From Planctomycetota bacterium (GTDB taxonomy: Bacteria; Planctomycetota; PLA2; JAEUHO01), in NCBI GenBank assembly GCA_965223505.1, contig CBDCWP010000026.1, forward strand, positions 32,001 to 96,000: 64,000 nucleotides of DNA, given 5' to 3'. This document shows positions 1 to 64,000 of the stretch, piece by piece; positions within the stretch are counted from its first letter, which is position 1; the number at the start of each line of letters is the position of its first letter. A program made the translations under genes and the position numbers. The notes under the pieces are model-generated. The model did no database searches, was not told the DNA's origin, and was given only the letters and a program-made list of their open reading frames with translations.

Positions 1-1
1 C

Positions 2-652
2 ATCGGCATCGACCTCGGCCTGCATCTGAACCTCACCGAGGGCCGCTCGCTCACCGGCGGGCCGGCGCTCCTGACGGACGACGACGGCTCGTTCAAGGGA
101 CCGAAACAAGCCGTCTGGGCGTGGGGCGCGACGACCGACACGCCGCCGCCGGGACTCGTCGAGGAGATCCGCGCCCAGTGGCAGCGGCTGTGCGAGCTCG
201 GCGCCCGTCCGACCCACGTGAACGGCCACAATCACGTCCACGTGCTGCCGCCCGTGTTGCACGCGTTGCGCGAGGCGCTGGAAGACGAGACGGTCTACGT
301 GCGCATGCCGCACGAGGCCCACGCCGGTCACGTCCCGCCCTTTCCGCTCGAAGCGCTGTGCGCCCGGGCGCGCGATCGGTTGCCGGGGCGCTGGCGCGCG
401 ACGGACGGGTTCGTCGGATACGGCTTCTGCCACGCGCCGTCCGTCGAGACGTTGCTCGACAGCCTGCCGGAGCCGCGCGGCACCACGGAGCTGATGGTGC
501 ATCCCGGCGGACGCAGCGGCTCGCCGTTCGGCGAAGCACCGGAGCGGGAGGCCGAGGTCGAGGCGCTCTGTGACGGCAGCCTCCTGCCGCGCCTCGAGGC
601 GCGGGGCTATGCACCGGCCACGTTCCGGGACCTGCTTCGGGAGCACGCATGA
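2..652 (+). CDS. ChbG/HpnK (YdjC) family carbohydrate deacetylase, 5'-partial
   Basis: Frame is open from base 2 (IGIDLGLHLNLTEG). Contains the YdjC motifs GLHLNLTEG, HVNGHNHVH and ELMVHPG. Stop overlaps the next ATG (ATGA). Confidence 0.85.
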   Translation: MGIDLGLHLNLTEGRSLTGGPALLTDDDGSFKGPKQAVWAWGATTDTPPPGLVEEIRAQWQRLCELGARPTHVNGHNHVHVLPPVLHALREALEDETVYVRMPHEAHAGHVPPFPLEALCARARDRLPGRWRATDGFVGYGFCHAPSVETLLDSLPEPRGTTELMVHPGGRSGSPFGEAPEREAEVEALCDGSLLPRLEARGYAPATFRDLLREHA

Positions 653-1638
653 CGATCCGCGTCGCGATCGTCACGAACGCGCTCGGGCCGCCGACGCGCG
701 GCAACGGCACCACGGTGCAGCGCTGGCTCGGCTGGCTGCCGGACGTGGACGTCGATGCGTTCGTCGTCGATCCGAGCGGCGACCTCACCTTCGACGGCCC
801 CGCGCCCGACGTCGTTCACGGCTATCACGCCCTGCACGGCGGAGAGGCCGCGATCCGCCTCGCGGACCGGGTCGACCGTCCGCTGATGGTCAGCATCGGC
901 GGTACGGACCTGTTGTCGTTGCGCACGGGCGAGGGCGAGGTCGAACGCTGCCGCCGGGTCTTCGAGCGCGCGGACCTGGTGACCGGCGCCGTCGCCTCGT
1001 TCGGCGAGGTTTTGGGCGAAGTCCCGTACGCGGTCGTCCCGCGCGGGGTGCACGTGCCCGACACGCCTCCCTCGAAGCCCGACGGCCGGCTGAGCGTGCT
1101 CCTGCCGGCGGGCCTGCGCCCGGTCAAGGACCCGCTGCTCGCCATCGAGATGGCCGACGTCCTCATCGAACGCGGCGTGGAAATGCACCTGCTCATCCTC
1201 GGCCCAACGCTGGACGACGACTACGCGTCGCGCGTTCTCGAAGCGGCGGCATCGCGCGAACACGTGACGCTGGGCGAGGTCGAACGCGACCAGATGCCGG
1301 CCGCCTACGCGGATGCGCACGTCGTGTGGAACACGTCCTTCCACGAGGGAGGCTCGAACGCCGTGCTCGAAGCACTGGCCCATGGCTGCGAGGTGTACGT
1401 GCGCAACGCGCCGGGCAACTACGACGTCCTGCACGACCTGGAGGCGCCGGGGCGCCTGTTCGGGCCGGGCGACTGGGAGGACCTGGAGTCGTTCCATCGC
1501 TGGCTGTTGCAGGAAAGCGACGACCAGCGCGCGGAGCGCGTGGAGCTCACCCGTCGCTGGTTGCTCGCGAACCACAGCTCGGCGTCCGAGGTGCGCGCCT
1601 TGCGCGCCGCATACGACCGGCTACGCGCGGTGACGTAG
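649..1638 (+). CDS. GT4 glycosyltransferase, GLT1D1/SenB-like
   Basis: Motifs GNGTTVQRW, YHA, GGTDL, AGLRPVKDP, NTSFHEGGSNAVLEA and RNAPGN. Translationally coupled to the upstream deacetylase. Confidence 0.8.
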   Translation: MTIRVAIVTNALGPPTRGNGTTVQRWLGWLPDVDVDAFVVDPSGDLTFDGPAPDVVHGYHALHGGEAAIRLADRVDRPLMVSIGGTDLLSLRTGEGEVERCRRVFERADLVTGAVASFGEVLGEVPYAVVPRGVHVPDTPPSKPDGRLSVLLPAGLRPVKDPLLAIEMADVLIERGVEMHLLILGPTLDDDYASRVLEAAASREHVTLGEVERDQMPAAYADAHVVWNTSFHEGGSNAVLEALAHGCEVYVRNAPGNYDVLHDLEAPGRLFGPGDWEDLESFHRWLLQESDDQRAERVELTRRWLLANHSSASEVRALRAAYDRLRAVT

Positions 1639-1660
1639 ACAACGTGGACGGTACGTAGAC

Positions 1661-2437
1661 CTAGTCGAACAGCGCGACGACGGGAACGTGATCGGATGGC
1701 TTGGAGTCCTTGCGCTCCTTGCGCTCGTCGCGATCGATCTCGACGCCGACGCACCGGTCCCACATGGGCGTCGTACCGAGCACGAGATCGATACGCAGGC
1801 CCTTGTTGCGCTGGAATCCGCCCGCCCGGTAGTCCCACCACGTGTACAGCCCGGCTTCGTCGTGGTGCTTGCGCAACAGGTCCCCGAATCCCCAGTCGAA
1901 GAAGGCCCGCAGGGTCGCGTGCTCGAGGGGGTGGAAGTGGACCTTGCCCTTCCAGAGCTCGGGATCGTGCACGTCACGTTCGTCGGGCGCGATGTTGAAG
2001 TCGCCGAGCAACACGACGGGATCGGACGGCTCGTGCGCCGCGCGGATCGAGGCGAGCAACCGATTCAGCCACCCGATCTTGTAGGGAAAGAACTCGCTCT
2101 CGACGCGCTTGCCGTTCGGAACGTACACGCCGACGACGCGCACGCCGGCGAACGTGCCGGCAATCACGCGCGCTTCGGCGTCCTCCTCGTCGTCCGGGAT
2201 GCCGCGAACGACGTCTTCCGCGGGCGCGCGAGAGATGAACGCGACCCCGTTGTACGTCTTCTGGCCGAAGGTCTCGACGTGGTAGCCGAGCGACTCGAAC
2301 GCGTCGCGCGGGAAGGCGTCGTCGACGACCTTGATCTCCTGCAGGCAGAGCACATCGGGCTCGTTCTGCTCGATCCAGGCGATCGCGCGCTCCAGGCGCG
2401 TCCGAATTGAGTTGACGTTCCACGTGACGATCTTCAT
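1661..2437 (-). CDS. xth: Exodeoxyribonuclease III
   Basis: MKIVTWNVNSIR, LQEIK, GDFNIAP, YTWWDYR, GLRID and SDHVPV. Start trimmed to the ATG at 2437. Confidence 0.95.
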   Translation of the reverse strand: MKIVTWNVNSIRTRLERAIAWIEQNEPDVLCLQEIKVVDDAFPRDAFESLGYHVETFGQKTYNGVAFISRAPAEDVVRGIPDDEEDAEARVIAGTFAGVRVVGVYVPNGKRVESEFFPYKIGWLNRLLASIRAAHEPSDPVVLLGDFNIAPDERDVHDPELWKGKVHFHPLEHATLRAFFDWGFGDLLRKHHDEAGLYTWWDYRAGGFQRNKGLRIDLVLGTTPMWDRCVGVEIDRDERKERKDSKPSDHVPVVALFD

Positions 2438-2446
2438 GGCGCCTTT

Positions 2447-2472
2447 GTACGGGGCGACCCTTGTGGTCGCCC
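2447..2472 (+). repeat. REP-like palindrome (GTAC variant)
   Basis: GTACGGGGCGACCCTTGTGGTCGCCC, same family as the copies near 12.1, 39.1, 50.9, 54.4, 55.6 and 62.8 kb. Confidence 0.8.
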
Positions 2473-2540
2473 ACGAACAACGGTATCGAAGGCACCCGAG
2501 CGAGCGTCCCCGACGTTTCGCACGCCCCCCGGGAGACGGC

Positions 2541-4334
2541 ATGGAGAACGCGGACAAGCTGCTGATCGGCCTGGCCGCGTTGCTCGGGCTGGGCACGGCG
2601 GCGCAGTGGCTCGCGTGGCGGCTGCGCGTGCCGTCGATCCTGCTCCTGCTCCCCTTCGGGTTCTTCGCCGGCACCGCCTACACGGGCCTCGTGGACCCCA
2701 CCTTCCTGCTGGGCGATCTGCTGTTCCCGATCGTCTCGGCTTCCGTCGGCATCCTGCTGTTCGAGGGCGGCCTGAGCCTGCGCTTCAAGGACCTCAAGCA
2801 GCACGGCAAGGTCGTCGTACGCCTCGTGACGCTAGGGGCGCTCCTGACGTGGGGCCTCGGCGCCCTGGCGGCGTATGGGCTCCTCGACGTCTCTCTCAAC
2901 ATCGCGGGGCTGATCGGAGCCGTACTGATCGTCTCGGGCCCGACGGTCGTCATGCCCCTGCTGCGGCACATCAAGCCCAGCGGTCCCACCGGCGCGATCC
3001 TGAAGTGGGAAGGCATCGTCATCGATCCGATCGGCGCCGTGGTCGCGCTGCTGGTGTTCGAGGGCATCCTGGGGCACGACGCGACGGACACGCTGTACGG
3101 GATCTGGCGAACCCTGCTCGCGGGCACCGTCTTCGGCGGGCTCGGTGCGTTGCTCGTGCGCGAGATGCTGCGCCGCTACTGGGTCCCCGATCACCTGCAC
3201 GTGCCCTTCGTTCTGGGCCTGGTGCTCGGCGCGTTCACGGCCGCCAACACGATGCAGCACGAGTCCGGACTCCTCGCGACGACCTTCATGGGCATCCTGC
3301 TCGCGAATCAGAAGAAGGTCTCGGTCAAGCACATCCTGGAGTTCAAGGAGAACTTGAGCGTCCTGCTGGTATCGAGCCTCTTCATCCTGCTCGCGGCGCA
3401 GCTCAGCCCCGATCAGCTGCGCGTGATCGGTGTCGGTGCGTTCCTCTTCCTCGGCGTGCTGGTGCTGATCGCGCGACCGCTCGTGGTGGCGGTCTGCGCC
3501 TGGCGCTCCGAGCTCTCGCTCAAGGACAAGACCCTGCTTGCGTGGTTGTACCCGCGCGGCATCGTCGCCGCTGCCGTCGCGTCCGTCTTCGCGTTCCGGT
3601 TGAAGGAGGCGGGCATCGCCGGGCACGACCTCATCGTGCCCATCACCTTTCTCGTGATCGTCGGCAGCGTCGTGCTGTACGGGTTGACGGCCGGACCGCT
3701 CGCCAAGCGTCTCGGTTTGTCGACGCCGAACCCCCAGGGCGTGATGTTGATCGGCGCGCAAGGCTGGGCTCGCGAGATCGCGACCGCGCTAAAGGAGCTC
3801 GACGTACCGATCCTGATGGTGGACTCGAACCGGCACAACGCGCGTCAGGCGCGCTTGCTCGGCCTCAACACGTATACGGGGAACGCGTTGTCCGAGTTCG
3901 CCGAGGACAACCTCGACCTCGCCGGCATCGGCCGCGTACTGGCGTTGACTCCCAACGACGAGGTCAACAGCCTCGTGTGCCTACGCTTCTTGCACGTGTT
4001 CGGACGGCAGGAGGTGTACAAGCTGGTGACCCAGCGCGCGGACGTCGAAACCGAGAAGGCGTCGACGGACACGGGACGCGCGCTCTTTGCCGAGGACGCG
4101 ACCTACAAGGCGCTCCGCGAGCGCTTCTCCCGCGGGGCGACCATCCGCGCAACCAAGCTCACGGAGCAGTTCGGATTCGACGAGTTCCGCGCCGAACACG
4201 GCTTGACGACGTGGCTGCTCTTCTCGGTCGGCGAGAAGGGCACGGTGCGGATCAATGCGTTGGACCAGCCGCTGGAGCCCAAGGTCGGCCAGACACTCGT
4301 CGCGGTCGTGGAACCGTCCCCAACCAAGCCCTGA
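2541..4334 (+). CDS. CPA1/NhaP-type cation:proton antiporter with C-terminal TrkA-N-like domain
   Basis: About 12 TM segments; LFEGGL, SGPTVV, LKWEGIVIDPIG, ESGLLA and PRGIVAAA; Rossmann-like cytoplasmic tail. GGAG precedes the ATG at 2541. Confidence 0.9.
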   Translation: MENADKLLIGLAALLGLGTAAQWLAWRLRVPSILLLLPFGFFAGTAYTGLVDPTFLLGDLLFPIVSASVGILLFEGGLSLRFKDLKQHGKVVVRLVTLGALLTWGLGALAAYGLLDVSLNIAGLIGAVLIVSGPTVVMPLLRHIKPSGPTGAILKWEGIVIDPIGAVVALLVFEGILGHDATDTLYGIWRTLLAGTVFGGLGALLVREMLRRYWVPDHLHVPFVLGLVLGAFTAANTMQHESGLLATTFMGILLANQKKVSVKHILEFKENLSVLLVSSLFILLAAQLSPDQLRVIGVGAFLFLGVLVLIARPLVVAVCAWRSELSLKDKTLLAWLYPRGIVAAAVASVFAFRLKEAGIAGHDLIVPITFLVIVGSVVLYGLTAGPLAKRLGLSTPNPQGVMLIGAQGWAREIATALKELDVPILMVDSNRHNARQARLLGLNTYTGNALSEFAEDNLDLAGIGRVLALTPNDEVNSLVCLRFLHVFGRQEVYKLVTQRADVETEKASTDTGRALFAEDATYKALRERFSRGATIRATKLTEQFGFDEFRAEHGLTTWLLFSVGEKGTVRINALDQPLEPKVGQTLVAVVEPSPTKP

Positions 4335-4399
4335 GCGTGCGGAAATTCACAGGGAATTCGGCCGGGCCCGGCGGCCTGATTCGGGGCCCGCGCCGCGGG

Positions 4400-4427
4400 T
4401 TGACCGTCCGGTGGCGAGGGGTAGGGT
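4400..4427 (+). promoter_or_regulatory. Putative sigma70-type promoter of citrate synthase
   Basis: TTGACC-N16-TAGGGT, about 35 nt upstream of the ATG. Confidence 0.45.
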
Positions 4428-4461
4428 GATCTTCCCAACTTCCCTCGCAGAGGATCGCAAC

Positions 4462-5643
4462 ATGTCCACCGAAGCAGCCACGACCGACAAGGTGCTGTTC
4501 GAAATCACGGAGTCTCACCTCAACACGGGCTTGCGGGGCTTTCCCGTCGGCACGTGCCGCACGAGCGCAGTCGACCCGGTCAACGGCGTCACGTACGGCG
4601 GCTACACGCTCGAGGACCTTCAAGACCTTCCGGCGGAAGACATCATCTTCCTGCTGCTGAACAAGAACCTCCCGAACGCGGAAGAGGCCGCGGCGTTGCG
4701 CGCCGACATGGCCAAGCGCAGTGCCATCGATCCGCGCGTCTTCGATGCGCTCCGCGCGCTGCCCAAGGACGGCCACCCGATGGAGTGGTTGATCGCGGGT
4801 CTCGTCTTCCTCGGTATGACCGGCAAGACGGAGGACTACCGCGAGGACTGCCTGAACCTGATCGCGCGCATCAGCACGTTGTCCGCGGCGATCTTCCGCA
4901 TTCGCGAAGGCTGGGGTGATCCCATCGAGCCGCGCGAGGACCTTCCGTTCCACGAGAACTTCGCCCACATGATCGGCGTCGAGGGCGCGTCCGAGGTGTT
5001 GCCGGAGTTGCTGCGTCTCTTCTACATCCTGCACATGGACCACGGCGGCGGGAACCTCTCGACGTTCGTCGGCAAGGCGGTCGCGTCCGGCAAGTCGCAC
5101 ATGTACACCTCGATCGCGTCCGCGATGGCGGCGCTCTACGGCCCGCGGCACGGCCGCGCGAACCAGGAGTGTCTCGCGTTCGTGAAGGAGATCGGAACGC
5201 CGGACAAGGCGCAGGCCGAGAAGCGCGTCCGCGAGATCATGGCGAGCGGCGGGCTGGTCTACGGCTTCGGACACGCGGTGCTCCGCCAGGAAGATCCTCG
5301 CGCGAAGATCCAGTACGCCTTCGGCCAGGAGCACTTCCCCGACAACGAGCTCGTCCAGACGGCGCTCACGTTGCGCGAGGTCGTGCCGCCGATCCTGAAG
5401 GAGAACCCCAAGATCCAGAACCCGTATCCGAACGTCGACGCGATCTCCGGCAGCCTCCTGACGGCCGCCGGCCTGCCCGACCCGGACTACTACACGCTGC
5501 TCTTCGGCTGGTCGCGCGTCGCGGGCATCGCGTGCCAGATCGTGGACGAGCGCAACTTCCCGGGCAAGAAGGACGGCCTGGCCATCTACCGCCCGAAGTA
5601 CATCGCGCAGGACCAGCCGCGCCGCACCCGCGCCGACGGCTAG
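4462..5643 (+). CDS. gltA: Citrate synthase family protein
   Basis: DHGGGNLS, LYGPRHGRAN, GFGHAVLRQEDPR and PYPNVD catalytic motifs. GAGG RBS. Confidence 0.9.
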   Translation: MSTEAATTDKVLFEITESHLNTGLRGFPVGTCRTSAVDPVNGVTYGGYTLEDLQDLPAEDIIFLLLNKNLPNAEEAAALRADMAKRSAIDPRVFDALRALPKDGHPMEWLIAGLVFLGMTGKTEDYREDCLNLIARISTLSAAIFRIREGWGDPIEPREDLPFHENFAHMIGVEGASEVLPELLRLFYILHMDHGGGNLSTFVGKAVASGKSHMYTSIASAMAALYGPRHGRANQECLAFVKEIGTPDKAQAEKRVREIMASGGLVYGFGHAVLRQEDPRAKIQYAFGQEHFPDNELVQTALTLREVVPPILKENPKIQNPYPNVDAISGSLLTAAGLPDPDYYTLLFGWSRVAGIACQIVDERNFPGKKDGLAIYRPKYIAQDQPRRTRADG

Positions 5644-5666
5644 ACACCCCTACACGACCCCACACC

Positions 5667-5704
5667 GAGCCGCCGGCGCCGCGAGGCCCGGCGGCTCTCG
5701 CTTT
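5667..5704 (+). terminator. Putative intrinsic terminator
   Basis: GAGCCGCCGG...CCGGCGGCTC stem followed by TCGCTTT, just after the citrate synthase stop. Confidence 0.55.
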
Positions 5705-5804
5705 GATCCGGGACGTTCGTTGGGCTGAGCGCGGCATCCGCGGCCCGGACTTGTTAGCCGGAAGTTGCCGGCATTCTTGACAGTGCGACGCCGGTCTTGC
5801 CGAA

Positions 5805-7595
5805 TTGAATCTCGTGAAGACGCTCCGCACCCTTCTCCTCGAAAGCCGGCCGAGCTTCGCCATCCGCCGCGGCGCGGCGTTCTTCATCGAGGCGGTGCTC
5901 TGGGCCTCCGGCATCACGGCGTTGGAGGTCAGCGCGCGGTTCGCGAAGACGGACGCGTCCGATCTGATGGCCGTGGCATGCGGAACACTCTTCATCTTCG
6001 TGATGGTGCGCGCGTCCAAGTCGGGGTTGCTGATCGCGACGCGCCACATCGGCGGCGCGCTCGTCGCCCGCTGCAAGCAGGCCGTCAAGCGTCTGACCCC
6101 GCGGTATGCCGTTGCGTTTCGCTCGCGACCCGAGGTGCCGTCGAAACCGGATGCCGCGCTCGACGTGGCGCTCTGGATCGGCGCGGTCGCCGCGGCCACG
6201 TTCGTCGCCTTCGGCGCGCAGATCTTCGACGGGCTGCTGTTTCTCAAGACGGACGTCTCGTACACCGTGTACCTCGTCCTGCTGGCGTTCGTCTGGGCCG
6301 TCCTCGCATTCGTCGTGTTCCTCGGTGCCGTTGCCGGCGCGCAATGGGTGCAGCAGATGGGCGGAGGCACGCGCACGGCGCCCACGCTGATCCTGTGTCT
6401 GGGTTGGCTCGCGGGCATGCTCGTCACCGCCATCGTCCCGGGGATCGTTTCGGTTGCCGCGGTCGCCCTCTTCGCGGGCATCCGCATCCGTTGGCTGTGG
6501 CGGCGCCCGCGCACGCCGTATCTGTTCTGCCGGCGCGATGCCGACGGCTACCCGCGCACGGTCCGCGTCGGACACTATCTCGTACAGGCGTACTTCCTGA
6601 TCGCGCTGCTGCTGATGTCCGTCGTTGCCGTGGGCCAGTCGCAGCGGATGTGGAGCGTGGCGTTGCCGGAGGGGCCCTTCGCGCTGACGACCGGACTCGG
6701 GACGTTCGCAGCGGTGAGCGCCGTTTTCTTGATGGCCCGGGTGGGCGCGCACTTCCATCGGTTGACGGGCAGCCGGCACCCGCCGGAGCTGCCCCTACGA
6801 CCGACGGCCTGGAGTCGCGAGCCCGACGAAACCGACGAACGCGCCGGCGAGACGCAGTGGATGCGTGTCGCCCGCGAGCACGGCTGGACCGTGACGCGAG
6901 GACCGCGCGCGCCGTCGGACGGCTACGATCTCGTGGCGGGCGACCCGAGCGACAGCCGGCGCTTCGTGCCGCGACCGGACCAGGACGACGCCGATACGTT
7001 CTTCCAGCTCCAACGCCGCTTCCACGTCGTGATGCGCCGGCGCTTCTACCGGCCGTTCAAGCGCCTGTACAAGGCGCTTCGCGCGAAGCGTTCCTACCAG
7101 GGATCCGGCTTCCTGTTCTGCCCGCATGTCTGGCTCGTGGCGGGCGTCGTACGTGACGTGGACCCGCAGGCGGTCCGGGGCTCGGGTTCGCTGGTCGGGC
7201 CGAGCTACGTCGGACCGCTCTACGGCGATCTGTTCGAGCCGCGGGTACGCCGCTATCTCGGCAACGTGTTGCGCAAGCTCGAGATCGACATCGTGTTCTG
7301 GGAGGACGCCATCCGGTACCCGGAGCTTCGACGCGTGTTCGGCGTCGCGTTCGAGATCTACGACCAGGACCGCGCGCCGCTGCAAGCGCGGCACTTCGTC
7401 GGCGTGCCGAAGGTGCGCGTGATGATCCACGAAGAGGACGCGGAATCCGACGGCAGCGGCAGCAGTGCGGGCCGCCCGACGCAGGCACCGGGCTACGCAC
7501 GCGTGTTGGTGATCATGCGCGACCGCAGCGAGGACGAGGACGTCATGTCGCTCGATCCGGAAGATGCGTCGTTGCGCAGCCCCGCGCTCGTGTAG
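5805..7595 (+). CDS. Hypothetical multi-pass membrane protein with soluble C-terminal domain (start may be GTG 5814)
   Basis: Long ORF with about 8 hydrophobic segments followed by a charged domain of about 270 aa. TTGACA at 5777-5782 upstream. Confidence 0.7.
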   Translation: MNLVKTLRTLLLESRPSFAIRRGAAFFIEAVLWASGITALEVSARFAKTDASDLMAVACGTLFIFVMVRASKSGLLIATRHIGGALVARCKQAVKRLTPRYAVAFRSRPEVPSKPDAALDVALWIGAVAAATFVAFGAQIFDGLLFLKTDVSYTVYLVLLAFVWAVLAFVVFLGAVAGAQWVQQMGGGTRTAPTLILCLGWLAGMLVTAIVPGIVSVAAVALFAGIRIRWLWRRPRTPYLFCRRDADGYPRTVRVGHYLVQAYFLIALLLMSVVAVGQSQRMWSVALPEGPFALTTGLGTFAAVSAVFLMARVGAHFHRLTGSRHPPELPLRPTAWSREPDETDERAGETQWMRVAREHGWTVTRGPRAPSDGYDLVAGDPSDSRRFVPRPDQDDADTFFQLQRRFHVVMRRRFYRPFKRLYKALRAKRSYQGSGFLFCPHVWLVAGVVRDVDPQAVRGSGSLVGPSYVGPLYGDLFEPRVRRYLGNVLRKLEIDIVFWEDAIRYPELRRVFGVAFEIYDQDRAPLQARHFVGVPKVRVMIHEEDAESDGSGSSAGRPTQAPGYARVLVIMRDRSEDEDVMSLDPEDASLRSPALV

Positions 7596-7754
7596 ACCGC
7601 TCATTCTCGCGGGGATCCGCAATTCGCACCGCCGGCGCGCCGTCCTCGTCTCCATGGGCGGGAATTCGGGTATCCCGAACAACAGCCTTGCAGTAGTCTC
7701 TGCGCCCGATTCGACCGCGTCGAGAGGCCGGTCCAAACAAGGAGGAAACGCTCG

Positions 7755-7850
7755 ATGCGTAAGGTCATCACACTTCTCGTTCTCACCGTCGTCTGCTTCG
7801 GCATTGCGGCCTGCACCAGCGGCGGCGGCTGCTCGACCTGCGGCGGCTAG
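7755..7850 (+). CDS. 31-aa small lipoprotein/peptide MRKVITLLVLTVVCFGIAACTSGGGCSTCGG (not in ORF track)
   Basis: Strong AAGGAGG RBS at about 7739-7745. Basic N-terminus, hydrophobic core, IAAC lipobox, tandem TAG TAG stops, then a 15-bp hairpin. Confidence 0.75.
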   Translation: MRKVITLLVLTVVCFGIAACTSGGGCSTCGG

Positions 7851-7871
7851 TAGAACGAAATCGCTGGATTC

Positions 7872-7906
7872 GAAGGGTCACGTCTCCGCGCGAGACGTGG
7901 CCCTTC
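7872..7906. terminator. Hairpin between convergent genes, probably a bidirectional terminator
   Basis: GAAGGGTCACGTCTC-cgcgc-GAGACGTGGCCCTTC, a 15-bp stem with one G-U pair. Confidence 0.7.
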
Positions 7907-7971
7907 TTCAATTCGGGACGGATGCACGCAAGGCACGGCGAGCGCGTGGACGTGCCGCCGACCCGCAACGC

Positions 7972-10452
7972 CTAGCAGCACGCCTCGCCCGGCACGCAAC
8001 CGTTCTCCAACGTCGGGAACGGTTGCGTCGGATCCGTCACCAGGAACGACGACTGGTACGGCGCGACGCGCAGCTTCGCCGCCGTGTCCGTGCAGACCTC
8101 CACCGGTACGCCGCGCGGGAAGCGATGGCCCTCCTCGTCCACGACGGCCTCGAACGGCCCCAGGAACGTCGCCGTCTCGCCGATGTAGACGCACCCGGCC
8201 TTCTTCTCGTACTTCCACGCGCGGACCGTGACCGTCAGGTAGGTGACGTCTTCCACGCTGCGCCACGGCGCCCTGCGCAGCACCTCCAGACCGTGGAAGC
8301 CGGCCCGCCGCAGCATCGACAGGAAGGCGTCTTCCGAGAGCGCGCCGGAGAGGCACTCGCCCCACAACCTGCCGTCGACCTTCTGGTGCGGCGGCACCTC
8401 CCGGTCGGCGACGATGTCCGAGATGACCGCGCGGCCGTTGTCCTTCAAGACGCGCCAGATGCCCGCGAGCACGCGCTCCTTGTCCGGTGACAGGTTGATC
8501 ACGCAGTTGCTGGTCACGCAGTCGACGCTGGCCGCCTCGACGGGGATCTCCTCGAGGAATCCCTTGCGGAACTCCGCCACGTCGAAGCCGAGACGTTCGG
8601 CGACCAGCGGTTTGTTCTCCGCCGCGACCGCGAGCATGCGATCCGTCATGTCCACCCCGATCGCGCGTCCAGTCTCGCCGACCTTCTTCGCCGCGATGAA
8701 CACGTCGATGCCGGCGCCCGAGCCGAGATCGAGGTAGGTCTCGCCCGCTTGGAGTCCGCAGCGCGCGACCGGACTCCCGCATCCGTAGAAGCGGTCCAGG
8801 ACGGCCTGCGGAATGTGCGACGTGTCCTCCGGCTCGTAGCTCGTCGGACAGCACAGCTCCTCCTGCGGTTCCTCCGCGGCGTCGCCGTAGAACTCGCGCA
8901 CGACCTTGCGGGCGGCGTCGAGATCGTAGGAGAGCACGCATTCGCTGTGGCGAAGGCGCACGCCGGGCTCCGGCGCCGCGTCTACCTCCTTGTCGCCGCA
9001 CAGAACGGCGCCCTGCCCCATGGCGCGCTCGATGCGGGCCGCGTCGAACCCGGCTCGGTTGCGATGCGCCTTGCGCGCGTGCACCAACCGGTCGAACGCG
9101 TCGGCGATCATGCCCTTGTGCAGCTCGCAGTACGGGTCGTGCGCGAGGAACGACTTCTTGCCGAGCTGCGCGGGGCCGGCGTGCCAGGCGTGCTCGAGAT
9201 CGCCGCCGCCGCACAGGAACCGCAGCGAGCAGTCGCGGCACACGGCCTTCTCGGTGAGCGACAGACGGCGGATGTCCTCAAGCACGGTGCTCGTGCGCCA
9301 GATCGTCTCGAGCGACTGCTCGTTGAGGTCGCCGGCCCGAAGGTCCGACTCGCCGGCGAGCGCCGCACTCGGGTACACGCCCCCGTCGGCGTAGATGCAG
9401 AGACTCTCCCAGCCCATGTTGCTCAGGTCGTGGCGCGTCCCGGCGCGCGCGGTCAGCCGTTGCTCGACGGAGACGTCGTTGTCGACCGTGACGTCGAGCT
9501 CGTCGGCGACAGCCCGCACCTTGCGAACGACGTCCAGCACTCGTTCCGGCGCCAGCTCGAGGTCGTCGCCGGCCCGGCCGCGGTGGTGCAGCCAGAGCAG
9601 GTGGTGGTTCTTGACCCCCATGCCGGCGAGCAGGCGCGTGGTGTCGGGAAGATCCTCCGCATTCGACGCCATGATCACGGTCGTGACCGTGACCCGCAGG
9701 CCCGCATCGACCGCCTTGCGAATCCCGGCGTTGATCTTCTCGAACGATCCTTCGCCCCGGCACGGGTCGTTGAGCGCCGGCGTGCTGCCGTCGAGCGAGA
9801 TCTGCACGCGGAAGCGGTCGGTCGGGAAGTCCGAGAGCGTGCCGAGACGGTCGTCGGTGAACAGCATCCCGTTGGTCAGGACGCATACCTCGGTGTCGTC
9901 GTGACCGAGGATCCATGCGATGAGGCCGACCATGTCCTTGCGCAGGAAGGGCTCGCCGCCCGTGATGAACACGCGCTTCACGCCCAGATCGAGGCCCTGC
10001 CGGATCCACCCGCGCAATACGTCGGGCGCGACGCCTTTGTCGCCGTCCGGCCCGGACGACACGAGACAGTGCGCGCACGTCAGGTTGCACGAGTTGTTCG
10101 AGTGCACCCACAGCTCGCGCAGGTTCGCAAGCCGCAGACGCCCGGCTCGGCCCTCGTAGGCGCGCGCGGCGGACGGGGCGTGGCGCAGGAAGCCCTCGCG
10201 CAGGGCGTCGAGCGCGAAGCTGTGGACGTGCATCCACGCCTTGCCTGGGTCGTAGCCGAACGAGGAGCCGTACGACTGCGTGACATCGTCGAGGTTGCGG
10301 CGGCCGTCGAAGAGCGAAGCCAGTCGCTCACCCCGCTCGTCCGTCCCGATCCAGTGCGGTCCCTCGGGATCGATCAGGACCCGCGTGCCGTTCCGGCTCA
10401 GGCGGGCCATGGGGGGCGCGTGAAGCACGCTGGAGCCGTCGATCGTCGCCAT
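7972..10452 (-). CDS. PqqD/RRE-like + radical SAM + SPASM-like + ArsM-type methyltransferase fusion protein
   Basis: CNLTCAHC and TGGEP (radical SAM); CRDCSLRFLCGGG...C (SPASM-like); LCC, FYGCG, LDLGSGAG, SNCVINL and GECLSGA (ArsM/AS3MT); C-terminal CC. GAGGAGGAGG RBS. Confidence 0.85.
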   Translation of the reverse strand: MATIDGSSVLHAPPMARLSRNGTRVLIDPEGPHWIGTDERGERLASLFDGRRNLDDVTQSYGSSFGYDPGKAWMHVHSFALDALREGFLRHAPSAARAYEGRAGRLRLANLRELWVHSNNSCNLTCAHCLVSSGPDGDKGVAPDVLRGWIRQGLDLGVKRVFITGGEPFLRKDMVGLIAWILGHDDTEVCVLTNGMLFTDDRLGTLSDFPTDRFRVQISLDGSTPALNDPCRGEGSFEKINAGIRKAVDAGLRVTVTTVIMASNAEDLPDTTRLLAGMGVKNHHLLWLHHRGRAGDDLELAPERVLDVVRKVRAVADELDVTVDNDVSVEQRLTARAGTRHDLSNMGWESLCIYADGGVYPSAALAGESDLRAGDLNEQSLETIWRTSTVLEDIRRLSLTEKAVCRDCSLRFLCGGGDLEHAWHAGPAQLGKKSFLAHDPYCELHKGMIADAFDRLVHARKAHRNRAGFDAARIERAMGQGAVLCGDKEVDAAPEPGVRLRHSECVLSYDLDAARKVVREFYGDAAEEPQEELCCPTSYEPEDTSHIPQAVLDRFYGCGSPVARCGLQAGETYLDLGSGAGIDVFIAAKKVGETGRAIGVDMTDRMLAVAAENKPLVAERLGFDVAEFRKGFLEEIPVEAASVDCVTSNCVINLSPDKERVLAGIWRVLKDNGRAVISDIVADREVPPHQKVDGRLWGECLSGALSEDAFLSMLRRAGFHGLEVLRRAPWRSVEDVTYLTVTVRAWKYEKKAGCVYIGETATFLGPFEAVVDEEGHRFPRGVPVEVCTDTAAKLRVAPYQSSFLVTDPTQPFPTLENGCVPGEACC

Positions 10453-10640
10453 GGGGCCTCCTCCTCGACGCGGAAAGGACGTACGTTCCGGTCGTCCGCA
10501 TTGCAGCGGGGTGCGGATCCTACCGCACCCCCGACCACGGGTGCGCGGGGGCGGGGGACGGGGATCCCGGAAGCGCGGGGGGCATCGAGATCGGTCGACG
10601 GGGGGTTGAAACCGGGGTACACCCGAGCCGGAGGCCCCCC

Positions 10641-12110
10641 ATGCGAACGGTCCGACTCGTGCTGATTTTCGCCCTGCTCCTGGTTTCGACAGCGGCCGCG
10701 CACGCCGAGGAGCAACCGGCGACGCGACGCATCAAGATCCCGGCGGCCTCGCTCACCGTCGACGTGCCCGCCGACTGGACCGTCGACCAGTACGACGACG
10801 CGCCGCTCAAGCTGTCCAAGGGCAAGGCGGCGGTCTGGTTTCGAACCGTGGCGGCGGCGCCGGGCGGCTCGAACGACCTCCAGCGCCTGGCAGACCGCGT
10901 CGGCGCCGACTTGGCGAACCCGCCCAAGGTCGCTCGCTGGAAGGTGAAGGGCGCGTTCGGCGCGCGTGCGCTCTGGTACGAGGAGGAAGGACAAACGCGC
11001 TTCGCCGGCATCATCAACGTCACGGACAAGTCCGCGATTCACGTCGAGGCGTACATCAGCGAGCCGGAGCAAGACACCCGCAAGGCGCTGGAGGCGATCT
11101 TCGGGACCGTGAACACGACCGCGTTCGCGCACCCCGAGCGCCATGTGAGCTGGAACGATGGCTGGACGCTCGAGATTCCGTCCGACTGGACGCGGCAGCG
11201 GGACGAAGCCCACGCGAACCGGGTGCGCCTGCGCTCGCCCGGCCGATCCGGTGTCACCCTGCGCATCGATCGCGTCACCGAGAAGGCGGCCGCGGAGACG
11301 GCCGCGCAGCGCGTGCGCCGCATGATCGACGCGACGGCGGAGACGATCCGCGCGCGGGGCCTGAGCTTCTCGATCGAGGGCGAGGGCGGGGACATGGCCA
11401 TCGGCTCGACCGACTTGAAGCACGGCGATGCCGCGCCGTCGTTCCGCGGCCGCGCACGCATCTCACGGGAGGGCATGGCGCAGCCGATCTTCATGCACGT
11501 CGAGGCGCTCCTCGTCGGCCGCATCGAGCTGTTGCTCGCGTGCACGGGCGGCGCGAAGGATGTGCTCGAGGCGGCGCGCGCGACGGCGGCCACGCTGCAG
11601 GAAGGCACGCATCCGGGGCCCTATGAGATTCGGGTGCCGGCCCGGCCCGACCGCTTCGAGAGCAAGAAGGCGCCTCCGGTTCGCTTCGACCTGCCCGAGG
11701 GCTGGACGCTGGGCACGCCGCGAAGCCCCATGCGGCTGGCGGAGATCCAGGCGCCGGGCGGGCTGCACGGCTCCGTGTACTACTTCGGCGAGGGCCGGGG
11801 CGGCGGCCTCGAGCCCAACATCGAGCGCTGGAAGGGCCAGTGGACCGAGGCCGGCGAATGGAAGCGCGAGACGCTCGAGCTGGACGACGACATGCGGGCG
11901 ACGCTCTTGTCGGGTTTCGGCCGCTACGTCGCGCCGCTGCGGCCGGGGTTGCCGGACAAGCACGACAAGCCCGACCACGGGTTGCTGGCGGCGTATGTCG
12001 AGGTTCCCAAGGGCCCGCTCATGTTCAAGATCGTCGGGCCGAAGAAGGACGTCGAGAAGGCCGCGACCGCGTTTCGCAATTGGATTCGCAGCTTCAAGCC
12101 TGCGGACTGA
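10641..12110 (+). CDS. Secreted hypothetical protein with three P-x-(D/G)-W repeat modules
   Basis: Signal peptide ending AHA-EE; GGAGG RBS; VDVPADW, LEIPSDW and FDLPEGW; GGGLEPNIERW motif. Confidence 0.7.
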   Translation: MRTVRLVLIFALLLVSTAAAHAEEQPATRRIKIPAASLTVDVPADWTVDQYDDAPLKLSKGKAAVWFRTVAAAPGGSNDLQRLADRVGADLANPPKVARWKVKGAFGARALWYEEEGQTRFAGIINVTDKSAIHVEAYISEPEQDTRKALEAIFGTVNTTAFAHPERHVSWNDGWTLEIPSDWTRQRDEAHANRVRLRSPGRSGVTLRIDRVTEKAAAETAAQRVRRMIDATAETIRARGLSFSIEGEGGDMAIGSTDLKHGDAAPSFRGRARISREGMAQPIFMHVEALLVGRIELLLACTGGAKDVLEAARATAATLQEGTHPGPYEIRVPARPDRFESKKAPPVRFDLPEGWTLGTPRSPMRLAEIQAPGGLHGSVYYFGEGRGGGLEPNIERWKGQWTEAGEWKRETLELDDDMRATLLSGFGRYVAPLRPGLPDKHDKPDHGLLAAYVEVPKGPLMFKIVGPKKDVEKAATAFRNWIRSFKPAD

Positions 12111-12123
12111 CCGGTCACGGGCC

Positions 12124-12243
12124 GTAGGGGCAACCCTTGTGGCTGCCCAACCGCACATGCGTTCAGACCTGATCGACGAACGAGGGTCGCCCCTACATCC
12201 AACCCCGCTCCCGGAGCCCGGGCCCGTCGCGGGTCGCCCCTAC
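12124..12243. repeat. REP cluster (one forward, two inverted/degenerate copies)
   Basis: GTAGGGGCAACCCTTGTGGCTGCCC at 12124-12148; copies ending GGGTCGCCCCTAC at 12196 and 12243. Confidence 0.8.
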
Positions 12244-13211
12244 AGCGTCAACGCATACACCGCGAACTGCGGGACCCAATGGTCGTACGCCGCATAGTCG
12301 CCCTTGTGCGCCGCGAACTCCTTCAGACCCTGCCGCACGTGCGCCTCGTACGCCTGCTCGAAACGCTTCCGCTCGGCCTCCGGCGCCTTGCGGCTCAATT
12401 TCTTCAGCGCCCACGCCCGGCTCCAATTCATGCCAAAGTGATGCGGCCTCGGCTTCGCGTGCACGATCGGCTTCAGATCCGCGTCGGCGATGGGCCGCTT
12501 CTTCAGGAACGCGTGAAGCGTCGTCTCGTCCAGCGTCTCGGCGATCAAGTGCACCCAATTGCCGAAACGCGAGAAGAACTCCTGTCGCTCATTGTCGGAG
12601 CCGAAGCTCAGTTTCTCGTCCCCGAGGAAGCGCTCACGAACGATCTCCTCGACCCGGCTGCAACCTGCATCGTCCTTCACGTAACGGAAGAAGGCGTGCA
12701 CCTGCACGAGCGCCCACGCGTCGTTCGCGTACTCGCGCGACGCGGGCGTCGGCGAGCCCTTCTCCAGGTACTCGATCAGGGTCTTGGCCTGCACGGACGC
12801 CACGCGCCTCAGCGGCTCGTGCGGCTTGATCGAATCGGCCTCGATCGCGAGGCGCAGGAACCAAGCGCGCCCGTACGGCAGCTCGAATGCCGGGCGCTTG
12901 ACCAAGTCCGCACTCTCGGCTTCCAGCGCTGTGGCGGTGAAACGCTCCAGTACGCGGTCGGCAAGGGCCTTGTGACGCTTGACCGTGCGCGCGATCCGAA
13001 GCAATGCCCAATGGCCGTGTACCGAGGAGTGCCAGTCGTAGCAGCCGTGGAAGATCGCGTGTTCGGTGTCCTTGCGCTCGATCGCGTCCTTCAGAATCGG
13101 CACGAACGCATCGAGTGCCTCGTTCACGTCGATCGTCTCGTCGTCGGCGTGCACGGGCAGCACCCAAACCAGCAGAGCCACGCCCGCCAGTCGACGCACG
13201 TCAAACCACAT
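12240..13211 (-). CDS. DUF2891 family protein (start uncertain, ATG 13211 or GTG 13199)
   Basis: FHGCYDWHSSVHGHW, FELPYGRAWFL, HHFGMNWSRAW and HWVPQFAVYAL. Signal peptide ending VHA-DD. Confidence 0.8.
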   Translation of the reverse strand: MWFDVRRLAGVALLVWVLPVHADDETIDVNEALDAFVPILKDAIERKDTEHAIFHGCYDWHSSVHGHWALLRIARTVKRHKALADRVLERFTATALEAESADLVKRPAFELPYGRAWFLRLAIEADSIKPHEPLRRVASVQAKTLIEYLEKGSPTPASREYANDAWALVQVHAFFRYVKDDAGCSRVEEIVRERFLGDEKLSFGSDNERQEFFSRFGNWVHLIAETLDETTLHAFLKKRPIADADLKPIVHAKPRPHHFGMNWSRAWALKKLSRKAPEAERKRFEQAYEAHVRQGLKEFAAHKGDYAAYDHWVPQFAVYALTL

Positions 13212-14691
13212 ACCCGACGCAGCCGCGGCGCTCGGTGTCGGCACCCGCATTGAAGCCGCCTTCGGTCTGCGACACGGCCTGCACGCCGCCGAAGAAGAAG
13301 CCTGCCTCGTACGTGTACACGACCTCGTCGCCGAACTGCTCCAGCGCCGCCGCCTCGGGCGGTGTGCGTCCGTGCGCCTCGATGTAGATCGTGTCGCCTT
13401 CGGTGTGGATGCGCGGGTGCTTGACCGCCTGCTCGAGCGTCATGCCGCTGTCGATGATCTGCACGATCGTCTGCAGGATCGCCGAACGAATGCGAGCGCT
13501 GCCCGAGGCGCCGAGCGCCCCCCACCGGCCCTTTCGGTCGCGCAGGATCGTCGGCGCCATCGAGGTGCGCATGCGGTCGCCCGGCGCGTGGTGCTCGGAG
13601 GGCTTGAAGATGTCCTCTTCGCCCAGGAAGTTGTTCAGCATGATCCCGGTGCCGGGAATGACGAACCCGGCGCCCTCGCCGACGGTGGTCGTGAACGACA
13701 CGACGTTGCCGTCGGCGTCGATCGTAGAGCACTGCATCGTCGATCCCCCGGGGCACATGGCGAGGACCGCGTCGAGGTAACCCTCCTCGAAAATGCGCGC
13801 CTCGTACTCCTCGGTTCGAATCGCCGCGCTCACGCGCAGCGCGGTGGCGATCTCACCCCAGAACGCGGGGTCGTCCACCGGCGGCAATCGGTCGCGCGTT
13901 TCGAGGAACGCGAGCGCGGCAAGCACCTGCGCGCCGGTCAGGCTCGGCATCGCCGGCGCGAAGACGTTCCAGTCGCGGTACGTGCTGCGAAGCGGCGTGT
14001 GGTAGACGGGCTCGTACCGGGCGAGGTCCTCGAGCGTGATCACGCCGTCCGAGCACGCGGCGATGCGTTGGGCGATCTCGCCCCGGTAGAAGAGATCCAC
14101 CCCCTCGGTCACGATCGCCTCGAGCGTGTCGGCGAGGTCCTCGTTGTGCAGCCGGTCGCCCTCTTCCAGCACCTGGTCGCCCTTGCCGATCAACGCCCAG
14201 CCGCCCGGCGAGCGCCGGAAGACCGGCTCGAGCAGCCCGAACGCCTTCTCATGGCCTTCAGTGACCTCGACGCCCTCGCGCGCGGCCTGGATCACCGGTG
14301 CCGCCAGCTCCTTCATCGGCACGCTTCCGTAGCGCTCGTGCACGCGGAAGAACCCGGCCAGCTGACCGGGGGTCGCGATGGTCAGCGGTCCCACGAGGAA
14401 CGGCAGCCGCACGCCCTCGAACGGAACGATGACGACATCGGGTTCCCAGGGCGAGATGACGTCCCGGCCGTGGCCCGGCAGGCTCGCGAAGTGGTCGAGA
14501 ACGATGACGTCGTCGCCCATGCGCAGCGTCATCACGCCGCCGCCGGCGAGGCTGGTCATCGTCGGCAGCGTCAAGCTCGCCATGAGCCCGGCGGCGACGG
14601 CCGCATCGACGGCATTGCCGCCGGCGGCGAGGACGTCGGCGCCGTGACGGGCACTGGCGGCGTCTCCGGATGCGCAGGCTCCGCGGTTCAT
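13201..14691 (-). CDS. ggt: Gamma-glutamyltransferase family (Ntn hydrolase)
   Basis: GGNAVDAAVAA, nucleophile region GSTMQCSTIDADGNVVSFTTT, TGIMLNNFLGE, TSMAPT and GADTERRG. Confidence 0.9.
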   Translation of the reverse strand: MNRGACASGDAASARHGADVLAAGGNAVDAAVAAGLMASLTLPTMTSLAGGGVMTLRMGDDVIVLDHFASLPGHGRDVISPWEPDVVIVPFEGVRLPFLVGPLTIATPGQLAGFFRVHERYGSVPMKELAAPVIQAAREGVEVTEGHEKAFGLLEPVFRRSPGGWALIGKGDQVLEEGDRLHNEDLADTLEAIVTEGVDLFYRGEIAQRIAACSDGVITLEDLARYEPVYHTPLRSTYRDWNVFAPAMPSLTGAQVLAALAFLETRDRLPPVDDPAFWGEIATALRVSAAIRTEEYEARIFEEGYLDAVLAMCPGGSTMQCSTIDADGNVVSFTTTVGEGAGFVIPGTGIMLNNFLGEEDIFKPSEHHAPGDRMRTSMAPTILRDRKGRWGALGASGSARIRSAILQTIVQIIDSGMTLEQAVKHPRIHTEGDTIYIEAHGRTPPEAAALEQFGDEVVYTYEAGFFFGGVQAVSQTEGGFNAGADTERRGCVGYVV

Positions 14692-14731
14692 GGCGCGTAT
14701 CCTACGCGCGCCGCACCGGAGTGAGCCGCGC

Positions 14732-15328
14732 ATGCAGATCGATCCGACAACTCTCTCGCCCCGCGACGCCTACCGCCTCATGATCGCCTGCGTGATTCCA
14801 CGCCCCATCGCGTGGACGAGCACGGTCGACGCCGACGGCCGGCCCAACCTCGCCCCCTTCAGCTTCTTCGGCGGCGTCACGAGCAGCCCGATGACCGTGA
14901 TGGTGAGCGTGGGCCGGCGCGGCGGCGTCGAGAAGGACACGGGAGCGAACCTCAAGGCGACCGGCGAAGCGGTCGTGCACATCTGCACGCGGCCGCTCGC
15001 CGAATCGATGGTGGCGACGTCCGCCGAGGCGGCGCCGGACGTCAGCGAATTCGAGCTCGCCGGCCTGCCCGCGCTGCCGAGCGCGAAGGTGAAACCGCCT
15101 CGGGTCGCAACGGCCGCGATCGCGATGGAGGCCCGGGTCGCGCATCACATGACCGTCGGCACGGCGCCGGTGGACCTGTTCCTGCTCGAGGTCGTGCAAC
15201 TGCACGTGGCCGACGAGATGCTCGTGGACGGCCTGCCGGATCCGGCGCGGCTCCAAGCCGTCGGCCGCCTGGGCGGAGCTGGGTACTGCGACACCGCCGC
15301 GCCGTTCGAGGTGCGCCGGCCGGATTGA
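14732..15328 (+). CDS. Flavin reductase family protein (FMN-binding split barrel)
   Basis: PRPIAW, NLAPFSFF, KDT and VGRLGGAGY. Confidence 0.85.
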   Translation: MQIDPTTLSPRDAYRLMIACVIPRPIAWTSTVDADGRPNLAPFSFFGGVTSSPMTVMVSVGRRGGVEKDTGANLKATGEAVVHICTRPLAESMVATSAEAAPDVSEFELAGLPALPSAKVKPPRVATAAIAMEARVAHHMTVGTAPVDLFLLEVVQLHVADEMLVDGLPDPARLQAVGRLGGAGYCDTAAPFEVRRPD

Positions 15329-15475
15329 CGCGAAATAGGCGCGCCGCATTCGCGCCCATGTTTCACGACGGACGCACCCCATGTTGCTCCAGGGCTGGGG
15401 TCCAAGAGGCAGCCCGTCGTTGCGGCCACTCTCCGGTGCGTCGTTGGGGATGCGGCGGGCTGCCTCGCTTCTCGA

Positions 15476-15670
15476 TCAGACGTCGGGACGGTCGTCCGTC
15501 AACGCCAAGTTGTTGACCGCCTGCCACAACGACGCGATCGCCTCCCGAACATTGGCGTCGGCCGTCGGCGACAGGTCTTCGTCGAGGAGCGCCTTCAGGA
15601 CGTCGTACGCCTCGAGCAGCTTCGTCTCGGCCTGCGTGAGGTCGGCGCCGAGTAGATCCTTTCCGGACAT
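15476..15670 (-). CDS. 64-aa hypothetical protein MSGKDLLGADL...DDRPDV
   Basis: ATG overlaps the stop of the CoA ligase (TGATG). Helical sequence with normal codon usage. Confidence 0.7.
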   Translation of the reverse strand: MSGKDLLGADLTQAETKLLEAYDVLKALLDEDLSPTADANVREAIASLWQAVNNLALTDDRPDV

Positions 15671-17013
15671 CAGTTCGCTCCCTTCACCACGCGCTCGTCG
15701 AGCACACGCTTCGCCTTGAGCTCGAAACGCGGCAATGTGCCCGCCTCGACGCGCAGGACCTTGAATCCGAGCCCCTCGGTGTTGGTCGAGAGATCGCTCT
15801 GCAGCCGGCGCGCGACCGCGTCCCACTGGCCCTCGAAGCCCGAACGCACCTCGCAGCGCACCGCGATCTCGTCGCGGATGCCGTCCTTCGTGTGCAGGTA
15901 GATCTGGAACTCGTCGACCGCCGGATACTCGCGCACGATCGCCTCGACGGCGCGTGGATACACGTTCGTGCCGCGGATGAGCAACATGTCGTCGACACGT
16001 CCGCGAATGCCGCCTTCGTAAACGTCGAACGTTCGGCCGCAGCCGCAGATGGTGTGCGGCTGCTTGAGGACCAGGTCGCGCGTCTTGTAGCGCAGCAGCG
16101 GGATCGCGCCGCGGCCGAAGCTCGTAACGACACGCTCGCCCTGCTCGCCGTAGTCCACCGGCTCCCCGGTGTCGGGGTCGATGACCTCCTCGATGAAGTG
16201 GTCCTCGATGATGTGCGTGCCGCCCGGCTGATCGGAGCACTCGAACATCATGATCGTGCCGATCTCGGTCATGCCGGCGGTGTCGGCGGCGGCGGCCCCC
16301 CACTGCTCTTCGATCATGCGCTTGCTGGCCGGGATCGATCCGGCGGGCTCGCCCGAGAGGATCAGCCGGTCGACCTTGCCGGCGGGCAGATCCATGCCGA
16401 GGTCTTCGGCTTCCTGCGCGAGACGCAGCGCGTAGGTGGGCGTCGCGCAGACGACGGTCGCGCCGACCTCGTCGATGAGCCCGACGCGGTTCGCAGTGTT
16501 CATGTTGCCGGACGGCAGCACGAGGCAGCCGATCTTCTCGCAGCCGTAGTGCGCGCCCCAGAACCCGATGAAGGTGCCGTACGAGAACGCGAAGAACACG
16601 CGGTCGGTCGGCCGCACCCCGAAGCCGTAGAACCCGTAGCACCAACACTCGGAGATCCACTTCCAGTCCGTACGGCTGTCGAGCACGCGCAGGGGCGTGC
16701 GTCCGGACGTGCCCGACGTCGTGTGATAGCGGATCGTGTCGTCGGGCGTCTGGATCGTCATCTCGCCGAACGGCGGGTGCTCCTCCTGGGACTTCATCCA
16801 CGCGTCGCGCGTCGTGAAGGGGATCCGCTGCAGGTCGTCGACGCCCTGGATGTCGTCGGGCTTCACGCCCGCCTCGTCCAGCAGCTTCCGATGGAACGGG
16901 CTGTGCGCGTACGCCCGCTGAACGACGTTGCGCAGCCGGTGGCTCTGCAACGCCTTCAGTTCGTCACGCGGCATCGTCTCCGTCTTGGGATTCCAATAGG
17001 GGCTCGCAGTCAT
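15670..17013 (-). CDS. Phenylacetate--CoA ligase family (ANL adenylate-forming enzyme)
   Basis: TTSGTSG P-loop, ATPTYAL, SGEP, GMTE, LLRYKTRD, GRVDDMLLIRGTNVYP and LPRFELKAKR. Confidence 0.9.
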   Translation of the reverse strand: MTASPYWNPKTETMPRDELKALQSHRLRNVVQRAYAHSPFHRKLLDEAGVKPDDIQGVDDLQRIPFTTRDAWMKSQEEHPPFGEMTIQTPDDTIRYHTTSGTSGRTPLRVLDSRTDWKWISECWCYGFYGFGVRPTDRVFFAFSYGTFIGFWGAHYGCEKIGCLVLPSGNMNTANRVGLIDEVGATVVCATPTYALRLAQEAEDLGMDLPAGKVDRLILSGEPAGSIPASKRMIEEQWGAAAADTAGMTEIGTIMMFECSDQPGGTHIIEDHFIEEVIDPDTGEPVDYGEQGERVVTSFGRGAIPLLRYKTRDLVLKQPHTICGCGRTFDVYEGGIRGRVDDMLLIRGTNVYPRAVEAIVREYPAVDEFQIYLHTKDGIRDEIAVRCEVRSGFEGQWDAVARRLQSDLSTNTEGLGFKVLRVEAGTLPRFELKAKRVLDERVVKGAN

Positions 17014-17142
17014 GGCCGGCCGTCCTCCGTCCGCCGGCGTCGTCGCCGGGCGGGAGGAGGAATCTATCCCTACGCGCGCGCGATTGGTAGGGCCCTCCAA
17101 TCGACCCTCGATTCCGCGACGATCCCCCCGCAGAATCCGCGC

Positions 17143-17565
17143 ATGGCCTTCGAATTCGACCTTCCGGTGCACTACGCGTCGATCGACTTCGCGCGCATCG
17201 TCTACTACCCCCAGTTCCTGCACTTCTGCCACGTCACGATGGAAGAGATGTTCCGGGAGGTCGTGGGCGTGTCCTATCCGGACGCGCTGCAGAAGGAGCA
17301 GGTGGGCTACCCGACGGTCAAGAGCGAGGCGGACTTCGAGCGTCCCGTCGCCTACGGCGAGACGCTGCGCATGCGCATGTCGGTGACCCGGATCGGCACC
17401 AGCTCGATCGACTTCCTCTACGAGGGCCGCCGCTCGAGCGACGGTGAGTTGGCCTTCCGCGTGCACAACACCCAGGTCGCGGTGAACATGGCGGCGTGGG
17501 GCAGCACGCCGATCCCGGATCACCACCGTGCAGCGTTCGAGAGGCTGTTGGACGCGAATGACTGA
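17143..17565 (+). CDS. Acyl-CoA thioesterase (4HBT/hotdog fold)
   Basis: IDFARIVYYPQF, ADFERPVAYGE and RIGTSS. Confidence 0.85.
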   Translation: MAFEFDLPVHYASIDFARIVYYPQFLHFCHVTMEEMFREVVGVSYPDALQKEQVGYPTVKSEADFERPVAYGETLRMRMSVTRIGTSSIDFLYEGRRSSDGELAFRVHNTQVAVNMAAWGSTPIPDHHRAAFERLLDAND

Positions 17566-18655
17566 CCGCGACATCCCGAGCCGCTTCGACGTGAACTTCG
17601 AAGGGCTGACCCTGCTCGACATGTACCGCGTCGACGAGAAGCTCGACGAAGGCGGGATGGGCGCGGTCTACCTCGGCGAGAACACCAACCTCGGCACCAA
17701 GGTCGTCATCAAGGTGCCGCACGTTCGCTTCTTGGGGGAGCAGGGCTTCCGCGCGCGGTTCGAGCGCGAGGTCGCCGGCCTGGTGAAGCTCCGGCACCGC
17801 GACATCGTGCGCATCCTCGCGCAAGGGGTGCACGACGACGTGCCCTTCTTCGTCCTCGAGTACTTGGAAGGAGGTTCGCTGCAGCAACGCATTCGCGCGG
17901 CGAAGCGACTGCCGGTCGACGACGTGAAGCCGTGGCTACGCACCATTGCGAACACGCTCGACTGGGTCCACTCGCAAGCGGTGGTGCACCGCGACGTGAA
18001 GCCGGGCAACGTGCTCTTCGACGAGCACGACAACGTGTTCCTGTCGGACTTCGGGATCGCCAAGACGTTGGAGGGGACGGATCTCTCGATCACGGCGACC
18101 GGCGCGGGCGTCGGTTCGCCCGAGTACGCCGCGCCCGAGCAAGGCGCCGGCCAGGATCTGAGCCCGGCATCGGATCAGTACGCGCTCGCGGCGACGCTGT
18201 ACGAGGCGCTAACGGGCACGACGCCGTTCGGCGGAAACACGCCGGTCCAGGTGCTCCTTCGAAAGCTCCAGGAGGAGCCGACGCCGATTCGCGAGCACGT
18301 GCCGGAGCTGCCCGAGCCGGCCGCCGCGGCGATCATGAAGGCGCTGTCGCGCGCGCCCGAAGACCGGTTTCCGTCGTGCTCGGCCTTCGCCGACGCGTTC
18401 GAAGCGGGCTGCGGCGACTTCGTCCCCTTGCCGACGACGCCGCCCCCACCGATCGTCGCGACGCTCGACAGCACCCAGTTCAGCGAGCAGAAGACGATTC
18501 GACACACCCCGACGACGCCGAGTCCCACACGACCGCCGCCGCCGCCACCGCCTCCCCCTCCCCCGCCGGACGAACAACACGGCCTGAGCAAGAAGGCGAT
18601 CTGGATCATCATCGGCGCCGCGGCGCTCTACGTGCTGACGCGGTGCGCGAGCTGA
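17558..18655 (+). CDS. Hanks-type Ser/Thr protein kinase with Pro-rich linker and C-terminal TM helix
   Basis: EGGMGAVY, VVIK, HRDVKPGN, DFG, YAAPEQ, SDQYAL and a polyproline run. Confidence 0.92.
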   Translation: MTDRDIPSRFDVNFEGLTLLDMYRVDEKLDEGGMGAVYLGENTNLGTKVVIKVPHVRFLGEQGFRARFEREVAGLVKLRHRDIVRILAQGVHDDVPFFVLEYLEGGSLQQRIRAAKRLPVDDVKPWLRTIANTLDWVHSQAVVHRDVKPGNVLFDEHDNVFLSDFGIAKTLEGTDLSITATGAGVGSPEYAAPEQGAGQDLSPASDQYALAATLYEALTGTTPFGGNTPVQVLLRKLQEEPTPIREHVPELPEPAAAAIMKALSRAPEDRFPSCSAFADAFEAGCGDFVPLPTTPPPPIVATLDSTQFSEQKTIRHTPTTPSPTRPPPPPPPPPPPPDEQHGLSKKAIWIIIGAAALYVLTRCAS

Positions 18656-18665
18656 CCGGGGCGGT

Positions 18666-19493
18666 TCAGTACGACGGCTTGCGTCCCGTGACCGCGAAGA
18701 GCAACCAGCACGAGTAGCGGTCCGTATCGAGAACGGTGAGCATCAGCGCGTCGAAGCGTCGCGACACGGCGCGCGGCTCGACACCGAGGCCCTCCGCGAG
18801 GAACCGCGCGTAGCCGTCACGCCAGTGACGCAGCATCGTCGCGAAAATCTGCCGGTCGGTGTTCTCGGTGTCGACGAGGATCGGCGTGACGCGCACGCCG
18901 TCGAAGCCCGCCGCGCGCAGCGCCCGGTACGCCGTGCGGCCGTGAAGGAGATCGGTGCCCTTCGCCAGCACGGTCGGCGCGGCCTCGTTGAACAGCGAGA
19001 AGTCGTGATACGAGGGCGCGTCGAAGATCAGCCCCTGGTAGTCCTCGGCGAGAAGGTAGAGCATCCCGCCCGGCTCGAGGATGCGCCGCGCCTCCATCAG
19101 CACGTCCTCGGGCTGCGGCAGGGCGTGCAGGAAGTGGCGCAGCGTCACGACGTCGAAGGCGCCGCTCTTCCACCCGGTCTTGCGCGCATCGCCGTGCACG
19201 AACGACAGGTTCGGATGCGTCGTCTCGGGGAATTCCGCCCGCGCCCGCGCCAGGTGGCCTTCGAAGAGATCCAACCCGGTGATGCGCGCGCCAGGGCACG
19301 CCACGGCGAGACGGCCGGCAAACTGCCCCGTCCCGCACCCGAGGTCCGCGATGCGCTCGCCGTTCGTGACGCCGAGCTGCTCGAGCACGGGCCGCTCGAG
19401 CGGCCAGATCATCTCCGCCTGCGCGTGCAGCGTGCCGACCATGCTGCGATCTTCCATCTCGCGTTGCTGGCCGTAGACGAGGTCGGACGACAT
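18666..19493 (-). CDS. Class I SAM-dependent methyltransferase
   Basis: ADLGCGTG, FDVV and RILEPGG. Confidence 0.85.
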   Translation of the reverse strand: MSSDLVYGQQREMEDRSMVGTLHAQAEMIWPLERPVLEQLGVTNGERIADLGCGTGQFAGRLAVACPGARITGLDLFEGHLARARAEFPETTHPNLSFVHGDARKTGWKSGAFDVVTLRHFLHALPQPEDVLMEARRILEPGGMLYLLAEDYQGLIFDAPSYHDFSLFNEAAPTVLAKGTDLLHGRTAYRALRAAGFDGVRVTPILVDTENTDRQIFATMLRHWRDGYARFLAEGLGVEPRAVSRRFDALMLTVLDTDRYSCWLLFAVTGRKPSY

Positions 19494-20252
19494 CTAGGAT
19501 TCCTCCGGCAACACGCGCGTGAGCCGCGCCTTCAACCAGTCCGGAAAACGGTTGATCAACCGCGCCGCCACACGCATGCGCCACGGGAAATCGTACACCT
19601 TCTTCTTCTTTCGGATCGCCCTCGCGATCAGCACGGCCGCCTTCTCGGCCGACATCAGCAGCGGCATCCGGGTGGTGTTCTGATCGGTCATGGCCGTCTT
19701 CACGAATCCCGGTTGGATCGTGGTGCAGTGAATCCCCTTGTCCCGCAGCTCGATGCGGATCGACTCCATCCAGGACGACAGTCCGGCCTTCGTCGCGGAG
19801 TAGCCCCCGGAGCCTGGGGCCGTGACGTACGCGGCGAGGCTCGAGACGGCCACGATGTGCCCCGCGCCGCGCGCGAGCATGGAGGGCAAGACGGCCTCGA
19901 CCGCGTAGTGCGGTCCGAGCAGGTTGACGCGCACCATCGTCTCGTACCCCGCAGCGTCCGGTTCCTCGATGAAGCTGCTCAGTCCGACGCCCGCGTTGGC
20001 AACCAGCAGGTCCACCGGCCCGAGCGTCTCGGCCAGCGCGTGAAGCGCGCGCAGCGTTTCGTCGCGATCGCCTGCGTCGGCGACGGCGACGGCCGCCGTG
20101 CCCCCGTCGCGCTCGATCTCCTCGCGCAGCGTCTCGAGCAGCGGCTTGCGCCGCGCGGTCAGTCCGACCGCATAGCCCTCGCCGGCCAGCTCCTTGGCCA
20201 GCGCCCTGCCGATGCCGGCCGACGCGCCGGTCACGACGGCGACTCGGCTCAC
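19494..20252 (-). CDS. SDR family oxidoreductase
   Basis: TGASAGIG, NAG and YSATK. GTG start overlaps the upstream stop. Confidence 0.9.
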   Translation of the reverse strand: MSRVAVVTGASAGIGRALAKELAGEGYAVGLTARRKPLLETLREEIERDGGTAAVAVADAGDRDETLRALHALAETLGPVDLLVANAGVGLSSFIEEPDAAGYETMVRVNLLGPHYAVEAVLPSMLARGAGHIVAVSSLAAYVTAPGSGGYSATKAGLSSWMESIRIELRDKGIHCTTIQPGFVKTAMTDQNTTRMPLLMSAEKAAVLIARAIRKKKKVYDFPWRMRVAARLINRFPDWLKARLTRVLPEES

Positions 20253-21172
20253 GCCGGCGGTCCCTTCGGCAACGGCGGCGCCTGGTACACGCGGCTGCGC
20301 AACGGGTGCGCGACGTGTTCCGCGATGCCGTGGCTCGCTTCGCGCAACCGCTCGAGCTCGACGCCCGTCCGGATGTCGAGGCCGTCGAGCAGGAACACGA
20401 TGTCCTCCGTCGCCAGATTGCCCGAAGCCCCCGGCGCGAACGGACATCCGCCCAGCCCCGCGGCGCTGGCATCGAACGCCGTGATGCCGTAGCGCAACCC
20501 CTCGAGCACGTTGGCCGCGGCCATGCCGCGCGTGTCGTGCAGGTGCAAGACGAGCCTGCGCACGTCGATCGTCTCGAGGAGGACGTCGAGCAGACGCGCG
20601 ATGTCTCCCGGCGTCGCGGCGCCGATCGTGTCCCCGACGGAGACCTCGTCGCACCCCAGCTCGAGCAGACGCTCGACGACGTCGAGTGTCGCGGCGGGAT
20701 CGACCGGCCCCTCGTACGGACACGCGACCGCCACGCTGACGTAGCCGCGCAGCGCCAAGCCGCTCTCGCGCACGGTCTTCGCCACCGGCTCGAAGTTGCT
20801 CAGCGACTGGTGGATCGTCGCGTTCACGTTGCGTTGGTTGAAGGTCTCGGTCGCGGCGGTGAATACCGAGACCTTGCCGACCTCGACGTCGAGCGCGCGT
20901 TCCAGACCGCGCATGTTCGGTACGAGCGCGCCGTAGGTCACGCCGTCGGGCGGCGGACCGAGCATCCGAAAGAGCTCCTCGGCGTCGGCGAGCTGCGGCA
21001 CGCGGTCGGGGCGGACGAACGACGAGACCTCGATGTCGCGCAGACCCGCGGCGGCAAGACGCCTCACGAACGCGGCCTTCGCGTCCGTCGGGACCGGCTC
21101 GACCTCGTTCTGCAGCCCGTCGCGCGGCCCGACTTCCGTCAGCGTCACGCGCGAGGGCAAGGTTCTGCTCAT
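20249..21172 (-). CDS. liuE: Hydroxymethylglutaryl-CoA lyase
   Basis: EVGPRDGLQNE, GDTIG, HLHDTRG and GLGGCPFAPGASGNLATED. Confidence 0.93.
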   Translation of the reverse strand: MSRTLPSRVTLTEVGPRDGLQNEVEPVPTDAKAAFVRRLAAAGLRDIEVSSFVRPDRVPQLADAEELFRMLGPPPDGVTYGALVPNMRGLERALDVEVGKVSVFTAATETFNQRNVNATIHQSLSNFEPVAKTVRESGLALRGYVSVAVACPYEGPVDPAATLDVVERLLELGCDEVSVGDTIGAATPGDIARLLDVLLETIDVRRLVLHLHDTRGMAAANVLEGLRYGITAFDASAAGLGGCPFAPGASGNLATEDIVFLLDGLDIRTGVELERLREASHGIAEHVAHPLRSRVYQAPPLPKGPPA

Positions 21173-21690
21173 TGGACCGCCTCGGCCGTCTGAAACGAGA
21201 CGACCTCCTCGCCCAATTCTACGCGGTCCCCCGTTTGGAAGTGGACGGCGTCCACCACGAGATCGCGCGGCGCGCGCACGACGTACTCCATCTTCATCGC
21301 CTCGACCACGAAGAGCTCGGCGCCGGAGACGACCTCGGCGCCCGCATCGACCGACATCTTGGCGACGACGCCGCTCATGGGGCTGGCGGCGGACTTGGCG
21401 GCTGCGCCCGACGCCGCAGCCGCCGCGCCGGGCTCGGCCAGCTGCAGCCGCACGCTGGCGCCGTCGATGCACACCCACGCCGTGTCGCCGCGCGTGACGA
21501 CCGTCGCGCGCAGCGTGCGTTCGCCGACGCGCACCTCGACGCGGTGCGCGCCGAGCCGGCGCGCGGCCGCCTCGACGTCGTGGTCCGCGTCTCCGATGCG
21601 GATCGAACCCGCGAGCATCCCGTCCGCCTGGCGCAGCTCCGCCTCTGCCGCGTCCGCACCGTCGAGGTAGACCCGCCGGAGGCCGCTCAC
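21169..21690 (-). CDS. Biotin carboxyl carrier subunit (BT-like + biotinyl domain)
   Basis: SPMSG and the EAMKME biotinylation motif. GTGA overlap with the upstream gene. Confidence 0.88.
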   Translation of the reverse strand: MSGLRRVYLDGADAAEAELRQADGMLAGSIRIGDADHDVEAAARRLGAHRVEVRVGERTLRATVVTRGDTAWVCIDGASVRLQLAEPGAAAAASGAAAKSAASPMSGVVAKMSVDAGAEVVSGAELFVVEAMKMEYVVRAPRDLVVDAVHFQTGDRVELGEEVVSFQTAEAVQ

Positions 21691-23219
21691 GTGTCACCGC
21701 CCATGCGGAAGCCCGCCAGCGTGTCCCACGGCGACGGCAGCTCGATGCCGCCGTTCGTCCCGGCCGGCGACGACCCGGCGCGGCCTGCCAACAGCTCGTC
21801 GGCGGCGGCGCACAGCACGGCGTCGAGCAGATCGACGTGACCGGTGGCGAGCTCGGGCGCGATGTCGTCCAGCGCGTCGATGCGCAGTCCGCCCGGCTCG
21901 AACGCGTCGTGGGCGAGCAACGCCCGCAGGAACGCGACGTTGTTGGCGACACCGGCGATCACCATGTCGCGCAACGCCGTGTCCAGTCGGCGCCGCGCCT
22001 CCTCGCGCGTCTCGCCGTGCGCGACGACCTTCGCGAGCAGCGGGTCGTAGAACGGCGAAACCTCCATGGTCGTCATCAACGCCGAGTCCACGCGGATCCC
22101 CGGCCCCTGCGGTTCCGACGCATGTTCGATGCGTCCGGCGGACGGCAAGAACCCCTGCGCCGGATCCTCGGCGTACACGCGCGCCTCGATGGCGTGGCCG
22201 CGCGCCGAGAACCGGCTGGGATCGGGCAGCGCCTCCCCTGCCGCGACCCGCAGCTGCCAGGCGACGAGGTCGACGCCGAAGCACATCTCGGTGACGGGGT
22301 GCTCGACCTGCAGCCGCCGGTTCACCTCCAGGAAGAAGAACGAGCCGTCCGGCTGCATCAGGAACTCGACGGTGCCGGCGCCGCGGTATCCCAGCGCGCG
22401 AACGGCATCGGCGCCGGCGCCATGAAGCGCGGCGCGCACGTCGTCGCTCAAACCGGGGGCGGGGCACTCCTCGATCACCTTCTGGTGACGGCGCTGTAGC
22501 GAGCAGTCGCGTTCGCCGAGCACCACGACGCCGTCGTGCGCGTCGCACAGCACCTGCACCTCGACGTGTCGCGCAGGCTGCACGATGCGCTCGAGATACA
22601 GCTCGGTGTTGCCGAACGCGCCGCCGGCCTCGCGCCGCGCACCTTCCGCGGCGGCGAGCAGCGCGCCCGCTTCCTCGACGCGGCGCATGCCCTTGCCGCC
22701 GCCGCCCGCGCTGGCCTTGAGCAGCAACGGATAGCCGGTCGCGTTCGCCGCCGCCGTCAACGCCGCGTCGTCCGCCGGCACGGCATCGAGCGGCCCGGGA
22801 ATCACGGGCACGCCGGCGTCCGACACGCGTCGCTTGACGACGAGCTTGTCGTTCGAACCTTCCAGCACGTCGGCCGGCGGACCGATGAACGTGATGCCGG
22901 CGTCGCTGCACGCCCGTGCGAACACGGCGTTTTCCGACAGGAACCCGTAGCCCGGATGCACCGCGTCGGCGCCGGTCGCGCGCGCGGCGCGAACGACGGC
23001 CTCCACGTCGAGGTACGACGCGGTCGCCTCCGCGGGTCCGATGAGGACCGCTTCGTCGGCCTCGAGCACGTGGCGTTGTTCGGCGTCCGCTTCGCTGTAG
23101 ACGGCTACCGACGGGATGCCGAGGGTGCGACACGTGCGCATCACGCGCAGGGCGATCTCCCCACGGTTCGCAACGAGCACCTTGCGGAAGGGGTTGCCGT
23201 TGCCGGATCGAGACGTCAT
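21687..23219 (-). CDS. Biotin carboxylase (methylcrotonyl-CoA carboxylase alpha, BC part)
   Basis: KVLVANRGEIA, HPGYGFLSEN, GGGGKGMR, ERDCSLQRRHQK, RLQVEHPVTE and YDPLLAK. Confidence 0.92.
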   Translation of the reverse strand: MTSRSGNGNPFRKVLVANRGEIALRVMRTCRTLGIPSVAVYSEADAEQRHVLEADEAVLIGPAEATASYLDVEAVVRAARATGADAVHPGYGFLSENAVFARACSDAGITFIGPPADVLEGSNDKLVVKRRVSDAGVPVIPGPLDAVPADDAALTAAANATGYPLLLKASAGGGGKGMRRVEEAGALLAAAEGARREAGGAFGNTELYLERIVQPARHVEVQVLCDAHDGVVVLGERDCSLQRRHQKVIEECPAPGLSDDVRAALHGAGADAVRALGYRGAGTVEFLMQPDGSFFFLEVNRRLQVEHPVTEMCFGVDLVAWQLRVAAGEALPDPSRFSARGHAIEARVYAEDPAQGFLPSAGRIEHASEPQGPGIRVDSALMTTMEVSPFYDPLLAKVVAHGETREEARRRLDTALRDMVIAGVANNVAFLRALLAHDAFEPGGLRIDALDDIAPELATGHVDLLDAVLCAAADELLAGRAGSSPAGTNGGIELPSPWDTLAGFRMGGDT

Positions 23220-24004
23220 TGCGTCCATCGCGGCGGGCGTTCCTCCAGGAAGGCGCTCAACCCCTCGCGGCCGTCGTCGGACGCGCGGGCGTCGGCGATG
23301 GCCTCGCGCGCCAGCTCGAGCGAGCGCTCGTGATCGGCCTCGCGAATCTCGTGCAGGAGCGCCTTGGCGCCGCGCACGCCGCCAGGCGCGCACTCCTTCA
23401 GGCGCTGCACGACGAGACCGACCGCCGCGTCCATCTGGCTCTGAGGCACGACGTGGTGCACGAGGCCGATCTGCTGCGCCCGCTGCGCGCCGAAACGCTC
23501 CGCGGTCAGGAAGAGCTGACGCGTGTGGCTGAAGCCGATCTTGCGCAGCACGTACGGCGAGATGACGCCCGGCACCAGACCAAGACGCACCTCGGAGAAG
23601 GCGAACTTGGTGTCCGACTCGGCCACGGCGACGTCGCACAGCGCCACGAGGCCCGCGCCGCCACCGAAGGCGTGGCCGTGGATGCGCCCGACGACGGGCA
23701 CGGGGCACCGGTCGATGCGCTCGAAGGCGCGCTGGAACGCCGCGGCGTCGGCGAGGTTCTCTTCGCGCGAGTAGTCGGCGACGCGCCGCATCCACTCGAC
23801 GTCCCCGCCCGCGCAGAAGCTCGCGCCGCTGCCGCCGATGATGATGACGCGGACGGCGTCGTTCGCGCCGAGCTCCGCGAACACGCTGTCGAGCCTGGCG
23901 GCGATCTGGTCGTCGAACGCGTTGCGCTTCTCGGGGCGATTGAGCCGCACGTGGGCGACGCCGTCGCGAACGACCGACTGCACTGCTTCGTCGACGCTGC
24001 TCAT
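23216..24004 (-). CDS. liuC: Enoyl-CoA hydratase (methylglutaconyl-CoA hydratase-like)
   Basis: LNRPEKRNAF, FCAGGD, GGGAGL, FSEVRLGLVP and EGLSAFLEER. Lies inside the liu operon. Confidence 0.85.
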   Translation of the reverse strand: MSSVDEAVQSVVRDGVAHVRLNRPEKRNAFDDQIAARLDSVFAELGANDAVRVIIIGGSGASFCAGGDVEWMRRVADYSREENLADAAAFQRAFERIDRCPVPVVGRIHGHAFGGGAGLVALCDVAVAESDTKFAFSEVRLGLVPGVISPYVLRKIGFSHTRQLFLTAERFGAQRAQQIGLVHHVVPQSQMDAAVGLVVQRLKECAPGGVRGAKALLHEIREADHERSLELAREAIADARASDDGREGLSAFLEERPPRWTQ

Positions 24005-24006
24005 GG

Positions 24007-25620
24007 CTACATCCGGTAGACCGGCGGACGCACGGGCGCCTCCGGTGCGTAGCGGGTCACGGCGAACGCCAACCCGAGGATGTCGCGCGTCTGGGTGGGC
24101 TCGATGACGCCGTCGTCCCAGAGCCGCGCGCTGCCGTAGTACGGGTGGCCCTCTCTCTCGTACTTGGCGCGGATCGGATCGGTCAGCGCCGACTCCTCTT
24201 TCGCGCTCAACGCGTCCTTGCCTTCCGACGCGAGCTGCTGGCGCTTGACGGTGAGCAGTGTCTGCGCCGCTTGCTCGCCGCCCATCACGCTGATGCGCGC
24301 GTTCGGCCACGTGAACAGGAAGCGCGCGTCGTACGCGCGACCGCACATGCCGTAGTTCCCGGCGCCGAACGACGATCCGATGATGACCGTGATCTTGGGC
24401 ACGTTGACGGTCGCGACGGCCTGCACCATCTTCGCGCCGTCCTTGGCAATGCCGCCGTTCTCGGCTTCCTTGCCGACCATGAACCCGGTGACGTTCTGCA
24501 GGAAGAGCAACGGGATGCCGCGCTGCCCGCAGATCTCGATGAAGTGCGCGCCCTTCTGCGCCGAGCTCGAGAACAGCACGCCGTTGTTCGCGACGATGCC
24601 GATCGGCATGCCGTGCAGGCGCGCGAAGCCGGTCACGAGCGTGGTGCCGTAGCGCGCCTTGAACTCCTGGAAGCGGCTGCCGTCCACGATTCGCGCGATG
24701 ACCTCGCGCACGTCGTACGGCGTGCGCACGTCCTTGGGCACGATGCCGAGCAGCTCCTCGGCGTCGTACTTGGGCGGCTCGACCGCGGCGACGTCCATGT
24801 GCGCCGGCGGATGCGGGTTGAGCGACTCGAGAATCGAGCGGAGCTTGCGCAGCGCGTCGTCGTCGTCCTCGGCGAAGTGGTCGGCGACGCCGCTGATGCG
24901 GGTGTGCACGTCGGCGCCGCCCAGTTCCTCGGCGGTGACCTCTTCGCCGGTCGCGGCGCGTACGAGCGGCGGACCGGCCAGGAAGATCGTCCCCGTGCCC
25001 TTCACGATGACGGCTTCGTCGCTCATGGCGGGCACGTAGGCGCCGCCCGCGGTGCACGACCCCATGACCGCCGCGATCTGCGGCACGCGCATCGACGACA
25101 GCACCGCCTGGTTCCGGAAGATGCGGCCGAAGTGGTACTTGTCGGGGAAGACGTCGTCCTGCAGCGGCAGGAACGCGCCCCCGGAGTCGACGAGGTAGAC
25201 CGTGGGCAGGTGGTTCTCGATCGCGACCTCTTGCGCGCGAACGTGCTTCTTCACGGTCAGCGGCAGGTAGGTGCCGCCCTTCACGGTCGCGTCGTTGGCC
25301 ACGACCATGACCTCGTTGCCGTGGACGCTGCCGATGCCGGTCACGACCCCCGCGCACGGCACGTCGGTGTCCGGGTACACCTCGTGCGCGGCCAGACACG
25401 AAAGCTCGAGGAACGGGCTGCCCGGGTCCAGGAGCCGCTCGATGCGCTCGCGCGCGAGCAGCTTGCCGCGCTCATGGTGGCGCTCGCGGGAACGGGGGCT
25501 GCCCCCCTGCCGGAGCCGGCCTTGGAGGTTGCGAAGGTCCGCCCGGAGCGCATCGTTGTGCGTCCGGCGGGATGCGAACGTCTCGTCGGACGTGTCGACC
25601 TGGGTCGGGAGAACCTCCAT
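24007..25620 (-). CDS. liuB: Methylcrotonyl-CoA carboxylase beta (carboxyltransferase) subunit
   Basis: [40 protein letters not shown] and ARLWDDG. Confidence 0.92.
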
Positions 25621-25684
25621 GCGGGCGGCATGGTACCCGCAACGGCCCTGGGCCCGAGGTTGAGACCGCCGTACTCTTGCGCCC

Positions 25685-26440
25685 ATGGCCGCAGCCGACC
25701 ATGCCGGCAACGACGTCGCGCTCGTCACGGGCGGCGGCGGCGGTGTCGGGTTCGCGTGCGCGGAAGCGCTGGTCGTGGCGGGGTACCGGCCGGTCCTGTT
25801 GGGACGCCAGGGCGACCGGCTCGAAGCGGCGCGCGACCGGCTGGACGGCGACGTCGAGGTAATCGTCGCGGACGTCACCGATCGCGCGGGCATGCAGCGG
25901 GCGGTGGCGTGGGTCGAGGACCAGGTCGGCCCGCCGCTGATCCTGGTCAACGCGGCCGGCATGGCCGCGTCGGCCCCGCTGCTCCCGCCCGACGACGAGC
26001 TCTGGCGGCGCACGCTCGACGTGAACCTCACCGGTACGTGGATCGCGTCCACGGCGTGCCTGCCGGCAATGCGCGCGGCGAGGCGCGGATTCATCTGCAA
26101 CATCGCGAGCACGGCCGCGCTGCAGGGCTATGCGTACACGGCCGCCTACGTCGCGAGCAAGCACGGCGTGCTCGGCCTCACCCGCGCGATGGCCGAAGAC
26201 CTTCAGGGCAAGGGCGTGCGCGTCAATGCGATCTGTCCCGGCTTCCTGGACACGCCCATGACCGATCGCACGGTCCAGAACATCATCGCGCAGACGGGCA
26301 TGAGCGCGGAGGACGCACGCGAGACGCTCGCGAAGATGAACACGAGCGGACGGCTGATCCGGCCGGAGGAGGTCGCCGCCCAGATGCTATCGCTGCTTCG
26401 AGACGACCGGCAACACGGCGCTTCGATTCGCCTCGATTGA
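25685..26440 (+). CDS. SDR family oxidoreductase (3-hydroxyacyl-CoA/3-hydroxybutyrate dehydrogenase-like)
   Basis: [25 protein letters not shown] and [10 protein letters not shown]. Confidence 0.88.
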
Positions 26441-26470
26441 TAGGATGCGCGCCCTGCAGGGAGTACCACC

Positions 26471-27265
26471 ATGGCCGAGCTGCCCTTTGGCTACGACATC
26501 GCGGACGGCATCGCGACGATCACGTTGAACCGGCCCGAACGCCTGAACGCGCTGACATTCGACATCTACCGGCGCTTGACCGACATCCTCTACCGCCTGC
26601 GCTTCACGAAAGAGGTGAACGTCGTCGTCATCACCGGCGAGGGCAAGGGCTTCTGCGGCGGCGGCGACGTGCACGCGATCATCGGTGAGCTCCTCAAGAA
26701 GGACACGCACGACGTCATCGAGTTCACGCGGATGACAGGCGAGCTCATCGAGAACATGCGCCGACTCGACAAGCCGATCATCGCGGCGATCAACGGCACG
26801 GCCGCCGGCGCAGGCGCCGTCATCGCGCTCGCGGCGGACTTCCGCATCATGGTCCCCAAGGCCAAGTTCCACTTCCTGTTCAACCGCGTCGGGTTGACCG
26901 GGGCGGACATGGGCGCCGCGTGGCTTCTGCCGCGCGTCGTGGGACTCGGCCGCGCGACGGAGTGGCTCATGCTCGGCTCGGGGATCGACGCAGAGACGGC
27001 GAAGAGCGCGGGACTGGCGACGCAGATCGTGAGCGACGACGAGCTCATGGAGGCCGCCAACGAGCTGGCGCTGCGGCTGGCCAACGGACCGACGCTGGCG
27101 CACTCGATGACGAAGCGCATGCTCAACAACGAGCTTTCGATGGATCTCTCGTCTGCCATCGAGGCCGAGGCGATCGCGCAGGCGATCCTGCTGCAGGCGG
27201 ACGATCACCGGCTCTTCTACGAGGCCTACACCAAGGGCGAAGCGCCCAAGTTCACGGGACGTTGA
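26471..27265 (+). CDS. Enoyl-CoA hydratase family protein
   Basis: LNRPERLNALTF, FCGGGDV, AAGAGA and LFNRVGLTGADMGAAWLLPR. Confidence 0.9.
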   Translation: MAELPFGYDIADGIATITLNRPERLNALTFDIYRRLTDILYRLRFTKEVNVVVITGEGKGFCGGGDVHAIIGELLKKDTHDVIEFTRMTGELIENMRRLDKPIIAAINGTAAGAGAVIALAADFRIMVPKAKFHFLFNRVGLTGADMGAAWLLPRVVGLGRATEWLMLGSGIDAETAKSAGLATQIVSDDELMEAANELALRLANGPTLAHSMTKRMLNNELSMDLSSAIEAEAIAQAILLQADDHRLFYEAYTKGEAPKFTGR

Positions 27266-27266
27266 C

Positions 27267-28442
27267 TTGCCCCCTACCGACTACACGACCGAGTACGGAC
27301 TGAACGAGGCCGAGGCGGCGTGGCGCAACGCCGCCCGCAAGTTCGCCGCGGAAGCGCTGGCCCCCGTCGCCCGGCAGGCAGACCGCGACGGCGCGTTCTC
27401 CCGCGCGCTGGTCGAGCAGCTCGGGGAAGCCGGTCTGCTCGCGGCCACGTTGCCGCGCGACGCCGGCGGCGGCGGCGCCTCCACGCTCTCGGGCTGCCTG
27501 ATCGCCGAGGAGATCGGCGCGATCGACGGCAGCATGCGCGGCTTCATGGCGGTGCAGATCGGGCTGGTGCTCTCACCCTTGATCCGTCACGGCAGCCACG
27601 AGCAGGTCGACGCCTGGGTCGCCGACCTCATGGCCGGCCGCGCGATCGGCGCCTACGGACTCACCGAGCCGGGCGCGGGCAGCGACGTCGGCGCGATCGC
27701 GACCACGATCGAGCCGGACGGCGATGACGTCGTGATCAACGGCGAAAAGGTCTGGATCACGAACGGCGGCATCGCCGACTTCGTGCTGGTCTTCGGCACC
27801 GTCGATCCGTCGGCGAAGACGCGCGGTCTCGAGTGCTACCTCGTTCCCGGGGACACGCCGGGACTCGCGCGGGATCCGATGCCGGGCCGCGAGCTCGGCC
27901 ATCGCGCCTCGGACCACGCGCACCTGCGCTTCGAGAACGTGCGCGTGCCCAAGTCGCAGCGCGTCGGTCCGGCGCGCGGCGGGTTCGCGGTGGCGATGGA
28001 CGCGCTCGGCGTGGGCCGGCTGAACGTGGCCGCGGGCGCGGTCGGCATCCACCGCGCGTGCCTCGACGCGAGCGTAGCGTTCGCGCGCGAGCGGCGGCAG
28101 TTCGGCAGGCGCATCGGCGATTTCCAGCAGATCGGCGCGCAGCTGGCGGACATGGCGGTCGAGCTGCGCGCGGCGCGCCTGCTCACGCATCACGCGGCGC
28201 GATTGACGGACGCCGGCGTCGACGCCACGGCGCACGTGAGCGCCGCCAAGCTCTACGCCACCGAAGCGGCGCTGCGCGCTTCCACGAACGCGATCCAGAT
28301 TCACGGCTCGCGCGCGTACTCCGACGAGCTTCCGATCGAGCGCTTCCATCGCGACGTGATCGCGCTGACCATCTACGAAGGCACGAGCCACATCCAGCGC
28401 GTGATTCTCGCGCGCTCGCTACTGGGACGGGACGAGGCATGA
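27267..28442 (+). CDS. Acyl-CoA dehydrogenase
   Basis: LTEPGAGSD, NGEKVWITNG, RRQFGRRI, QIHG and IYEGTSHIQR. Confidence 0.92.
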   Translation: MPPTDYTTEYGLNEAEAAWRNAARKFAAEALAPVARQADRDGAFSRALVEQLGEAGLLAATLPRDAGGGGASTLSGCLIAEEIGAIDGSMRGFMAVQIGLVLSPLIRHGSHEQVDAWVADLMAGRAIGAYGLTEPGAGSDVGAIATTIEPDGDDVVINGEKVWITNGGIADFVLVFGTVDPSAKTRGLECYLVPGDTPGLARDPMPGRELGHRASDHAHLRFENVRVPKSQRVGPARGGFAVAMDALGVGRLNVAAGAVGIHRACLDASVAFARERRQFGRRIGDFQQIGAQLADMAVELRAARLLTHHAARLTDAGVDATAHVSAAKLYATEAALRASTNAIQIHGSRAYSDELPIERFHRDVIALTIYEGTSHIQRVILARSLLGRDEA

Positions 28443-28855
28443 GCGACGACTCCGTCTGGCGCGCGATCAACCCGCCCGAGTGGGCGAATCCCATCGGCTA
28501 CGCGAACGCCGTCGAGTCGCGCGGCGGGCGCCGCATCGCGCTGGCCGGGCAGGTCGCGATGGCGCCGGACGGCGCGATGATGCATCCCGGCGATCTGGTG
28601 GCGCAGGCGAATCAGACGTTCGCCAACATCAAGGCGGTGCTGGACACGGCCGGCGCGAAGCCCGAGCACCTCGTGCGCATGCGCATCTACGTGCTCGACG
28701 CCAAGGCGTACGCGGCGAACGCGCGCGAGATCGGCGCGCGGTATCGCGAGCACTTCGGCCGCTGGTTCCCGGCGATGACGCTCGTCCAGGTCGCGGGGTT
28801 GTACGAAGAGGGCGCCCTGATCGAGATCGAGACCGACGCCGTGGTGCCGGACTGA
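28439..28855 (+). CDS. RidA/YjgF family protein
   Basis: GYANAV, AGQV, FPAMTLVQV and LIEIE. ATGA overlap. Confidence 0.88.
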   Translation: MSDDSVWRAINPPEWANPIGYANAVESRGGRRIALAGQVAMAPDGAMMHPGDLVAQANQTFANIKAVLDTAGAKPEHLVRMRIYVLDAKAYAANAREIGARYREHFGRWFPAMTLVQVAGLYEEGALIEIETDAVVPD

Positions 28856-28862
28856 GTCCGAG

Positions 28863-29681
28863 GTGCGCCTCTCGCTCGTCTTCTATGCGTTCTTGGCCCG
28901 CACCGCCATCGGTACGTTGATCGCGCTGGTGCCGCTGTGGGCGTTGCGCCCCGCGGAGCGGCACGTGCGCTTCCAGGTCCTGCTCGCGCTCGTGCTGTCG
29001 GCGGGATCGGCCGCGCTCTACGGCGCGGCGCTGGGCGACGCGCACCCGGAGTGGCCAAGGGGCGTCGACGCATTCTTGTCGTTCGAAGGCGGCATGCCCG
29101 GGTTCCTCGTGTTGGTCTGCGCGCTCTGCCTGATCACGAACCTGCTGTTCGGCACATTCAAGCGGCGCGCGGCGCGCATCACGTTGAGCCTGGCGATCCT
29201 GTGCGGGCTGGGCGTGATCATCGGATCGGCACGGCTGGGACCGTTGTCGACGACCGGCGGCGCGCTGGCGGTGCTGTCGATCAGCGCGCTGTTGGGCGGT
29301 CTGGTGATGGCGTCGATCAACGACTCGATGGTGCTCGGTCACTTCTATCTGATGATCCGCGGCTTGCCGCTCCAGGCGCTCAAGCGCTCCGGGATGATGG
29401 TCTTCTGCGTGTTGGTGGCGCGCATGATCGTCTTCGGACTCGTGCTGCTGTTCTGGGGCGGCGCCGCCGACGTGTTGCTCGGCCCGGAGCTGGTGTGGAC
29501 GACGTGGCGCGTGGCGTTCGGCTTCTTCGGCCCGCTGGTGCTGCTGTGGATGGTGAAGGACACGGTTCGGCTGAAGCACACCCAGGCCGCGACCGGGCTG
29601 CTGTACGTCGCGGTCGGCTTTGCGATCATGGGCGAGCTGGCCGCCGTCTACATCGAGCTGGCCACCGGAATCCCGACGTAG
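28863..29681 (+). CDS. Hypothetical integral membrane protein
   Basis: About 8 TM segments; SMVLGHFYL and TQAATGLLYV motifs. Confidence 0.75.
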   Translation: MRLSLVFYAFLARTAIGTLIALVPLWALRPAERHVRFQVLLALVLSAGSAALYGAALGDAHPEWPRGVDAFLSFEGGMPGFLVLVCALCLITNLLFGTFKRRAARITLSLAILCGLGVIIGSARLGPLSTTGGALAVLSISALLGGLVMASINDSMVLGHFYLMIRGLPLQALKRSGMMVFCVLVARMIVFGLVLLFWGGAADVLLGPELVWTTWRVAFGFFGPLVLLWMVKDTVRLKHTQAATGLLYVAVGFAIMGELAAVYIELATGIPT

Positions 29682-30196
29682 TGCCCGCGCCCCTCGAGAT
29701 CACCTTCGCCTGCCCGCAATCCGGTTGCGGCGAACCGGTCGACGGCCCGCTTCGCGCGGACACGGCGGAGATGGCGTGCGACGCCTGCGGACGAAGCACG
29801 CCGCTTCACGACGCGGCGTCGTTCGTGGAGAGCGCGCCGCTGCGGCCCTGTCCGGTCTGCGGCGGCGACGACTTCTACGTGCAGCGCGACTTCAACCGCA
29901 AGCTCGGCCTGTCGATCGTCGCGGTCGGCTGCGTGCTGGGCCCCTTCACGTCCTGGATCAGCGTGGTCGTCGCCGTGGTCGTCGACGCTGTGCTCTATCT
30001 CGTCGTTCCGTCGGTTGCGGTGTGCTACGCGTGCAATGCGCAGTACCGTGGGTTCCTGAAGGAGCAAAAGCCGGAGGCTTTCGAGATCGCCATCCACGAC
30101 GCCTACAAGTTCGCCAAGCGTCATCCGCCGCGCCGGGACATCGCGGTCGCCGGACCGTTGCAGACGCGGTTGCGGTTCGAGGGCAAGGTGGAATGA
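29681..30196 (+). CDS. Hypothetical Zn-ribbon membrane protein
   Basis: CPQSGC, CDAC, CPVC and CYAC around two TM helices. GTG overlaps the upstream TAG. Confidence 0.7.
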   Translation: MPAPLEITFACPQSGCGEPVDGPLRADTAEMACDACGRSTPLHDAASFVESAPLRPCPVCGGDDFYVQRDFNRKLGLSIVAVGCVLGPFTSWISVVVAVVVDAVLYLVVPSVAVCYACNAQYRGFLKEQKPEAFEIAIHDAYKFAKRHPPRRDIAVAGPLQTRLRFEGKVE

Positions 30197-30675
30197 CGTT
30201 CTTCCTGACCACCTGCGCGGCGTTCTACATCCTCGGCGCGGCGGTGGTGTTCGGCGGCACGTGCGCGTTGGCCTTCGCGACGGCGCCGAACCTCTTTCGG
30301 ACGTTGCCGGACCGGCTGGCCGACCGCAGCTTCGGCCGCGTGTTGGCGACGTTCGACCGCGTCGGCATCATCGCGGCGATCCTCGCGACGATGGCCGCGG
30401 CGGCCGCGATCACGTTCGGCGACGTCGACCCGGTGCTGGCGAGCATTCCGGTGTGTTTGATGGCGCTCATCGTGGCGGTCTTCGGCTTCTTGCGTGGCAG
30501 CGTCGCGCCGCGCATGGCCGAGCTTGGACCGCCCGACGATCCGGATGCGGCGGACGCGCGCAGCGACGAGGACAAGGCGGCGTTCGAGAAGTTGCACCGG
30601 CAATACGTGCGGATGTACGCGATCAACCTCTTCGCGTCGGCGATGGCGTTGATCGTCGTCGCGATTCAGCCGTAG
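30193..30675 (+). CDS. DUF4149/TMEM205-like membrane protein
   Basis: Four TM helices; APNLF and FEKLH motifs. ATGA overlap. Confidence 0.7.
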   Translation: MTFFLTTCAAFYILGAAVVFGGTCALAFATAPNLFRTLPDRLADRSFGRVLATFDRVGIIAAILATMAAAAAITFGDVDPVLASIPVCLMALIVAVFGFLRGSVAPRMAELGPPDDPDAADARSDEDKAAFEKLHRQYVRMYAINLFASAMALIVVAIQP

Positions 30676-30704
30676 CGCGACATCACGTCAGAACTGGTTG
30701 GACC

Positions 30705-31631
30705 CTAGACACCGCCACCAACGAACGGCGTCTCGAGCTCGCTGTCCATGTAGGCCAGCGGCATGAACGGCGTGTTGAACGAATACCCGATCGATCCGTC
30801 CCGCGCGATCAGGATGATCCCCCCGCGCCCCAGATACCGTTTCTGCAGCTCTCCCATCGCCAGCCACGTCGCGTCCTGCGCGTTGTTCTCGCGCGACAGC
30901 TCCACCGCGCGCCGCGCCAAGCCCATCCGCAGGATCGGCTCCCCCCAGCCCGTCACAGCCGCGCCGCCTGCCAGGTCGTCGGCGTAGTACCCGGCGCCCG
31001 GGATCGGCGTGTCGCCGACGCGGCCCGGCAGCTTGCCGAGCACGCCACCCGTGGACGCGCCCGCCGCAATCGTGCCGCGAACGTCCACGGCCACGGCGCC
31101 GACCGTCTCGCCCGGATCCGTGAGGTAGCCGAAGTCCGACGCGTGGTCGTCCGGGTCCGCGCGCAACCGCCAGGCCTCGAGCCGCTTGATCTCACGGCCG
31201 ACCACGAGCGACGCCGGGTCGCACTTCTCCAGCTTGCCGTCCAGGAACTTCGACGCGCCGTCGCCGACCATCAAGACGTGCTTCGACAGCCGGACGACAT
31301 CGGCCGCTTCGATCGGGTTGCGCCGGTCGCGCAGGCTGCCGACGGCGCCGGCCGAGAGGTCCTTGCCCCACATGATGCCGGCGTCGAGCGATACCTGGCC
31401 GCTCGAATCGAGCACGCTGCCGTTGCCCGCGTTGAGGTTGCCGTCGTTCTCCATCGAACGAACGGCGGCCTTCACGGCATCGATCGAGCTGCCGCCGTCC
31501 TGCAGGACCTGCCAGCCGAGCTCCACCGCGTCGACACAGCCGCGGCGGTGCGCGCGACGCTCGTCCTCGGGGACGGCCCAGGCGCCGCAGTGAACGATCA
31601 CGGCCGGACGGGGCGGAGGCGGCTTGTCCAT
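30705..31631 (-). CDS. iaaA: Isoaspartyl peptidase/L-asparaginase
   Basis: NAGNGS, DAGIM, ETVGAVA, STGG, GRVGDTP and TGWGE. Confidence 0.9.
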   Translation of the reverse strand: MDKPPPPRPAVIVHCGAWAVPEDERRAHRRGCVDAVELGWQVLQDGGSSIDAVKAAVRSMENDGNLNAGNGSVLDSSGQVSLDAGIMWGKDLSAGAVGSLRDRRNPIEAADVVRLSKHVLMVGDGASKFLDGKLEKCDPASLVVGREIKRLEAWRLRADPDDHASDFGYLTDPGETVGAVAVDVRGTIAAGASTGGVLGKLPGRVGDTPIPGAGYYADDLAGGAAVTGWGEPILRMGLARRAVELSRENNAQDATWLAMGELQKRYLGRGGIILIARDGSIGYSFNTPFMPLAYMDSELETPFVGGGV

Positions 31632-31778
31632 CCGGGAATCATCCGTCGTGCCGCGCGGGAATGGGCATTTTCATTCCCTCGAGCGTGAACAGGTCCCTAC
31701 GTGCGATCGCCGGCGACCTCGGGCGTCGAGTGCGCCGGACCGATCGAAGGGCCCCCCTCGCGGGCATCATGGACGTGC

Positions 31779-32369
31779 ATGGTGCGCCCGGACCCGCAAG
31801 ACGCCGCCGACATCCGCCGCGTGCTCGCGGGGGACGCGCAGGCGTTCCAGGGCCTCATCGAACGCCACGGCCGCCGCGCATTCGACGTCGCGCGACGCAT
31901 GCTCCGCGACACGCACGAAGCCGAGGACGTCGTCCAGCACGCCTTCCTCAACGCCTTCAACGCGCTCGAGCGCTTCGACGTCGACCGCCCGTTCCGCCAC
32001 TGGATCCTGCGCATCACGAGCAACCTGTGCCGCAACCGCATCGCGAGCCGCAAGGTGCGCAGCAGCCTGCTCGACCCCACCGGCGGCGACGACGAGCGGC
32101 CGGAGCCCGTGGGCCGCCCGGCTGCGGCGCGTCCGAGCCTCGAGGCGCCGGAGCAGGTGCGGGTGCGTGAGGCCATCGACGCGCTGCCGGAGAAGTACCG
32201 CCTCGTCGTGGTGCTGCGCTACCTGCACGACCTGCCCCTGGAGGAGATCTCGGGCATCACCGGCACGCCGGTGGCGACCGTGAAGACCCATCTCCATCGG
32301 GGCCGGGCGGCGCTGCGCAAGCTGCTGGCCCCTGAAACCGACCCGCCGCCGGGCGGTACGGAGGACTGA
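31779..32369 (+). CDS. ECF RNA polymerase sigma factor
   Basis: AEDVVQHAF, FRHWILRI, LPEKYR, EEIS and TVKTHLHRGR. Confidence 0.9.
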   Translation: MVRPDPQDAADIRRVLAGDAQAFQGLIERHGRRAFDVARRMLRDTHEAEDVVQHAFLNAFNALERFDVDRPFRHWILRITSNLCRNRIASRKVRSSLLDPTGGDDERPEPVGRPAAARPSLEAPEQVRVREAIDALPEKYRLVVVLRYLHDLPLEEISGITGTPVATVKTHLHRGRAALRKLLAPETDPPPGGTED

Positions 32370-32371
32370 CC

Positions 32372-32959
32372 ATGTCGAACGACCGCCCCCCCACTGACGG
32401 CGCTGCGCCCGGCGAGATCCCCTGGGTCGCGCTGGAGCAGCTGGCCGCCGGCGAGCTGAGCGCCGAGGCCGCGAAGGCCCTTCGAACCCGCATCGACGCC
32501 GATCCGACGTTGCGCTCGGCCTACGCGCAGGTGGAGCACATCGAGGCGGCGCTTCGCGGCGAGCCCCTCTGGCAGGCGCCGCTCGGCTTGACGCAGCGCG
32601 TTCTCGAGAGCGTCGTTCCGCGGCGAAGCAGCCGGGTGGCGACGTTCGCCCGCGTTGCGGCGGCGGTCCTCGTCTTCTTCTCGAGCTGGATCGCTCTCTC
32701 GGGGACGGCGCCGGCGTGGGCGGACGTGCGGCGACCCGCGCCCGTGCTCGAGTCGGTGCCGAGCGTCACGCCCCATTTGGAGCTGACCCGGTCGCCGGCG
32801 GTCCTGCTCGACGTCGCGGCGCCGGATGCGCTGTCCGAAGCGAGCATCGGCGCAGCGGTGCCGATGCTGGCCGGCGTCCTGGTGTTGGCGGTCGGCATGG
32901 TCCTGTTGCTGCGCGCGCACCGGCGCGCTTCGGTTGTCTCGAAGGGTGGTGTTCGATGA
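32372..32959 (+). CDS. Putative membrane anti-sigma factor
   Basis: Directly after the ECF gene; N-terminal GELS helical domain plus two hydrophobic segments. Confidence 0.65.
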   Translation: MSNDRPPTDGAAPGEIPWVALEQLAAGELSAEAAKALRTRIDADPTLRSAYAQVEHIEAALRGEPLWQAPLGLTQRVLESVVPRRSSRVATFARVAAAVLVFFSSWIALSGTAPAWADVRRPAPVLESVPSVTPHLELTRSPAVLLDVAAPDALSEASIGAAVPMLAGVLVLAVGMVLLLRAHRRASVVSKGGVR

Positions 32960-33609
32960 GTGCCCGGGTGCTTCGACGTCTCGTGATCGCGGGATGTGTG
33001 GTGCTGTGCCTGTTCGTCCTCGTACCGGCGGTGAACGCGTTCGGCGGTGAGGCGGAGGGCGGCAACGGAGACGGGGATGCGGCGAAACAGCTTGCGCAGG
33101 TTGCACTCGTCATACTGCTCGGCGTGATGGTGGCGCTGGGGATGGGCGGCGCCACCGCGCTGATCCGCGTCATCTTGCCCGGCGTCGCGAAGGCCACGGA
33201 TGCGTCGGTCCGACGGTTGAGCACGTCGCGTCTCCTGCTGTTCGGGGTGGTGCCGCTCGTCGGCTCGTGGCTGATCGCCTGGGGGGTCGGTGCGACGGGG
33301 AACGCGGTGTTGGGCGGTGTGTACGCCCTGCTCGTCGGGATCCCCGTCTTCCTCGCCGTCGTCGCCGGCATGCTGGCGGCGCTTCCGCACATCGGCGCGC
33401 ACCTGTTGAAGGACGGGAACGAGGCCGGCATGTTGAAACGCTGCCTGGTCGGTGGGCTGGTGTTGGGCCTCTCGCAGATCACGTGGATCCTGCCGCCGCT
33501 GGGGCTGCTGGTCGGCGTGCTGCTGCTCAGCTGGTTCACGGGCATCGGCGCCGGCAGCGTCGTACGTCCGCGTGAGACGGCCGTGCGCGCGGAGGAATCT
33601 CCGGTTTAG
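32956..33609 (+). CDS. Hypothetical membrane protein
   Basis: Signal-like N-terminus and several TM helices. ATGA overlap. Confidence 0.65.
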   Translation: MSARVLRRLVIAGCVVLCLFVLVPAVNAFGGEAEGGNGDGDAAKQLAQVALVILLGVMVALGMGGATALIRVILPGVAKATDASVRRLSTSRLLLFGVVPLVGSWLIAWGVGATGNAVLGGVYALLVGIPVFLAVVAGMLAALPHIGAHLLKDGNEAGMLKRCLVGGLVLGLSQITWILPPLGLLVGVLLLSWFTGIGAGSVVRPRETAVRAEESPV

Positions 33610-33665
33610 CGGCGCGACCACGCGAACCGAGCTTCGGGGTTGATCCGCGCTAGGCTAGTGCCGTC

Positions 33666-36230
33666 ATGGTGGACTTCGGCGACCTGGCCTTCCGCCTCTC
33701 GGAAGCTACGGATACGTCCACGGCGGCTGAGCGGCTTGCGGAGTACCTGCGCGAGCTGGCGCCCGCGGCAGCGGTGCGTGCGTATGTGTTGGGCCCAGGC
33801 GACCTCTGCGGCACGTGTCCCCGGGCCAAGGACTGCGAGGCGCGCGACCGATGCTTCCATCTCGAGGCGAGCCACGGCGAGTTCGCCCGTCCCCGCGGCC
33901 ACGATCAGCGCGTCCCGCGGGTCGGCACGCGGTGGGGAGAGGTCGAAAGCGACGTCGTCGTGCTCAACGGCGAGATGCCGCCGGAACTTCAGGCAGAAGG
34001 GGCCGAGGACGAGACGAGCCTGCTCGTGCCGATGCAGAGCGGTGGCGAGGTCGTCGGCGTGGTCGGCGTACGCGGGCCGGAAGAGGCGGTCCTTGCGCTC
34101 CAGGATCGCGCGCAAGCTGCGGCCTATCTGACAGCCGCGTCGGTGCGGTCGCTTCGAAGCCGCTTGACCGCCACGCGCCGGTTCGAGCAGTTGCTGCTCG
34201 TCAACGAGCTCGGCCGCAAGGTCAACTCGATCCTCAACGACGAGCTGTTGCTGCGTCAAGCCGCCGTGGACATTCACCGAACGTTCGGCTTCCACAACGT
34301 GATGATCTTCATGGTCGACGACACGCGCTCGAGCCTGGAGCTTCGCGCGCAGGCGTCGCGGGCGGTCAATCCCACCACAGCGGACTCGAAGGTCGCGCTC
34401 GGCGAGGGCATCGTCGGCCGCGTGTACCGCACAGGCCGTACGGAGTCGGTCGACGACGTGCGCCGCGAGAAGGACTACGTCGATTGGTATTCCGACACGC
34501 GAAGCGAGATGGCGGTGCCCATCCAGATCGGCGGCGTTGTCGAGGGCGTGCTCAACGTCGAGTCGGACCATGTCGGCGCGTTCGGGCCGAGCGACAACCT
34601 GGTGCTCGAGACCGTATCCAACCAGCTCGCCATCGCCATCGAGAACGCGCGCCTGTTCAGCATGGTGAAGGAACGCGAGGACCGCTATCGCACGCTGGTC
34701 GAGTCGAGCCCCGGCGGGGTGCTGCACCTCGACACCGAGGGGCGGATCATCTACGCGAACCCCGCCGTCACCGAGATCACCGGCTACGAGAAGAGCCACA
34801 TCCTCTCCCGCATGAGCGGGCTGAGCGACCTGGCCGTCGAAAGCGACGGCGAGCTGCTCAAGGATGCGGTGTCGAGCGCGCTGCGCGGCTTGCCGAGCCG
34901 CGATCTCGAGTTTCACGTCGTTCACGCGGACGGCGATACGAAGTGGATCAGCGCGTCGCTGCAGCCGCTCATCGGGGAACACGGCGACCCCAAGGGCGTG
35001 GTCGTGCTGGCGCGCGACAAGACGCGCGAGCGCGAGCTGCAGGAGAAGCTGACGCAGTCGGAGAAGCTCAGCGCCATCGGCACGCTGGTGAGCGGCGTCG
35101 CGCACGAGCTCAACAACCCGCTCGCCGGCATTCTCGGCTTCGCGCAGCTGCTGCTGGGACGACCACCCGCCGAGTGGACACGCCAGGACATCGAAAAGGT
35201 CGAGAAGAACGCGCGACGCTGCCAGCGCATCGTCGAGAACCTGCTCGCGTTCGCCCGCCAGAGCCGCATGACGAAGCGCCGCGCGAACATCAACGAGGTC
35301 ATCGACTCTGTGCTCAACCTGAACGAGTACCAGTTCCGGATGGACAACGTCGAGATCCTGCGCGACTTCGACTCGCGTGTCCCGTCGTTCCCGCTCGACG
35401 TGAACCGCTGGCAGCAGGTGTTCATCAATCTGGCCTCGAACGCCCACCAAGCACTGCTCAACAGCAACGCCGAGACGCGGCAGATCTCGTTCGAGACGCG
35501 GCTGCTGGACTCGACCGTCCGCATTCGGGTCCGCGACACCGGCCCGGGCATCCCCGAGCATCTGCGCCGCCGGGTCTTCGAGCCGTTCTTCACCACAAAG
35601 GACAAGGGCACCGGGCTGGGCCTGGGCATTTGCTTCGGCATCGTCCAGGAGCACGGCGGCAGCATCGAACACGAGACCGGCGCGGACGGCGGCGCGGCGT
35701 TCGTCATCGAGGTGCCCGTGAGCGACTCGCCGGAATTCGTCGCGAGCGCGTCGGTCATGCCCGCGCGCTCGTCGTCACGCGCCGGCGAAGGCCGACGGGT
35801 TCTGGTCGTCGACGACGACGCGTACGTCTGCGATGTCGTCATGCGCGCACTCCAGAACCACCACTACATCGTGACGATCGCGCGCGACGGCAGCGAGGCG
35901 CTGCACCGCCTCAAGGAAGAGGACTTCGACGTCGTCGTCTCGGACGTGCGCATGCCGGGCGACGTCGACGGCATCGAGCTCTTCGACTACTACGTGAGCC
36001 GGCATCCGGAGTTCGCGGACCGGTTCATCTTCATGACGGGCAACCTGCTCGACACGCGCACCATGGGCCGCTTGGAGAGCATGCACGTACGCTTCGTCGA
36101 GAAGCCCTTCGACATCCATCACCTCGCGAGCATCGTGAACGACATCGCGAGCGGCGCCCCCGTCGCCGGAAAGACCGGCGCGGAGGTCGAGGACGCCGAC
36201 GCGACACTGCCGCGCGCGGACGGGGCGTAG
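33666..36230 (+). CDS. Hybrid sensor histidine kinase (GAF-GAF-PAS-HisKA-HATPase-REC)
   Basis: GEGIVG and SEMAVP (GAF), YANPA (PAS), AHELNNPL, NLASNA, DTGPGI, GTGLGL, VLVVDDD...DVRMP...KPF. Confidence 0.93.
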   Translation: MVDFGDLAFRLSEATDTSTAAERLAEYLRELAPAAAVRAYVLGPGDLCGTCPRAKDCEARDRCFHLEASHGEFARPRGHDQRVPRVGTRWGEVESDVVVLNGEMPPELQAEGAEDETSLLVPMQSGGEVVGVVGVRGPEEAVLALQDRAQAAAYLTAASVRSLRSRLTATRRFEQLLLVNELGRKVNSILNDELLLRQAAVDIHRTFGFHNVMIFMVDDTRSSLELRAQASRAVNPTTADSKVALGEGIVGRVYRTGRTESVDDVRREKDYVDWYSDTRSEMAVPIQIGGVVEGVLNVESDHVGAFGPSDNLVLETVSNQLAIAIENARLFSMVKEREDRYRTLVESSPGGVLHLDTEGRIIYANPAVTEITGYEKSHILSRMSGLSDLAVESDGELLKDAVSSALRGLPSRDLEFHVVHADGDTKWISASLQPLIGEHGDPKGVVVLARDKTRERELQEKLTQSEKLSAIGTLVSGVAHELNNPLAGILGFAQLLLGRPPAEWTRQDIEKVEKNARRCQRIVENLLAFARQSRMTKRRANINEVIDSVLNLNEYQFRMDNVEILRDFDSRVPSFPLDVNRWQQVFINLASNAHQALLNSNAETRQISFETRLLDSTVRIRVRDTGPGIPEHLRRRVFEPFFTTKDKGTGLGLGICFGIVQEHGGSIEHETGADGGAAFVIEVPVSDSPEFVASASVMPARSSSRAGEGRRVLVVDDDAYVCDVVMRALQNHHYIVTIARDGSEALHRLKEEDFDVVVSDVRMPGDVDGIELFDYYVSRHPEFADRFIFMTGNLLDTRTMGRLESMHVRFVEKPFDIHHLASIVNDIASGAPVAGKTGAEVEDADATLPRADGA

Positions 36231-36293
36231 CCGAACACCCCGCGGTGGGGAATCCCTGCCGCACCCCGGCGCGCTCGCGTCAATAATGCGCGC

Positions 36294-37253
36294 ATGACGA
36301 CGTACTGGGACTACATCCGCGTCGACGATCTTCTGCGATTGCAGAACGGACTCGAAGACGACGACGCGAAGATCTCGAACCACGAGGTGCTCTTCATCAC
36401 GGTGCACCAGGTCTACGAGCTCTGGTTCAAAGTCGTACTACGAGAGCTGATCACGCTGCGCGACCTGTTCAACGAGCCGGTTCCGGAGCGGGAGATCCCG
36501 GCCGCGTGCCGTTCTATCGATCGCGTGACCACGGTCTTGCGCGTGGCGGTGTCGCACTTCGAGGTGATGGAGACGCTCAACACGCGTGACTACCTCGACT
36601 TCCGCGACAAGCTGTTCCCGGCCAGCGGCTTTCAGTCGGCGCAGATGCGGCGCATCGAGGACCTGCTCGGGATCAAGGACGAGCATCGCGACCACGAGTA
36701 CTTCAAGCAGGTCGAGGGACTCAAGGCCGCGGGCGCGTTCAAGGCGCCGCCGCCGCCCGGCGTGACGCTCAAGCAGGCGCTCGGCGAGTGGCTGCATCGC
36801 ACGCCGATCCGCGGATCGACGGCTGGCCGCGACGGCGACGACGAGGTCGTCGACGAGTTCCTGGCCTGGTACCAGCAGACGGTCGACGGCGACGACGCGT
36901 TCTTCGCGCCGGAGGATCGCCGCGAGCGCCGCATCCGCGCAGCCATCCTGTTCATCGAGGCGTACCACGAGTTGCATCTGCTCGAGTGGCCGCACCGGGT
37001 GCTGACGGGGTTCTTGAACCTGGAGCAGGCGTTCGTCATGTTCCGCCAGCGCCACGCGCGCATGGTGGAGCGCGTGATCGGCCGCCGTGTCGGTACGGGC
37101 GGCAGCTCCGGCGTCGACTACCTCGATCGAACGGCGTCGTACCGCGTGTTCAACGACCTGTGGGCCGCGCGCGGCCTGCTGCTGAAGAAGAGCGACATTC
37201 CGCCGTTGCCCGACGAGATCCGGACGCAGTACGAGTTCAGCGAATCGTTCTAG
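36294..37253 (+). CDS. kynA: Tryptophan 2,3-dioxygenase
   Basis: YWDY, HEVLFITVHQVYELWFK, PASGFQSAQ and VERVIGRRVGTGGSSGVDYL. Confidence 0.92.
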   Translation: MTTYWDYIRVDDLLRLQNGLEDDDAKISNHEVLFITVHQVYELWFKVVLRELITLRDLFNEPVPEREIPAACRSIDRVTTVLRVAVSHFEVMETLNTRDYLDFRDKLFPASGFQSAQMRRIEDLLGIKDEHRDHEYFKQVEGLKAAGAFKAPPPPGVTLKQALGEWLHRTPIRGSTAGRDGDDEVVDEFLAWYQQTVDGDDAFFAPEDRRERRIRAAILFIEAYHELHLLEWPHRVLTGFLNLEQAFVMFRQRHARMVERVIGRRVGTGGSSGVDYLDRTASYRVFNDLWAARGLLLKKSDIPPLPDEIRTQYEFSESF

Positions 37254-37262
37254 AATCAGCCG

Positions 37263-38891
37263 ATGCGACTTCGCGTCCTTGCCTGGCTCTTGCTCGTGGG
37301 ACTCTCCGCATGCGGAGGAACGTCAGGCTCGACGCCGCAGCCGCCGTCCTCGCCCCCCGGCGACGAGAGTGTCATCCTTCCGCCGCCGACGTCCGCGGCG
37401 TTGTTGGCATTCGAGCCGTTCAACTACCCTGACACGTCCTATCCGTCGGGCTTGAGCGGCCAGGAGGGCGGGTTCGGCTTCGCCCATCCGTGGAACGACG
37501 CGGACGGGGACGTTCAAGACCGCGTCATCGGCGGCGATCAGCTCGTTGTCACGAGTCCGCTGGCGCCGCCGTCCACCGGCGGACGCTCGATTCACTTCGG
37601 GACGTCGAGTACCGCGATCTTCCGCGATCTCGATACCGAGTACGGCGCGGACGACACCGAGATCTGGGTGAGCGTGCGTTGGATCTCGACGGACACCGCG
37701 GCGTCGGAGGGACTACAGGTGATCGACTTCAACCGCGCCGACGGCGGGTTCGGCACGGTCGTCGGACAGATTCGTGGTCTCGCGAACGACGACCTGCTCG
37801 ATGGGATGTACGAGGTCGGGCACCACCCCACGCGAACGAGCGCGGATCTCGGCCCCCGTGACCAGGCGGCCCACTTCCTCGTCCTACGTTTCACCTTCGG
37901 CGTCGGCGACGTAGACACCGTCGACGCATGGATCGACCCGACGGACGGTGGATTCGATCGCGTCGCGTCCGACGCGACGGTGCAGGCGACGAACGCCGCG
38001 TTCAGCCGCGTGACGCTCCGTTCCGCCGCGGCGGACAGTATCGATGAATTGCGGATCGGCACGACGAAGAACGCCGTGATCCAGCCCTCGCAGCGCATGA
38101 CCGTCTACCGGATCGGCAACAGTCTCACGTGGGACTCGCAGCCCAACGGCATCGAGGCGCTCGCCGGTCAGCGGCAGTACTTGCACGACGAGGGGTACCA
38201 CATCCGCTGCGGCCAGACGCTCGAGAACATCTGGGCCGTTCCGAACGACACGTGCGTTGCGCCGGTGCCGGAGTACGGAACGTTCACGGGCGCCCTGAGC
38301 ACGAAGACCTGGAACGCCGTCACGATGCAACCGTTTCCCGGGGGCACGTCGACGCTGCTGGACGACGAGGAAACGATCCTGAACATGATCGATCTCGCGC
38401 GGCAGCATGCCGGCAACGCGAAGACGCGCTACTACATCTACGCGGCGTGGCCACAGCGCACGAACTACGCCGCCTCTTGGGACCGTGCCGTTGCCGACGA
38501 CGACGCGGCGCCGACGGTCATGGCTCGCGAGTACTTCGAGCATCTCGTGACGCGGGTTCGCGACGCAACGGGGGCCGCGGTGTACGTCATTCCCGTGGGC
38601 GAGGTGCTCTACGAGCTGGACGGGCGCTTGCGCGCCGGACAGGTTCCCGGCCTCACGGGCATTGCCGACCTCTACCGCGACGACACGCACCTCGCGCTGG
38701 ACACGGGGCGTTTCGTCGCGGGGCTGACCGTGTTCAGCACGCTCTACGCCCAGGATCCGAGCGGGATCGTCAAGCCGGAGCAGTACTACGGCGCGAGCGA
38801 CCTGCCGTTCACGGCGGAGCTCTACGCAGCCGTGTACGGCGCGGTTTGGACGGTCGTCTCCACACACCCGGCCACCGGCGTCGCGCCCTGA
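37263..38891 (+). CDS. Lipoprotein with beta-rich N-terminal domain and SGNH-like C-terminal domain
   Basis: LSAC lipobox; IGNSLT and DDTH (SGNH-like blocks). Confidence 0.7.
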   Translation: MRLRVLAWLLLVGLSACGGTSGSTPQPPSSPPGDESVILPPPTSAALLAFEPFNYPDTSYPSGLSGQEGGFGFAHPWNDADGDVQDRVIGGDQLVVTSPLAPPSTGGRSIHFGTSSTAIFRDLDTEYGADDTEIWVSVRWISTDTAASEGLQVIDFNRADGGFGTVVGQIRGLANDDLLDGMYEVGHHPTRTSADLGPRDQAAHFLVLRFTFGVGDVDTVDAWIDPTDGGFDRVASDATVQATNAAFSRVTLRSAAADSIDELRIGTTKNAVIQPSQRMTVYRIGNSLTWDSQPNGIEALAGQRQYLHDEGYHIRCGQTLENIWAVPNDTCVAPVPEYGTFTGALSTKTWNAVTMQPFPGGTSTLLDDEETILNMIDLARQHAGNAKTRYYIYAAWPQRTNYAASWDRAVADDDAAPTVMAREYFEHLVTRVRDATGAAVYVIPVGEVLYELDGRLRAGQVPGLTGIADLYRDDTHLALDTGRFVAGLTVFSTLYAQDPSGIVKPEQYYGASDLPFTAELYAAVYGAVWTVVSTHPATGVAP

Positions 38892-38939
38892 AGGAGCGAG
38901 CCGCCTCGCCTTGGCTCGTGCATGGGTCTGCGGGCGCCG

Positions 38940-39104
38940 TCACTCCCCATCGGGCGCGCAGGGGCAGATCATCGGGTCGTAGGAACCGCGCAGGGCGATG
39001 CCGTCTTGCAGAACGGCGTTCGAGTCCGAGGTCCACTGGGTCCCGTACCCACCCGCGGTGCACCCCGTGGCGAGCAGAACCAGGGCCGGAATCACGTAGC
39101 GCAT
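38940..39104 (-). CDS. 54-aa small lipoprotein MRYVIPALVLLATGC...MICPCAPDGE (not in ORF track)
   Basis: AGGAGGG RBS, ATG at 39104, hydrophobic core, ATGC lipobox, TGA at 38940. Confidence 0.65.
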   Translation of the reverse strand: MRYVIPALVLLATGCTAGGYGTQWTSDSNAVLQDGIALRGSYDPMICPCAPDGE

Positions 39105-39146
39105 GACACCCTCCTGCCGACAGTCCGTCCCTTGCGTGAGGCCATT

Positions 39147-39230
39147 GGAGGGGCGACTCTCGAGGTCGCCCGCGAGCAGCCACGTCCGGCCGCACCCCGG
39201 TCCGCGGGCGGGGTCAAGCCTCGCCCCTAC
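39147..39230. repeat. Inverted pair of divergent REP-like palindromes
   Basis: GGAGGGGCGACTCTCGAGGTCGCCC and GGGCGGGGTCAAGCCTCGCCCCTAC. Confidence 0.65.
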
Positions 39231-39257
39231 GGCAACCCGGCTCGCCGGGCGCTGCGA

Positions 39258-40271
39258 TCAACCGCCGATGTAGGACATCTCCACCTTCGGCAGGTCGTCG
39301 GTGCCCTCGGTGCGCAGCTCCGAATATCGGTCCGCGCGCGCCTGCCAGATCTCGCGCAGCAGGACACCCAGCTCGTCCTCGCGCGCACCCGCGCGCAGCG
39401 GGGTCTTCAGGTCGTGGCCTTCCGCCGCAAACAAGCAGGTGTACAGCTTGCCGTCCGCCGACAGCCGCGCGCGGTGACAGCCGCGGCAGAACGGCTGCGT
39501 CACGGACGAGATGAAACCGATCTCGCCTTCGCCGTCCGCGTAGCGGTAACGGCGCGCGACCTCGCCGGGGTAGTTCGGATCCACAGGCTCGAGCGGCATC
39601 TCGGCGTGGATCCGCGTCGCCAGCTCGCCCGACGGCACGACGTCTTCGAGCCGCCAACCGTTCTTCGTACCGACGTCCATGTACTCGATGAAGCGCAAGA
39701 TCACCGGCCGGCCTCGGAAGTGCCGCGCCATCGGCACGACGTCGTGATCGTTGACGCCGCGCTTGACGACCATGTTGACCTTGACCTGAAGCCCAGCCTC
39801 GATCGCGGCATCGATGCCGGCGATGACGCGCTCGACCGGGAAGTCGACGTCGTTCATGGACCGGAACACGTCGTCACGCAACGAGTCGCAGCTCACGGTG
39901 ACGCGTCCCAACCCGGCTTCGTACAGATCGCCGGCCTTGCGCGCAAGCAGCGAGCCATTCGTCGTGACGGCGATGTCGTCGATCTCGTCGATCTCGACGA
40001 GTCCCTTGATCAACCACTCGATTTCCTTGCGCAGCAAGGGCTCACCGCCGGTGAGTCGGATCTTGCGAACGCCCAGCGGGACGGCGGCCTTCACGATGGT
40101 CTGGATCTCGCCGTACTTGAGCAGCTCGCTGCGTTCCATGAACGCGAAGTCGGCGCCGAAGGACTCCTTCGGCAGACAGTACGGACAGCGAAAGTTGCAG
40201 CGGTCCGTGACCGAGATGCGCAGGTCGCGCAGCGGCCGCTCGAATCGATCTCGAACCGTGGAGTCGCTCAC
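39258..40271 (-). CDS. moaA: GTP 3',8-cyclase
   Basis: LRISVTDRCNFRCPYC, RLTGGEP, RFIEYM, FCRGCHRARLSADGKLYTCL and MSYIGG C-terminus. Confidence 0.96.
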   Translation of the reverse strand: MSDSTVRDRFERPLRDLRISVTDRCNFRCPYCLPKESFGADFAFMERSELLKYGEIQTIVKAAVPLGVRKIRLTGGEPLLRKEIEWLIKGLVEIDEIDDIAVTTNGSLLARKAGDLYEAGLGRVTVSCDSLRDDVFRSMNDVDFPVERVIAGIDAAIEAGLQVKVNMVVKRGVNDHDVVPMARHFRGRPVILRFIEYMDVGTKNGWRLEDVVPSGELATRIHAEMPLEPVDPNYPGEVARRYRYADGEGEIGFISSVTQPFCRGCHRARLSADGKLYTCLFAAEGHDLKTPLRAGAREDELGVLLREIWQARADRYSELRTEGTDDLPKVEMSYIGG

Positions 40272-40284
40272 GTCGGGATGATAC

Positions 40285-42291
40285 CTACGGCACGAACGTG
40301 TCCGTCACTTCGCGCGCGACCGCCCCCTTCTCCGTGGCCATGACGACCAGGGGAACGTCGACGCTTCGGATCCGGCAGCTGCCCTCGTCCTTGCACACGT
40401 AGTAGAGCAGCCGCAGCGTCGCCGCCGTGACGGCCATGGTGACGGCCGGCATCTCGATCGTCGTCGTGGCGCCCTGGATCTTCGCCTCGACGGGCTCACC
40501 CCACCCCTCGACGCGAAGCGCCGACGGCGCGCCGGGCGTGAGCTTCCAACCCGCCGGCAAGTCGAGCTTGATCGTCAGCTTCGTCGTCTCGCCGGAACGG
40601 ACGGTGAGCGGCCGCGCGAACGCGAGCTCGGTCTCCGCGAGGTCCGGCCAAGCGCCGACGCCGCCGGAGCGCGCCATCTCCTGCGGGATCGGAACACCTT
40701 CGAGCTTGAGCGTTGCGACCTTGCGCGTCTGCAGGTCGATGGTGCGGATCGCGTGGTTGTTGGTGTCGGCGACGTAGATCGTGTCGCCCAGCACGTCGAG
40801 GCCGCCCGGTTCGGAGAAGGTCCCCTTTGCGTCGTCGAAGCCGGGCGCGTCCACGCCCCAAAGCGACGTGACCACTCTCGTCTTCGGATCGACGGACTTG
40901 ATCTTGTGGTTGTAGGAGTCGGCCACGTAGAGCAAGCCGCCGTGAACCGCGACGCCCAACGCGTGCTCGAAACGACGACCGGGACCGACGCCGTCCTCGT
41001 CTCCGAAGTAGAAGAGGTTGCGCGGGTTCTCCGGGATGGCGCCCGCGAGCGTCTCGACGGGGCCGCTGAGCCCCACGCGCACGATGCTGCTCGACTCGCT
41101 GTCGGCGACGTACATCCACGTCCCGTCCCACGCGAGACCCGAGGGCTGCGCGAACGCGGCGCGTGTCAGCGTGTAGTGGTCGAGCCGTTGTTCGCTGCCG
41201 TCACCGGCAAACCGTTCCACCGCGTCGGTCTTGGGGTCGTACAGCCACAGCTGATGGGTGCCGGCCATGGCGATGTAGAGCTTGTCCTCGATCCAGAGCA
41301 CGTCCCAGGGGCTGGCCAGCTTCGCTTCCTTGGCGGGATGCACGCCCTCACGCAAGCGGCCCTGCTCGCCGGTGCCGGAGACCGTGCTCACGACGCCCGT
41401 CTTCAGATCGATCTTGCGAATCGCATGGTTCTGGGTGTCGGCGACCCAGAGCGCGTCGTTGCGAAGGTCCATGCCCTGCGGCCGGAAGAAGCGCGCCTTG
41501 CCGGGCAAGCCGTCGACGAGCCCGCGGGCGCCGTCCCCCCAGGCGCGTCGGAACGCGCCGTCGAGACCGACCTCGACGATGCGGTTGTGGTTGCTGTCGG
41601 CGATGAAGAGCCGTTTGCCCGTGGCGTCCGCGAGGACCTTGCCGGGGTAGGCGAGCTGGCCGGTTGGGCGCGCGGCCTGTTCGAGGCGAACGGGGAGCGG
41701 GTCGGTGTTGAGGATCTGCTTGTCGGCAAAGTGTTCGAGGAGCGCCTGGATCAGCCCGTCGAGCTCTTCTCGACGGCCCTCGCCCCGCAGCTGCCCCAGG
41801 ATGCGGCCGTCCGGCGCGATGACGACGAACGTCGGCCAGGAGCGCGCTCCGAACGAGCGCCAGATCGCGTGATCACCGTCGTTGACGACGGGGTGCTCGA
41901 TCTCGTAGCGCCGGACCGCTTCGCGGATGTTTTCCAGGTCGCGTTCGTTGGTGAACTTGGCGCTGTGGACGCCGACGAAGGCGACGGCCTTCTCCTCGTA
42001 CTTGCGCTCGAGGAACTCGAGATCGGGAAGCACGTGGATGCAGTTGATGCAGCAGTAGCACCAGAAGTCGAGGATGACGACCTTGCCGCGGAGCTCGCGT
42101 TCGAGCGAGAGCGGGCGCGAGACGTTGAGCCAGTCGCGCCCGTCCGGAAAGTCGGGCGCCTTCGGCGCGTCGGCGAGGTTGTCCTTCACGACCTGGCGGG
42201 CCCAGTCGAGCGCGGACTCGTCCTCGTCCGCGTGCGCGAGCGGCGCGAGGAGCAGTGCCGTCAAGGTGAGTGCGAGGGGGACGTGCTTCAT
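40285..42291 (-). CDS. Thioredoxin-like + NHL repeat protein (NHLRC2/SOQ1-like), secreted
   Basis: DFWCYCCINC, GVHSAKF, repeated ADSNHNRI/ADTQNHAIR/ADSYNHKIK. Signal peptide ending AHA-DE. Confidence 0.9.
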   Translation of the reverse strand: MKHVPLALTLTALLLAPLAHADEDESALDWARQVVKDNLADAPKAPDFPDGRDWLNVSRPLSLERELRGKVVILDFWCYCCINCIHVLPDLEFLERKYEEKAVAFVGVHSAKFTNERDLENIREAVRRYEIEHPVVNDGDHAIWRSFGARSWPTFVVIAPDGRILGQLRGEGRREELDGLIQALLEHFADKQILNTDPLPVRLEQAARPTGQLAYPGKVLADATGKRLFIADSNHNRIVEVGLDGAFRRAWGDGARGLVDGLPGKARFFRPQGMDLRNDALWVADTQNHAIRKIDLKTGVVSTVSGTGEQGRLREGVHPAKEAKLASPWDVLWIEDKLYIAMAGTHQLWLYDPKTDAVERFAGDGSEQRLDHYTLTRAAFAQPSGLAWDGTWMYVADSESSSIVRVGLSGPVETLAGAIPENPRNLFYFGDEDGVGPGRRFEHALGVAVHGGLLYVADSYNHKIKSVDPKTRVVTSLWGVDAPGFDDAKGTFSEPGGLDVLGDTIYVADTNNHAIRTIDLQTRKVATLKLEGVPIPQEMARSGGVGAWPDLAETELAFARPLTVRSGETTKLTIKLDLPAGWKLTPGAPSALRVEGWGEPVEAKIQGATTTIEMPAVTMAVTAATLRLLYYVCKDEGSCRIRSVDVPLVVMATEKGAVAREVTDTFVP

Positions 42292-42495
42292 TGACGGCTC
42301 AGGATACGGCTGCGCGAACGGCTGCTGGAACCCGGTCCGCCCCGGTGAGGCGCGAATGCTGCCGAGGCACGAGTGCGCTGCGGTCGGCGGCGCACGCAGA
42401 ACGCCGCCCAGGTCGTTCCCGGGGCCCCCCAGCAGGACATCGCGCGAAGCGCACGGGAGGATACGCCCGACCCGAAAATCGAGGGTGCCGCCCTG

Positions 42496-44682
42496 CTACT
42501 GGAGGCCGCTCTCGATGCCGAGCACCTCGAGCTCTCGAACGGAGCCCTCGATGTCGAGCTTGACGTTGTCGCCGACCTTGCTGCCCATCAGCGCCTGCCC
42601 GAGCGGCGTCATGTAGTTGATGATGCCGTGCTCCATGTCCGCGTCCGGCGGGCCGAACAGGGTGTACGTGAGCTCCTGCTCGCCGTCCTTGAGCCGCACC
42701 CGCGTGCCCACCGAGACCGAGTCCGACGAGACGTGGTCCTGCGTGATCGCCACGGCGCGCGCCAGATCCGACTTGAGCTGATCGACCTTGGCCTGCAGCA
42801 GCCCCTGCTTCTCCCGCGCGGCGTGATACTCGGCGTTCTCCTTCAAGTCGCCGAACTCGCGCGCACGCGCGATCTCGGCGCGGTTCGCCGGCATCTCTTC
42901 GTTCTCGATCCGCCGGCGCTCGGCCTTCAACGCCTCGATGCCCGCCGCCGTCATGTAGATCCGCGCGGCGTCCTCGGGCGCCTCGGGCTCGTCGTCGCGC
43001 TGCGCCTTGCCGGCCGCTCCCGGATGCGCCGCAAGCACGACGCTCTGCATCCGGCCCACGTCGACGTTGCGAAGTCCCCGCGCCGATGCCACGAGCTGCA
43101 TGAGATGACGACCGCCCTCTTCGTCCGTCGCTTCCGCCGCCTCCTTCACCAACGCGCAGCCCTTCTCAGCCAACACGTCGCCCAGTTGCACGACGGCCTT
43201 CTTGTCCTTCGTCACGCCGCCCCGGCGCTGGCGGTACTCGACCGCGTCGATCACCTTCAGCACGCGCGTGACCAGCTTGTTCGGCTCGTGCTCTCGGCCC
43301 TCCCACTTGCCGCGACGCAGGCCGCGCAGGTACCACGCGTACAACGCCGGCATCAGCGCCGGCTTCTCGTCGATCTTGTCGAGCAGCTCGTTGAGCAGGT
43401 CTTCGCGGCCCTGCTTCTTGGCGCCCACGACGAGCACGTCGGCGCAGACCGGATCGTCCTCCAATGCCAGCTCGAGGAGGTCCGGCAAACCGTCTTCCTT
43501 CGTGCGCAGATAGCCCTCGGCCGCGCTCGCCCGAATGCGATCGTCCGTGATCGACTTCACGATCTCGATCGGGTCGTTCGACAACGCGAGGATGTCGCCG
43601 AGCCGCTGGCTGGCGTCCTCGCCCTTCAGGTCCGCCGCGACGACCTCCCAGCCCATGCGCGCGCCGGGCGCCTTCACCGTGCGCTCGAGCTCGCGGTCCA
43701 CGACCTCGATCAGGGTCGCGCGCGCCTCTTCATTCGTGCCCACCGTGGCGGCGTAGTCCGACACGACCTTCTGGCGTGCCGTCACCGTCGCCGACCGCTT
43801 GAGCGCCATCTCGATCTGCGAGCGGAAGTCCGCCTGCGCGACCTCGTGCAGCTCGATGCGCGGGTCGCGCCCCGAGCCGACCTCGAAACGCGGGTCGAGC
43901 AGCGCGGCCTTCTTCGCGTTCTTCCACCACGTGCTCCAGGTCGAAGGCGCCACCGCCTCGGGCGTGAGCGCGCCGCGCACGTTGCGCAGGTTCGCCGAGT
44001 TGCCGTACCAGCCGAGCACCTGCTGGAGCACCACCAGCGGCTCTTCCTTCGCGAACGCGCGCAGGCCCCGCCGGTCCACCATGCCGCGCACGCGGATGTC
44101 GTCCTCGGGTAGGCGCTCGAGGATGCGCGCCGCCGCGTCCACGTCCATCTCGTGGCCCGGGCGGTCGTGGAAGTCGATCACGCAGCGACCACGCTCCGGG
44201 TAGTACTCGACGATCTTGCCCACGCCCCAGCCGGACTTGTGAAAGACGTACGCGTCCTTCTCGATCTGCAGGAGCCGCTGCAACGACTCGCACTGCGTGC
44301 TCAGTTCAGCCGCCGGACCGCCGCGAACGCCGCTCTGCTCGAGCAGGCCTTCGAGGTCCTCCCGATCCGGGTGCGCCTTCGTCGCGGTCTCGATGACCTT
44401 CTCGCGCAGCTGTCCGTCGTCCGGGGGCGCGAGCTCGGCCATCTTGCCGTACACGGTGATCAGCTCGCGATGGCGATCGTTGCTTTGCAGCGCGTCTTCG
44501 AGGAGGCCGAGCATGACGCCCGCCTGGCGGCGGCCACCAGGCTGGCGCGACATGAGCTGGGCCGACTCCAGAAAACGGCGCAGGTCCGTGGACCCGGATT
44601 CAATCAGTTCCAACCATGTTCGCTCGGCGCCGTCGATGTCCTTCGCGAGGATCGCGCGCCGCAGGTCTTCCCAACGAGCCAT
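42496..44682 (-). CDS. greA: Long-form GreA/GreB transcription elongation factor
   Basis: C-terminal AREFGDLKENAEYHAAR and TPLGQALMG; N-terminal extension of about 570 aa. Confidence 0.88.
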   Translation of the reverse strand: MARWEDLRRAILAKDIDGAERTWLELIESGSTDLRRFLESAQLMSRQPGGRRQAGVMLGLLEDALQSNDRHRELITVYGKMAELAPPDDGQLREKVIETATKAHPDREDLEGLLEQSGVRGGPAAELSTQCESLQRLLQIEKDAYVFHKSGWGVGKIVEYYPERGRCVIDFHDRPGHEMDVDAAARILERLPEDDIRVRGMVDRRGLRAFAKEEPLVVLQQVLGWYGNSANLRNVRGALTPEAVAPSTWSTWWKNAKKAALLDPRFEVGSGRDPRIELHEVAQADFRSQIEMALKRSATVTARQKVVSDYAATVGTNEEARATLIEVVDRELERTVKAPGARMGWEVVAADLKGEDASQRLGDILALSNDPIEIVKSITDDRIRASAAEGYLRTKEDGLPDLLELALEDDPVCADVLVVGAKKQGREDLLNELLDKIDEKPALMPALYAWYLRGLRRGKWEGREHEPNKLVTRVLKVIDAVEYRQRRGGVTKDKKAVVQLGDVLAEKGCALVKEAAEATDEEGGRHLMQLVASARGLRNVDVGRMQSVVLAAHPGAAGKAQRDDEPEAPEDAARIYMTAAGIEALKAERRRIENEEMPANRAEIARAREFGDLKENAEYHAAREKQGLLQAKVDQLKSDLARAVAITQDHVSSDSVSVGTRVRLKDGEQELTYTLFGPPDADMEHGIINYMTPLGQALMGSKVGDNVKLDIEGSVRELEVLGIESGLQ

Positions 44683-44758
44683 GGGCACGTCTCCGGGGGG
44701 GCCACTGTGAGGAAAGAGAGCAAGGAACTGCGCAGGGTAAGCGCGTTTCCCAAACGTC

Positions 44759-44798
44759 AAAAAAGAGACCCGGCGGCGTCCGGGGAAGCCGCCGGGTC
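44759..44798 (-). terminator. Intrinsic terminator after tRNA-Arg
   Basis: GACCCGGCGGC...GCCGCCGGGTC stem followed by TCTTTTTT on the minus strand. Confidence 0.8.
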
Positions 44799-44806
44799 CA
44801 CGAAAC

Positions 44807-44881
44807 TGGTACGCCCATAGGGATTCGAACCCCAATCCCCGGCTCCGGAGGCCGGTGCTCTATCCATTGAGCTATGGGCGC
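44807..44881 (-). tRNA. tRNA-Arg(CCG)
   Basis: GCGCCCATAGCTCAATGGATAGAGCACCGGCCTCCGGAGCCGGGGATTGGGGTTCGAATCCCTATGGGCGTACCA folds into a cloverleaf with anticodon CCG and encoded CCA. Confidence 0.96.
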
Positions 44882-44972
44882 GTGGGGCGGGCGATTGTAC
44901 GGGCCTCTCGCCGGGCCGCGACACGTGCCCGGGCGGTCGCCGCGAGCGCCGTGTTACGTCGCCTCTTCCGGG

Positions 44973-45968
44973 TCAGGAGTAGTAGCGGCGCTTGCGGCGC
45001 TGGCGCGGCGCGTCGGCCTCCTGTTGGCGTTCGGACGCCCGGCGTCCGCCCTGGCGGCCACGTCGCTGCGGTCCGCGCGAAGCGCCCTTGCTGCCGGCGG
45101 GCCGGTCGGCCTTTCCGCGCACTTGCGCGCCGTCGCTCCGCCGGCGCCGACGCTTCGGCTTGCGCTCGGGCGGCAGCTCGGCGTCCCACACCTCGCGATT
45201 GGCCTGGTACAGGCGCTCGGCCTCGTAGACGAACGCCAGTTGCTCGGGCTCGAGCTTCACGCACGCACCGGGCGGGAGCGTGCCGAGCTTGAGCGGTCCG
45301 ATCTGCGTGCGCTGTAGCCGGCGGACCTTCAGTCCAACCCGCGCCAGGACACGCCGAATCTCGCGATTGCGCCCCTCGAAGACGGTCATTTCGAGGAGGG
45401 TGGCGTCACGCCGAGGGTCGCGTCCGACGGCACGCACGCGCGCAGGCGACGACTTGCCCTCGGCCAACCACACGCCCGCCTCGATCTTCGCGATCTGCTG
45501 CCGGTCGACGCGGCCGCGCACGGCAACCTGATAGACCTTCTCGATGCGGTACCGCGGGTGGCAGATGATGTTGGCGATGCCACCGTCGTTGGTGAGCAGG
45601 ATCAGACCGCGGCTGTCCGCGTCCAACCGGCCGACCGTGTAGATGCGGTGATTGCGATCGGGGACCAGGTCGACGACGCGCTTGCGCCCACGCTCGTCGG
45701 AGTTGGTGCAGATCGTGTTGGAAGGCTTGTTGAGCAGGTAGTAGACCTTGTCCTCGGCCTTCACCTTCTCGCCGTCGAGCGTGACCTTGTCCGAGGTCGG
45801 ATCGACCTTGAGGCCCATCTTCGTGACGACCTTGCCGTTGACCGTCACTCGGCCCTGCTGAATGAAGGTCTCGCACTCGCGCCGCGAACCCGCGCCCGTC
45901 GAGGCGAGGAATTTGTGCAAGCGGTCCTTGACCCCGTTCGAGGTCTGCGTACTCGTTCCCCTGGCCAT
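44973..45968 (-). CDS. rRNA pseudouridine synthase (RluB/RsuA family)
   Basis: S4 domain RLHKFLA...SRR, LNKP, VGRLD and EGRNREIRR; basic tail. Confidence 0.92.
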   Translation of the reverse strand: MARGTSTQTSNGVKDRLHKFLASTGAGSRRECETFIQQGRVTVNGKVVTKMGLKVDPTSDKVTLDGEKVKAEDKVYYLLNKPSNTICTNSDERGRKRVVDLVPDRNHRIYTVGRLDADSRGLILLTNDGGIANIICHPRYRIEKVYQVAVRGRVDRQQIAKIEAGVWLAEGKSSPARVRAVGRDPRRDATLLEMTVFEGRNREIRRVLARVGLKVRRLQRTQIGPLKLGTLPPGACVKLEPEQLAFVYEAERLYQANREVWDAELPPERKPKRRRRRSDGAQVRGKADRPAGSKGASRGPQRRGRQGGRRASERQQEADAPRQRRKRRYYS

Positions 45969-46131
45969 TGATTACTTCCCGGTTCCCGCGGTCCGAACCT
46001 CACGGCAGGAGCGCGTGTCTCGATACTCGACGGCGTCGCAGCGACGCGAACTTCCCATTCGCGACCCGTCAAGTCTAGCGATTGCCGGTCGAATGTCGCC
46101 CCCGTCGGCGGCGTGTCTTCACAAACGAACG

Positions 46132-47016
46132 TCACGGGGTGGCGGAATCGTCCGGCACGTCCGCCAGGAACACCCAGCCACGGCTCTCCACCGACTCGAT
46201 TTCGGAGGGCAGGACGACCGTGCGCCCGGCGGGGACCTCGAATGCGAGCGAATTCGGCCCCCAGTGGAGCAAGCCGGTATCGGTGAAGTACGCCGCGAGG
46301 CCGCTCGGAGCCTCGGTGCGCCCCGGCGGCAGGAGTCGAATCGAGATGCGCCGACCGACGAGGCCGCGCTTGTCGACGCTGTACCGGCCGCACAGGTCCG
46401 GCCCGCGGGCGAGAACGTCGCGCGCCTCGTCGCGATGGAGCGTGCGCGGGTTGCCGTCGAGCCCCTCGCGGCCGTAGTCGTCCAGCCGCCACGTGACGTC
46501 GACGGGGTTCTGCACCTCCCACAGCAACGATCCCGACAAGACGGCGTGGACGGTGCCGGGCGGGACGTGCACCAGGCTGGGCGCCAGCTCGCCCTGTCCG
46601 GCCAAGAGCTCTCGAATCTCCAGCGTATCCAGCCAGTCGTCGCCGTCGACTCGTTCTCCGTCGCGAATCCCCGCCGCGACACGCCCCCCGTCGGCAAGCG
46701 CGACCCAGGCCTCTTCCTTGGCCGGCGCCGCGTCCGCTTCGCCCGGGTGCACCTGGACGCTCAGATTCTCCTGGGCATCGAGGACCTTGATGAGCAGCGG
46801 GAAGCGCTCCCCGAAGACCTCCCGCAGCGTCTTGCCGGTGTGAATGCCGAACTCGACGACGGACTGCACCTCGTCGGTGTCGGCGACGTCCCACGACTCG
46901 CCGACGGGACCTTCGGGCAGGTCGCGGCGCCCGAGCTCCGACTCGAGCCGGCGGCCGCCCCATGGTTTCGACACGTAGTGCGGCTTCAGGAGCAGCGGGG
47001 GTCGGGGCTCGCTCAT
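46132..47016 (-). CDS. Class I mannose-6-phosphate isomerase-like cupin
   Basis: WGG, GESW, FPLLIKVLDA, LSVQVHP, PGTVHA and EVQ...TWRL. Confidence 0.85.
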   Translation of the reverse strand: MSEPRPPLLLKPHYVSKPWGGRRLESELGRRDLPEGPVGESWDVADTDEVQSVVEFGIHTGKTLREVFGERFPLLIKVLDAQENLSVQVHPGEADAAPAKEEAWVALADGGRVAAGIRDGERVDGDDWLDTLEIRELLAGQGELAPSLVHVPPGTVHAVLSGSLLWEVQNPVDVTWRLDDYGREGLDGNPRTLHRDEARDVLARGPDLCGRYSVDKRGLVGRRISIRLLPPGRTEAPSGLAAYFTDTGLLHWGPNSLAFEVPAGRTVVLPSEIESVESRGWVFLADVPDDSATP

Positions 47017-47042
47017 CTCGCCTGACTCTACTTGATCGGGCG

Positions 47043-48170
47043 CTACTTCACCCCGACCAGGCGCGGTCGCCGCTTCGGCGGTGCGCCGGCGGCGCGCGGC
47101 AGCGGCTTCGGAGCCGGCGGGACCTTCACCGCCGGCTTCTTGACCGGCGTCTTCGGACGACCGGCCGGCGGGACGAGCGGGCCGGGCTCGGGCGCGCTCG
47201 ACTCCGCGCCCGGAAGGTCACCGCTCATGAACGGGTTGACCGGCGTGCCCGGCAGGTCGCCGGACACGAGGGGATTGGCGGGCTGGCCGCGCGGCGCCAG
47301 CGGTCCCGGCGGCGGCGGCCCGCCGAAGTCGGGAAGGTCGGGGTCGCCCCGCGACGCGATCGGCTCGTCGCTCGGCGCCGACTCCGGTGCGCCCTCGCTG
47401 CCGGGCATGTCGTCCGTCATCAACGGATTGACGCTCGGCACATCCGGCGTCGGGATGTCGCCGTCGTTCGGTTGCGCTGGCGCGTCGCCGTCGAGCGAGC
47501 CACCGCGCTCGACGAGATCCGCGTCTTCCTCGCGCCCGAGACGGCGCAGCGCCTTGGCGGCGAGCTGTCGGATGCGAATGTCGTAGCGCGGCGGCAGGTC
47601 GTCGCGCAGCGCCTGCATCAACCGGTACACGGCGAGCTCGTCGTTGCCGTTGTGGCTGTAGGCGTTGGCGTTCACCACGTCCATGACGGTGCCCTTGCCC
47701 AGGCGGTGCCCGGTGACCCGGTACGAGTCGAGCTCGATGAACGGCCGGTTCTGCACGATCGCGCGGATGCGGCCGGTGATCTCCAGGCGTGTGAACTCGC
47801 GGGTCTTCAGCAGCGCGTCGCGCTGATAGTGCGCACGTCGAACGTACAAGAACGGGAAGTCCTTCGGGTAGACGGCGCGGTCCCAGACCGCTGAACCGTC
47901 GGGCCACACGGCGATGTTGTCGTACTTCTGATGGTTGAAGGGGGTCCCGCGCTGCAGGAACACGGTGTCCTGCTTTCGGAAGATGCAGAAGAAGGTGATC
48001 TTCTTGCCGTCGTAGCGCAGCGGCGACGCGATCACGTCGCCCAGATCGACGATGGCGCCCTTGTCGAGGTCGCCCCACCAGCCGGGCCCGGCGTGCACGA
48101 CGCCGGAAAGGGCGAACAGAACGAGAAAGGCGAACAGCAGCCGACGGCCGGCGCGCGCGCGGTTCGACAT
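47043..48170 (-). CDS. Secreted hypothetical protein with Pro-rich C-terminal tail
   Basis: Signal peptide ending VHA-G; globular N-terminal part; low-complexity P/D/G tail. Confidence 0.7.
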   Translation of the reverse strand: MSNRARAGRRLLFAFLVLFALSGVVHAGPGWWGDLDKGAIVDLGDVIASPLRYDGKKITFFCIFRKQDTVFLQRGTPFNHQKYDNIAVWPDGSAVWDRAVYPKDFPFLYVRRAHYQRDALLKTREFTRLEITGRIRAIVQNRPFIELDSYRVTGHRLGKGTVMDVVNANAYSHNGNDELAVYRLMQALRDDLPPRYDIRIRQLAAKALRRLGREEDADLVERGGSLDGDAPAQPNDGDIPTPDVPSVNPLMTDDMPGSEGAPESAPSDEPIASRGDPDLPDFGGPPPPGPLAPRGQPANPLVSGDLPGTPVNPFMSGDLPGAESSAPEPGPLVPPAGRPKTPVKKPAVKVPPAPKPLPRAAGAPPKRRPRLVGVK

Positions 48171-48291
48171 GGCCTCAGGTCTCCGCTCCCAACCCCCCGA
48201 GCCTACCTCCGGAGTGCCGCTCGCGCGCCCCCCGAGGCGCTCGATGGAGGCTTCGCGGGCCGGGAATGCCGTATGGAGCCGCCTGGAGGCG

Positions 48292-48636
48292 TTAGTTGGT
48301 CTTCGTCCCGTCATCGGAGGGACGGAACATCCGGACCAGGCCGCCCATGACGTGCTCGTCGGCCGGGTAGGTGCCGCTCTCGATGGCCTCGCGCAGCGCC
48401 TTGAGCCGCTCCGGCCCGATCGGACGCGGAACGTCGTTCGGCTGCGCCGGGACGTGCGCCTGCTCTTCCTCGGCGACGGCTTCGGCCTGGCGCGCAAGCG
48501 CCTCGGCCCGCGCCTTCGCGTCGGCTTCGGTTTCGATGGGTCGTTGGGAGTCGAGCGGCACTGGGTAGATCCTTCGAAATCCGGGTGGCGGGCGCACCGC
48601 GCCGCCAATCCCTTGGTTCGGACGTGCCGGGCCCAT
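48292..48636 (-). CDS. flgM: FlgM-like anti-sigma28 factor
   Basis: ERLKALREAIESGTY matches the FlgM C-terminal sigma-binding motif; 114 aa. Confidence 0.6.
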   Translation of the reverse strand: MGPARPNQGIGGAVRPPPGFRRIYPVPLDSQRPIETEADAKARAEALARQAEAVAEEEQAHVPAQPNDVPRPIGPERLKALREAIESGTYPADEHVMGGLVRMFRPSDDGTKTN

Positions 48637-48645
48637 GCTTGACGC

Positions 48646-49227
48646 CTAACGCGGACTTTGAATCGGTGTCTTGTCTTGTCCTTGACGGGTTGCGTCGGGG
48701 TGCCGCAGCAGGGCGTAGGCGACCGAGCCCACGCGCGTGCGGCGCTCTACCGTCCAGGCCGCGTCCGGGGGCAGCTCGTGCCGGGCGGGCAGCTTGACGG
48801 CGAGCAGCCCCGCGGGTGTCAGCACGGCCAGGGCACGGCGCAGGAGCTTCACGCCGTCGTCCCCTTGCCAGAATGGAAACGGCGGATCGACGAGCACGAG
48901 ATCAAAGGGGCCGTCGGGCAGCGGCGGACCGAGAACGTCGCGCCGAAGCGCCGTCGCCTCGTCGGACACGCCGACGTGGTCGAGCCATGCGGACAGGGCG
49001 CGGACGGCGCCGCCATCGACGTCGAGGAGGGTCACGTGAGCGGCGCCGCGCGAGAGGGCCTCGAGCCCCATCGCGCCGACGCCGGCACACAGATCGAGCA
49101 CGTGCGCGCCGACGAGCCGCTCGGCGAGCACGCTGAAGAGGCTCGTGCGAACGCGCCCGGAGATGGGCCGTGCCGTGCGCGCGCGCGGCAGCGGGCGTCC
49201 CTTGAAGCGGCCGGCGCCGATGCGCAT
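48646..49227 (-). CDS. rsmD: 16S rRNA m2G966 methyltransferase RsmD family
   Basis: MRIGAGRFKGR, RP, LDLCAGVGAMGLEALSRGA and DPPF. Confidence 0.9.
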   Translation of the reverse strand: MRIGAGRFKGRPLPRARTARPISGRVRTSLFSVLAERLVGAHVLDLCAGVGAMGLEALSRGAAHVTLLDVDGGAVRALSAWLDHVGVSDEATALRRDVLGPPLPDGPFDLVLVDPPFPFWQGDDGVKLLRRALAVLTPAGLLAVKLPARHELPPDAAWTVERRTRVGSVAYALLRHPDATRQGQDKTPIQSPR

Positions 49228-49276
49228 GTGTCGTGCTTCCTCCGGGGCTTCCGGGGCCCGTTGCTATCCTCGTTCC

Positions 49277-50020
49277 ATGATCCGACTGGGTGTCAACATC
49301 GACCATGTTGCGACGGTGCGCCAGGCGCGTCGCGAACCGTTTCCGGAGGTCGTCGCCGCGGCCCACGCCGCCGTGCTGGGCGGCGCCGACCTGATCACAC
49401 TGCACCTGCGCGAAGATCGCCGTCACGTCCAGGACGGCGACGTCGAGCTGGTGCGCGACGGCATCTTCACCGACATCAACTTCGAGATGGCGTGCACCGA
49501 CGAGATGATCGCGTTCGCCAAGACGATCAAGCCGGCGCACGTGTGCCTCGTGCCCGAGAAGCGCGAGGAGATCACGACCGAGGGCGGCCTCGACGTGGCC
49601 GCGAACCAGGAGCAGATCTCCAAGGCCGTGGAGACGCTGCGCGAAGCGGACATCCCGGTGTCGCTGTTCGTGGACCCCGACGAAGAGGTGTTGCTCGCGG
49701 CGAACAGCGCGGGCGCGACGGCGGTCGAGCTGCACACGGGTCGCTACGCCAACGCCAAGGGCGAGCAGCGCGTGCTGCGTGAGTTCCTGTCGCTGAAGAA
49801 AGCGGCCGCGACGGCGAAGCAACTCGGACTTCGCGTGCACGCCGGACACGGCCTCAACTACACGAACGTACAGCGCATCGCCGGACTCCCCGAGATCGAG
49901 GAGCTCAACATCGGTTTTGCGATCGTGGCGCGTGCGTTGTTCGTCGGAATGACGCAAGCTGTGCGCGAGATGCGCGCCGAGGTCATGCGCGGGCGCGAGA
50001 TGCTCATGACGGAGGTCTGA
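49277..50020 (+). CDS. pdxJ: Pyridoxine 5'-phosphate synthase
   Basis: LGVNIDHVATVRQAR, HLREDRRH, TTEGGLD, ELHTG and HAGHGL. Confidence 0.96.
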   Translation: MIRLGVNIDHVATVRQARREPFPEVVAAAHAAVLGGADLITLHLREDRRHVQDGDVELVRDGIFTDINFEMACTDEMIAFAKTIKPAHVCLVPEKREEITTEGGLDVAANQEQISKAVETLREADIPVSLFVDPDEEVLLAANSAGATAVELHTGRYANAKGEQRVLREFLSLKKAAATAKQLGLRVHAGHGLNYTNVQRIAGLPEIEELNIGFAIVARALFVGMTQAVREMRAEVMRGREMLMTEV

Positions 50021-50032
50021 CGGGAACGCACG

Positions 50033-50926
50033 ATGGCGAGCGAGACGAAACCGATTCACGGATGCGGCACCGCGCTGGTGACGCCGTTCAAGGACGGCGC
50101 GGTGGATCTCGACGCGTTCGGCGCGTTGTGCGAGTCGCAGCTCCAGGCCGGCGTGGACTTCCTCGTGCCGTGCGGCACGACCGGCGAGGCGCCGACGCTC
50201 ACCGACGCCGAGCGCGTGGCCGTGATCGAGCGCTGCGTTGACGTGACGAACGGCCGCGTGCCGGTCGTCGCGGGAACCGGCACGAACGACACGCCCCACT
50301 CGGTGGCGATGACGAAGGCGGCGCGCCAGGCGGGCGCGGACGCCTGTCTGGCGGTGGCGCCGTACTACAACAAGCCCAACCAGGAGGGCGTGTACCGGCA
50401 CTTCCGCGCCATGATCGACGAAGGCGGGCTGCCGGCGGTGCTGTACCACATCCCGGGCCGCTGCGGCATCGGGATCGGCATCGACTGCGTGGCGCGAACG
50501 GCGAACGCGGGCGGTGTGGCCGGCCTGAAGGAGACGGAGACCGTTGCCCGCGTCACGCAGCTGCGCGAGGCCTGCGACGTGTCGATCCTGAGCGGCGACG
50601 ACGGGCTGACGTACCCGATGATCGCGTTGGGCGCGGTGGGCGTGATCAGCGTGGCGAGCAACGTGGTCCCCGCCGAGGTCGTGCAGCTGGTGCGGCTGGC
50701 CGCGAACGGCGATCCCAAGGACGCGCTCGCGATGCACGAGAGGTTGGCGCCGCTGTTCCGGACGCTCTTCGTCGAGCCGAACCCGATTCCGGTCAAGGCC
50801 GCGATGGTCCTGCAGGGCCTGCTCGAGTGCGACGACCTGCGGCTGCCGATGGTGGCGGCAAGCGACGACGTGCGCGGGCAGCTGCGCGCGGCGCTGGCCC
50901 CGTTCGCGGGGGCCAAGACTCCGTAG
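50033..50926 (+). CDS. dapA: 4-hydroxy-tetrahydrodipicolinate synthase
   Basis: TALVTPF, GTTGE, PYYNKP, GLKE, SGDD and NPIPVK. Confidence 0.93.
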   Translation: MASETKPIHGCGTALVTPFKDGAVDLDAFGALCESQLQAGVDFLVPCGTTGEAPTLTDAERVAVIERCVDVTNGRVPVVAGTGTNDTPHSVAMTKAARQAGADACLAVAPYYNKPNQEGVYRHFRAMIDEGGLPAVLYHIPGRCGIGIGIDCVARTANAGGVAGLKETETVARVTQLREACDVSILSGDDGLTYPMIALGAVGVISVASNVVPAEVVQLVRLAANGDPKDALAMHERLAPLFRTLFVEPNPIPVKAAMVLQGLLECDDLRLPMVAASDDVRGQLRAALAPFAGAKTP

Positions 50927-51032
50927 GGGCAGCCCTTGTGGCTGCCCAATCCCCTGTAGGGGCAGCCCTTGTGGCTGCCCAAGGAACGACCCCCACGTGC
51001 CCGACTTGGGCGACCACGAGGGTCGCCCGTAC
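50923..51032. repeat. REP cluster (two forward, one inverted)
   Basis: GTAGGGGCAGCCCTTGTGGCTGCCC at 50923 and 50956; GGGCGACCACGAGGGTCGCCCGTAC at 51008. Confidence 0.88.
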
Positions 51033-51161
51033 AGGCGCCCATGCGCGTCGGCATGTCGGAATGCCACGCCGTTTCGGCATGTGGCACGCCGCGCCCCATG
51101 CGGCCCCGCACGCACCGCCCCGCCGAAGCCTGATTCTTCGGCCCCGCTCTTCCGCCTCGTG

Positions 51162-51178
51162 TTGGTACGGCCGTTGCG
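51162..51178 (+). promoter_or_regulatory. Putative sigma54 (-24/-12) promoter of hsp20-clpB
   Basis: TTGGTACGGCCGTTGCG, with GG and GC at the canonical 12-nt offset, about 70 nt before the hsp20 ATG. Confidence 0.6.
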
Positions 51179-51247
51179 ATTGAACGACCGAAACCAGTTT
51201 CGTCCTCTCACCGCTGCGTGCGGCGACCGGGAGGCGAGGAGGAACCC

Positions 51248-51679
51248 ATGAACCAGCTCAGCAAGAAAACGGCCCCTCGAGGCTCTCTCTTTTCGTTCGC
51301 CCCCCTTTGGGACGACTTCTTCGGCCGCGAGTTCGGCAACATGAAGACGCCCATGCAGGTGCGGGTCGCCATGGACGTGTCGGAGAGCGACGAAGCGCTG
51401 ACGATCAGCGCCGAGCTCCCCGGGATGGCCAAGGACGACGTCCACGTGACGATCGAGGACGGCGTCCTCTCGATCTCCGGCGAGAAGAAGTCGAGCATCG
51501 AGAAGAAGGACAAGGACTACCACCTGGTCGAACGCAGCTTCGGCTCGTTCCACCGTTCGATGACGCTCCCGCGCGAGGTCGATGCCGACAGCGCGAAGGC
51601 GAGCTTCGAGAACGGTGTCTTGACCATCGAGCTCCCGAAGAGCGAGCAGGTCAAGCCGAAGCGGCTCACGATCAACTAA
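51248..51679 (+). CDS. Hsp20/alpha-crystallin small heat shock protein
   Basis: AELPG, LSISGEK, ERSFGSFHRS and NGVLTIELPK. GAGGAGG RBS. Confidence 0.93.
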   Translation: MNQLSKKTAPRGSLFSFAPLWDDFFGREFGNMKTPMQVRVAMDVSESDEALTISAELPGMAKDDVHVTIEDGVLSISGEKKSSIEKKDKDYHLVERSFGSFHRSMTLPREVDADSAKASFENGVLTIELPKSEQVKPKRLTIN

Positions 51680-51806
51680 GCACTCGAAGCAGTGGCCACT
51701 CTTCGGCCGGGCCTGCACCCTCCCTCCCCCTGGAGCGCAACTCTTCCTGCGAGTGCCTCCACGCAGGCCCGGTCGATTCTCTGTCGATCGAATTGAAGGA
51801 ATACGA

Positions 51807-54407
51807 ATGAACCTCGACAAGCTGACCATCAAGAGCCAGGAGGCGTTGCGAGACGCCGTCGAGAAGGCGCGCGCGAACGGCAACCCCGAGCTCACCCCCG
51901 AACACCTGCTCTTCGCGTTGCTGACGCAGAGCGACGGTGTCGTGCCGAGCGTGCTCTCGAAGACCGGCACGCCCGTCCAGGACCTGACGACGTTGGTCGA
52001 GCGCGATCTTGCGAGCCTGCCCCGCGTGCAAGGCGGGTCGGAGCCGACGATCGGCAATCGCGTTCGCGACGCGATCCAGAAGGCGACCAAGATCGCCGCG
52101 AAGGGCGGCGAGGAATACGTGTCGACCGAGCATCTGTTGCTCGGCATCTTCGCCGAGGGCAAGGGCTCGGCGTTCGACATGCTGCGCACGCACGGCGCGG
52201 ACGAAGCGGCGATCCGAACGGCGCTCGAGGCGGTCAAGGGCACGCAGAAGGCCGACGACCCCACGCCCGAGGGGCGCTACGGCGCGCTCGACAAGTACAC
52301 GAACGACCTCACGCAGATGGCGCGGGACGGCAAGATCGACCCGGTCATCGGGCGCAACGACGAGATCCGGCGCGTGATGCAGGTGCTCTCGCGCCGCACG
52401 AAGAACAACCCGGTGCTCATCGGTCCACCCGGCGTCGGCAAGACGGCGATCGCGGAGGGCTTGGCGCGGCGCATCGTCGCGGGCGACGTGCCCGAAGCGC
52501 TGAAGTCGTGCCGGCTGCTGGCCATGGACCTCGGCCAGCTGGTCGCGGGCGCCAAGTTCCGCGGCGAGTTCGAGGAGCGCTTGAAGGCGCTGCTCAAGGA
52601 GGTCGAGAGCGCCGGCGGCGACATCGTGCTGTTCATCGACGAGCTGCACACGATCGTCGGCGCGGGCCAGGCCGAAGGGTCGGGCGATGCGGCCAACATG
52701 CTCAAGCCGGCGCTGGCGCGCGGCGATCTTCGCTGCGTCGGCGCGACGACACTGGACGAGTACCGCAAGCACGTGGAGAAGGACAAGGCGCTCGAGCGTC
52801 GGTTCCAGCCCGTGTACGTGGGCGAGCCGAACTTCGAGGAGAGCGTCGCGATCCTGCGCGGCTTGAAGGAGCGCTACGAGGCGCACCACGGCGTGCGCAT
52901 CCAGGACGCGGCGATCGTGGCGGCGGTGCGCCTGTCGACGCGCTACCTGCCGGACCGCAAGCTACCCGACAAGGCGATCGATCTGATCGACGAGGCCGGG
53001 AGCGGGCTGCGGCTGGAGATCGACTCGGTGCCGAAGGCGCTGGACAAGGTCCAGCGCAGCGCCGCGCAGCTCGAGATGGAGCGCTACGCGCTGGTCAAGG
53101 AGCGTGACAAGGCGAGCAAGGAGCGGCTCAAGACACTGGAGAAGGAGCTGGCGGACCTCAAGGAAGAGGAAAAGCGGCTCAAGACCCAGTGGGAGAACGA
53201 ACGCGAGCAGCTCAACGCGGTGCAGAACCTCAAGCAGTCCCTGGAAGACGCGCGCGAGAAGCAGCAGCTCTTGCAGCGCCAGGGTCAGCTCGAGGAGGCG
53301 GCGCGATTGCGGTTCGACGTGATTCCCGGACTCGAGCAGAAGATCGAAGACGCGCAGGAGCGGTTGGCCGAGGAAGGCGACCGCCGGATGCTGCACGAAG
53401 AGGTCAACGAGGAAGCCGTGGCGGAGGTCGTGGCTCGCTGGACCGGAATTCCGGTCACGAAACTCCTGCAGTCCGAGGGCGAGCGGCTCTTGCACATGGA
53501 AGAGCGGCTGCGTGCGCGGGTCGTGGGACAGGACAAGGCACTCGACGCCGTTGCGAACGCGATTCGCCGCAGCCGCACCGGGCTGACCGAAGGCACGCGG
53601 CCGCAGGGCTCGTTCCTGTTCGTAGGTCCGACCGGTGTGGGCAAGACGGAGTTGGCGCGCGCGCTGGCGGAGTTCTTGTTCGACGACGAGCGCGCGATGA
53701 TCCGCATCGACATGTCGGAGTATCAGGAGCGGCACGCCGTCGCGCGTTTGATCGGCGCCCCTCCGGGCTACGTCGGATACGACGAGGGTGGACAGCTCAC
53801 CGAAGCGGTACGCCGGCGTCCCTACAGCGTGGTGCTGCTCGACGAGGTCGAGAAGGCGCACCCCGACGTCTTCAACAGCTTGCTGCAGGTGCTCGACGAC
53901 GGACGGTTGACGGACGGCCAGGGCCGAACGGTCAACTTCACGAACACGGTCATCATCATGACGAGCAACCTGGGCAGCCAGGCGGTTGCCGAGGCCGACC
54001 TGAACGACGAGGCGATCGCGAATCGCATCCACCAGGCGCTGCGCGCGCACTTCCGTCCGGAGTTCCTCAACCGTGTGGACGACACGATCGTGTTCCACCG
54101 GTTGAACAAGGAGCACCTGCGGCAGATCGTGGACATTCAGATCGACCGCCTGACGGTGATGTTGGGCGAGCGCGGGATCTCGCTGACGTTGTCGGACGCG
54201 GCGAAGATGCAGCTGGCGGAAGAAGGGTTCGACCCGATCTTCGGTGCGCGTCCGTTGCGGCGCTTGATTCAGCGGGTCATCCAGGACGGCTTGGCGAAGC
54301 GCATGCTGGAAGGCGACGTGTTGCCGGGCAGCACGGTGCGGGTGGACTTCGCGAACGACGAGTACACGTTCGAGAGCCACAGCGCCGCGCAGCCGGTCGC
54401 GGGCTGA
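51807..54407 (+). CDS. clpB: ATP-dependent chaperone ClpB
   Basis: Two AAA+ modules ([16 protein letters not shown]), coiled-coil middle domain, RIDMSEY and GARPLRR. Confidence 0.96.
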
Positions 54408-54412
54408 TCCGA

Positions 54413-54498
54413 GTAGGGGCGACCCTTGTGGTCGCCCAAACCTCGTAGGGGCGACCCTCGTGGTCGCCCAATTGGGCAGCCACAAGGGCTGCCCCTAC
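54413..54498. repeat. REP cluster left of the IS (two forward, one inverted)
   Basis: Copies at 54413-54437, 54445-54469 and inverted 54474-54498. Confidence 0.88.
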
Positions 54499-54499
54499 G

Positions 54500-55536
54500 T
54501 GTCATTGCTGAGCAGGTTGTAGACATCCCGGGAATCCCGGAACTTGGGGGTTGCGAAACCCAACCCAAGTCACCGGGAGGCTCCCAGGATGAACCTGCAC
54601 TCTAACGCTCGAACGACGCCGCGAACTCGACTGCTGCTTGTGCAGCGGGTTTTGGAGGAAGGATGGCGCGTTTCGGACGCTGCCGAGGCGATGGGAATCA
54701 GCCGAGGCACGGCCTACAAGTGGCTTGGGCGCTACGAGGCAGAGGGCGAAGGGGGTCTGTCGGATCGCAGTTCGGCGCCGAGTCGAGTGTGGAACCGAAC
54801 GCCGGCGCGATTGGTACGGCGAATCGAGCAGCTACGCCGCAGGAAGCTGATCGGCTGGGCGATCGCAACGCGGCTGCGGATGGCGCTTTCCACCGTGGGT
54901 GGCATCTTGCGGCGGCTGGGACTAGGGCGGCTGAGCGCACTGGAGCCCAAGGAGCCTGTGGTGCGCTATGAGCGCGAGCGTCCGGGCGAGCTGATCCACC
55001 TGGACGTGAAGAAACTGGGGCGCTTCAAGCATCCGGGCAGGCGTGTGGACCCGGATCCGCGTTGCCGCAACCGAGGCCTGGGCTGGGAGTACCTGCACGT
55101 TTGCGTGGACGATCACACGCGCCTGGCATACGCAGAGATCTTGCCCAACGAGCGCGCGGAGTCGGCGGTGGGTTTCCTACAGCGAGTTGCGCACTGGCTA
55201 CACGTTCACGGCGTGCGCGTGGAGCGCGTCATGACGGACAACGCCGCGTCGTACCGCGGCTTCGCCTTCCAGGCCGCGCTCAAGGAGCTGGGAGCTCGCC
55301 ACGTACGCACACGGCCGTATCGGCCCCAGACGAATGGCAAGGCCGAGCGGTTCATCCAAACGACGCTGCGCAAGTGGGCCCACGTGAAGCCCTACCGCAG
55401 CAGCCGCGCTCGAGCCAAGGCCCTCGGGCCTTGGCTCGAGCACTACAACCGACGCAAGCCTCACGCTAGCCTTGGAGGCAAGACCCCCTTCGAGCGGCTT
55501 CAGGCTGCGGTGTAAACAACGTGCTCAGCACTGAGA
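54500..55536 (+). mobile_element. IS481-family insertion sequence, about 1037 bp
   Basis: Imperfect terminal inverted repeats (left TGTCATTGCTGAGCAGGTTGTAGACA; reverse complement of right TCTCAGTGCTGAGCACGTTGTTTACA). CCTACG direct repeat at 54494-54499 and 55537-55542. Confidence 0.92.
54589..55515 (+). CDS. IS481-family DDE transposase
   Basis: HSNARTT N-terminus, HTH, GELIHLDVKKLG, VDDHTR, TDN and PQTNGKAERF. Confidence 0.95.
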   Translation: MNLHSNARTTPRTRLLLVQRVLEEGWRVSDAAEAMGISRGTAYKWLGRYEAEGEGGLSDRSSAPSRVWNRTPARLVRRIEQLRRRKLIGWAIATRLRMALSTVGGILRRLGLGRLSALEPKEPVVRYERERPGELIHLDVKKLGRFKHPGRRVDPDPRCRNRGLGWEYLHVCVDDHTRLAYAEILPNERAESAVGFLQRVAHWLHVHGVRVERVMTDNAASYRGFAFQAALKELGARHVRTRPYRPQTNGKAERFIQTTLRKWAHVKPYRSSRARAKALGPWLEHYNRRKPHASLGGKTPFERLQAAV

Positions 55537-55564
55537 CCTACGGGGCTCAATTCGACGCGTCCCT

Positions 55565-55619
55565 GTTGGGGCGACCCTCGTGGTCGCCCAATTTGGGCAG
55601 CCACAAGGGCTGCCCCTAC
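55565..55619. repeat. REP inverted pair right of the IS
   Basis: GTTGGGGCGACCCTCGTGGTCGCCC and GGGCAGCCACAAGGGCTGCCCCTAC. Confidence 0.88.
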
Positions 55620-55635
55620 CTACCGCGGGTCGTCG

Positions 55636-57585
55636 CTAGCGTCCGAGGGTCAGCGTGACCGTGGAACCGCGGGCAATGCGGGTGCCGGCGGTGACGGACT
55701 GCCGTATGACACGCAGCCCGACTCCACGGACCGCGCGTCCCACGAGACGCACGGACAACCCGAGATTGGTGAGCTGCCGAACCGATGCATCGCGCGACTG
55801 CCCGATGGTGTTCGGCATGGTGACGAAGCGCCCGCTCGCCGGCGGTCCGAAGGTCACGCGGACTTTCGATCCGCGCGCGAGGCGCGAGCCGGCGACGGGG
55901 GTCTGCGTCGCGACGACGTAGCCGACGCGAAGCGGCGACGTCGTGACGTAGGTGAGCGTGAGTCCCTTCTGCGCAAGCGCTTGGCGCGCCGCGCCGAGTC
56001 CCTTGCCGCGCACGTCCGGCACGACGACGAACGCCGCCGCCGCGGGCTCGAACGCGTACCGAAACTCGACGGCGCTGCCGCGCGCGATGCTCGCGCCAGC
56101 GGGTACGGCCTGCGACACGACGCGCGAGGTGCCGGCGCCCAGAGCCGGACCGCGACCTCTGCCGCGAAGGCCGGCGTCGGTCAACAGGTCTTCGGCCTCT
56201 TCGACCGTTCGGCTCATCAAGTTCGGCATGATCGTGGTCTTCGGGATGAACAACTTCACGCGCTCCCCGCCTGCGACGGACGAGCCGGGTGCGGGATCCT
56301 GGGCATAGATCAGTCCGACGGGCCGGTTGGGCGCGAAGCGGCCGACGAGGCGCGCCCTGAGCCCACGCCGAACGATGACCGCGCGCGCCTGAACGAGGTC
56401 CATCCCGCGAACGTCGGGGACCTCGACCTCCACGTTCGCGCCGTCGGGCAGGACCGACGCCACGCTGATCCTGACGATGCTGTCGACGTCGACGTGGACC
56501 CCGAAGTCCGGCGACTGCTCGACGACCGTGCCTTCGGCGAGTGCCGACGCCACGCGTTGGATCTCGACCCGCAGGCCGATGTTCTCGATCATCGCTGCGG
56601 CTTCGGTGGCGTCGATGCCGAACAGGCTCGGCACCTGGATGCGGTCGGCGGGCAGGTCGCGTTTCCAGACGGAGAAGTGCAGGTGCGCGCCGTAGGGGTG
56701 ACGGCTGCCGGGTTGCTCCTGTTGGCTGGCGACGACCATTTCCGGGCGGGTCGCGCCGGGAACGAAGCCGATGTGCGGGACGAAGCCGGCTCGAATCGCA
56801 TCGGCCTGTGCTTCGTACAAGCTCATGCCGACGACGTCGGGCGCGACGATGTAGTCGCTGTCGTCGTCGGGCACGCCGAGATCGCGGGGACCGGCGACGT
56901 CGATGCGAATGCGCTCGCGCGGCATCAGGCTGCTACCGGCGCGAGGCGTTTGCGACAGGACGAGACCGCGCTGTGCCCTGCTCTCGCGAACGAAGCGCAC
57001 GTCGAGAGCAAGCTCGCTGTCGGCCATGAGCGACTCGACCTCGCGCAGGAACTTGCCGACGAGATTGGGAACGCGCACCGGTCTGCGTACGACTTCGATG
57101 CGGAAGCGGCCGCGGTACGGCAGACGCGCGTCCGGACGCGGCGACTGGCGAACGACCTTGCCTTCGAAAGCGGCCATGCCGGTTACGTACTCGACGTCGA
57201 GGACGTACGCCTCGTCGAGCAGCGGTCCGATGTCCTGTTCGTCGCGGCCGCGCACGTCCGGCACGATGGTCTGGATGAGGGGGGCGATCCCGACGTAGAC
57301 GACGACCTCGTCGCCGGCATCGAGTGGTGTGCCGGCCTGCGGGTCTTGGCTGTTGATGACGCCGGGCCGCGGACCGGCGATGGTCAGGACCAGGACGTCG
57401 AGGCCCTGTTGCTCGAGCTGTTCGATGCCGCGGTCGGCGTCTTTGCCCTTGACGTCCGGCATGACGAGGCGAAGCGGTGAGGGTTTGCCCTGGTCGTCGG
57501 CGAGTGCCGGCGCAGCGAACCACGCCGCGCCTGCGAGGAGGAGGACGAAGTACGCGGACGTGCGTGCGACGAGCTTGGAAGGCAT
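55636..57585 (-). CDS. Secreted protein of nine tandem PASTA domains
   Basis: Signal peptide ending ALA-DD; nine repeats of vP(d/n)vxG...V..Q.P..G; no catalytic domain. Confidence 0.85.
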   Translation of the reverse strand: MPSKLVARTSAYFVLLLAGAAWFAAPALADDQGKPSPLRLVMPDVKGKDADRGIEQLEQQGLDVLVLTIAGPRPGVINSQDPQAGTPLDAGDEVVVYVGIAPLIQTIVPDVRGRDEQDIGPLLDEAYVLDVEYVTGMAAFEGKVVRQSPRPDARLPYRGRFRIEVVRRPVRVPNLVGKFLREVESLMADSELALDVRFVRESRAQRGLVLSQTPRAGSSLMPRERIRIDVAGPRDLGVPDDDSDYIVAPDVVGMSLYEAQADAIRAGFVPHIGFVPGATRPEMVVASQQEQPGSRHPYGAHLHFSVWKRDLPADRIQVPSLFGIDATEAAAMIENIGLRVEIQRVASALAEGTVVEQSPDFGVHVDVDSIVRISVASVLPDGANVEVEVPDVRGMDLVQARAVIVRRGLRARLVGRFAPNRPVGLIYAQDPAPGSSVAGGERVKLFIPKTTIMPNLMSRTVEEAEDLLTDAGLRGRGRGPALGAGTSRVVSQAVPAGASIARGSAVEFRYAFEPAAAAFVVVPDVRGKGLGAARQALAQKGLTLTYVTTSPLRVGYVVATQTPVAGSRLARGSKVRVTFGPPASGRFVTMPNTIGQSRDASVRQLTNLGLSVRLVGRAVRGVGLRVIRQSVTAGTRIARGSTVTLTLGR

Positions 57586-57632
57586 GGTGCGGCTCCTTGG
57601 GAACGAGGGGGCGGATTGAATACACGCCGCAG

Positions 57633-57648
57633 CGCAAAGCGCAGGCCA
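57633..57648 (-). promoter_or_regulatory. Possible sigma54 promoter of the PASTA gene
   Basis: Minus strand TGGCCTGCGCTTTGCG with canonical GG-to-GC spacing. Confidence 0.4.
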
Positions 57649-57903
57649 TATGGCGCGGGTCTTCTCGTCGCCTGCGAGGCGGGCCGGTCGGGAACCGCAG
57701 CGAATGGGGGTCGCCGGGAGGGTGCAAAAGCGGTGCAATTGCGGCGCTTCCGCAGGCTGCGTCCCCGTCCGGAGACGCCGTTCTGGGACGCCGGGACGCT
57801 GCGAGCCGGACGCCGGAGCGGCCACCAGCGCAGACGGCAGACCGCTCCCCAGGCCTCTCCCCTGGGGCCCCCCAAGTTGACATCGCGCGAAGCCGGCCGG
57901 TGG

Positions 57904-58683
57904 TTACGCGAGGCGAAGAAGAAGATCCTCGCCGTCGTAGCAAACCGCCTCGTAGCCAAGCGCCCTCCGAAGATCGACGTCACGCACGCCCACGTGCCCG
58001 ATGTGGGTGAACGCGACGTGCCGCGCCCCCAGATCGGCAGCGATCCGAGCCACGCGATCCGTCCCGGGATGCCCGTAGCCGCCCGCCCCCACGTAGGTCC
58101 CGTCGCCGACGAACCAGTCGACGCCGAGCAACAGCTCCGTCGGTGCGACGGCACGCTCCCCCATGTCCGTCGCGTAGGCAATGCGCCCCTCGTCCGTCGT
58201 GATCAGCACGCCGGTCGTGTCGAAGGCGTCCCGATGCCCACACTCGAACCCCTCGAGGCGCATCGACGGATACGCGAGGTGAACGCCCGTTCCCCAGCGC
58301 TCGAAACGGATCTTCGGCTCCTTGCGCGAGAGATGCGGGAACGCCTCGCAAATGCGCGCGGCGTGCACATCGTCCGCGTGCACCACCAACGGCTCGCTCC
58401 GCTGGACGACCCTCACGAGGTCATCCAGGCCCAGAAAGTGATCCGGATGCGTGTGTGTGATCAGGACGCGATCCACGCGCGGTGCGAGCTGCTCGCGCTC
58501 GAGCTGATGCAGGATGTCGGGCCCCACGTCGACGAGCACGATCTCTTCGCCGGTATCGATCCGCAACGAGCTGCGCGTTCGACGAAGCGCCGGAGCGTCG
58601 CGCGCCTCCGTGCACTGCTCGCAACGGCAGCCGGGGCGCGGAATCGGCCACGCCGCGGAGGTGCCGAGCAGTCGCGCTTCCAT
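57904..58683 (-). CDS. MBL-fold metallo-hydrolase (PhnP-like)
   Basis: LGT, PRPGCRCEQC, RTRSS, THTHPDH, YATD and FTHIGH. Confidence 0.88.
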   Translation of the reverse strand: MEARLLGTSAAWPIPRPGCRCEQCTEARDAPALRRTRSSLRIDTGEEIVLVDVGPDILHQLEREQLAPRVDRVLITHTHPDHFLGLDDLVRVVQRSEPLVVHADDVHAARICEAFPHLSRKEPKIRFERWGTGVHLAYPSMRLEGFECGHRDAFDTTGVLITTDEGRIAYATDMGERAVAPTELLLGVDWFVGDGTYVGAGGYGHPGTDRVARIAADLGARHVAFTHIGHVGVRDVDLRRALGYEAVCYDGEDLLLRLA

Positions 58684-58782
58684 CCGGTTTCCCATTGTCG
58701 CCCTTGACGCAACGACGCGCTCTCACGTACATCGGCGTTAGGGAGGGGCGCGGGCAGCGTATCCGACGGCGGCCGTGCCGCG

Positions 58783-59553
58783 ATGATGCGTTGGTCCTCG
58801 CTATCGGGGGCCACGGAGACCCTCGTGGCGCCCCCCACCGCACATCGATCCGCCGGGCGGTTGATCCGCTCCCCCTTCTCGCTCCTCGTCGGCGACAACG
58901 TCGACGATCGGCGCGGCCTCGACGCCCTCGTCGAGTGCGCCCGTCAAGGCAGCGCCGACGCCTTCCGCACCGTCACCGAGCGCATGGGCCCCATGCTCAT
59001 GCGGTACGTGCGCGGCTATCTCAACGGCGACCTCGACACCGCCGACGACGTCGTCCAGGACACCTTCGTCGCCGCCTGGAACAACCTCGACCACATCAAC
59101 GACGGCAACCACCTGCGTCCGTGGCTCTTTCGCGTGGCCAGGAACAAAGCCATCACCTGGCTGCGACGCCGCGGCCCAGGCCGGCGCCCGATGGCGTCGA
59201 TCGACGGCGTACGCGCCCGCCGCGGCTTCGAGATCGCCGACGCTGCCCAGCCGGACCCGGCCGAGCCCGACGACGCGGACTGGGTGCCCGAGTTCGCGCT
59301 CGCCGCCCTTCGACGAGCGCTCGACGACCTGCCGGACAACTACGCGCCCGTCGTACGGCTCCACTACCTGCGCGGCCACAGCTCGCGCGAGGTCGCCGAC
59401 CTGCTCGACCTCCCCCACACGACCGTGAAGATGCGCCTTCACCGCGCGCGCAACTTCCTGCGCCATCGCATGCTCGCGCACGCCGAAGCACTCTGCCGGG
59501 AGGAGTCGAACGCGCTGATCGAGAAACTCTCCCAGGGGAGGCAAACGGAGTGA
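58783..59553 (+). CDS. ECF RNA polymerase sigma factor (start uncertain)
   Basis: ADDVVQDTF, LRPWLFRVARN, LPDNY, EVADLL and TVKMRLHRAR. Confidence 0.85.
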   Translation: MMRWSSLSGATETLVAPPTAHRSAGRLIRSPFSLLVGDNVDDRRGLDALVECARQGSADAFRTVTERMGPMLMRYVRGYLNGDLDTADDVVQDTFVAAWNNLDHINDGNHLRPWLFRVARNKAITWLRRRGPGRRPMASIDGVRARRGFEIADAAQPDPAEPDDADWVPEFALAALRRALDDLPDNYAPVVRLHYLRGHSSREVADLLDLPHTTVKMRLHRARNFLRHRMLAHAEALCREESNALIEKLSQGRQTE

Positions 59554-60464
59554 AACGACGCCTGCCGACACACGCCGATCTGGAGCGGTGGCTCGCAATG
59601 CTCCGCGAAGAACGCGAGGCGCTGCGAAGGCAAGCCCGCGGCGTCGCCGATCGCGTGCATCGACGAATCACGTCGAAGGGATCCGACGGTTCGCGCGACC
59701 GGGTCCGCGAGCGGCGCACGACGTTCAGCACAGCGGCGATCCTGTTGTTCGCCCTGTGCGCCAACATGATGGCCCCCCGCTCGACGGTGCCGACATCCAC
59801 GCTCTCCGACGCGTCCGCCGGCCCGGTCGAGGCCAAAGAGCGACTCGAGCACGCGAAGGCGTTCTCGATCGGGAAACACTGGCTGGTGCAGGCCGATGCG
59901 TACCAAGACGTCGCGCGCATGACGAACCGCTCGGACCCCACACGCCAAGGCGCTCTGAAGGCAATGGCGCGTTCGTATCGGAAGGGCGGACGCGCGCACG
60001 GAGCGCTCGCTGCCTTGCGCCACGTGGCGTCGTACGGCCCCAAGCGTGACGCCTCGCGACTGCGCGCGCTCCTTGCGTACGCGAGCGCGCTGCGCGCCGA
60101 GCACGACCTCGACGCGGCGCGGGCGGTCGCGGAGGCGGTCGCTTCGTTGTCGGGCTCGGTGGAGCCCGCCATCACGGCCAAGGCGCTGGCGCTGCTGGCC
60201 GACGACGCGCACGAGCGGGGTGCCGCGCAGCGGCTCGAGGCGTTGCTTCGCGCCATGGACGAAGTCGACGCGCCTGCCGACACACGCATCCGCCTATTGG
60301 GCCGGCTGGGTGAGCTGTATCTTGGGCGCGAGGACGTCAGTGCCGCGCGCAAGGCGCTGCTTCGCGCGAAGACGCTGTATCAGGAGATTGCGAAGCAAGA
60401 CAATCAGGCCGCGCGCAAGGCGACGAAGGTCTGGATGGACCTGCCGCTTCGCAAGCAGCTGTGA
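59550..60464 (+). CDS. Putative anti-sigma factor, single TM with TPR-like helical C-terminus
   Basis: GTGA overlap with the ECF stop; one hydrophobic segment; Ala/Leu-rich helical repeats. Confidence 0.6.
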   Translation: MKRRLPTHADLERWLAMLREEREALRRQARGVADRVHRRITSKGSDGSRDRVRERRTTFSTAAILLFALCANMMAPRSTVPTSTLSDASAGPVEAKERLEHAKAFSIGKHWLVQADAYQDVARMTNRSDPTRQGALKAMARSYRKGGRAHGALAALRHVASYGPKRDASRLRALLAYASALRAEHDLDAARAVAEAVASLSGSVEPAITAKALALLADDAHERGAAQRLEALLRAMDEVDAPADTRIRLLGRLGELYLGREDVSAARKALLRAKTLYQEIAKQDNQAARKATKVWMDLPLRKQL

Positions 60465-60474
60465 GCGGGCAACG

Positions 60475-60508
60475 GAAAAGGGCGCGGCCCCTTCCGAGGC
60501 CGCGCCCT
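60475..60508. terminator. Hairpin terminator between convergent genes
   Basis: AGGGCGCGGCC...GGCCGCGCCCT stem with a T-run on the minus strand. Confidence 0.65.
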
Positions 60509-60525
60509 CGAGCCCAGCGGTCCAC

Positions 60526-62151
60526 CTACCGCGAACGAAGCGTCTCAATCATTTCTTCGAACCCCTCTTCCGTGATGGGCTCCATCTGTTTCGAGGCGAG
60601 CATCTCCGCCTGCTCCTCGGCGGGCGCGGCCATGAAGTCGCTGACGGCGAAGCCGTACGCCGTGATGTACGACCACTTCGCGTCGACGAGCCCCGCGCCG
60701 GTTGCCTTGTCCGGTCCCGGCCCGGCAGGATCGCCCATGGCGCTTTGGCCGGTCGTGACATCCCGTGCCCACTTCATGAGGATGTCCTTCACCTTCTTCG
60801 GCGCGAGCTTCTTCTTCTGCAACAGCAGCGCCACGACGCCCGCGATCTGCGGGCAGGAAGCGGACGTGCCGCTGAACAGCCCCCAGCCGTCGGTCGAGGA
60901 GCCCGTGTTCGGGAAGTCGAGCGACGCACCGGACTCCACAGGCAGCATGATGCTCGGCGCGCCGCTGGGCGGCGTGTTGCCGACCAGGCCGCAGACGTCG
61001 GGCACGTGCCGGCCGGGGTACAGGTTGCTGTCGAAGCTGCTGGCGTAGTTGGACGCCTCGAAGGTCAGACTCGGGTAGTTGACGTGCACACCGCCTACGG
61101 CGATCACGTCCGGGTGGCACGCGGGGAACGCGCGGTGGCCGTTGCCACCGGAGAAGCACACGACGATGCCCTTGCTCACGGCATTGGCGACGGCCGCCTC
61201 GAGCGCCTTGAGATACGGGCTCAGCGTCACGCCGGGGAAATCGATGTGATAGCCCCAGCTGTTCGTGATCACGTGCGGCTTGAGTGCGACCGCTGCGTTG
61301 AACGCGCCGACGGTATCCCCGGCCATCTTCACGGGCAGCAGGCTGGCATCCGGCGCCGAGCTGAACACGTTTGCCGACTCGCCGGTGCCGTGGCCGTTGC
61401 TGTCGCTCTTGGGATTCGACGCGCCGGGGCCGAGCACGGTGGGTGCGACGCGGTATCCGTGCTCGATGAAGAACGGATGGCGATAGTGCCCCGAGTCGAT
61501 CATGGCGACGCGAATGCCGCGCCCCGTGGTGCCCAGGCGATGGACGCGCGCGGCGCGAAGCAGTACGGCGATCTCATCGGGCGCGAACAGGTAGCGGTAG
61601 CCACCCGAGGGGATGGGCGCCAGCGGCGGGAGGAACGCTTCGACGCCGCCCGCCAGGGTGGCGGCGCCGTTACCGGCCTCGGCCTCGAGGTGGTCGGGCA
61701 CGGTCACCTCGGCCGGGGGCTCGCCTGTGGAGACGGCGGTCCCGAACAGGATGGCCGGTTCGGCGAGCGCAACGCCTTCGATCAGTCCTTGAAGCCGGGA
61801 CGGCGGTTCGACCAGCTGGTCGGGGCCCTTCCCGGGCAGCGCAAAGTACGACTCCTTGCGTTCGGCGGAGATTTCCTTCTTCTTGCGCTTGAGCTTCTTG
61901 TTGAACGTGTCTTCGAAGAGCTTGCGTGACCCCCGAATGGAGATCGTGGTGTCGTCCTCGGCCGGCTCGAACACCTCGAATCCGATCGAGCGCAGCTCAC
62001 GAACGGCGTTGTTCATCACATCGCACTCGGAGCGGAAGGCATCGACGTTGCCTTCGTTGATGGTTCCTTCGTGTCGGAACAGTGACGTTCCGCCGATGGA
62101 GCGCGGCGACACGGTCGCCTGCACGACGTTCTTGTTGTTGGGAGGGCTCAT
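60526..62151 (-). CDS. S8 family (subtilisin-like) serine peptidase, no signal peptide
   Basis: Catalytic triad motifs IDSG, HGT and FSGTSASCP; GAGLVDA. AGGAG RBS. Confidence 0.9.
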   Translation of the reverse strand: MSPPNNKNVVQATVSPRSIGGTSLFRHEGTINEGNVDAFRSECDVMNNAVRELRSIGFEVFEPAEDDTTISIRGSRKLFEDTFNKKLKRKKKEISAERKESYFALPGKGPDQLVEPPSRLQGLIEGVALAEPAILFGTAVSTGEPPAEVTVPDHLEAEAGNGAATLAGGVEAFLPPLAPIPSGGYRYLFAPDEIAVLLRAARVHRLGTTGRGIRVAMIDSGHYRHPFFIEHGYRVAPTVLGPGASNPKSDSNGHGTGESANVFSSAPDASLLPVKMAGDTVGAFNAAVALKPHVITNSWGYHIDFPGVTLSPYLKALEAAVANAVSKGIVVCFSGGNGHRAFPACHPDVIAVGGVHVNYPSLTFEASNYASSFDSNLYPGRHVPDVCGLVGNTPPSGAPSIMLPVESGASLDFPNTGSSTDGWGLFSGTSASCPQIAGVVALLLQKKKLAPKKVKDILMKWARDVTTGQSAMGDPAGPGPDKATGAGLVDAKWSYITAYGFAVSDFMAAPAEEQAEMLASKQMEPITEEGFEEMIETLRSR

Positions 62152-62194
62152 CTGTGTTTTCTCCTAGGTTTCACTTTCATTTGTGTAGTGGGGA

Positions 62195-62560
62195 TCATGG
62201 GAAGAGCTCCGGGACCTCAGGCAGGACGACCTGTTCGACGAAGGGCCTGAGAGGCTCCGGGACTCTGATCGTTCCGGCGGCGGTGAACGTGATCACGTCG
62301 CCGGCGTGGTGTTCGTGAAGCTGCGTCTCGAAGATGCGTTCGAAGAGGTCCTTGGAGCATTCGATCGAGATGCTGGTCGGACCTGTCTGGGCGACACGGA
62401 TGCCGAGACGCGTGAGCTCCGTGGTCGCGCGTTCGACGACCGCCTCATCGACGGTGTGCGCATCGACGTTCTCGGAGGTGACGGGCTCGGATGCAGCGGG
62501 ACGGTCGGCGTCGCCGGTCTTGCGACGCAGGATGACACTTGCGGCGACGCGCTCACTCAC
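62195..62560 (-). CDS. About 121-aa protein resembling the prodomain of the adjacent S8 peptidase (start approximate)
   Basis: Aligns by eye with the N-terminal about 135 aa of the S8 ORF; GTG at 62560. Confidence 0.7.
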   Translation of the reverse strand: MSERVAASVILRRKTGDADRPAASEPVTSENVDAHTVDEAVVERATTELTRLGIRVAQTGPTSISIECSKDLFERIFETQLHEHHAGDVITFTAAGTIRVPEPLRPFVEQVVLPEVPELFP

Positions 62561-62803
62561 GTGAGCACACGTCGCGCGAAGTAGGCGGCACCTGCTCGGC
62601 GCGTCCACACTGCGACGACCCCTTCGTCGTGCGTAACAACACCGAAACCCTAGCGATTTGCTGGCATTTTGTAAATGCGAAGAAGGGCCTAAGCAGGGCG
62701 CCGAGAGGCCCCGGAGTTGCGGCCCTGTGCCCACGGTGCCGCAAGTGCATGGTGCAGCCCGAAATACGCCGGCGGGTGCCGCTCGCTCGTAGCCGGGCCG
62801 GCT

Positions 62804-62877
62804 GCTAGGGCGACCCTCGGGGTCGCCCAACCAGGCGCGTGCATCCTCCGTCGGGCAGCCACGAGGGCTGCCCCTAC
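62804..62877. repeat. REP inverted pair
   Basis: GCTAGGGCGACCCTCGGGGTCGCCC and GGGCAGCCACGAGGGCTGCCCCTAC. Confidence 0.82.
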
Positions 62878-63998
62878 AGGGTCTCGGCGCCCCGTCCGGT
62901 CTTGCGCCCCAACCCAATGCCCTCGTACTCGAACCCGGCCTCGCGGGCCTTGTCGGCATCCAGCACGTTGCGGCCGTCGAAGACGACCTTCTGCTTCATG
63001 ACGCCGCTGAGGCGTTCGAAGTCGGCGGCGCGGAATTCGAGCCACTCGGTCGCCAGGATGAGCGCGTCGGCGTCCTTGGCGGCGGCATAGGGGTCGGTCG
63101 AGTACTCCATGCGCTCACCGAACGCCTTGCGGAAGTTGTCAAGTGCTTCCGGGTCGGTCCCGACGACGGTGGCGCCTCTGGAGGCGAGCATGTCGGCGAT
63201 GACGAGCGCCGGTGCTTCGCGGATGTCGTCGGTCTGGGGCTTGAAGGCCAGGCCCCAGAGGGCGAAGCGCTTGCCGGAGAGATCCTCGCCGAAGCGTTCG
63301 ATGACGCGGCGTGCGATGAGCTCCTTCTGGGTGTCGTTGACGGCTTCGACGGCGGTGACGATGGTCATGTCGACGCCGGCGGCCTTGGCGATGTGCATGA
63401 GGCCCTGGGTGTCCTTGGGGAAGCAGGAGCCGCCGTAGCCGACGCCGGCGTAGAGGAACGGCTTTCCGATGCGGCTGTCGGTGCCGATGCCCGAGGCGAT
63501 GTCCTTGACGTTGGCGCCGACGGTGTCGCAGAGCCGGGCGATCTCGTTCATGAAGGAGATGCGGGTGGCGAGCATGGCGTTGGCGGCGTACTTGGTGACC
63601 TCGGCGGAGACGTTGGACATGCGCAGGATGGGCTTGCCGGAGACGACGTAGGGCGCGTAGAGGGTGCGCATGGTCTCGAAGGCTTCGTCGGAGTCGGTGC
63701 CGATGACGACGCGGTCGGGCTTGAGGAAGTCGTCGACGGAGCGGCCTTCGGCGAGGAACTCGGGGTTGGAGACGACGTGGACGGTGTGGTCGGTGTAGGT
63801 GGCACAGATCTCCTTCATGCGGGCGGCGGTGCCGACGGGCACGGTGCTCTTCATGACCAGGACGAGGGGGCCGGTGGCGGGTTCGACGGACTGCCTCACG
63901 GCGGCGTCGACGTAGGAGAGGTCGGGGGCGCCGTCGGGGCCTTCGGGGGTGCCGACGGCGATGAAGACGACGTCGCAGCCGGGGATGGCGTCGGCGTG
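62874..63998 (-). CDS. ugd: UDP-glucose/GDP-mannose dehydrogenase, 5'-partial
   Basis: FIAVGTP, KSTVPVGT, NPEFL, GYGGSCFPKD, GLAFKPQTDDIREAP and FDGRN. Frame is open to the window edge. Confidence 0.93.
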   Translation of the reverse strand, partial: HADAIPGCDVVFIAVGTPEGPDGAPDLSYVDAAVRQSVEPATGPLVLVMKSTVPVGTAARMKEICATYTDHTVHVVSNPEFLAEGRSVDDFLKPDRVVIGTDSDEAFETMRTLYAPYVVSGKPILRMSNVSAEVTKYAANAMLATRISFMNEIARLCDTVGANVKDIASGIGTDSRIGKPFLYAGVGYGGSCFPKDTQGLMHIAKAAGVDMTIVTAVEAVNDTQKELIARRVIERFGEDLSGKRFALWGLAFKPQTDDIREAPALVIADMLASRGATVVGTDPEALDNFRKAFGERMEYSTDPYAAAKDADALILATEWLEFRAADFERLSGVMKQKVVFDGRNVLDADKAREAGFEYEGIGLGRKTGRGAETL

Positions 63999-64000
63999 GG

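Follow-up and report, generated by a model that had tools for sequence, protein, structure and literature searches.

A candidate 31-codon prolipoprotein gene with a CxxC tail, apparently unlinked to the radical SAM/methyltransferase fusion gene beside it

Does a frame of 31 codons, lying between the gene for a predicted membrane protein and a large radical SAM/methyltransferase fusion gene, encode a genuine lipoprotein, and if so, does this peptide belong with the enzyme next to it? The question arises in a 64,000-nucleotide stretch of DNA from a Planctomycetota bacterium (hereafter the window), for which the original prediction proposed both a minimal Cys-rich lipopeptide and its possible partnership with the fusion. 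On balance, and by a small margin, we favour a genuine, independently acquired micro-gene for a 31-residue prolipoprotein with a CxxC tail, unlinked to the fusion. The features on which the argument turns are the following.

5805..7595, plus strand: gene for a 596-aa predicted membrane protein, the upstream neighbour, with its stop 159 nt before the small-gene ATG
7596..7971, no strand: 376-nt spacer around the small gene, missing in the syntenic relative L001
7739..7745, plus strand: Shine-Dalgarno-like AAGGAGG, with a 9-nt spacer to the ATG at 7755, read from the sequence
7755..7850, plus strand: ORF of 31 codons and a TAG stop, giving by translation the putative prolipoprotein MRKVITLLVLTVVCFGIAACTSGGGCSTCGG
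7755..7811, plus strand: predicted signal peptide of 19 codons, with n-region MRK, a hydrophobic core and I-A-A before Cys20
7812..7847, plus strand: predicted mature peptide CTSGGGCSTCGG, with a Cys+1 lipidation site, a Gly-rich spacer and CSTC (CxxC)
7872..7906, no strand: strong hairpin between the convergent genes, from its inverted repeat and fold energy
7972..10452, minus strand: gene for an 826-aa PqqD-like / radical SAM / SPASM / ArsM-like methyltransferase fusion (Pfam Radical_SAM, SPASM, Methyltransf_31)

Gene signals in a lineage-specific spacer

What sets this frame apart from any other short open frame in the window? Its coding part (7755..7847) ends in a TAG at 7848-7850, followed directly by a second in-frame TAG at 7851-7853, and its ATG is preceded by AAGGAGG, a heptamer with six occurrences in the 64 kb of the window, both strands counted. 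Strong Shine-Dalgarno sequences are in use among real genes here, to judge by the fusion gene, whose ATG at 10452 is likewise preceded by AGGAGG. The GC3 of the small ORF is 0.84, against about 0.84-0.95 in the long genes of the window, and a GC3 above 0.80 is reached by none of the overlapping ORFs at 7564..8490 (+), 7601..7816 (-) and 7783..7968 (-); its GC1 and GC2 (0.52 and 0.61) are untypical of the long genes, which the composition of the ORF explains. Within the DNA of the mature part, a stretch of 12 nt is directly repeated (7815-7826 and 7836-7847). Around the gene, a promoter consensus scan returned 0 sites, the 201 nt upstream have an ordinary fold (z=-0.16), and a repeat search detected no flanking repeats of the mobile-insertion type.

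Frames of this kind are rare. When start-to-stop ORFs of 15-60 aa were screened with our own regular expression for a lipoprotein signal together with a Shine-Dalgarno-like motif, 2 of 1,223 passed in the window, the other one (53285..53458, minus strand) being unconvincing, and a single ORF passed among the 32,047 found in 80 related loci (1.22 Mb). Under a stricter filter, set after the peptide had been seen and calling for a lipobox and a tail of at most 30 aa with at least two more Cys, the small ORF alone passes in the window and the 80 loci combined. The small ORF exceeds chance expectation.

The hairpin begins 22 nt past the small-gene stop, and its arms (7872-7886 and 7892-7906) are 15 nt each and 93% complementary around a 5-nt loop. 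Positions 7845-7930 fold at -39.1 kcal/mol against a shuffle mean of -26.0 (z = -4.1), and 0 of 200 shuffles did as well. Strong as it is, this is no textbook intrinsic terminator, for it has no U-tract; a simple terminator scan missed it because there is no run of 5 T in 8. It is likely to mark the transcript end of one or both convergent genes, or to stabilise their transcripts. No credible Rfam match was obtained for 7400-8200, the best, sbcD, reaching 16.7 bits (E=0.91) where the gathering score is 40. The ribosome-binding site, 31-aa frame, double stop and hairpin on which the original prediction was built are thus all in place. A separate inverted repeat (7572-7586 and 7608-7622) spans the stop codon of the upstream gene.

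The spacer that holds the small gene is peculiar to this lineage, and neither the window nor the 80 loci contain a further copy of its 376 nt. In L001, the closest syntenic relative, whose fusion is 80% identical, the two genes homologous to those on either side of the spacer run to 12491 and 12490, their stop codons back to back; these genes abut, and so both spacer and small gene are missing there. The gene is therefore dispensable in that lineage. L001 also supplies the sole relative of the 596-aa protein among the 80 loci (46% identity), a protein without a Pfam or NCBIfam match.

The peptide and its homologue

The strongest support for the gene comes from outside the window. A phmmer search of the peptide against 1,835,955,588 representative proteins, with no length filter and at E<=0.001, gave one match, P0123, a 30-aa protein MRKILFALMLAVVAFGTVACTSGGGCSTCG that aligns over residues 1-30 on 1-30 at E=1.1e-5, a value which, coming from a short and compositionally biased query, is significant and not overwhelming. 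An independent database protein, P0123 has the same architecture from end to end, and in its mature part, CTSGGGCSTCG, 11 of 11 residues are the same as in the window peptide. The signal part is a different matter: 10 of its 19 residues are identical and 9 differ, the changes keeping its hydrophobicity. Those nine substitutions require no fewer than 14 nucleotide changes over 57 nt, and when change was simulated at this minimal DNA divergence of the signal part, the mature part stayed unchanged in 0.1% of trials (P ~0.001), a test that would be weaker if P0123 came from a very close relative, against which the nine changes themselves argue. With one homologue found, conservation rests on two sequences. 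Even so, the small gene of the original prediction stands up well, upheld as it is by its gene signals, by its rarity and by P0123, and we think it quite probable that the gene is real and expressed, and that its product is an exported Cys peptide.

Is the exported peptide a lipoprotein? The n-region is charged in the window peptide and in P0123 alike (R2 and K3), and the hydrophobic region VITLLVLTVVCFG is free of D, E, R and K, its counterpart in P0123 being ILFALMLAVVAFG. In the window peptide I-A-A-C20 fits our own expression [LVI][ASTVI][GAS]C, with the Cys between positions 15 and 35; the T-V-A-C20 of P0123 fits only a wider, PROSITE-type pattern. Checked by eye, both peptides also agree with the PROSITE PS51257-type lipoprotein rule (K or R in the first 7 residues, among other requirements). 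Every element of the proposed lipobox is therefore present, from the K/R n-region and the uncharged core to I-A-A-C with its Cys at position 20, and the predicted mature part agrees with the 12-mer bearing a CxxC that had been put forward, 11 of whose residues are all kept in P0123. We lean slightly towards lipidation as predicted by these features.

Family models add little beyond the signal. The sole matches of the peptide in Pfam and NCBIfam are to lipoprotein signal regions: LPAM_1, a lipoprotein signal model, weakly and below threshold (E=0.35), and LptM (NF047847) at 14.4 bits against a cut-off of 27.7, over residues 1-20 of the signal only (E=0.03), so that the peptide, below the cut-off and matching in its signal alone, is not a member of LptM. 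Neither library has a family that covers the mature part. Searches of plasmids returned no match to the peptide by tblastn, or to positions 5000-11000 of the window by megablast. The mature 11-mer was not found in the literature searched, and the parts of that literature open to us held no description of the peptide or of the fusion family. Look-alikes of the peptide in the ESM Atlas were discarded, as their best score (0.83) lies in a range often reached by shuffled sequences; a look-alike search there with P0003 gave no usable match. The scan of window genes turned up neither Lgt nor LspA.

Entericidins and LptM/YifL are very small lipoproteins of the Lgt and signal peptidase II pathway, and the window peptide resembles them in its K/R n-region, hydrophobic core, lipobox and Cys at 20. 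Unlike theirs, its mature part, at 11-12 residues, is shorter, and consists of a Gly tether with a CxxC.

The fusion gene and the question of a partnership

Could the peptide be a precursor or partner of the enzyme encoded beside it, as was originally suggested? The fusion belongs to a family conserved very strongly across phyla (mean column identity 57%), with 688 homologous proteins at E<=0.001, among them P0004 at 90% identity. Its best NCBIfam match is arsenite methyltransferase, with 224 bits where the cut-off is 263; every one of its NCBIfam matches, which include sactipeptide and mycofactocin maturases, lies below the curated cut-off. As for the RRE that the enzyme was said to bear, a precomputed PqqD domain occurs in 17 of the 120 listed homologues, whilst in this fusion the PqqD match is sub-threshold (15.7 bits, E=0.019, with the cut-off at 23.4). 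Recurrent neighbours of the family are GT2 (40 of 81 loci), PHO4 (31), VTT (30) and Pyr_redox_2 (22), and none of them occurs in the window.

A RiPP-type relationship, in which the peptide would be the precursor or substrate of the fusion and its Cys-rich tail would be cross-linked, methylated or arsenylated before export, has several attractions. The small gene ends 121 nt from the fusion stop; SPASM and radical SAM domains are typical of peptide maturases, to which the sub-threshold matches also point, as do the weak PqqD-like N-terminus and the PqqD domains of some relatives; and the Cys/Gly/Ser/Thr composition of the tail resembles, we presume, that of radical SAM-modified cores. SCIFF/ranthipeptides and sactipeptides are Cys-rich precursors matured by radical SAM/SPASM enzymes, and here too a short peptide with a C-terminal stretch rich in Cys, Gly, Ser and Thr adjoins a radical SAM/SPASM gene. 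However, unlike those precursors, this peptide has an export signal at its N-terminus in place of a typical leader, and its gene is convergent with that of the enzyme. Peptide and enzyme are on opposite strands (plus and minus, respectively) with the hairpin between them, so the test for co-transcription was negative, as the caveat attached to the original prediction had anticipated.

The comparative data also speak against a link. A scan of a genome collection confirmed 521 relatives of the fusion, and our comparisons cover 80 of their loci, 75 of which extend 300 nt or more beyond the fusion on its downstream side and 70 of which hold a near-full-length match. None of the 80 has a peptide resembling that of the window, a conserved small ORF beside the fusion, or a small ORF with a Cys/Gly/Ser/Thr-rich tail within 1.5 kb of it; the window peptide matches none of 1,914 flanking small ORFs, and over 214,638 nt of near flanks the sole small ORF with a Cys-rich tail is the window's own. 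Precursor and putative maturase thus fail to co-occur in this sample of the confirmed relatives, and L001, with its 80%-identical fusion, has no spacer to hold such a gene. The strong conservation of the fusion across phyla and the small-molecule type of its recurrent neighbours likewise tell against a peptide substrate. No known precursor family model in Pfam or NCBIfam matched the peptide at E<=10. A complex prediction that paired the peptide with residues 1-470 of the fusion (alignment A1; score 0.01, mark 0.32), run without controls, counts neither for nor against the link. In the 80 loci compared, homologous fusions lack any similar neighbouring peptide, a result that counts against the link and leaves the gene itself untouched. 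We therefore consider it very unlikely that the peptide is the enzyme's precursor; the proposed link is not supported, and the small gene appears from these comparisons to be independent of the fusion, neither its conserved partner nor its substrate.

A related idea keeps the partnership and confines it to one lineage, which would have recruited a lipobox peptide as partner for the fusion, its CxxC tail being cross-linked, methylated or loaded with As in the cytoplasm, then exported and lipidated. All that speaks for this is that the two genes are adjacent and that an ArsM-like domain should have a thiol-loving chemistry, and the comparative data oppose it; we give it very little credence. Were it true, the product would be a membrane-anchored modified lipopeptide, a RiPP with a lipoprotein signal as its "leader". 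There is a named family to which one might look for a precedent: TIGR04133 ("rSAM_w_lipo") is a radical SAM/SPASM family paired with a lipoprotein, and the idea of such an enzyme encoded beside a lipoprotein is common to both cases. The fusion is not a member, scoring 65.4 bits against a cut-off of 425, and here, unlike in TIGR04133, the pairing of enzyme and lipoprotein is not conserved.

Redoxin or thioredoxin CxxC proteins recur in the neighbourhood of fusion-family genes, at 11 of 81 loci, about 5 of them with lipoprotein-like N-termini. The speculation that the window peptide might be a minimal stand-in for redoxin lipoproteins near some relatives of the fusion was set aside, since this 11-locus cluster mixes cytoplasmic thioredoxins with TlpA-like lipoproteins.

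Competing readings and a possible role

One objection is that there is no gene at all, only a chance frame in a spacer whose function lies in its hairpin, P0123 being the same spurious ORF in a related genome. High-GC DNA is indeed rich in open frames, as the 1,223 short ORFs of the window attest, and the objection can also call on the single homologue, on the absence of the ORF from L001, and on the want of a promoter-like site or a family model. Against this, the frame brings together a perfect, ideally spaced Shine-Dalgarno sequence, an ATG, a complete lipoprotein signal and two successive stops, a combination that is rare in the screened DNA, and all nine substitutions in P0123 fall in the signal part whilst hydrophobicity, start, frame, Cys and end are kept, the mature part remaining unchanged where equal drift would seldom have spared it (P ~0.001). 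We consider a chance frame improbable on these grounds. Alternatively, the rearrangement behind the spacer could have cut a longer lipoprotein gene down to a 5' stub, a reading that suits the lineage-specific nature of the spacer and the fact that many lipoproteins start with a Gly/Ser-rich linker after the Cys. Yet P0123 ends at the same place (30 against 31 aa), which argues against a truncated longer gene and led us to set this candidate aside; moreover, the mature part is the best-conserved region, the representative library yielded no relative of greater length at E<=0.001, and the double stop is followed at once by the hairpin. A stub is thus most improbable. As for a Cys-rich attenuator leader peptide, with the hairpin as a terminator under ribosome-stalling control, a short ORF with 4 Cys codons just upstream of a strong hairpin might well suggest one, but gene order contradicts it: there is no same-strand downstream gene to regulate, the next gene being the convergent fusion and the next on the plus strand starting at 10641. 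Since the ORF encodes a complete export signal besides, and no anti-terminator fold stood out in the ordinarily folded upstream region, we attach next to no likelihood to this reading, which was rejected.

Another alternative accepts the gene and the export and dispenses with the lipid. The peptide might stay uncleaved as a single-pass membrane peptide (N-in, Cys tail out), or signal peptidase I might release a 12-mer with three thiols. P0123 has a T at -3, a poor residue for a classic lipobox; very short preproteins may, as we reason, engage Lgt inefficiently; and I-A-A presumably also fits the small-x-small rule of signal peptidase I. By sequence, a cut there by this enzyme, or no cut, looks the same as lipidation. 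On the other side, both homologues place Cys20 directly after an A at -1, as the lipobox rule has it, and the weak model matches are to lipoprotein signals. An exported peptide that is no lipoprotein is, in our estimate, unlikely, though deserving of some weight.

The preferred reading thus remains an independent micro-gene for a prolipoprotein, and from it we infer translation, lipidation, topology and a metal or redox role, in steps that would run as follows. The MRK and hydrophobic signal would insert into the cytoplasmic membrane by the established lipoprotein route, Lgt would add diacylglycerol to Cys20, and signal peptidase II would cut after Ala19, leaving on the periplasmic side a lipid-anchored 12-mer, (lipid)-C-TSGGG-CSTC-GG. 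Its gene, sitting in the lineage-specific spacer, would share the hairpin alone with the two flanking genes. The working part would be the invariant tail, a CxxC dithiol on a Gly-rich tether, and the invariance of its 11 residues suggests a specific partner or ligand. Such a dithiol could act as a chelator of thiophilic metals or metalloids (Cu(I), Hg(II), As(III), Cd or Zn), or could switch between its dithiol and disulfide forms at the surface of the membrane. The CxxC of metal-binding and thiol-disulfide proteins, as in the MxCxxC of MerP/CopZ types or the thioredoxin fold, offers a parallel in its two Cys spaced by two residues, which in the peptide would be exposed to the periplasm; unlike those proteins, the peptide has no folded domain around its motif and no sequence similarity to their families. 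Metal(loid) or redox chemistry through the CxxC is accordingly put forward as a tentative and somewhat doubtful assignment.

If real, this would be among the shortest lipoproteins on record, reduced to a lipid anchor, a flexible tether and two thiols, in a gene whose size, right at the length limit of gene callers and family libraries, causes them to overlook it. It would provide a simple, synthesisable object with which to study how bacteria place dithiol chemistry at the membrane, whether for the capture of metals and metalloids or for redox buffering. The fusion family beside it, widespread, unnamed and arsenic-methyltransferase-like, may prove the more rewarding target.

A 31-codon ORF and its database homologue

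The original prediction described a hidden 31-codon gene with an AAGGAGG ribosome-binding site, a double stop and a hairpin, and each of these elements is present in 7739-7906, within the spacer that separates a putative membrane protein gene from a convergent radical SAM fusion gene:

5805..7595, + strand: 596-aa predicted membrane protein, preceding the small gene and oriented like it
7739-7745, + strand: Shine-Dalgarno-like AAGGAGG, separated by 9 nt from the ATG at 7755
7755..7850, + strand: small ORF of 31 codons, whose translation reads MRKVITLLVLTVVCFGIAACTSGGGCSTCGG
7848-7850, + strand: stop codon TAG, followed by a second in-frame TAG at 7851-7853
7872-7886 / 7892-7906: inverted repeat with 15-nt arms, from an inverted-repeat search
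7972..10452, - strand: fusion gene, 826 aa, with Radical_SAM, SPASM and Methyltransf_31 domains

AAGGAGG occurs six times in the window, both strands together, and as AGGAGG also precedes the ATG of the fusion gene, strong Shine-Dalgarno sequences are in use in this DNA. The hairpin region (7845-7930) has a fold energy of -39.1 kcal/mol (z = -4.1), with none of 200 shuffles as stable; the hairpin lacks a U-tract, and a consensus terminator scan passed over it. Near the small gene, a consensus scan found no sigma-70-like promoter, and Rfam gave no credible match around it. At a window G+C of 68.7%, GC3 is ~0.84-0.95 in the long genes and 0.84 in the small ORF; all three longer ORFs overlapping the small one stay below 0.80.

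How often such an ORF might arise by chance was addressed by a census of all reading frames running from start to stop codon over 15 aa or more, scored with a custom lipoprotein-signal regular expression. A match accompanied by a Shine-Dalgarno-like motif was found in 2 of the window's 1,223 ORFs of up to 60 aa, namely the small ORF and an unconvincing one at 53285..53458 (-), and in 1 of 32,047 ORFs from the related loci (1.22 Mb). With a short tail and at least two further cysteines also demanded, a filter set post hoc once the peptide had been inspected, the small ORF alone passes in the window plus 80 loci holding relatives of the fusion.

When the unaltered 31-mer was searched with phmmer against 1,835,955,588 representative proteins (E<=0.001), the only match was P0123, a protein of 30 aa (MRKILFALMLAVVAFGTVACTSGGGCSTCG; E=1.1e-5, 70% identity, residues 1-30 on 1-30), one residue shorter at its end. 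All nine differences lie within residues 4-18, the signal part, where uncharged, hydrophobic character is retained, and they imply a minimum of 14 nucleotide changes across 57 nt; Cys20 and the next ten residues are identical. Mutating the 11 mature codons in simulation at the signal part's per-site rate left the amino acids unchanged in 0.1% of 200,000 trials. As far as two sequences compared as proteins can indicate, the differences are distributed as they should be for a loosely constrained signal peptide attached to a strictly constrained mature peptide. It is mainly because the signal part varies while the mature part stays unchanged that we consider the small gene probably real and conserved, and the hidden gene as first proposed survives the comparison. 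ORFs this short are rarely reported by gene callers, so the single match is a lower bound on the spread of the peptide family. The mature-coding DNA also contains a 12-nt direct repeat (7815-7826, ACCAGCGGCGGC; 7836-7847, ACCTGCGGCGGC) encoding TSGG and TCGG, so a small duplication may account for part of the tail.

The convergent fusion and its surroundings

The methyltransferase half of the fusion is ArsM-like (224 bits to arsenite methyltransferase, cut-off 263; 190 bits to arsinothricin-type ArsM, cut-off 500), and all its NCBIfam matches lie below curated cut-offs; nor is the enzyme a member of TIGR04133, 'radical SAM with lipoprotein' (65 bits vs a cut-off of 425). PqqD matches residues 1-115 only below threshold (E=0.019), and a precomputed PqqD domain is present in 17 of 120 fusion homologues among the matches listed. 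The family is large and strongly conserved: homologues number 688 proteins at E<=0.001 among 8,000 candidates scored, P0004 being 90% identical to the window's fusion, and an alignment of 25 diverse members has a mean column identity of 57%; at the family's C terminus there is a conserved GCxPGxxCC, with the CC near-invariant and the last Cys invariant. A keyword search of the literature, in titles and abstract starts, found no description of this family. Among species-representative genomes, 521 relatives were confirmed, of which 80 were kept as loci for comparison (Planctomycetota, Nitrospirota, Acidobacteriota, Gemmatimonadota, Elusimicrobiota, Thermodesulfobacteriota, anammox bacteria and others); in 70 the match is near-full-length, and in 75 the sequence continues for 300 nt or more downstream of it.

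The suggestion that the peptide is a precursor for this enzyme did not hold up in these loci. None of the 80 has a peptide passing a strict filter (lipobox, short Cys tail), and tblastn of the window peptide gave chance-level fragments only (best E=0.71). Clustering 1,914 ORFs (20-100 aa) located no more than 1.5 kb from either end of the fusion produced no partner for the peptide, the only clusters being antisense shadows of neighbouring genes. Searching on composition only (at least three Cys, and C/G/S/T making up 11 or more of the final 14 residues) recovered the window's own peptide as the one match in the near flanks (214,638 nt), and two unrelated matches in the far flanks (638,908 nt). 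The closest syntenic locus, L001, belongs to a Planctomycetota MAG; its fusion has 80% identity to the window's, and synteny extends across 12 genes or more. In L001, the 596-aa gene's homologue stops at 12491 and the fusion at 12490, so that the two stop codons directly abut (ctagctag, 12487..12500). The 376-nt spacer 7596-7971, with small gene and hairpin, has no counterpart in L001 and no further copy in the window or the 80 loci; the two sites differ by a whole micro-gene with its hairpin, either inserted in one or deleted from the other. Because the 80 loci lack a similar peptide and L001 lacks the spacer, both the tblastn search and the small-ORF scan around fusion homologues speak against the proposed link, which is not supported.

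The 596-aa membrane protein has no Pfam or NCBIfam match, and its sole relative among the 80 loci is in L001 (46% identity); its stop codon lies between the arms of an inverted repeat (7572-7586 / 7608-7622). Divergent from the fusion is a 489-aa ORF (10641..12110, +) without a Pfam match, whose only relative among the loci is likewise in L001 (35% identity). A 542-aa ORF (37263..38891, +), starting MRLRVLAWLLLVGLSACGG, opens with another lipoprotein-type signal, the second in the window, and has no Pfam match at E<=1e-5. In a 779-aa ORF (42496..44835, -), GreA/GreB domains occupy residues 626-775 only; either its N-terminal ~620 residues have no Pfam match or the start was called too far upstream. 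A 729-aa ORF (55636..57825, -) carries seven PASTA repeats, with no kinase or transpeptidase domain at E<=1e-5. The remaining window genes are ordinary housekeeping.

Across 81 loci, recurrent neighbours of the fusion are a GT2 glycosyltransferase (40), a PHO4 phosphate transporter (31), VTT/DedA (30), a pyridine nucleotide-disulfide oxidoreductase (22), DUF547 (16) and a redoxin/thioredoxin (11), one exemplar of each class being confirmed by Pfam; none is in the window. This recurrent company suggests that the fusion takes part in a small-molecule pathway, arsenic- or thiol-related, that has yet to be described. In five loci (L007, L010, L066, L067, L071), TlpA-like redoxins with lipoprotein-like N-termini and CxxC lie 0.9-2.3 kb downstream of the match, close to the fusion or to ArsM-like relatives that stand alone. 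In Thermoanaerobaculia, five loci (L025, L034, L035, L038, L062) instead have a thioredoxin-type CGPC ORF upstream, of ~110 aa in four of them.

The predicted product and its possible role

Compared with the lipobox and PROSITE-type lipoprotein rules, the window peptide and P0123 alike show an n-region with K/R, then an uncharged core, and small residues forming a box immediately before Cys20. That box is I-A-A-C in the window peptide, a classic lipobox, and T-V-A-C in P0123, which fits the wider PROSITE-type pattern only. The lipobox signal first proposed is thus present in its sequence features, and the window peptide has those of a bacterial lipoprotein precursor, as a very short variant. 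Family-model matches at E<=10 (Pfam, NCBIfam) are to lipoprotein signal regions only: the window peptide to LPAM_1 (E=0.35) and, in the signal part (residues 1-20), to LptM (14.4 bits, cut-off 27.7), and P0123 residues 1-24 to the RadB family lipoprotein model. With a match below cut-off and limited to the signal, the peptide is not an LptM member, and it belongs to no known Pfam or NCBIfam precursor family; no model of either covers the mature part at E<=10. The expected 12-mer with CxxC can be read directly after the signal: the predicted mature product would be a lipid-modified Cys, then TSGGG, CSTC and GG, in effect a CxxC pair on a tether. The mature 11-mer does not occur in the literature searched, and titles and abstract starts returned by keyword yielded no description of the peptide.

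In our reading the small ORF is a genuine micro-gene, specific to its lineage, whose product is an exported and probably lipidated 12-mer; its translation, lipidation, topology and chemistry we infer from the features described here. The peptide could be exported and not lipidated, as an uncleaved anchor or a signal peptidase I product, a reading which we judge unlikely, if worth keeping in mind. Somewhat less probable again is that the ORF is not a gene, given on one side the promoter scan and on the other the ribosome-binding site and the unchanged mature part in P0123.

The other readings are far more remote. The peptide sits beside an enzyme of which it might be a RiPP-type substrate, but with no similar peptide at the 80 related loci this seems very improbable. 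Slightly more improbable still, the ORF could be the 5' stub of a longer lipoprotein gene; P0123, however, terminates at the same place. An attenuator leader might be imagined from the hairpin, yet no same-strand gene lies downstream, and we give this reading next to no credence.

For an exported and probably lipidated 12-mer, the invariant CxxC tail would be the working part; perhaps it binds a thiophilic metal or metalloid, or exchanges thiol-disulfide at the membrane surface. Our best guess is that the peptide acts as a membrane-tethered dithiol, for which As(III) would be a natural candidate ligand, solely because the small gene adjoins an ArsM-like gene.

Follow-up and report, generated by a model that had tools for sequence, protein, structure and literature searches.

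A fusion of RRE, radical SAM, SPASM-like and ArsM-type methyltransferase domains in a Planctomycetota bacterium, a candidate enzyme of organoarsenical biosynthesis

Architecture of the fusion protein

The window analysed here, a stretch of 64,000 nucleotides (64 kb) from a Planctomycetota bacterium, carries on its minus strand a gene (7972..10452, stop codon included) that is one intact ORF of 826 aa and whose translation and domain matches reveal an RRE, a radical SAM core, a SPASM-like domain and an ArsM-type methyltransferase. An earlier note on this DNA had placed these parts on one polypeptide, a reading that is borne out by the single ORF and by Pfam, NCBIfam and fold matches, and the motifs it named are all found in the translation, namely C122-x3-C126-x2-C129, LCC (533-535), YGCG (556-559), SNCV (648-651), GECL (698-701) and a terminal C819-x5-C825-C826. 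Neither the domain E-values nor an end-to-end match to more than 100 homologues could plausibly arise by chance. The start codon, an ATG at 10452, is consistent with the N-termini of the homologues in alignment A1 and is preceded by a Shine-Dalgarno-like sequence read from the DNA, GAGGAGGAGG (10457..10466, minus strand), which ends 4 nt upstream of it. The GC3 of the gene (0.89) is similar to that of the neighbouring genes, a scan for promoters and terminators around the gene found none, and an Rfam scan of positions 7400-10900 gave no match. A full-length AF2 model of the protein has a pLDDT of 90.9 and a pTM of 0.88, the latter suggesting that the domains would be held in a fixed arrangement. 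The least confident part of the model is the linker between the two halves (aa 446-512; 8917..9117, minus strand), in the second half of which the means of ten-residue blocks of pLDDT fall to 59-74, and this linker contains C505, which is invariant in 127 sequences.

The first 100 residues (10153..10452, minus strand) form the RRE, and here the PqqD-like segment of the earlier note was found to have the fold expected of it. The AF2 model of the domain (pLDDT 92.1) has as its top Foldseek match in the PDB the TbiB1 RRE with its leader peptide (E 2.3e-4, TMt 0.69-0.74), followed by PqqD 5sxy (E 8.8e-4, TMt 0.72), the lasso B1 protein 6jx3, the PbtF RRE and CteB. The Pfam PqqD family (PF05402) matches aa 25-88 of the window protein at E 0.18, with 12.6-15.8 bits and thus below its cut-off of 23.4, and it matches the N-terminal domains of 34 of 50 relatives at E<=1, with a best value of 2e-7. 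The most conserved positions of the domain are P32, W34 and G41; in the model P32 and W34 are within the beta strand E33-37 or immediately precede it, and G41 starts the helix that follows, a placement that suggests a maintained binding surface. The RRE is also retained in proteins of reversed order, in which the methyltransferase (MT) precedes the RRE, radical SAM and SPASM parts.

The radical SAM core (aa 113-335; 9448..10116, minus strand) contains the CX3CX2C motif of C122, C126 and C129 (nt 10066-10089), all three of which are invariant across the 127 sequences, and GGEP at 165-168. The Pfam Radical_SAM family (PF04055) matches aa 120-274 with E 1e-22 and 81.5 bits, above its cut-off of 29.5. 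By sequence the PDB matches of this half of the protein are SkfB, PqqE and CteB, and by fold they are CteB (TMt 0.71-0.72 over an alignment of about 470 columns) and anSME (TMt 0.74-0.77); the RRE-containing radical SAM/SPASM maturases as a group (CteB 5WGG/5WHY, SkfB 6EFN, SuiB 5V1T, and PqqE with PqqD) have the same three-part architecture. Look-alikes of the N-terminal half in the ESM Atlas comprise only generic radical SAM/SPASM clusters.

The SPASM-like domain (aa 340-445; 9118..9435, minus strand) is matched by Pfam SPASM (PF13186) over aa 346-408, with E 8.7e-8 and 32.8 bits against a cut-off of 21.5, and in alignments A1 and A2 its cysteines C352, C405, C408 and C414 are conserved. A full SPASM domain holds two auxiliary clusters with a seven-cysteine pattern, CX9-15GX4C ... 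CX2CX5CX3C ... C. The fusion departs from this pattern, as the usual fourth cysteine of CX2CX5CX3C is D418, with Asp in at least 90% of members, position 373, a cysteine variable in the family, is Ala in the window protein, and C442 is replaced by Ser in some members. From these residues it is plausible that the domain would bind one auxiliary cluster with an open site or a non-Cys ligand.

The methyltransferase half and its family

The ArsM-type As(III) SAM methyltransferase (aa 513-747; 8212..8916, minus strand), recognised by PRK11873 and by likeness to CmArsM, carries LCC (C534/C535), YGCG (C558), DLGSGAG, SNCV (C650) and GEC (C700). Pfam Methyltransf_31 matches aa 569-718 (E 1.4e-28), and in the DLGSGAG motif D575, G577 and G579 never vary and the conservation of L576, S578 and G581 is 90% or more. 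The arsenite methyltransferase model PRK11873 of NCBIfam matches aa 515-735 with E 2.3e-66 and 224.1 bits, below its cut-off of 263, and the other ArsM models also fall below theirs (NF040538, 190.4 against 500; NF038099, 161.6 against 400), as does the stand-alone, ArsS-linked ArsM of locus L066, which scores 250, 208 and 176 bits with the same three models. The CmArsM structures 4fr0 and 4kw7 are matched by sequence over chain residues 22-345 at E 4.5e-65, and Foldseek with this half gave 6cx6 and 4fr0 at E 1e-22 and 34-36% identity, as well as human AS3MT (8xt7). Aligned by phmmer with 4kw7/4fr0, the protein has C558, C650 and C700 opposite C72, C174 and C224 of CmArsM, which are cited as its As(III) ligands (PMC5552862), and this placement together with the E-value upholds the proposal that the half is a true ArsM-type enzyme. 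At least three of four conserved cysteines have been required for assignment as ArsM (PMC5552862), and C558, C650 and C700 are here invariant in the 127 sequences, as is C535. The pair C534/C535 lies 23-24 residues ahead of C558, as against a spacing of 28 for C44 in CmArsM, and HMMER puts C44 three to four positions before the CC of the family, in a different column.

Compared with ArsM and AS3MT (CmArsM, PDB 4FR0, 4FSD, 6CX6), the fusion has the whole three-domain body (aa 513-809) with its SAM motif, the cysteines equivalent to C72, C174 and C224, and a cysteine pair near the position of C44; it differs in the approximately 500 aa of RRE, radical SAM and SPASM-like sequence ahead of the methyltransferase, in its NCBIfam scores below cut-off and in lying outside any ars operon. 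It also has extra conserved cysteines, C505, C754, C787 and the terminal C-x5-CC, which CmArsM does not have at the aligned positions. C754 and C787 belong to the C-terminal part of the protein (7975..8211, minus strand), in which the ArsM C-terminal domain ends in a flexible cysteine tail, C819-x5-C825-C826. The NF040538 model matches this region to the last residues (aa 638-826 on profile positions 167-355 of 356, E 5e-56), the cysteines of domain and tail are at least 90% conserved, and the pLDDT of the tail is below 50. A C-x5-CC tail is also found on the stand-alone ArsS-linked ArsM and on an ArsS-ArsM fusion.

The suspicion that similar fusions exist in databases proved correct: at 90% identity the homologues group into 688 clusters, the alignment covers at least 95% of the query for 117 of the 120 best homologues listed, and 521 relatives were found among species-representative genomes. 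The locus survey took the best 80 of these 521, all of them MAGs, and a full-length fusion was found at 65 genome loci from about 10 phyla (10 phylum labels). Every locus examined belongs to an uncultured bacterium from soil, sediment or groundwater. That the family is uncharacterised likewise holds, as its members bear generic database names, no NCBIfam model reaches its cut-off and a literature search, to which subscription-only papers were out of reach, found no paper on a radical SAM/SPASM-ArsM fusion. By its sequences the fusion is placed in a large, conserved and unnamed family.

Fusion of ArsM to its radical SAM partner is a recurring theme, with ArsS(DUF3641)-MT and MT-ArsS proteins found elsewhere, together with a DUF2064-MT protein. 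In a FastTree phylogeny of the methyltransferase domains, which includes many fragmentary metagenome proteins, the stand-alone ArsMs linked to ArsS adjoin the methyltransferase domains of fusions from the same kind of organisms, and the architecture labels are scattered, the fusion label requiring 22 changes.

Gene neighbourhoods and the exchange with ArsS

At the 65 full-length loci a TIGR04283-like gene is present in 24 and a TIGR04282-like gene in 23, with one or the other in 31; VTT, a MerA-like flavoprotein and DUF547 are found in 28, 20 and 16 respectively, and at least one of these five partners is present in 50. Among the 42 loci flanked on each side by 3 kb or more, 18 show neither transferase and 6 none of the five partners. 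The association with the partners recurs under 10 phylum labels, and representatives of both transferases score above the NCBIfam cut-offs (226.8 and 233.5 against 182 for TIGR04283; 192-210 against 134 for TIGR04282). NCBIfam calls both "arsenosugar biosynthesis glycosyltransferases", with TIGR04282 labelled hypoth_equivalog, names that we take to reflect shared occurrence with ArsS rather than any assay. ArsS was found at none of the 65 loci within the fetched 10-kb flanks, beyond which it could still be encoded. DedA/VTT and GT87 also lie near the fusions, as does a Tes-like lipid radical SAM gene in the case of Vicinamibacterales.

There are also operons in which the fusion and ArsS change places. 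In three loci (L066, L067 and L071) the gene order is a stand-alone ArsM, ArsS (TIGR04167, 414.9 bits in L066 against a cut-off of 300), TIGR04282, Trx and DsbD, and in a fourth (L007) it is the fusion, TIGR04282, Trx and DsbD. The L066 and L007 operons, from related Thermodesulfobacteriota, are collinear with proteins 47-75% identical, and the L066 ArsM shares 66% identity with the methyltransferase half of the L007 fusion; the fetched flanks of L007 contain no ArsS, and those of the other three no RRE-radical SAM-SPASM gene. Because in its relatives it sits at the place of two known arsenosugar enzymes, the fusion probably makes carbon-arsenic compounds and not changes to peptides. Of the two branches of function that the earlier note had left side by side, the organoarsenic one is thus strengthened, by these partners and by the exchange with ArsS.

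In the window itself the approximately 50 ORFs over 64 kb were scanned with Pfam and none is ArsR, ArsC, Acr3 or ArsB-like, in agreement with the observation that no arsR, arsC or acr3 lies nearby and with the view that this is not a plain detoxification operon. The partner families are likewise absent across the whole window, in which a weak Trx-like match (40285-42291) and the fusion itself were the only hits. The closest relative (L001), 80% identical and syntenic with the window, also has no partner genes, and neither TIGR04282 nor TIGR04283 is in the window or in L001, so the pathway context for this organism is borrowed from distant relatives.

A role restricted to detoxification or volatilisation of arsenic, with ordinary ArsM methylation and no new class of product, would be in keeping with the gene standing alone in the window and in L001, with the strong ArsM homology of the methyltransferase half and with a family often found in lineages that are anaerobic or live in soil (among them Nitrospirota, Thermodesulfobacteriota, anammox Planctomycetota and Acidobacteriota); the radical SAM half would then support methylation under anoxia, for instance through an additional radical methylation step or through chemistry of a redox or activating kind. 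We nevertheless regard this as quite improbable, given that arsR, arsC, acr3 and arsB are missing from the window, that the conserved neighbour clusters of relatives contain no ars resistance genes, that the recurrent partners include the two transferases that accompany ArsS and that the fusion holds the position of ArsM plus ArsS in collinear operons.

The other branch, modification of a peptide, had been connected with a 31-aa ORF of lipoprotein-signal-like sequence (7755..7850, plus strand), called with AGGAGG upstream, which runs on the opposite strand to, and convergent with, the fusion gene at 121 nt from its end. This ORF has a basic N-terminus, a hydrophobic stretch, an IAAC lipobox-like motif and, beyond the lipobox Cys, a tail of 11 residues rich in Gly and Cys, and from the likeness to a lipoprotein signal its product would leave the cytoplasm. 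We rejected it as a substrate and judge it not to be part of the system: it is on the opposite strand, it is missing from the syntenic L001, and of the 3251 small ORFs near 77 loci it alone, the window's own, shows the lipobox-plus-Cys pattern. Furthermore, no conserved small ORF (18-90 aa) was found within 2.5 kb of the fusions at the 77 loci, at which the recurrent clusters of small ORFs are all of low complexity or seem to be other-frame or antisense readings of neighbour genes; a cognate precursor peptide gene was accordingly not found near any of them, and the peptide-modifying branch, like the role proposed for the 31-aa peptide, finds no support.

A RiPP-type maturase, in which the RRE would bind a leader, the radical SAM/SPASM part would modify a Cys-containing core peptide (possibly the 31-aa product) and the ArsM-like half would methylate it or load a metalloid, does draw on real features of the protein. 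Its RRE fold is borne out by top matches to RREs that have a leader peptide bound, conservation of P32, W34 and G41 suggests a maintained binding surface, the domain is kept even when the order of the halves is reversed, CteB and SkfB, both sactipeptide synthases, and SuiB are similar to the N-terminal half, and a Cys-rich ORF with a good ribosome-binding site lies close by. We consider it very unlikely all the same, as no small ORF is conserved near the fusions at the 77 loci; the one on offer is unique by pattern, absent from L001, on the opposite strand and signal-peptide-like; conservation among the neighbours extends to transferases and to proteins of redox or membrane function and not to the proteases, transporters and precursor genes typical of RiPPs; and the ArsM cysteines are retained, three of them aligned with the As(III) ligands of CmArsM and a CC near the C44 position, which a plain peptide methyltransferase would not need. 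The fusion also differs from these maturases in its incomplete set of SPASM cysteines and its attached ArsM.

Candidate chemistry and its alternatives

To our knowledge ArsS (arsenosugars) and ArsL (arsinothricin) are the only radical SAM enzymes that make carbon-arsenic bonds. The fusions of relatives share with ArsS (TIGR04167, radical SAM plus DUF3641) the TIGR04282, TIGR04283 and Trx/DsbD partners and the position in the operon, and ArsS too is found naturally fused to ArsM. However, homology with ArsS is limited to the radical SAM core, with 22 bits for an ArsS fragment and about 40 bits for the radical SAM profile of the family, and the fusion has no DUF3641, its radical SAM core being preceded by the RRE and followed by a SPASM-like extension; the 25 best NCBIfam matches listed for the fusion do not include TIGR04167, whereas the genuine ArsS of L066 is the protein with 414.9 bits. 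ArsL, described as a non-canonical radical SAM enzyme that transfers an aminocarboxypropyl group (bioRxiv 10.1101/2024.02.01.577332), is similar in that it is a carbon-arsenic-forming radical SAM enzyme working with ArsM, and NF040538 matches the fusion to its last residues; the difference from the arsinothricin ArsM is that this match reaches 190 bits against a cut-off of 500. A context with many transferases is more in keeping with the arsenosugar type than with arsinothricin.

We give about an even chance to the fusion being a bifunctional enzyme of organoarsenical (arsenosugar-type) biosynthesis, in which the RRE-radical SAM-SPASM half replaces ArsS. What the analysis shows is the identity of the domains, their conservation, the association with partner genes and the exchange with ArsS; every chemical step of such a pathway we infer, the first from homology and the second from gene context. 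The C-terminal half would act as ArsM, binding As(III) through C558, C650 and C700 together with C534/C535, and SAM-dependent methyl transfer would give methylated trivalent arsenic. The N-terminal half would then do the job of ArsS and make a further carbon-arsenic bond, with a second SAM reductively cleaved at the [4Fe-4S] cluster of C122, C126 and C129. ArsS has been reported to adenosylate DMAs(III) to DDMAA (PMC13598754), and the likeliest reaction of the fusion would be 5'-deoxyadenosylation of dimethylarsenite, in which the auxiliary cluster of the SPASM-like domain would manage the electron. The covalent linkage would allow a toxic and oxygen-sensitive trivalent intermediate to be handed straight from one active site to the other, a transfer that the flexible Cys-rich tail may aid. 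In most relatives the product would next pass to the neighbouring TIGR04282 and TIGR04283 transferases for processing, with the MerA-like flavoprotein, Trx/DsbD, DedA/VTT and DUF547 as putative thiol-redox and membrane partners, and in the window organism the enzyme would work alone or with genes elsewhere in the genome, any partners lying outside the 64 kb.

It is also conceivable, if unlikely, that the RRE-radical SAM-SPASM module is a second, independently evolved radical enzyme for carbon-arsenic bonds, whose chemistry is unlike that of ArsS and which makes an undescribed class of organoarsenical. An auxiliary cluster with an open coordination site (conserved C405, C408 and C414 with D418) might then hold the arsenical, the RRE might instead dock a protein or peptide carrier, and the product might be, for example, an envelope-linked arsenosugar, an arsenolipid or a protein-bound arsenical, made by widespread uncultured Acidobacteriota, Gemmatimonadota, Nitrospirota and anammox Planctomycetota of soil and sediment.

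The same architecture could alternatively serve a substrate other than arsenic, be it another soft metalloid (Sb, Se or Te) or a cofactor or lipid that bears a thiol, or a different carbon-arsenic chemistry, for instance abstraction of an H atom from a sugar, lipid or carrier-bound substrate in place of adenosyl transfer. Every NCBIfam ArsM score is under its cut-off, selenoprotein variants of ArsM-like enzymes are among the NCBIfam matches, CmArsM has no counterpart of C505, C754, C787 or the tail, the SPASM motif is atypical (D418 for Cys, C373 and C442 variable), and the DedA/VTT, GT87 and Tes-like genes could be read in the same way. The three residues that fall on the As(III) ligands of CmArsM are, however, at least 90% conserved, the solved structures nearest to it are without exception As(III) methyltransferases and the exchange with ArsS points specifically to the ArsS reaction, and we therefore hold this to be unlikely.

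Should the arsenosugar-type reading be true, the fusion would be a third radical SAM enzyme for carbon-arsenic bonds, unrelated when compared with ArsS, built on the scaffold of a peptide maturase and covalently joined to ArsM, and it would offer a self-contained system with two active sites in which to follow the handover of a toxic trivalent arsenical from a methyltransferase to a radical SAM site. More organisms would be expected to produce complex organoarsenicals, and surveys that count arsM would have to separate biosynthetic from detoxifying copies.

The fusion also raises the question of what purpose an RRE serves in an enzyme near which no conserved peptide gene was found at 77 loci. 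The domain has no obvious role in small-molecule chemistry. Docking of the RRE onto the Cys-rich C-terminal tail of the enzyme itself was considered and set aside, because the same tail is carried by RRE-less proteins, both the stand-alone ArsM beside ArsS and the ArsS-ArsM fusion.

The fusion protein and its domains

The fusion gene (7972-10452, minus strand) translates as a single unbroken ORF of 826 aa, preceded on the same strand by a GAGGAGGAGG run that, as read from the sequence, ends 4 nt before the ATG, and its GC3 of 0.89 is similar to that of neighbouring genes. The motifs that an earlier note had named from the sequence alone are all present in the translation, these being the radical SAM motif C122-x3-C126-x2-C129, then LCC (533-535), YGCG (556-559), SNCV (648-651) and GECL (698-701) in the methyltransferase half, and C819-x5-CC at the C-terminal end. 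Pfam places Radical_SAM at aa 120-274 (E 1e-22), SPASM at aa 346-408 (E 8.7e-8) and Methyltransf_31 at aa 569-718 (E 1.4e-28), all above cut-off, and in the same scan PqqD reaches only E 0.18. The model of the full-length protein is compact and confident (pLDDT 90.9, pTM 0.88), with lower confidence only in a linker at aa ~480-540 and the last eight residues. Its PDB matches form two groups, ArsM structures (E 1e-22, identity 34-36%, with human AS3MT matched too) and RRE-rSAM-SPASM maturases, the latter led by CteB (TMt 0.71-0.72 over ~470 columns) and followed by SkfB, SuiB, anSME, TigE, ChlB and PqqE.

The top NCBIfam models for the C-terminal half are without exception arsenite methyltransferases, each scoring under its own cut-off: PRK11873 (E 2.3e-66, 224 vs 263 bits), the arsinothricin ArsM NF040538 (190 vs 500 bits) and the arsenosugar ArsM NF038099 (162 vs 400 bits). 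A profile built from 127 members of the family aligns with the CmArsM structure sequences 4fr0 and 4kw7 at E 4.5e-65, profile positions 513-809 spanning chain residues 22-345, which is the entire ArsM body including its C-terminal domain. Aligned pairwise, C558, C650 and C700 coincide with CmArsM chain residues 72, 174 and 224, described in PMC5552862 as cysteines integral to arsenite binding, with C44 as the fourth conserved ArsM cysteine. In the HMMER alignment the family pair C534/C535 is offset from C44 by three to four positions and, judged from sequence, is probably its equivalent. Taken alone, the C-terminal half probably has ArsM function.

The N-terminal half matches many radical SAM/SPASM families in NCBIfam, none of them near its own cut-off. 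The canonical SPASM motif is CX2CX5CX3C; the conserved cysteines of this region in the fusion are C352, C405, C408 and C414, and the fourth cysteine site of the motif is occupied by D418, an Asp that 90% or more of the members share. The window protein has Ala at the C373 position and some members have Ser in place of C442; the SPASM region is atypical.

The PqqD-like (RRE) domain was modelled from the N-terminal 112 residues together with 50 homologous domains (pLDDT 92.1), and its best PDB matches are RRE domains, with TbiB1 with bound leader peptide (E 2.3e-4, target TM 0.69-0.74), PqqD 5sxy (E 8.8e-4), lasso B1 6jx3 and the PbtF RRE at the top and McbB, ThcOx, TigE and CteB ranked lower. 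Since Pfam PqqD is also matched by 34 of 50 family N-termini at E<=1, the RRE fold, previously proposed as an RRE-like N-terminus, is real. The domain is conserved in the family and is kept in fusions of reversed order too, its most conserved residues lie on one beta strand and just after it, and it probably binds something. The likeness to leader-binding domains and to CteB would suit a RiPP maturase acting on a peptide; among the genes encoded nearby no ligand candidate for the RRE qualifies, and we consider such a maturase very improbable.

An unnamed family and its gene neighbourhoods

The family is already in databases but without a name. A word-indexed search gave 688 clusters at E<=1e-3, and among the best 120 of these 688 rows (query included) 117 have at least 95% query coverage, with identities of 49-90%; at E<=1e-30 an exhaustive search of representatives returned 997 proteins. 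Where homologues are named the names are generic ("methyltransferase domain-containing protein", "radical SAM protein with 4Fe4S-binding SPASM domain") and a literature search found no paper on the fusion family, in agreement with the earlier statement that no characterised fusion was known. C122, C126, C129, C505, C535, C558, C650 and C700 are invariant in the 127 aligned members, and C352, C405, C408, C414, C534, C754, C787, C819, C825 and C826 are at least 90% conserved; as the window fusion keeps all invariant residues, it has no sign of decay.

Architecture variants include the fusion extended C-terminally by DUF5714 (about 1000-1080 aa) and the reversed order MT-RRE-rSAM-SPASM, and among the matches there are also genuine ArsS (radical SAM + DUF3641) fused to ArsM, in both orders, and DUF2064 fused to ArsM. 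DUF5714 lies C-terminal to the ArsM half in the homologues P0129, P0136, P0138, P0144, P0153 and P0211 (E 1e-41 to 1e-60), the last being a DUF5714-ArsM fusion without the radical SAM half, and it may be a further part of the same pathway.

Among species-representative genomes 521 relatives were detected; from these 521 loci the best 80 were fetched, all of them MAGs and with flanks reaching 10 kb; flank ORFs of at least 70 aa were clustered and the cluster representatives scanned. Within these best 80 a full-length fusion ORF is present in 65 loci, labelled Acidobacteriota (26), Gemmatimonadota (15), Planctomycetota (6), Nitrospirota (5), Elusimicrobiota (5), Myxococcota (2), Omnitrophota (2), Chloroflexota (1), Spirochaetota (1), Thermodesulfobacteriota (1) and "archaeon" (1). 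Across these phyla the fusion is accompanied by a recurrent, mostly co-directional set of ArsS-type partners: a VTT/DedA membrane protein (28/65 loci, Pfam VTT_dom), a GT2 protein (24/65) that passes TIGR04283 "arsenosugar biosynthesis glycosyltransferase" (226.8 and 233.5 vs 182), a DUF2064 protein (23/65) that passes TIGR04282 (192-210 vs 134), a MerA-like FAD disulfide oxidoreductase (20/65; NF004991, 610 vs 620) and a DUF547 protein (16/65, Pfam DUF547). Trx-like (11/65) and DsbD-like (4/65) proteins are less frequent, and ECF sigma, GT87 and DUF3179 genes are rarer recurrent neighbours. Of the 65 loci 50 have one or more of the five main partners, as do 36 of the 42 whose flanks extend 3 kb or more in both directions; for one or both of the TIGR04282/TIGR04283 transferases, whose NCBIfam names we take to be context-based, the counts are 31 of 65 and 24 of 42. 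ArsS adjoins the fusion in none of the 65 loci within the fetched flanks of up to 10 kb.

In six loci the fusion is followed 0.2-3.5 kb downstream by a large radical SAM protein (L015 13719-15806, L021 8231-10312, L024 16026-18071, L026 3066-5216, L027 14691-16835 and L048 13863-16013), related to the tetraether lipid synthase Tes (NF045702, 310 vs 450 bits) and to TrsS. Five of these loci are labelled Vicinamibacterales or Vicinamibacteria and one Acidobacteria, and the gene may reflect lineage synteny or a lipid link. In L047 (7473-10421) and L023 (10791-12500) the fusion appears split or truncated into separate ORFs, which could be a frameshift, an assembly error or a genuine split form; because all loci are MAGs, some of the split or missing genes are possibly assembly artefacts.

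The ArsS swap and a candidate reaction

In three Thermodesulfobacteriota loci (L066, L067 and L071) the match covers only query aa 514-822, and the gene order is a stand-alone ArsM of the same subfamily, then a true ArsS (TIGR04167, 414.9 vs cut-off 300 bits), TIGR04282, Trx and DsbD, with no RRE-rSAM-SPASM family member found in them. A further locus labelled Thermodesulfobacteriota, L007, is collinear with L066 and has the fusion followed by TIGR04282, Trx, DsbD and the next gene (47%, 56%, 73% and 75% identity to their L066 counterparts); the C-terminal 322 aa of its fusion are 66% identical to the L066 ArsM, and no ArsS was found in its fetched flanks. In a FastTree tree of 184 methyltransferase domains the nearest neighbours of these stand-alone ArsMs are fusion domains from similar organisms. 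If the RRE-rSAM-SPASM module and ArsS can stand in for each other functionally, a swap of this kind is what one would expect. ArsS itself is reported, in PMC13598754, to add a 5'-deoxyadenosyl group to DMAs(III) in a redox-neutral reaction that gives DDMAA.

We propose, and give an even chance to, a pathway in which the methyltransferase half methylates As(III), the radical SAM half makes a further C-As bond and transferases act downstream. As(III) would be bound on C558, C650 and C700 (with C534/535) and then methylated, and the methylated trivalent product would be handed to the radical SAM site, a step that may be aided by the flexible Cys tail, which the family has in common with ArsS-linked ArsMs. 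A second SAM would be cleaved there and a C-As bond formed, in the simplest version by the ArsS reaction with the SPASM-like cluster helping electron return, and the transferases would process the product in organisms that have them. The atypical SPASM region would also suit the same architecture working with another metalloid or by a different radical chemistry; set beside the CmArsM ligand positions and the ArsS swap, we regard this as unlikely. The known pairing is of ArsM with a radical SAM C-As enzyme, whereas in the proposed pathway the radical SAM module is a different one, derived from peptide maturases. The links that we infer to the arsenosugar-type gene set and to ArsS replacement are new here.

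Surroundings of the fusion gene in the window

A partner-family search of all window ORFs found none of the five main partners, Trx or DsbD anywhere in the window, apart from a weak Trx-like match at 40285-42291. The fusion gene lies between a 596-aa membrane protein (5805-7595, plus strand, convergent) and a 489-aa secreted protein (10641-12110, plus strand, divergent), both without Pfam matches; further out are genes for DUF2891, gamma-glutamyltranspeptidase, flavin reductase, an AMP-binding enzyme and a Ser/Thr kinase, and the remainder of the 64-kb window contains housekeeping and catabolic genes. The closest genome-level relative among the best 80 of 521, the Planctomycetota MAG locus L001 (fusion identity 80%), is syntenic with the window across the entire fetched stretch and likewise lacks the partners, so the enzyme of this lineage either needs no partners or relies on genes located elsewhere. 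An isolated ArsM-type enzyme would be compatible with detoxifying methylation, plain or anaerobic; as had been noted before, no ars genes are nearby, none being present among about 50 window ORFs scanned, and we judge this reading improbable.

A 31-aa ORF (7755-7850, plus strand, convergent with the fusion gene) has a strong ribosome-binding site, AGGAGG, eight bases upstream. The encoded product starts with a basic segment and continues with a hydrophobic stretch, a lipobox-like IAAC and, beyond the lipobox Cys, an 11-residue tail rich in Gly and Cys; it resembles a very small secreted lipoprotein whose mature part, that Cys included, has only 12 residues. It had been suggested as a peptide partner of the fusion, a role that we reject because the ORF is absent from the syntenic L001, where the two convergent genes abut, because its pattern occurs once in 3251 small ORFs near 77 fusion loci (the window's own), and because no other conserved small ORF was found near the fusions. 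The ORF could encode a genuine micro-lipoprotein of this lineage, or have arisen by chance. An imperfect inverted repeat (7872-7906, 15 bp with a 5-nt loop) lies in the gap where the fusion gene and the 31-aa ORF converge, and the 71-nt stretch around it has an MFE of -27 kcal/mol (z -2.4 vs shuffles). The terminator scan did not call this repeat, as it has no T-run, and it may be a bidirectional terminator.

Elsewhere in the window an IS481-type transposase ORF (54544-55515, plus strand; LZ_Tnp_IS481, rve, rve_3) is in a lower-GC3 stretch between clpB and a PASTA-repeat gene. The latter frame (55636-57903, minus strand, 755 codons open stop to stop) has an unusual architecture, its Pfam matches being seven PASTA repeats only, and neither a kinase nor a penicillin-binding domain was detected in it. 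Another frame (42496-44859, minus strand, 787 codons open stop to stop) has GreA/GreB N- and C-terminal domains only at aa 634-783, the preceding ~630 residues being without Pfam match. Finally, the region 20249-28442 contains HMG-CoA-lyase-like, biotinyl carrier/BT domain, biotin carboxylase and carboxyltransferase genes together with SDR, enoyl-CoA hydratase and acyl-CoA dehydrogenase genes, and is probably a leucine/isovalerate catabolic cluster.
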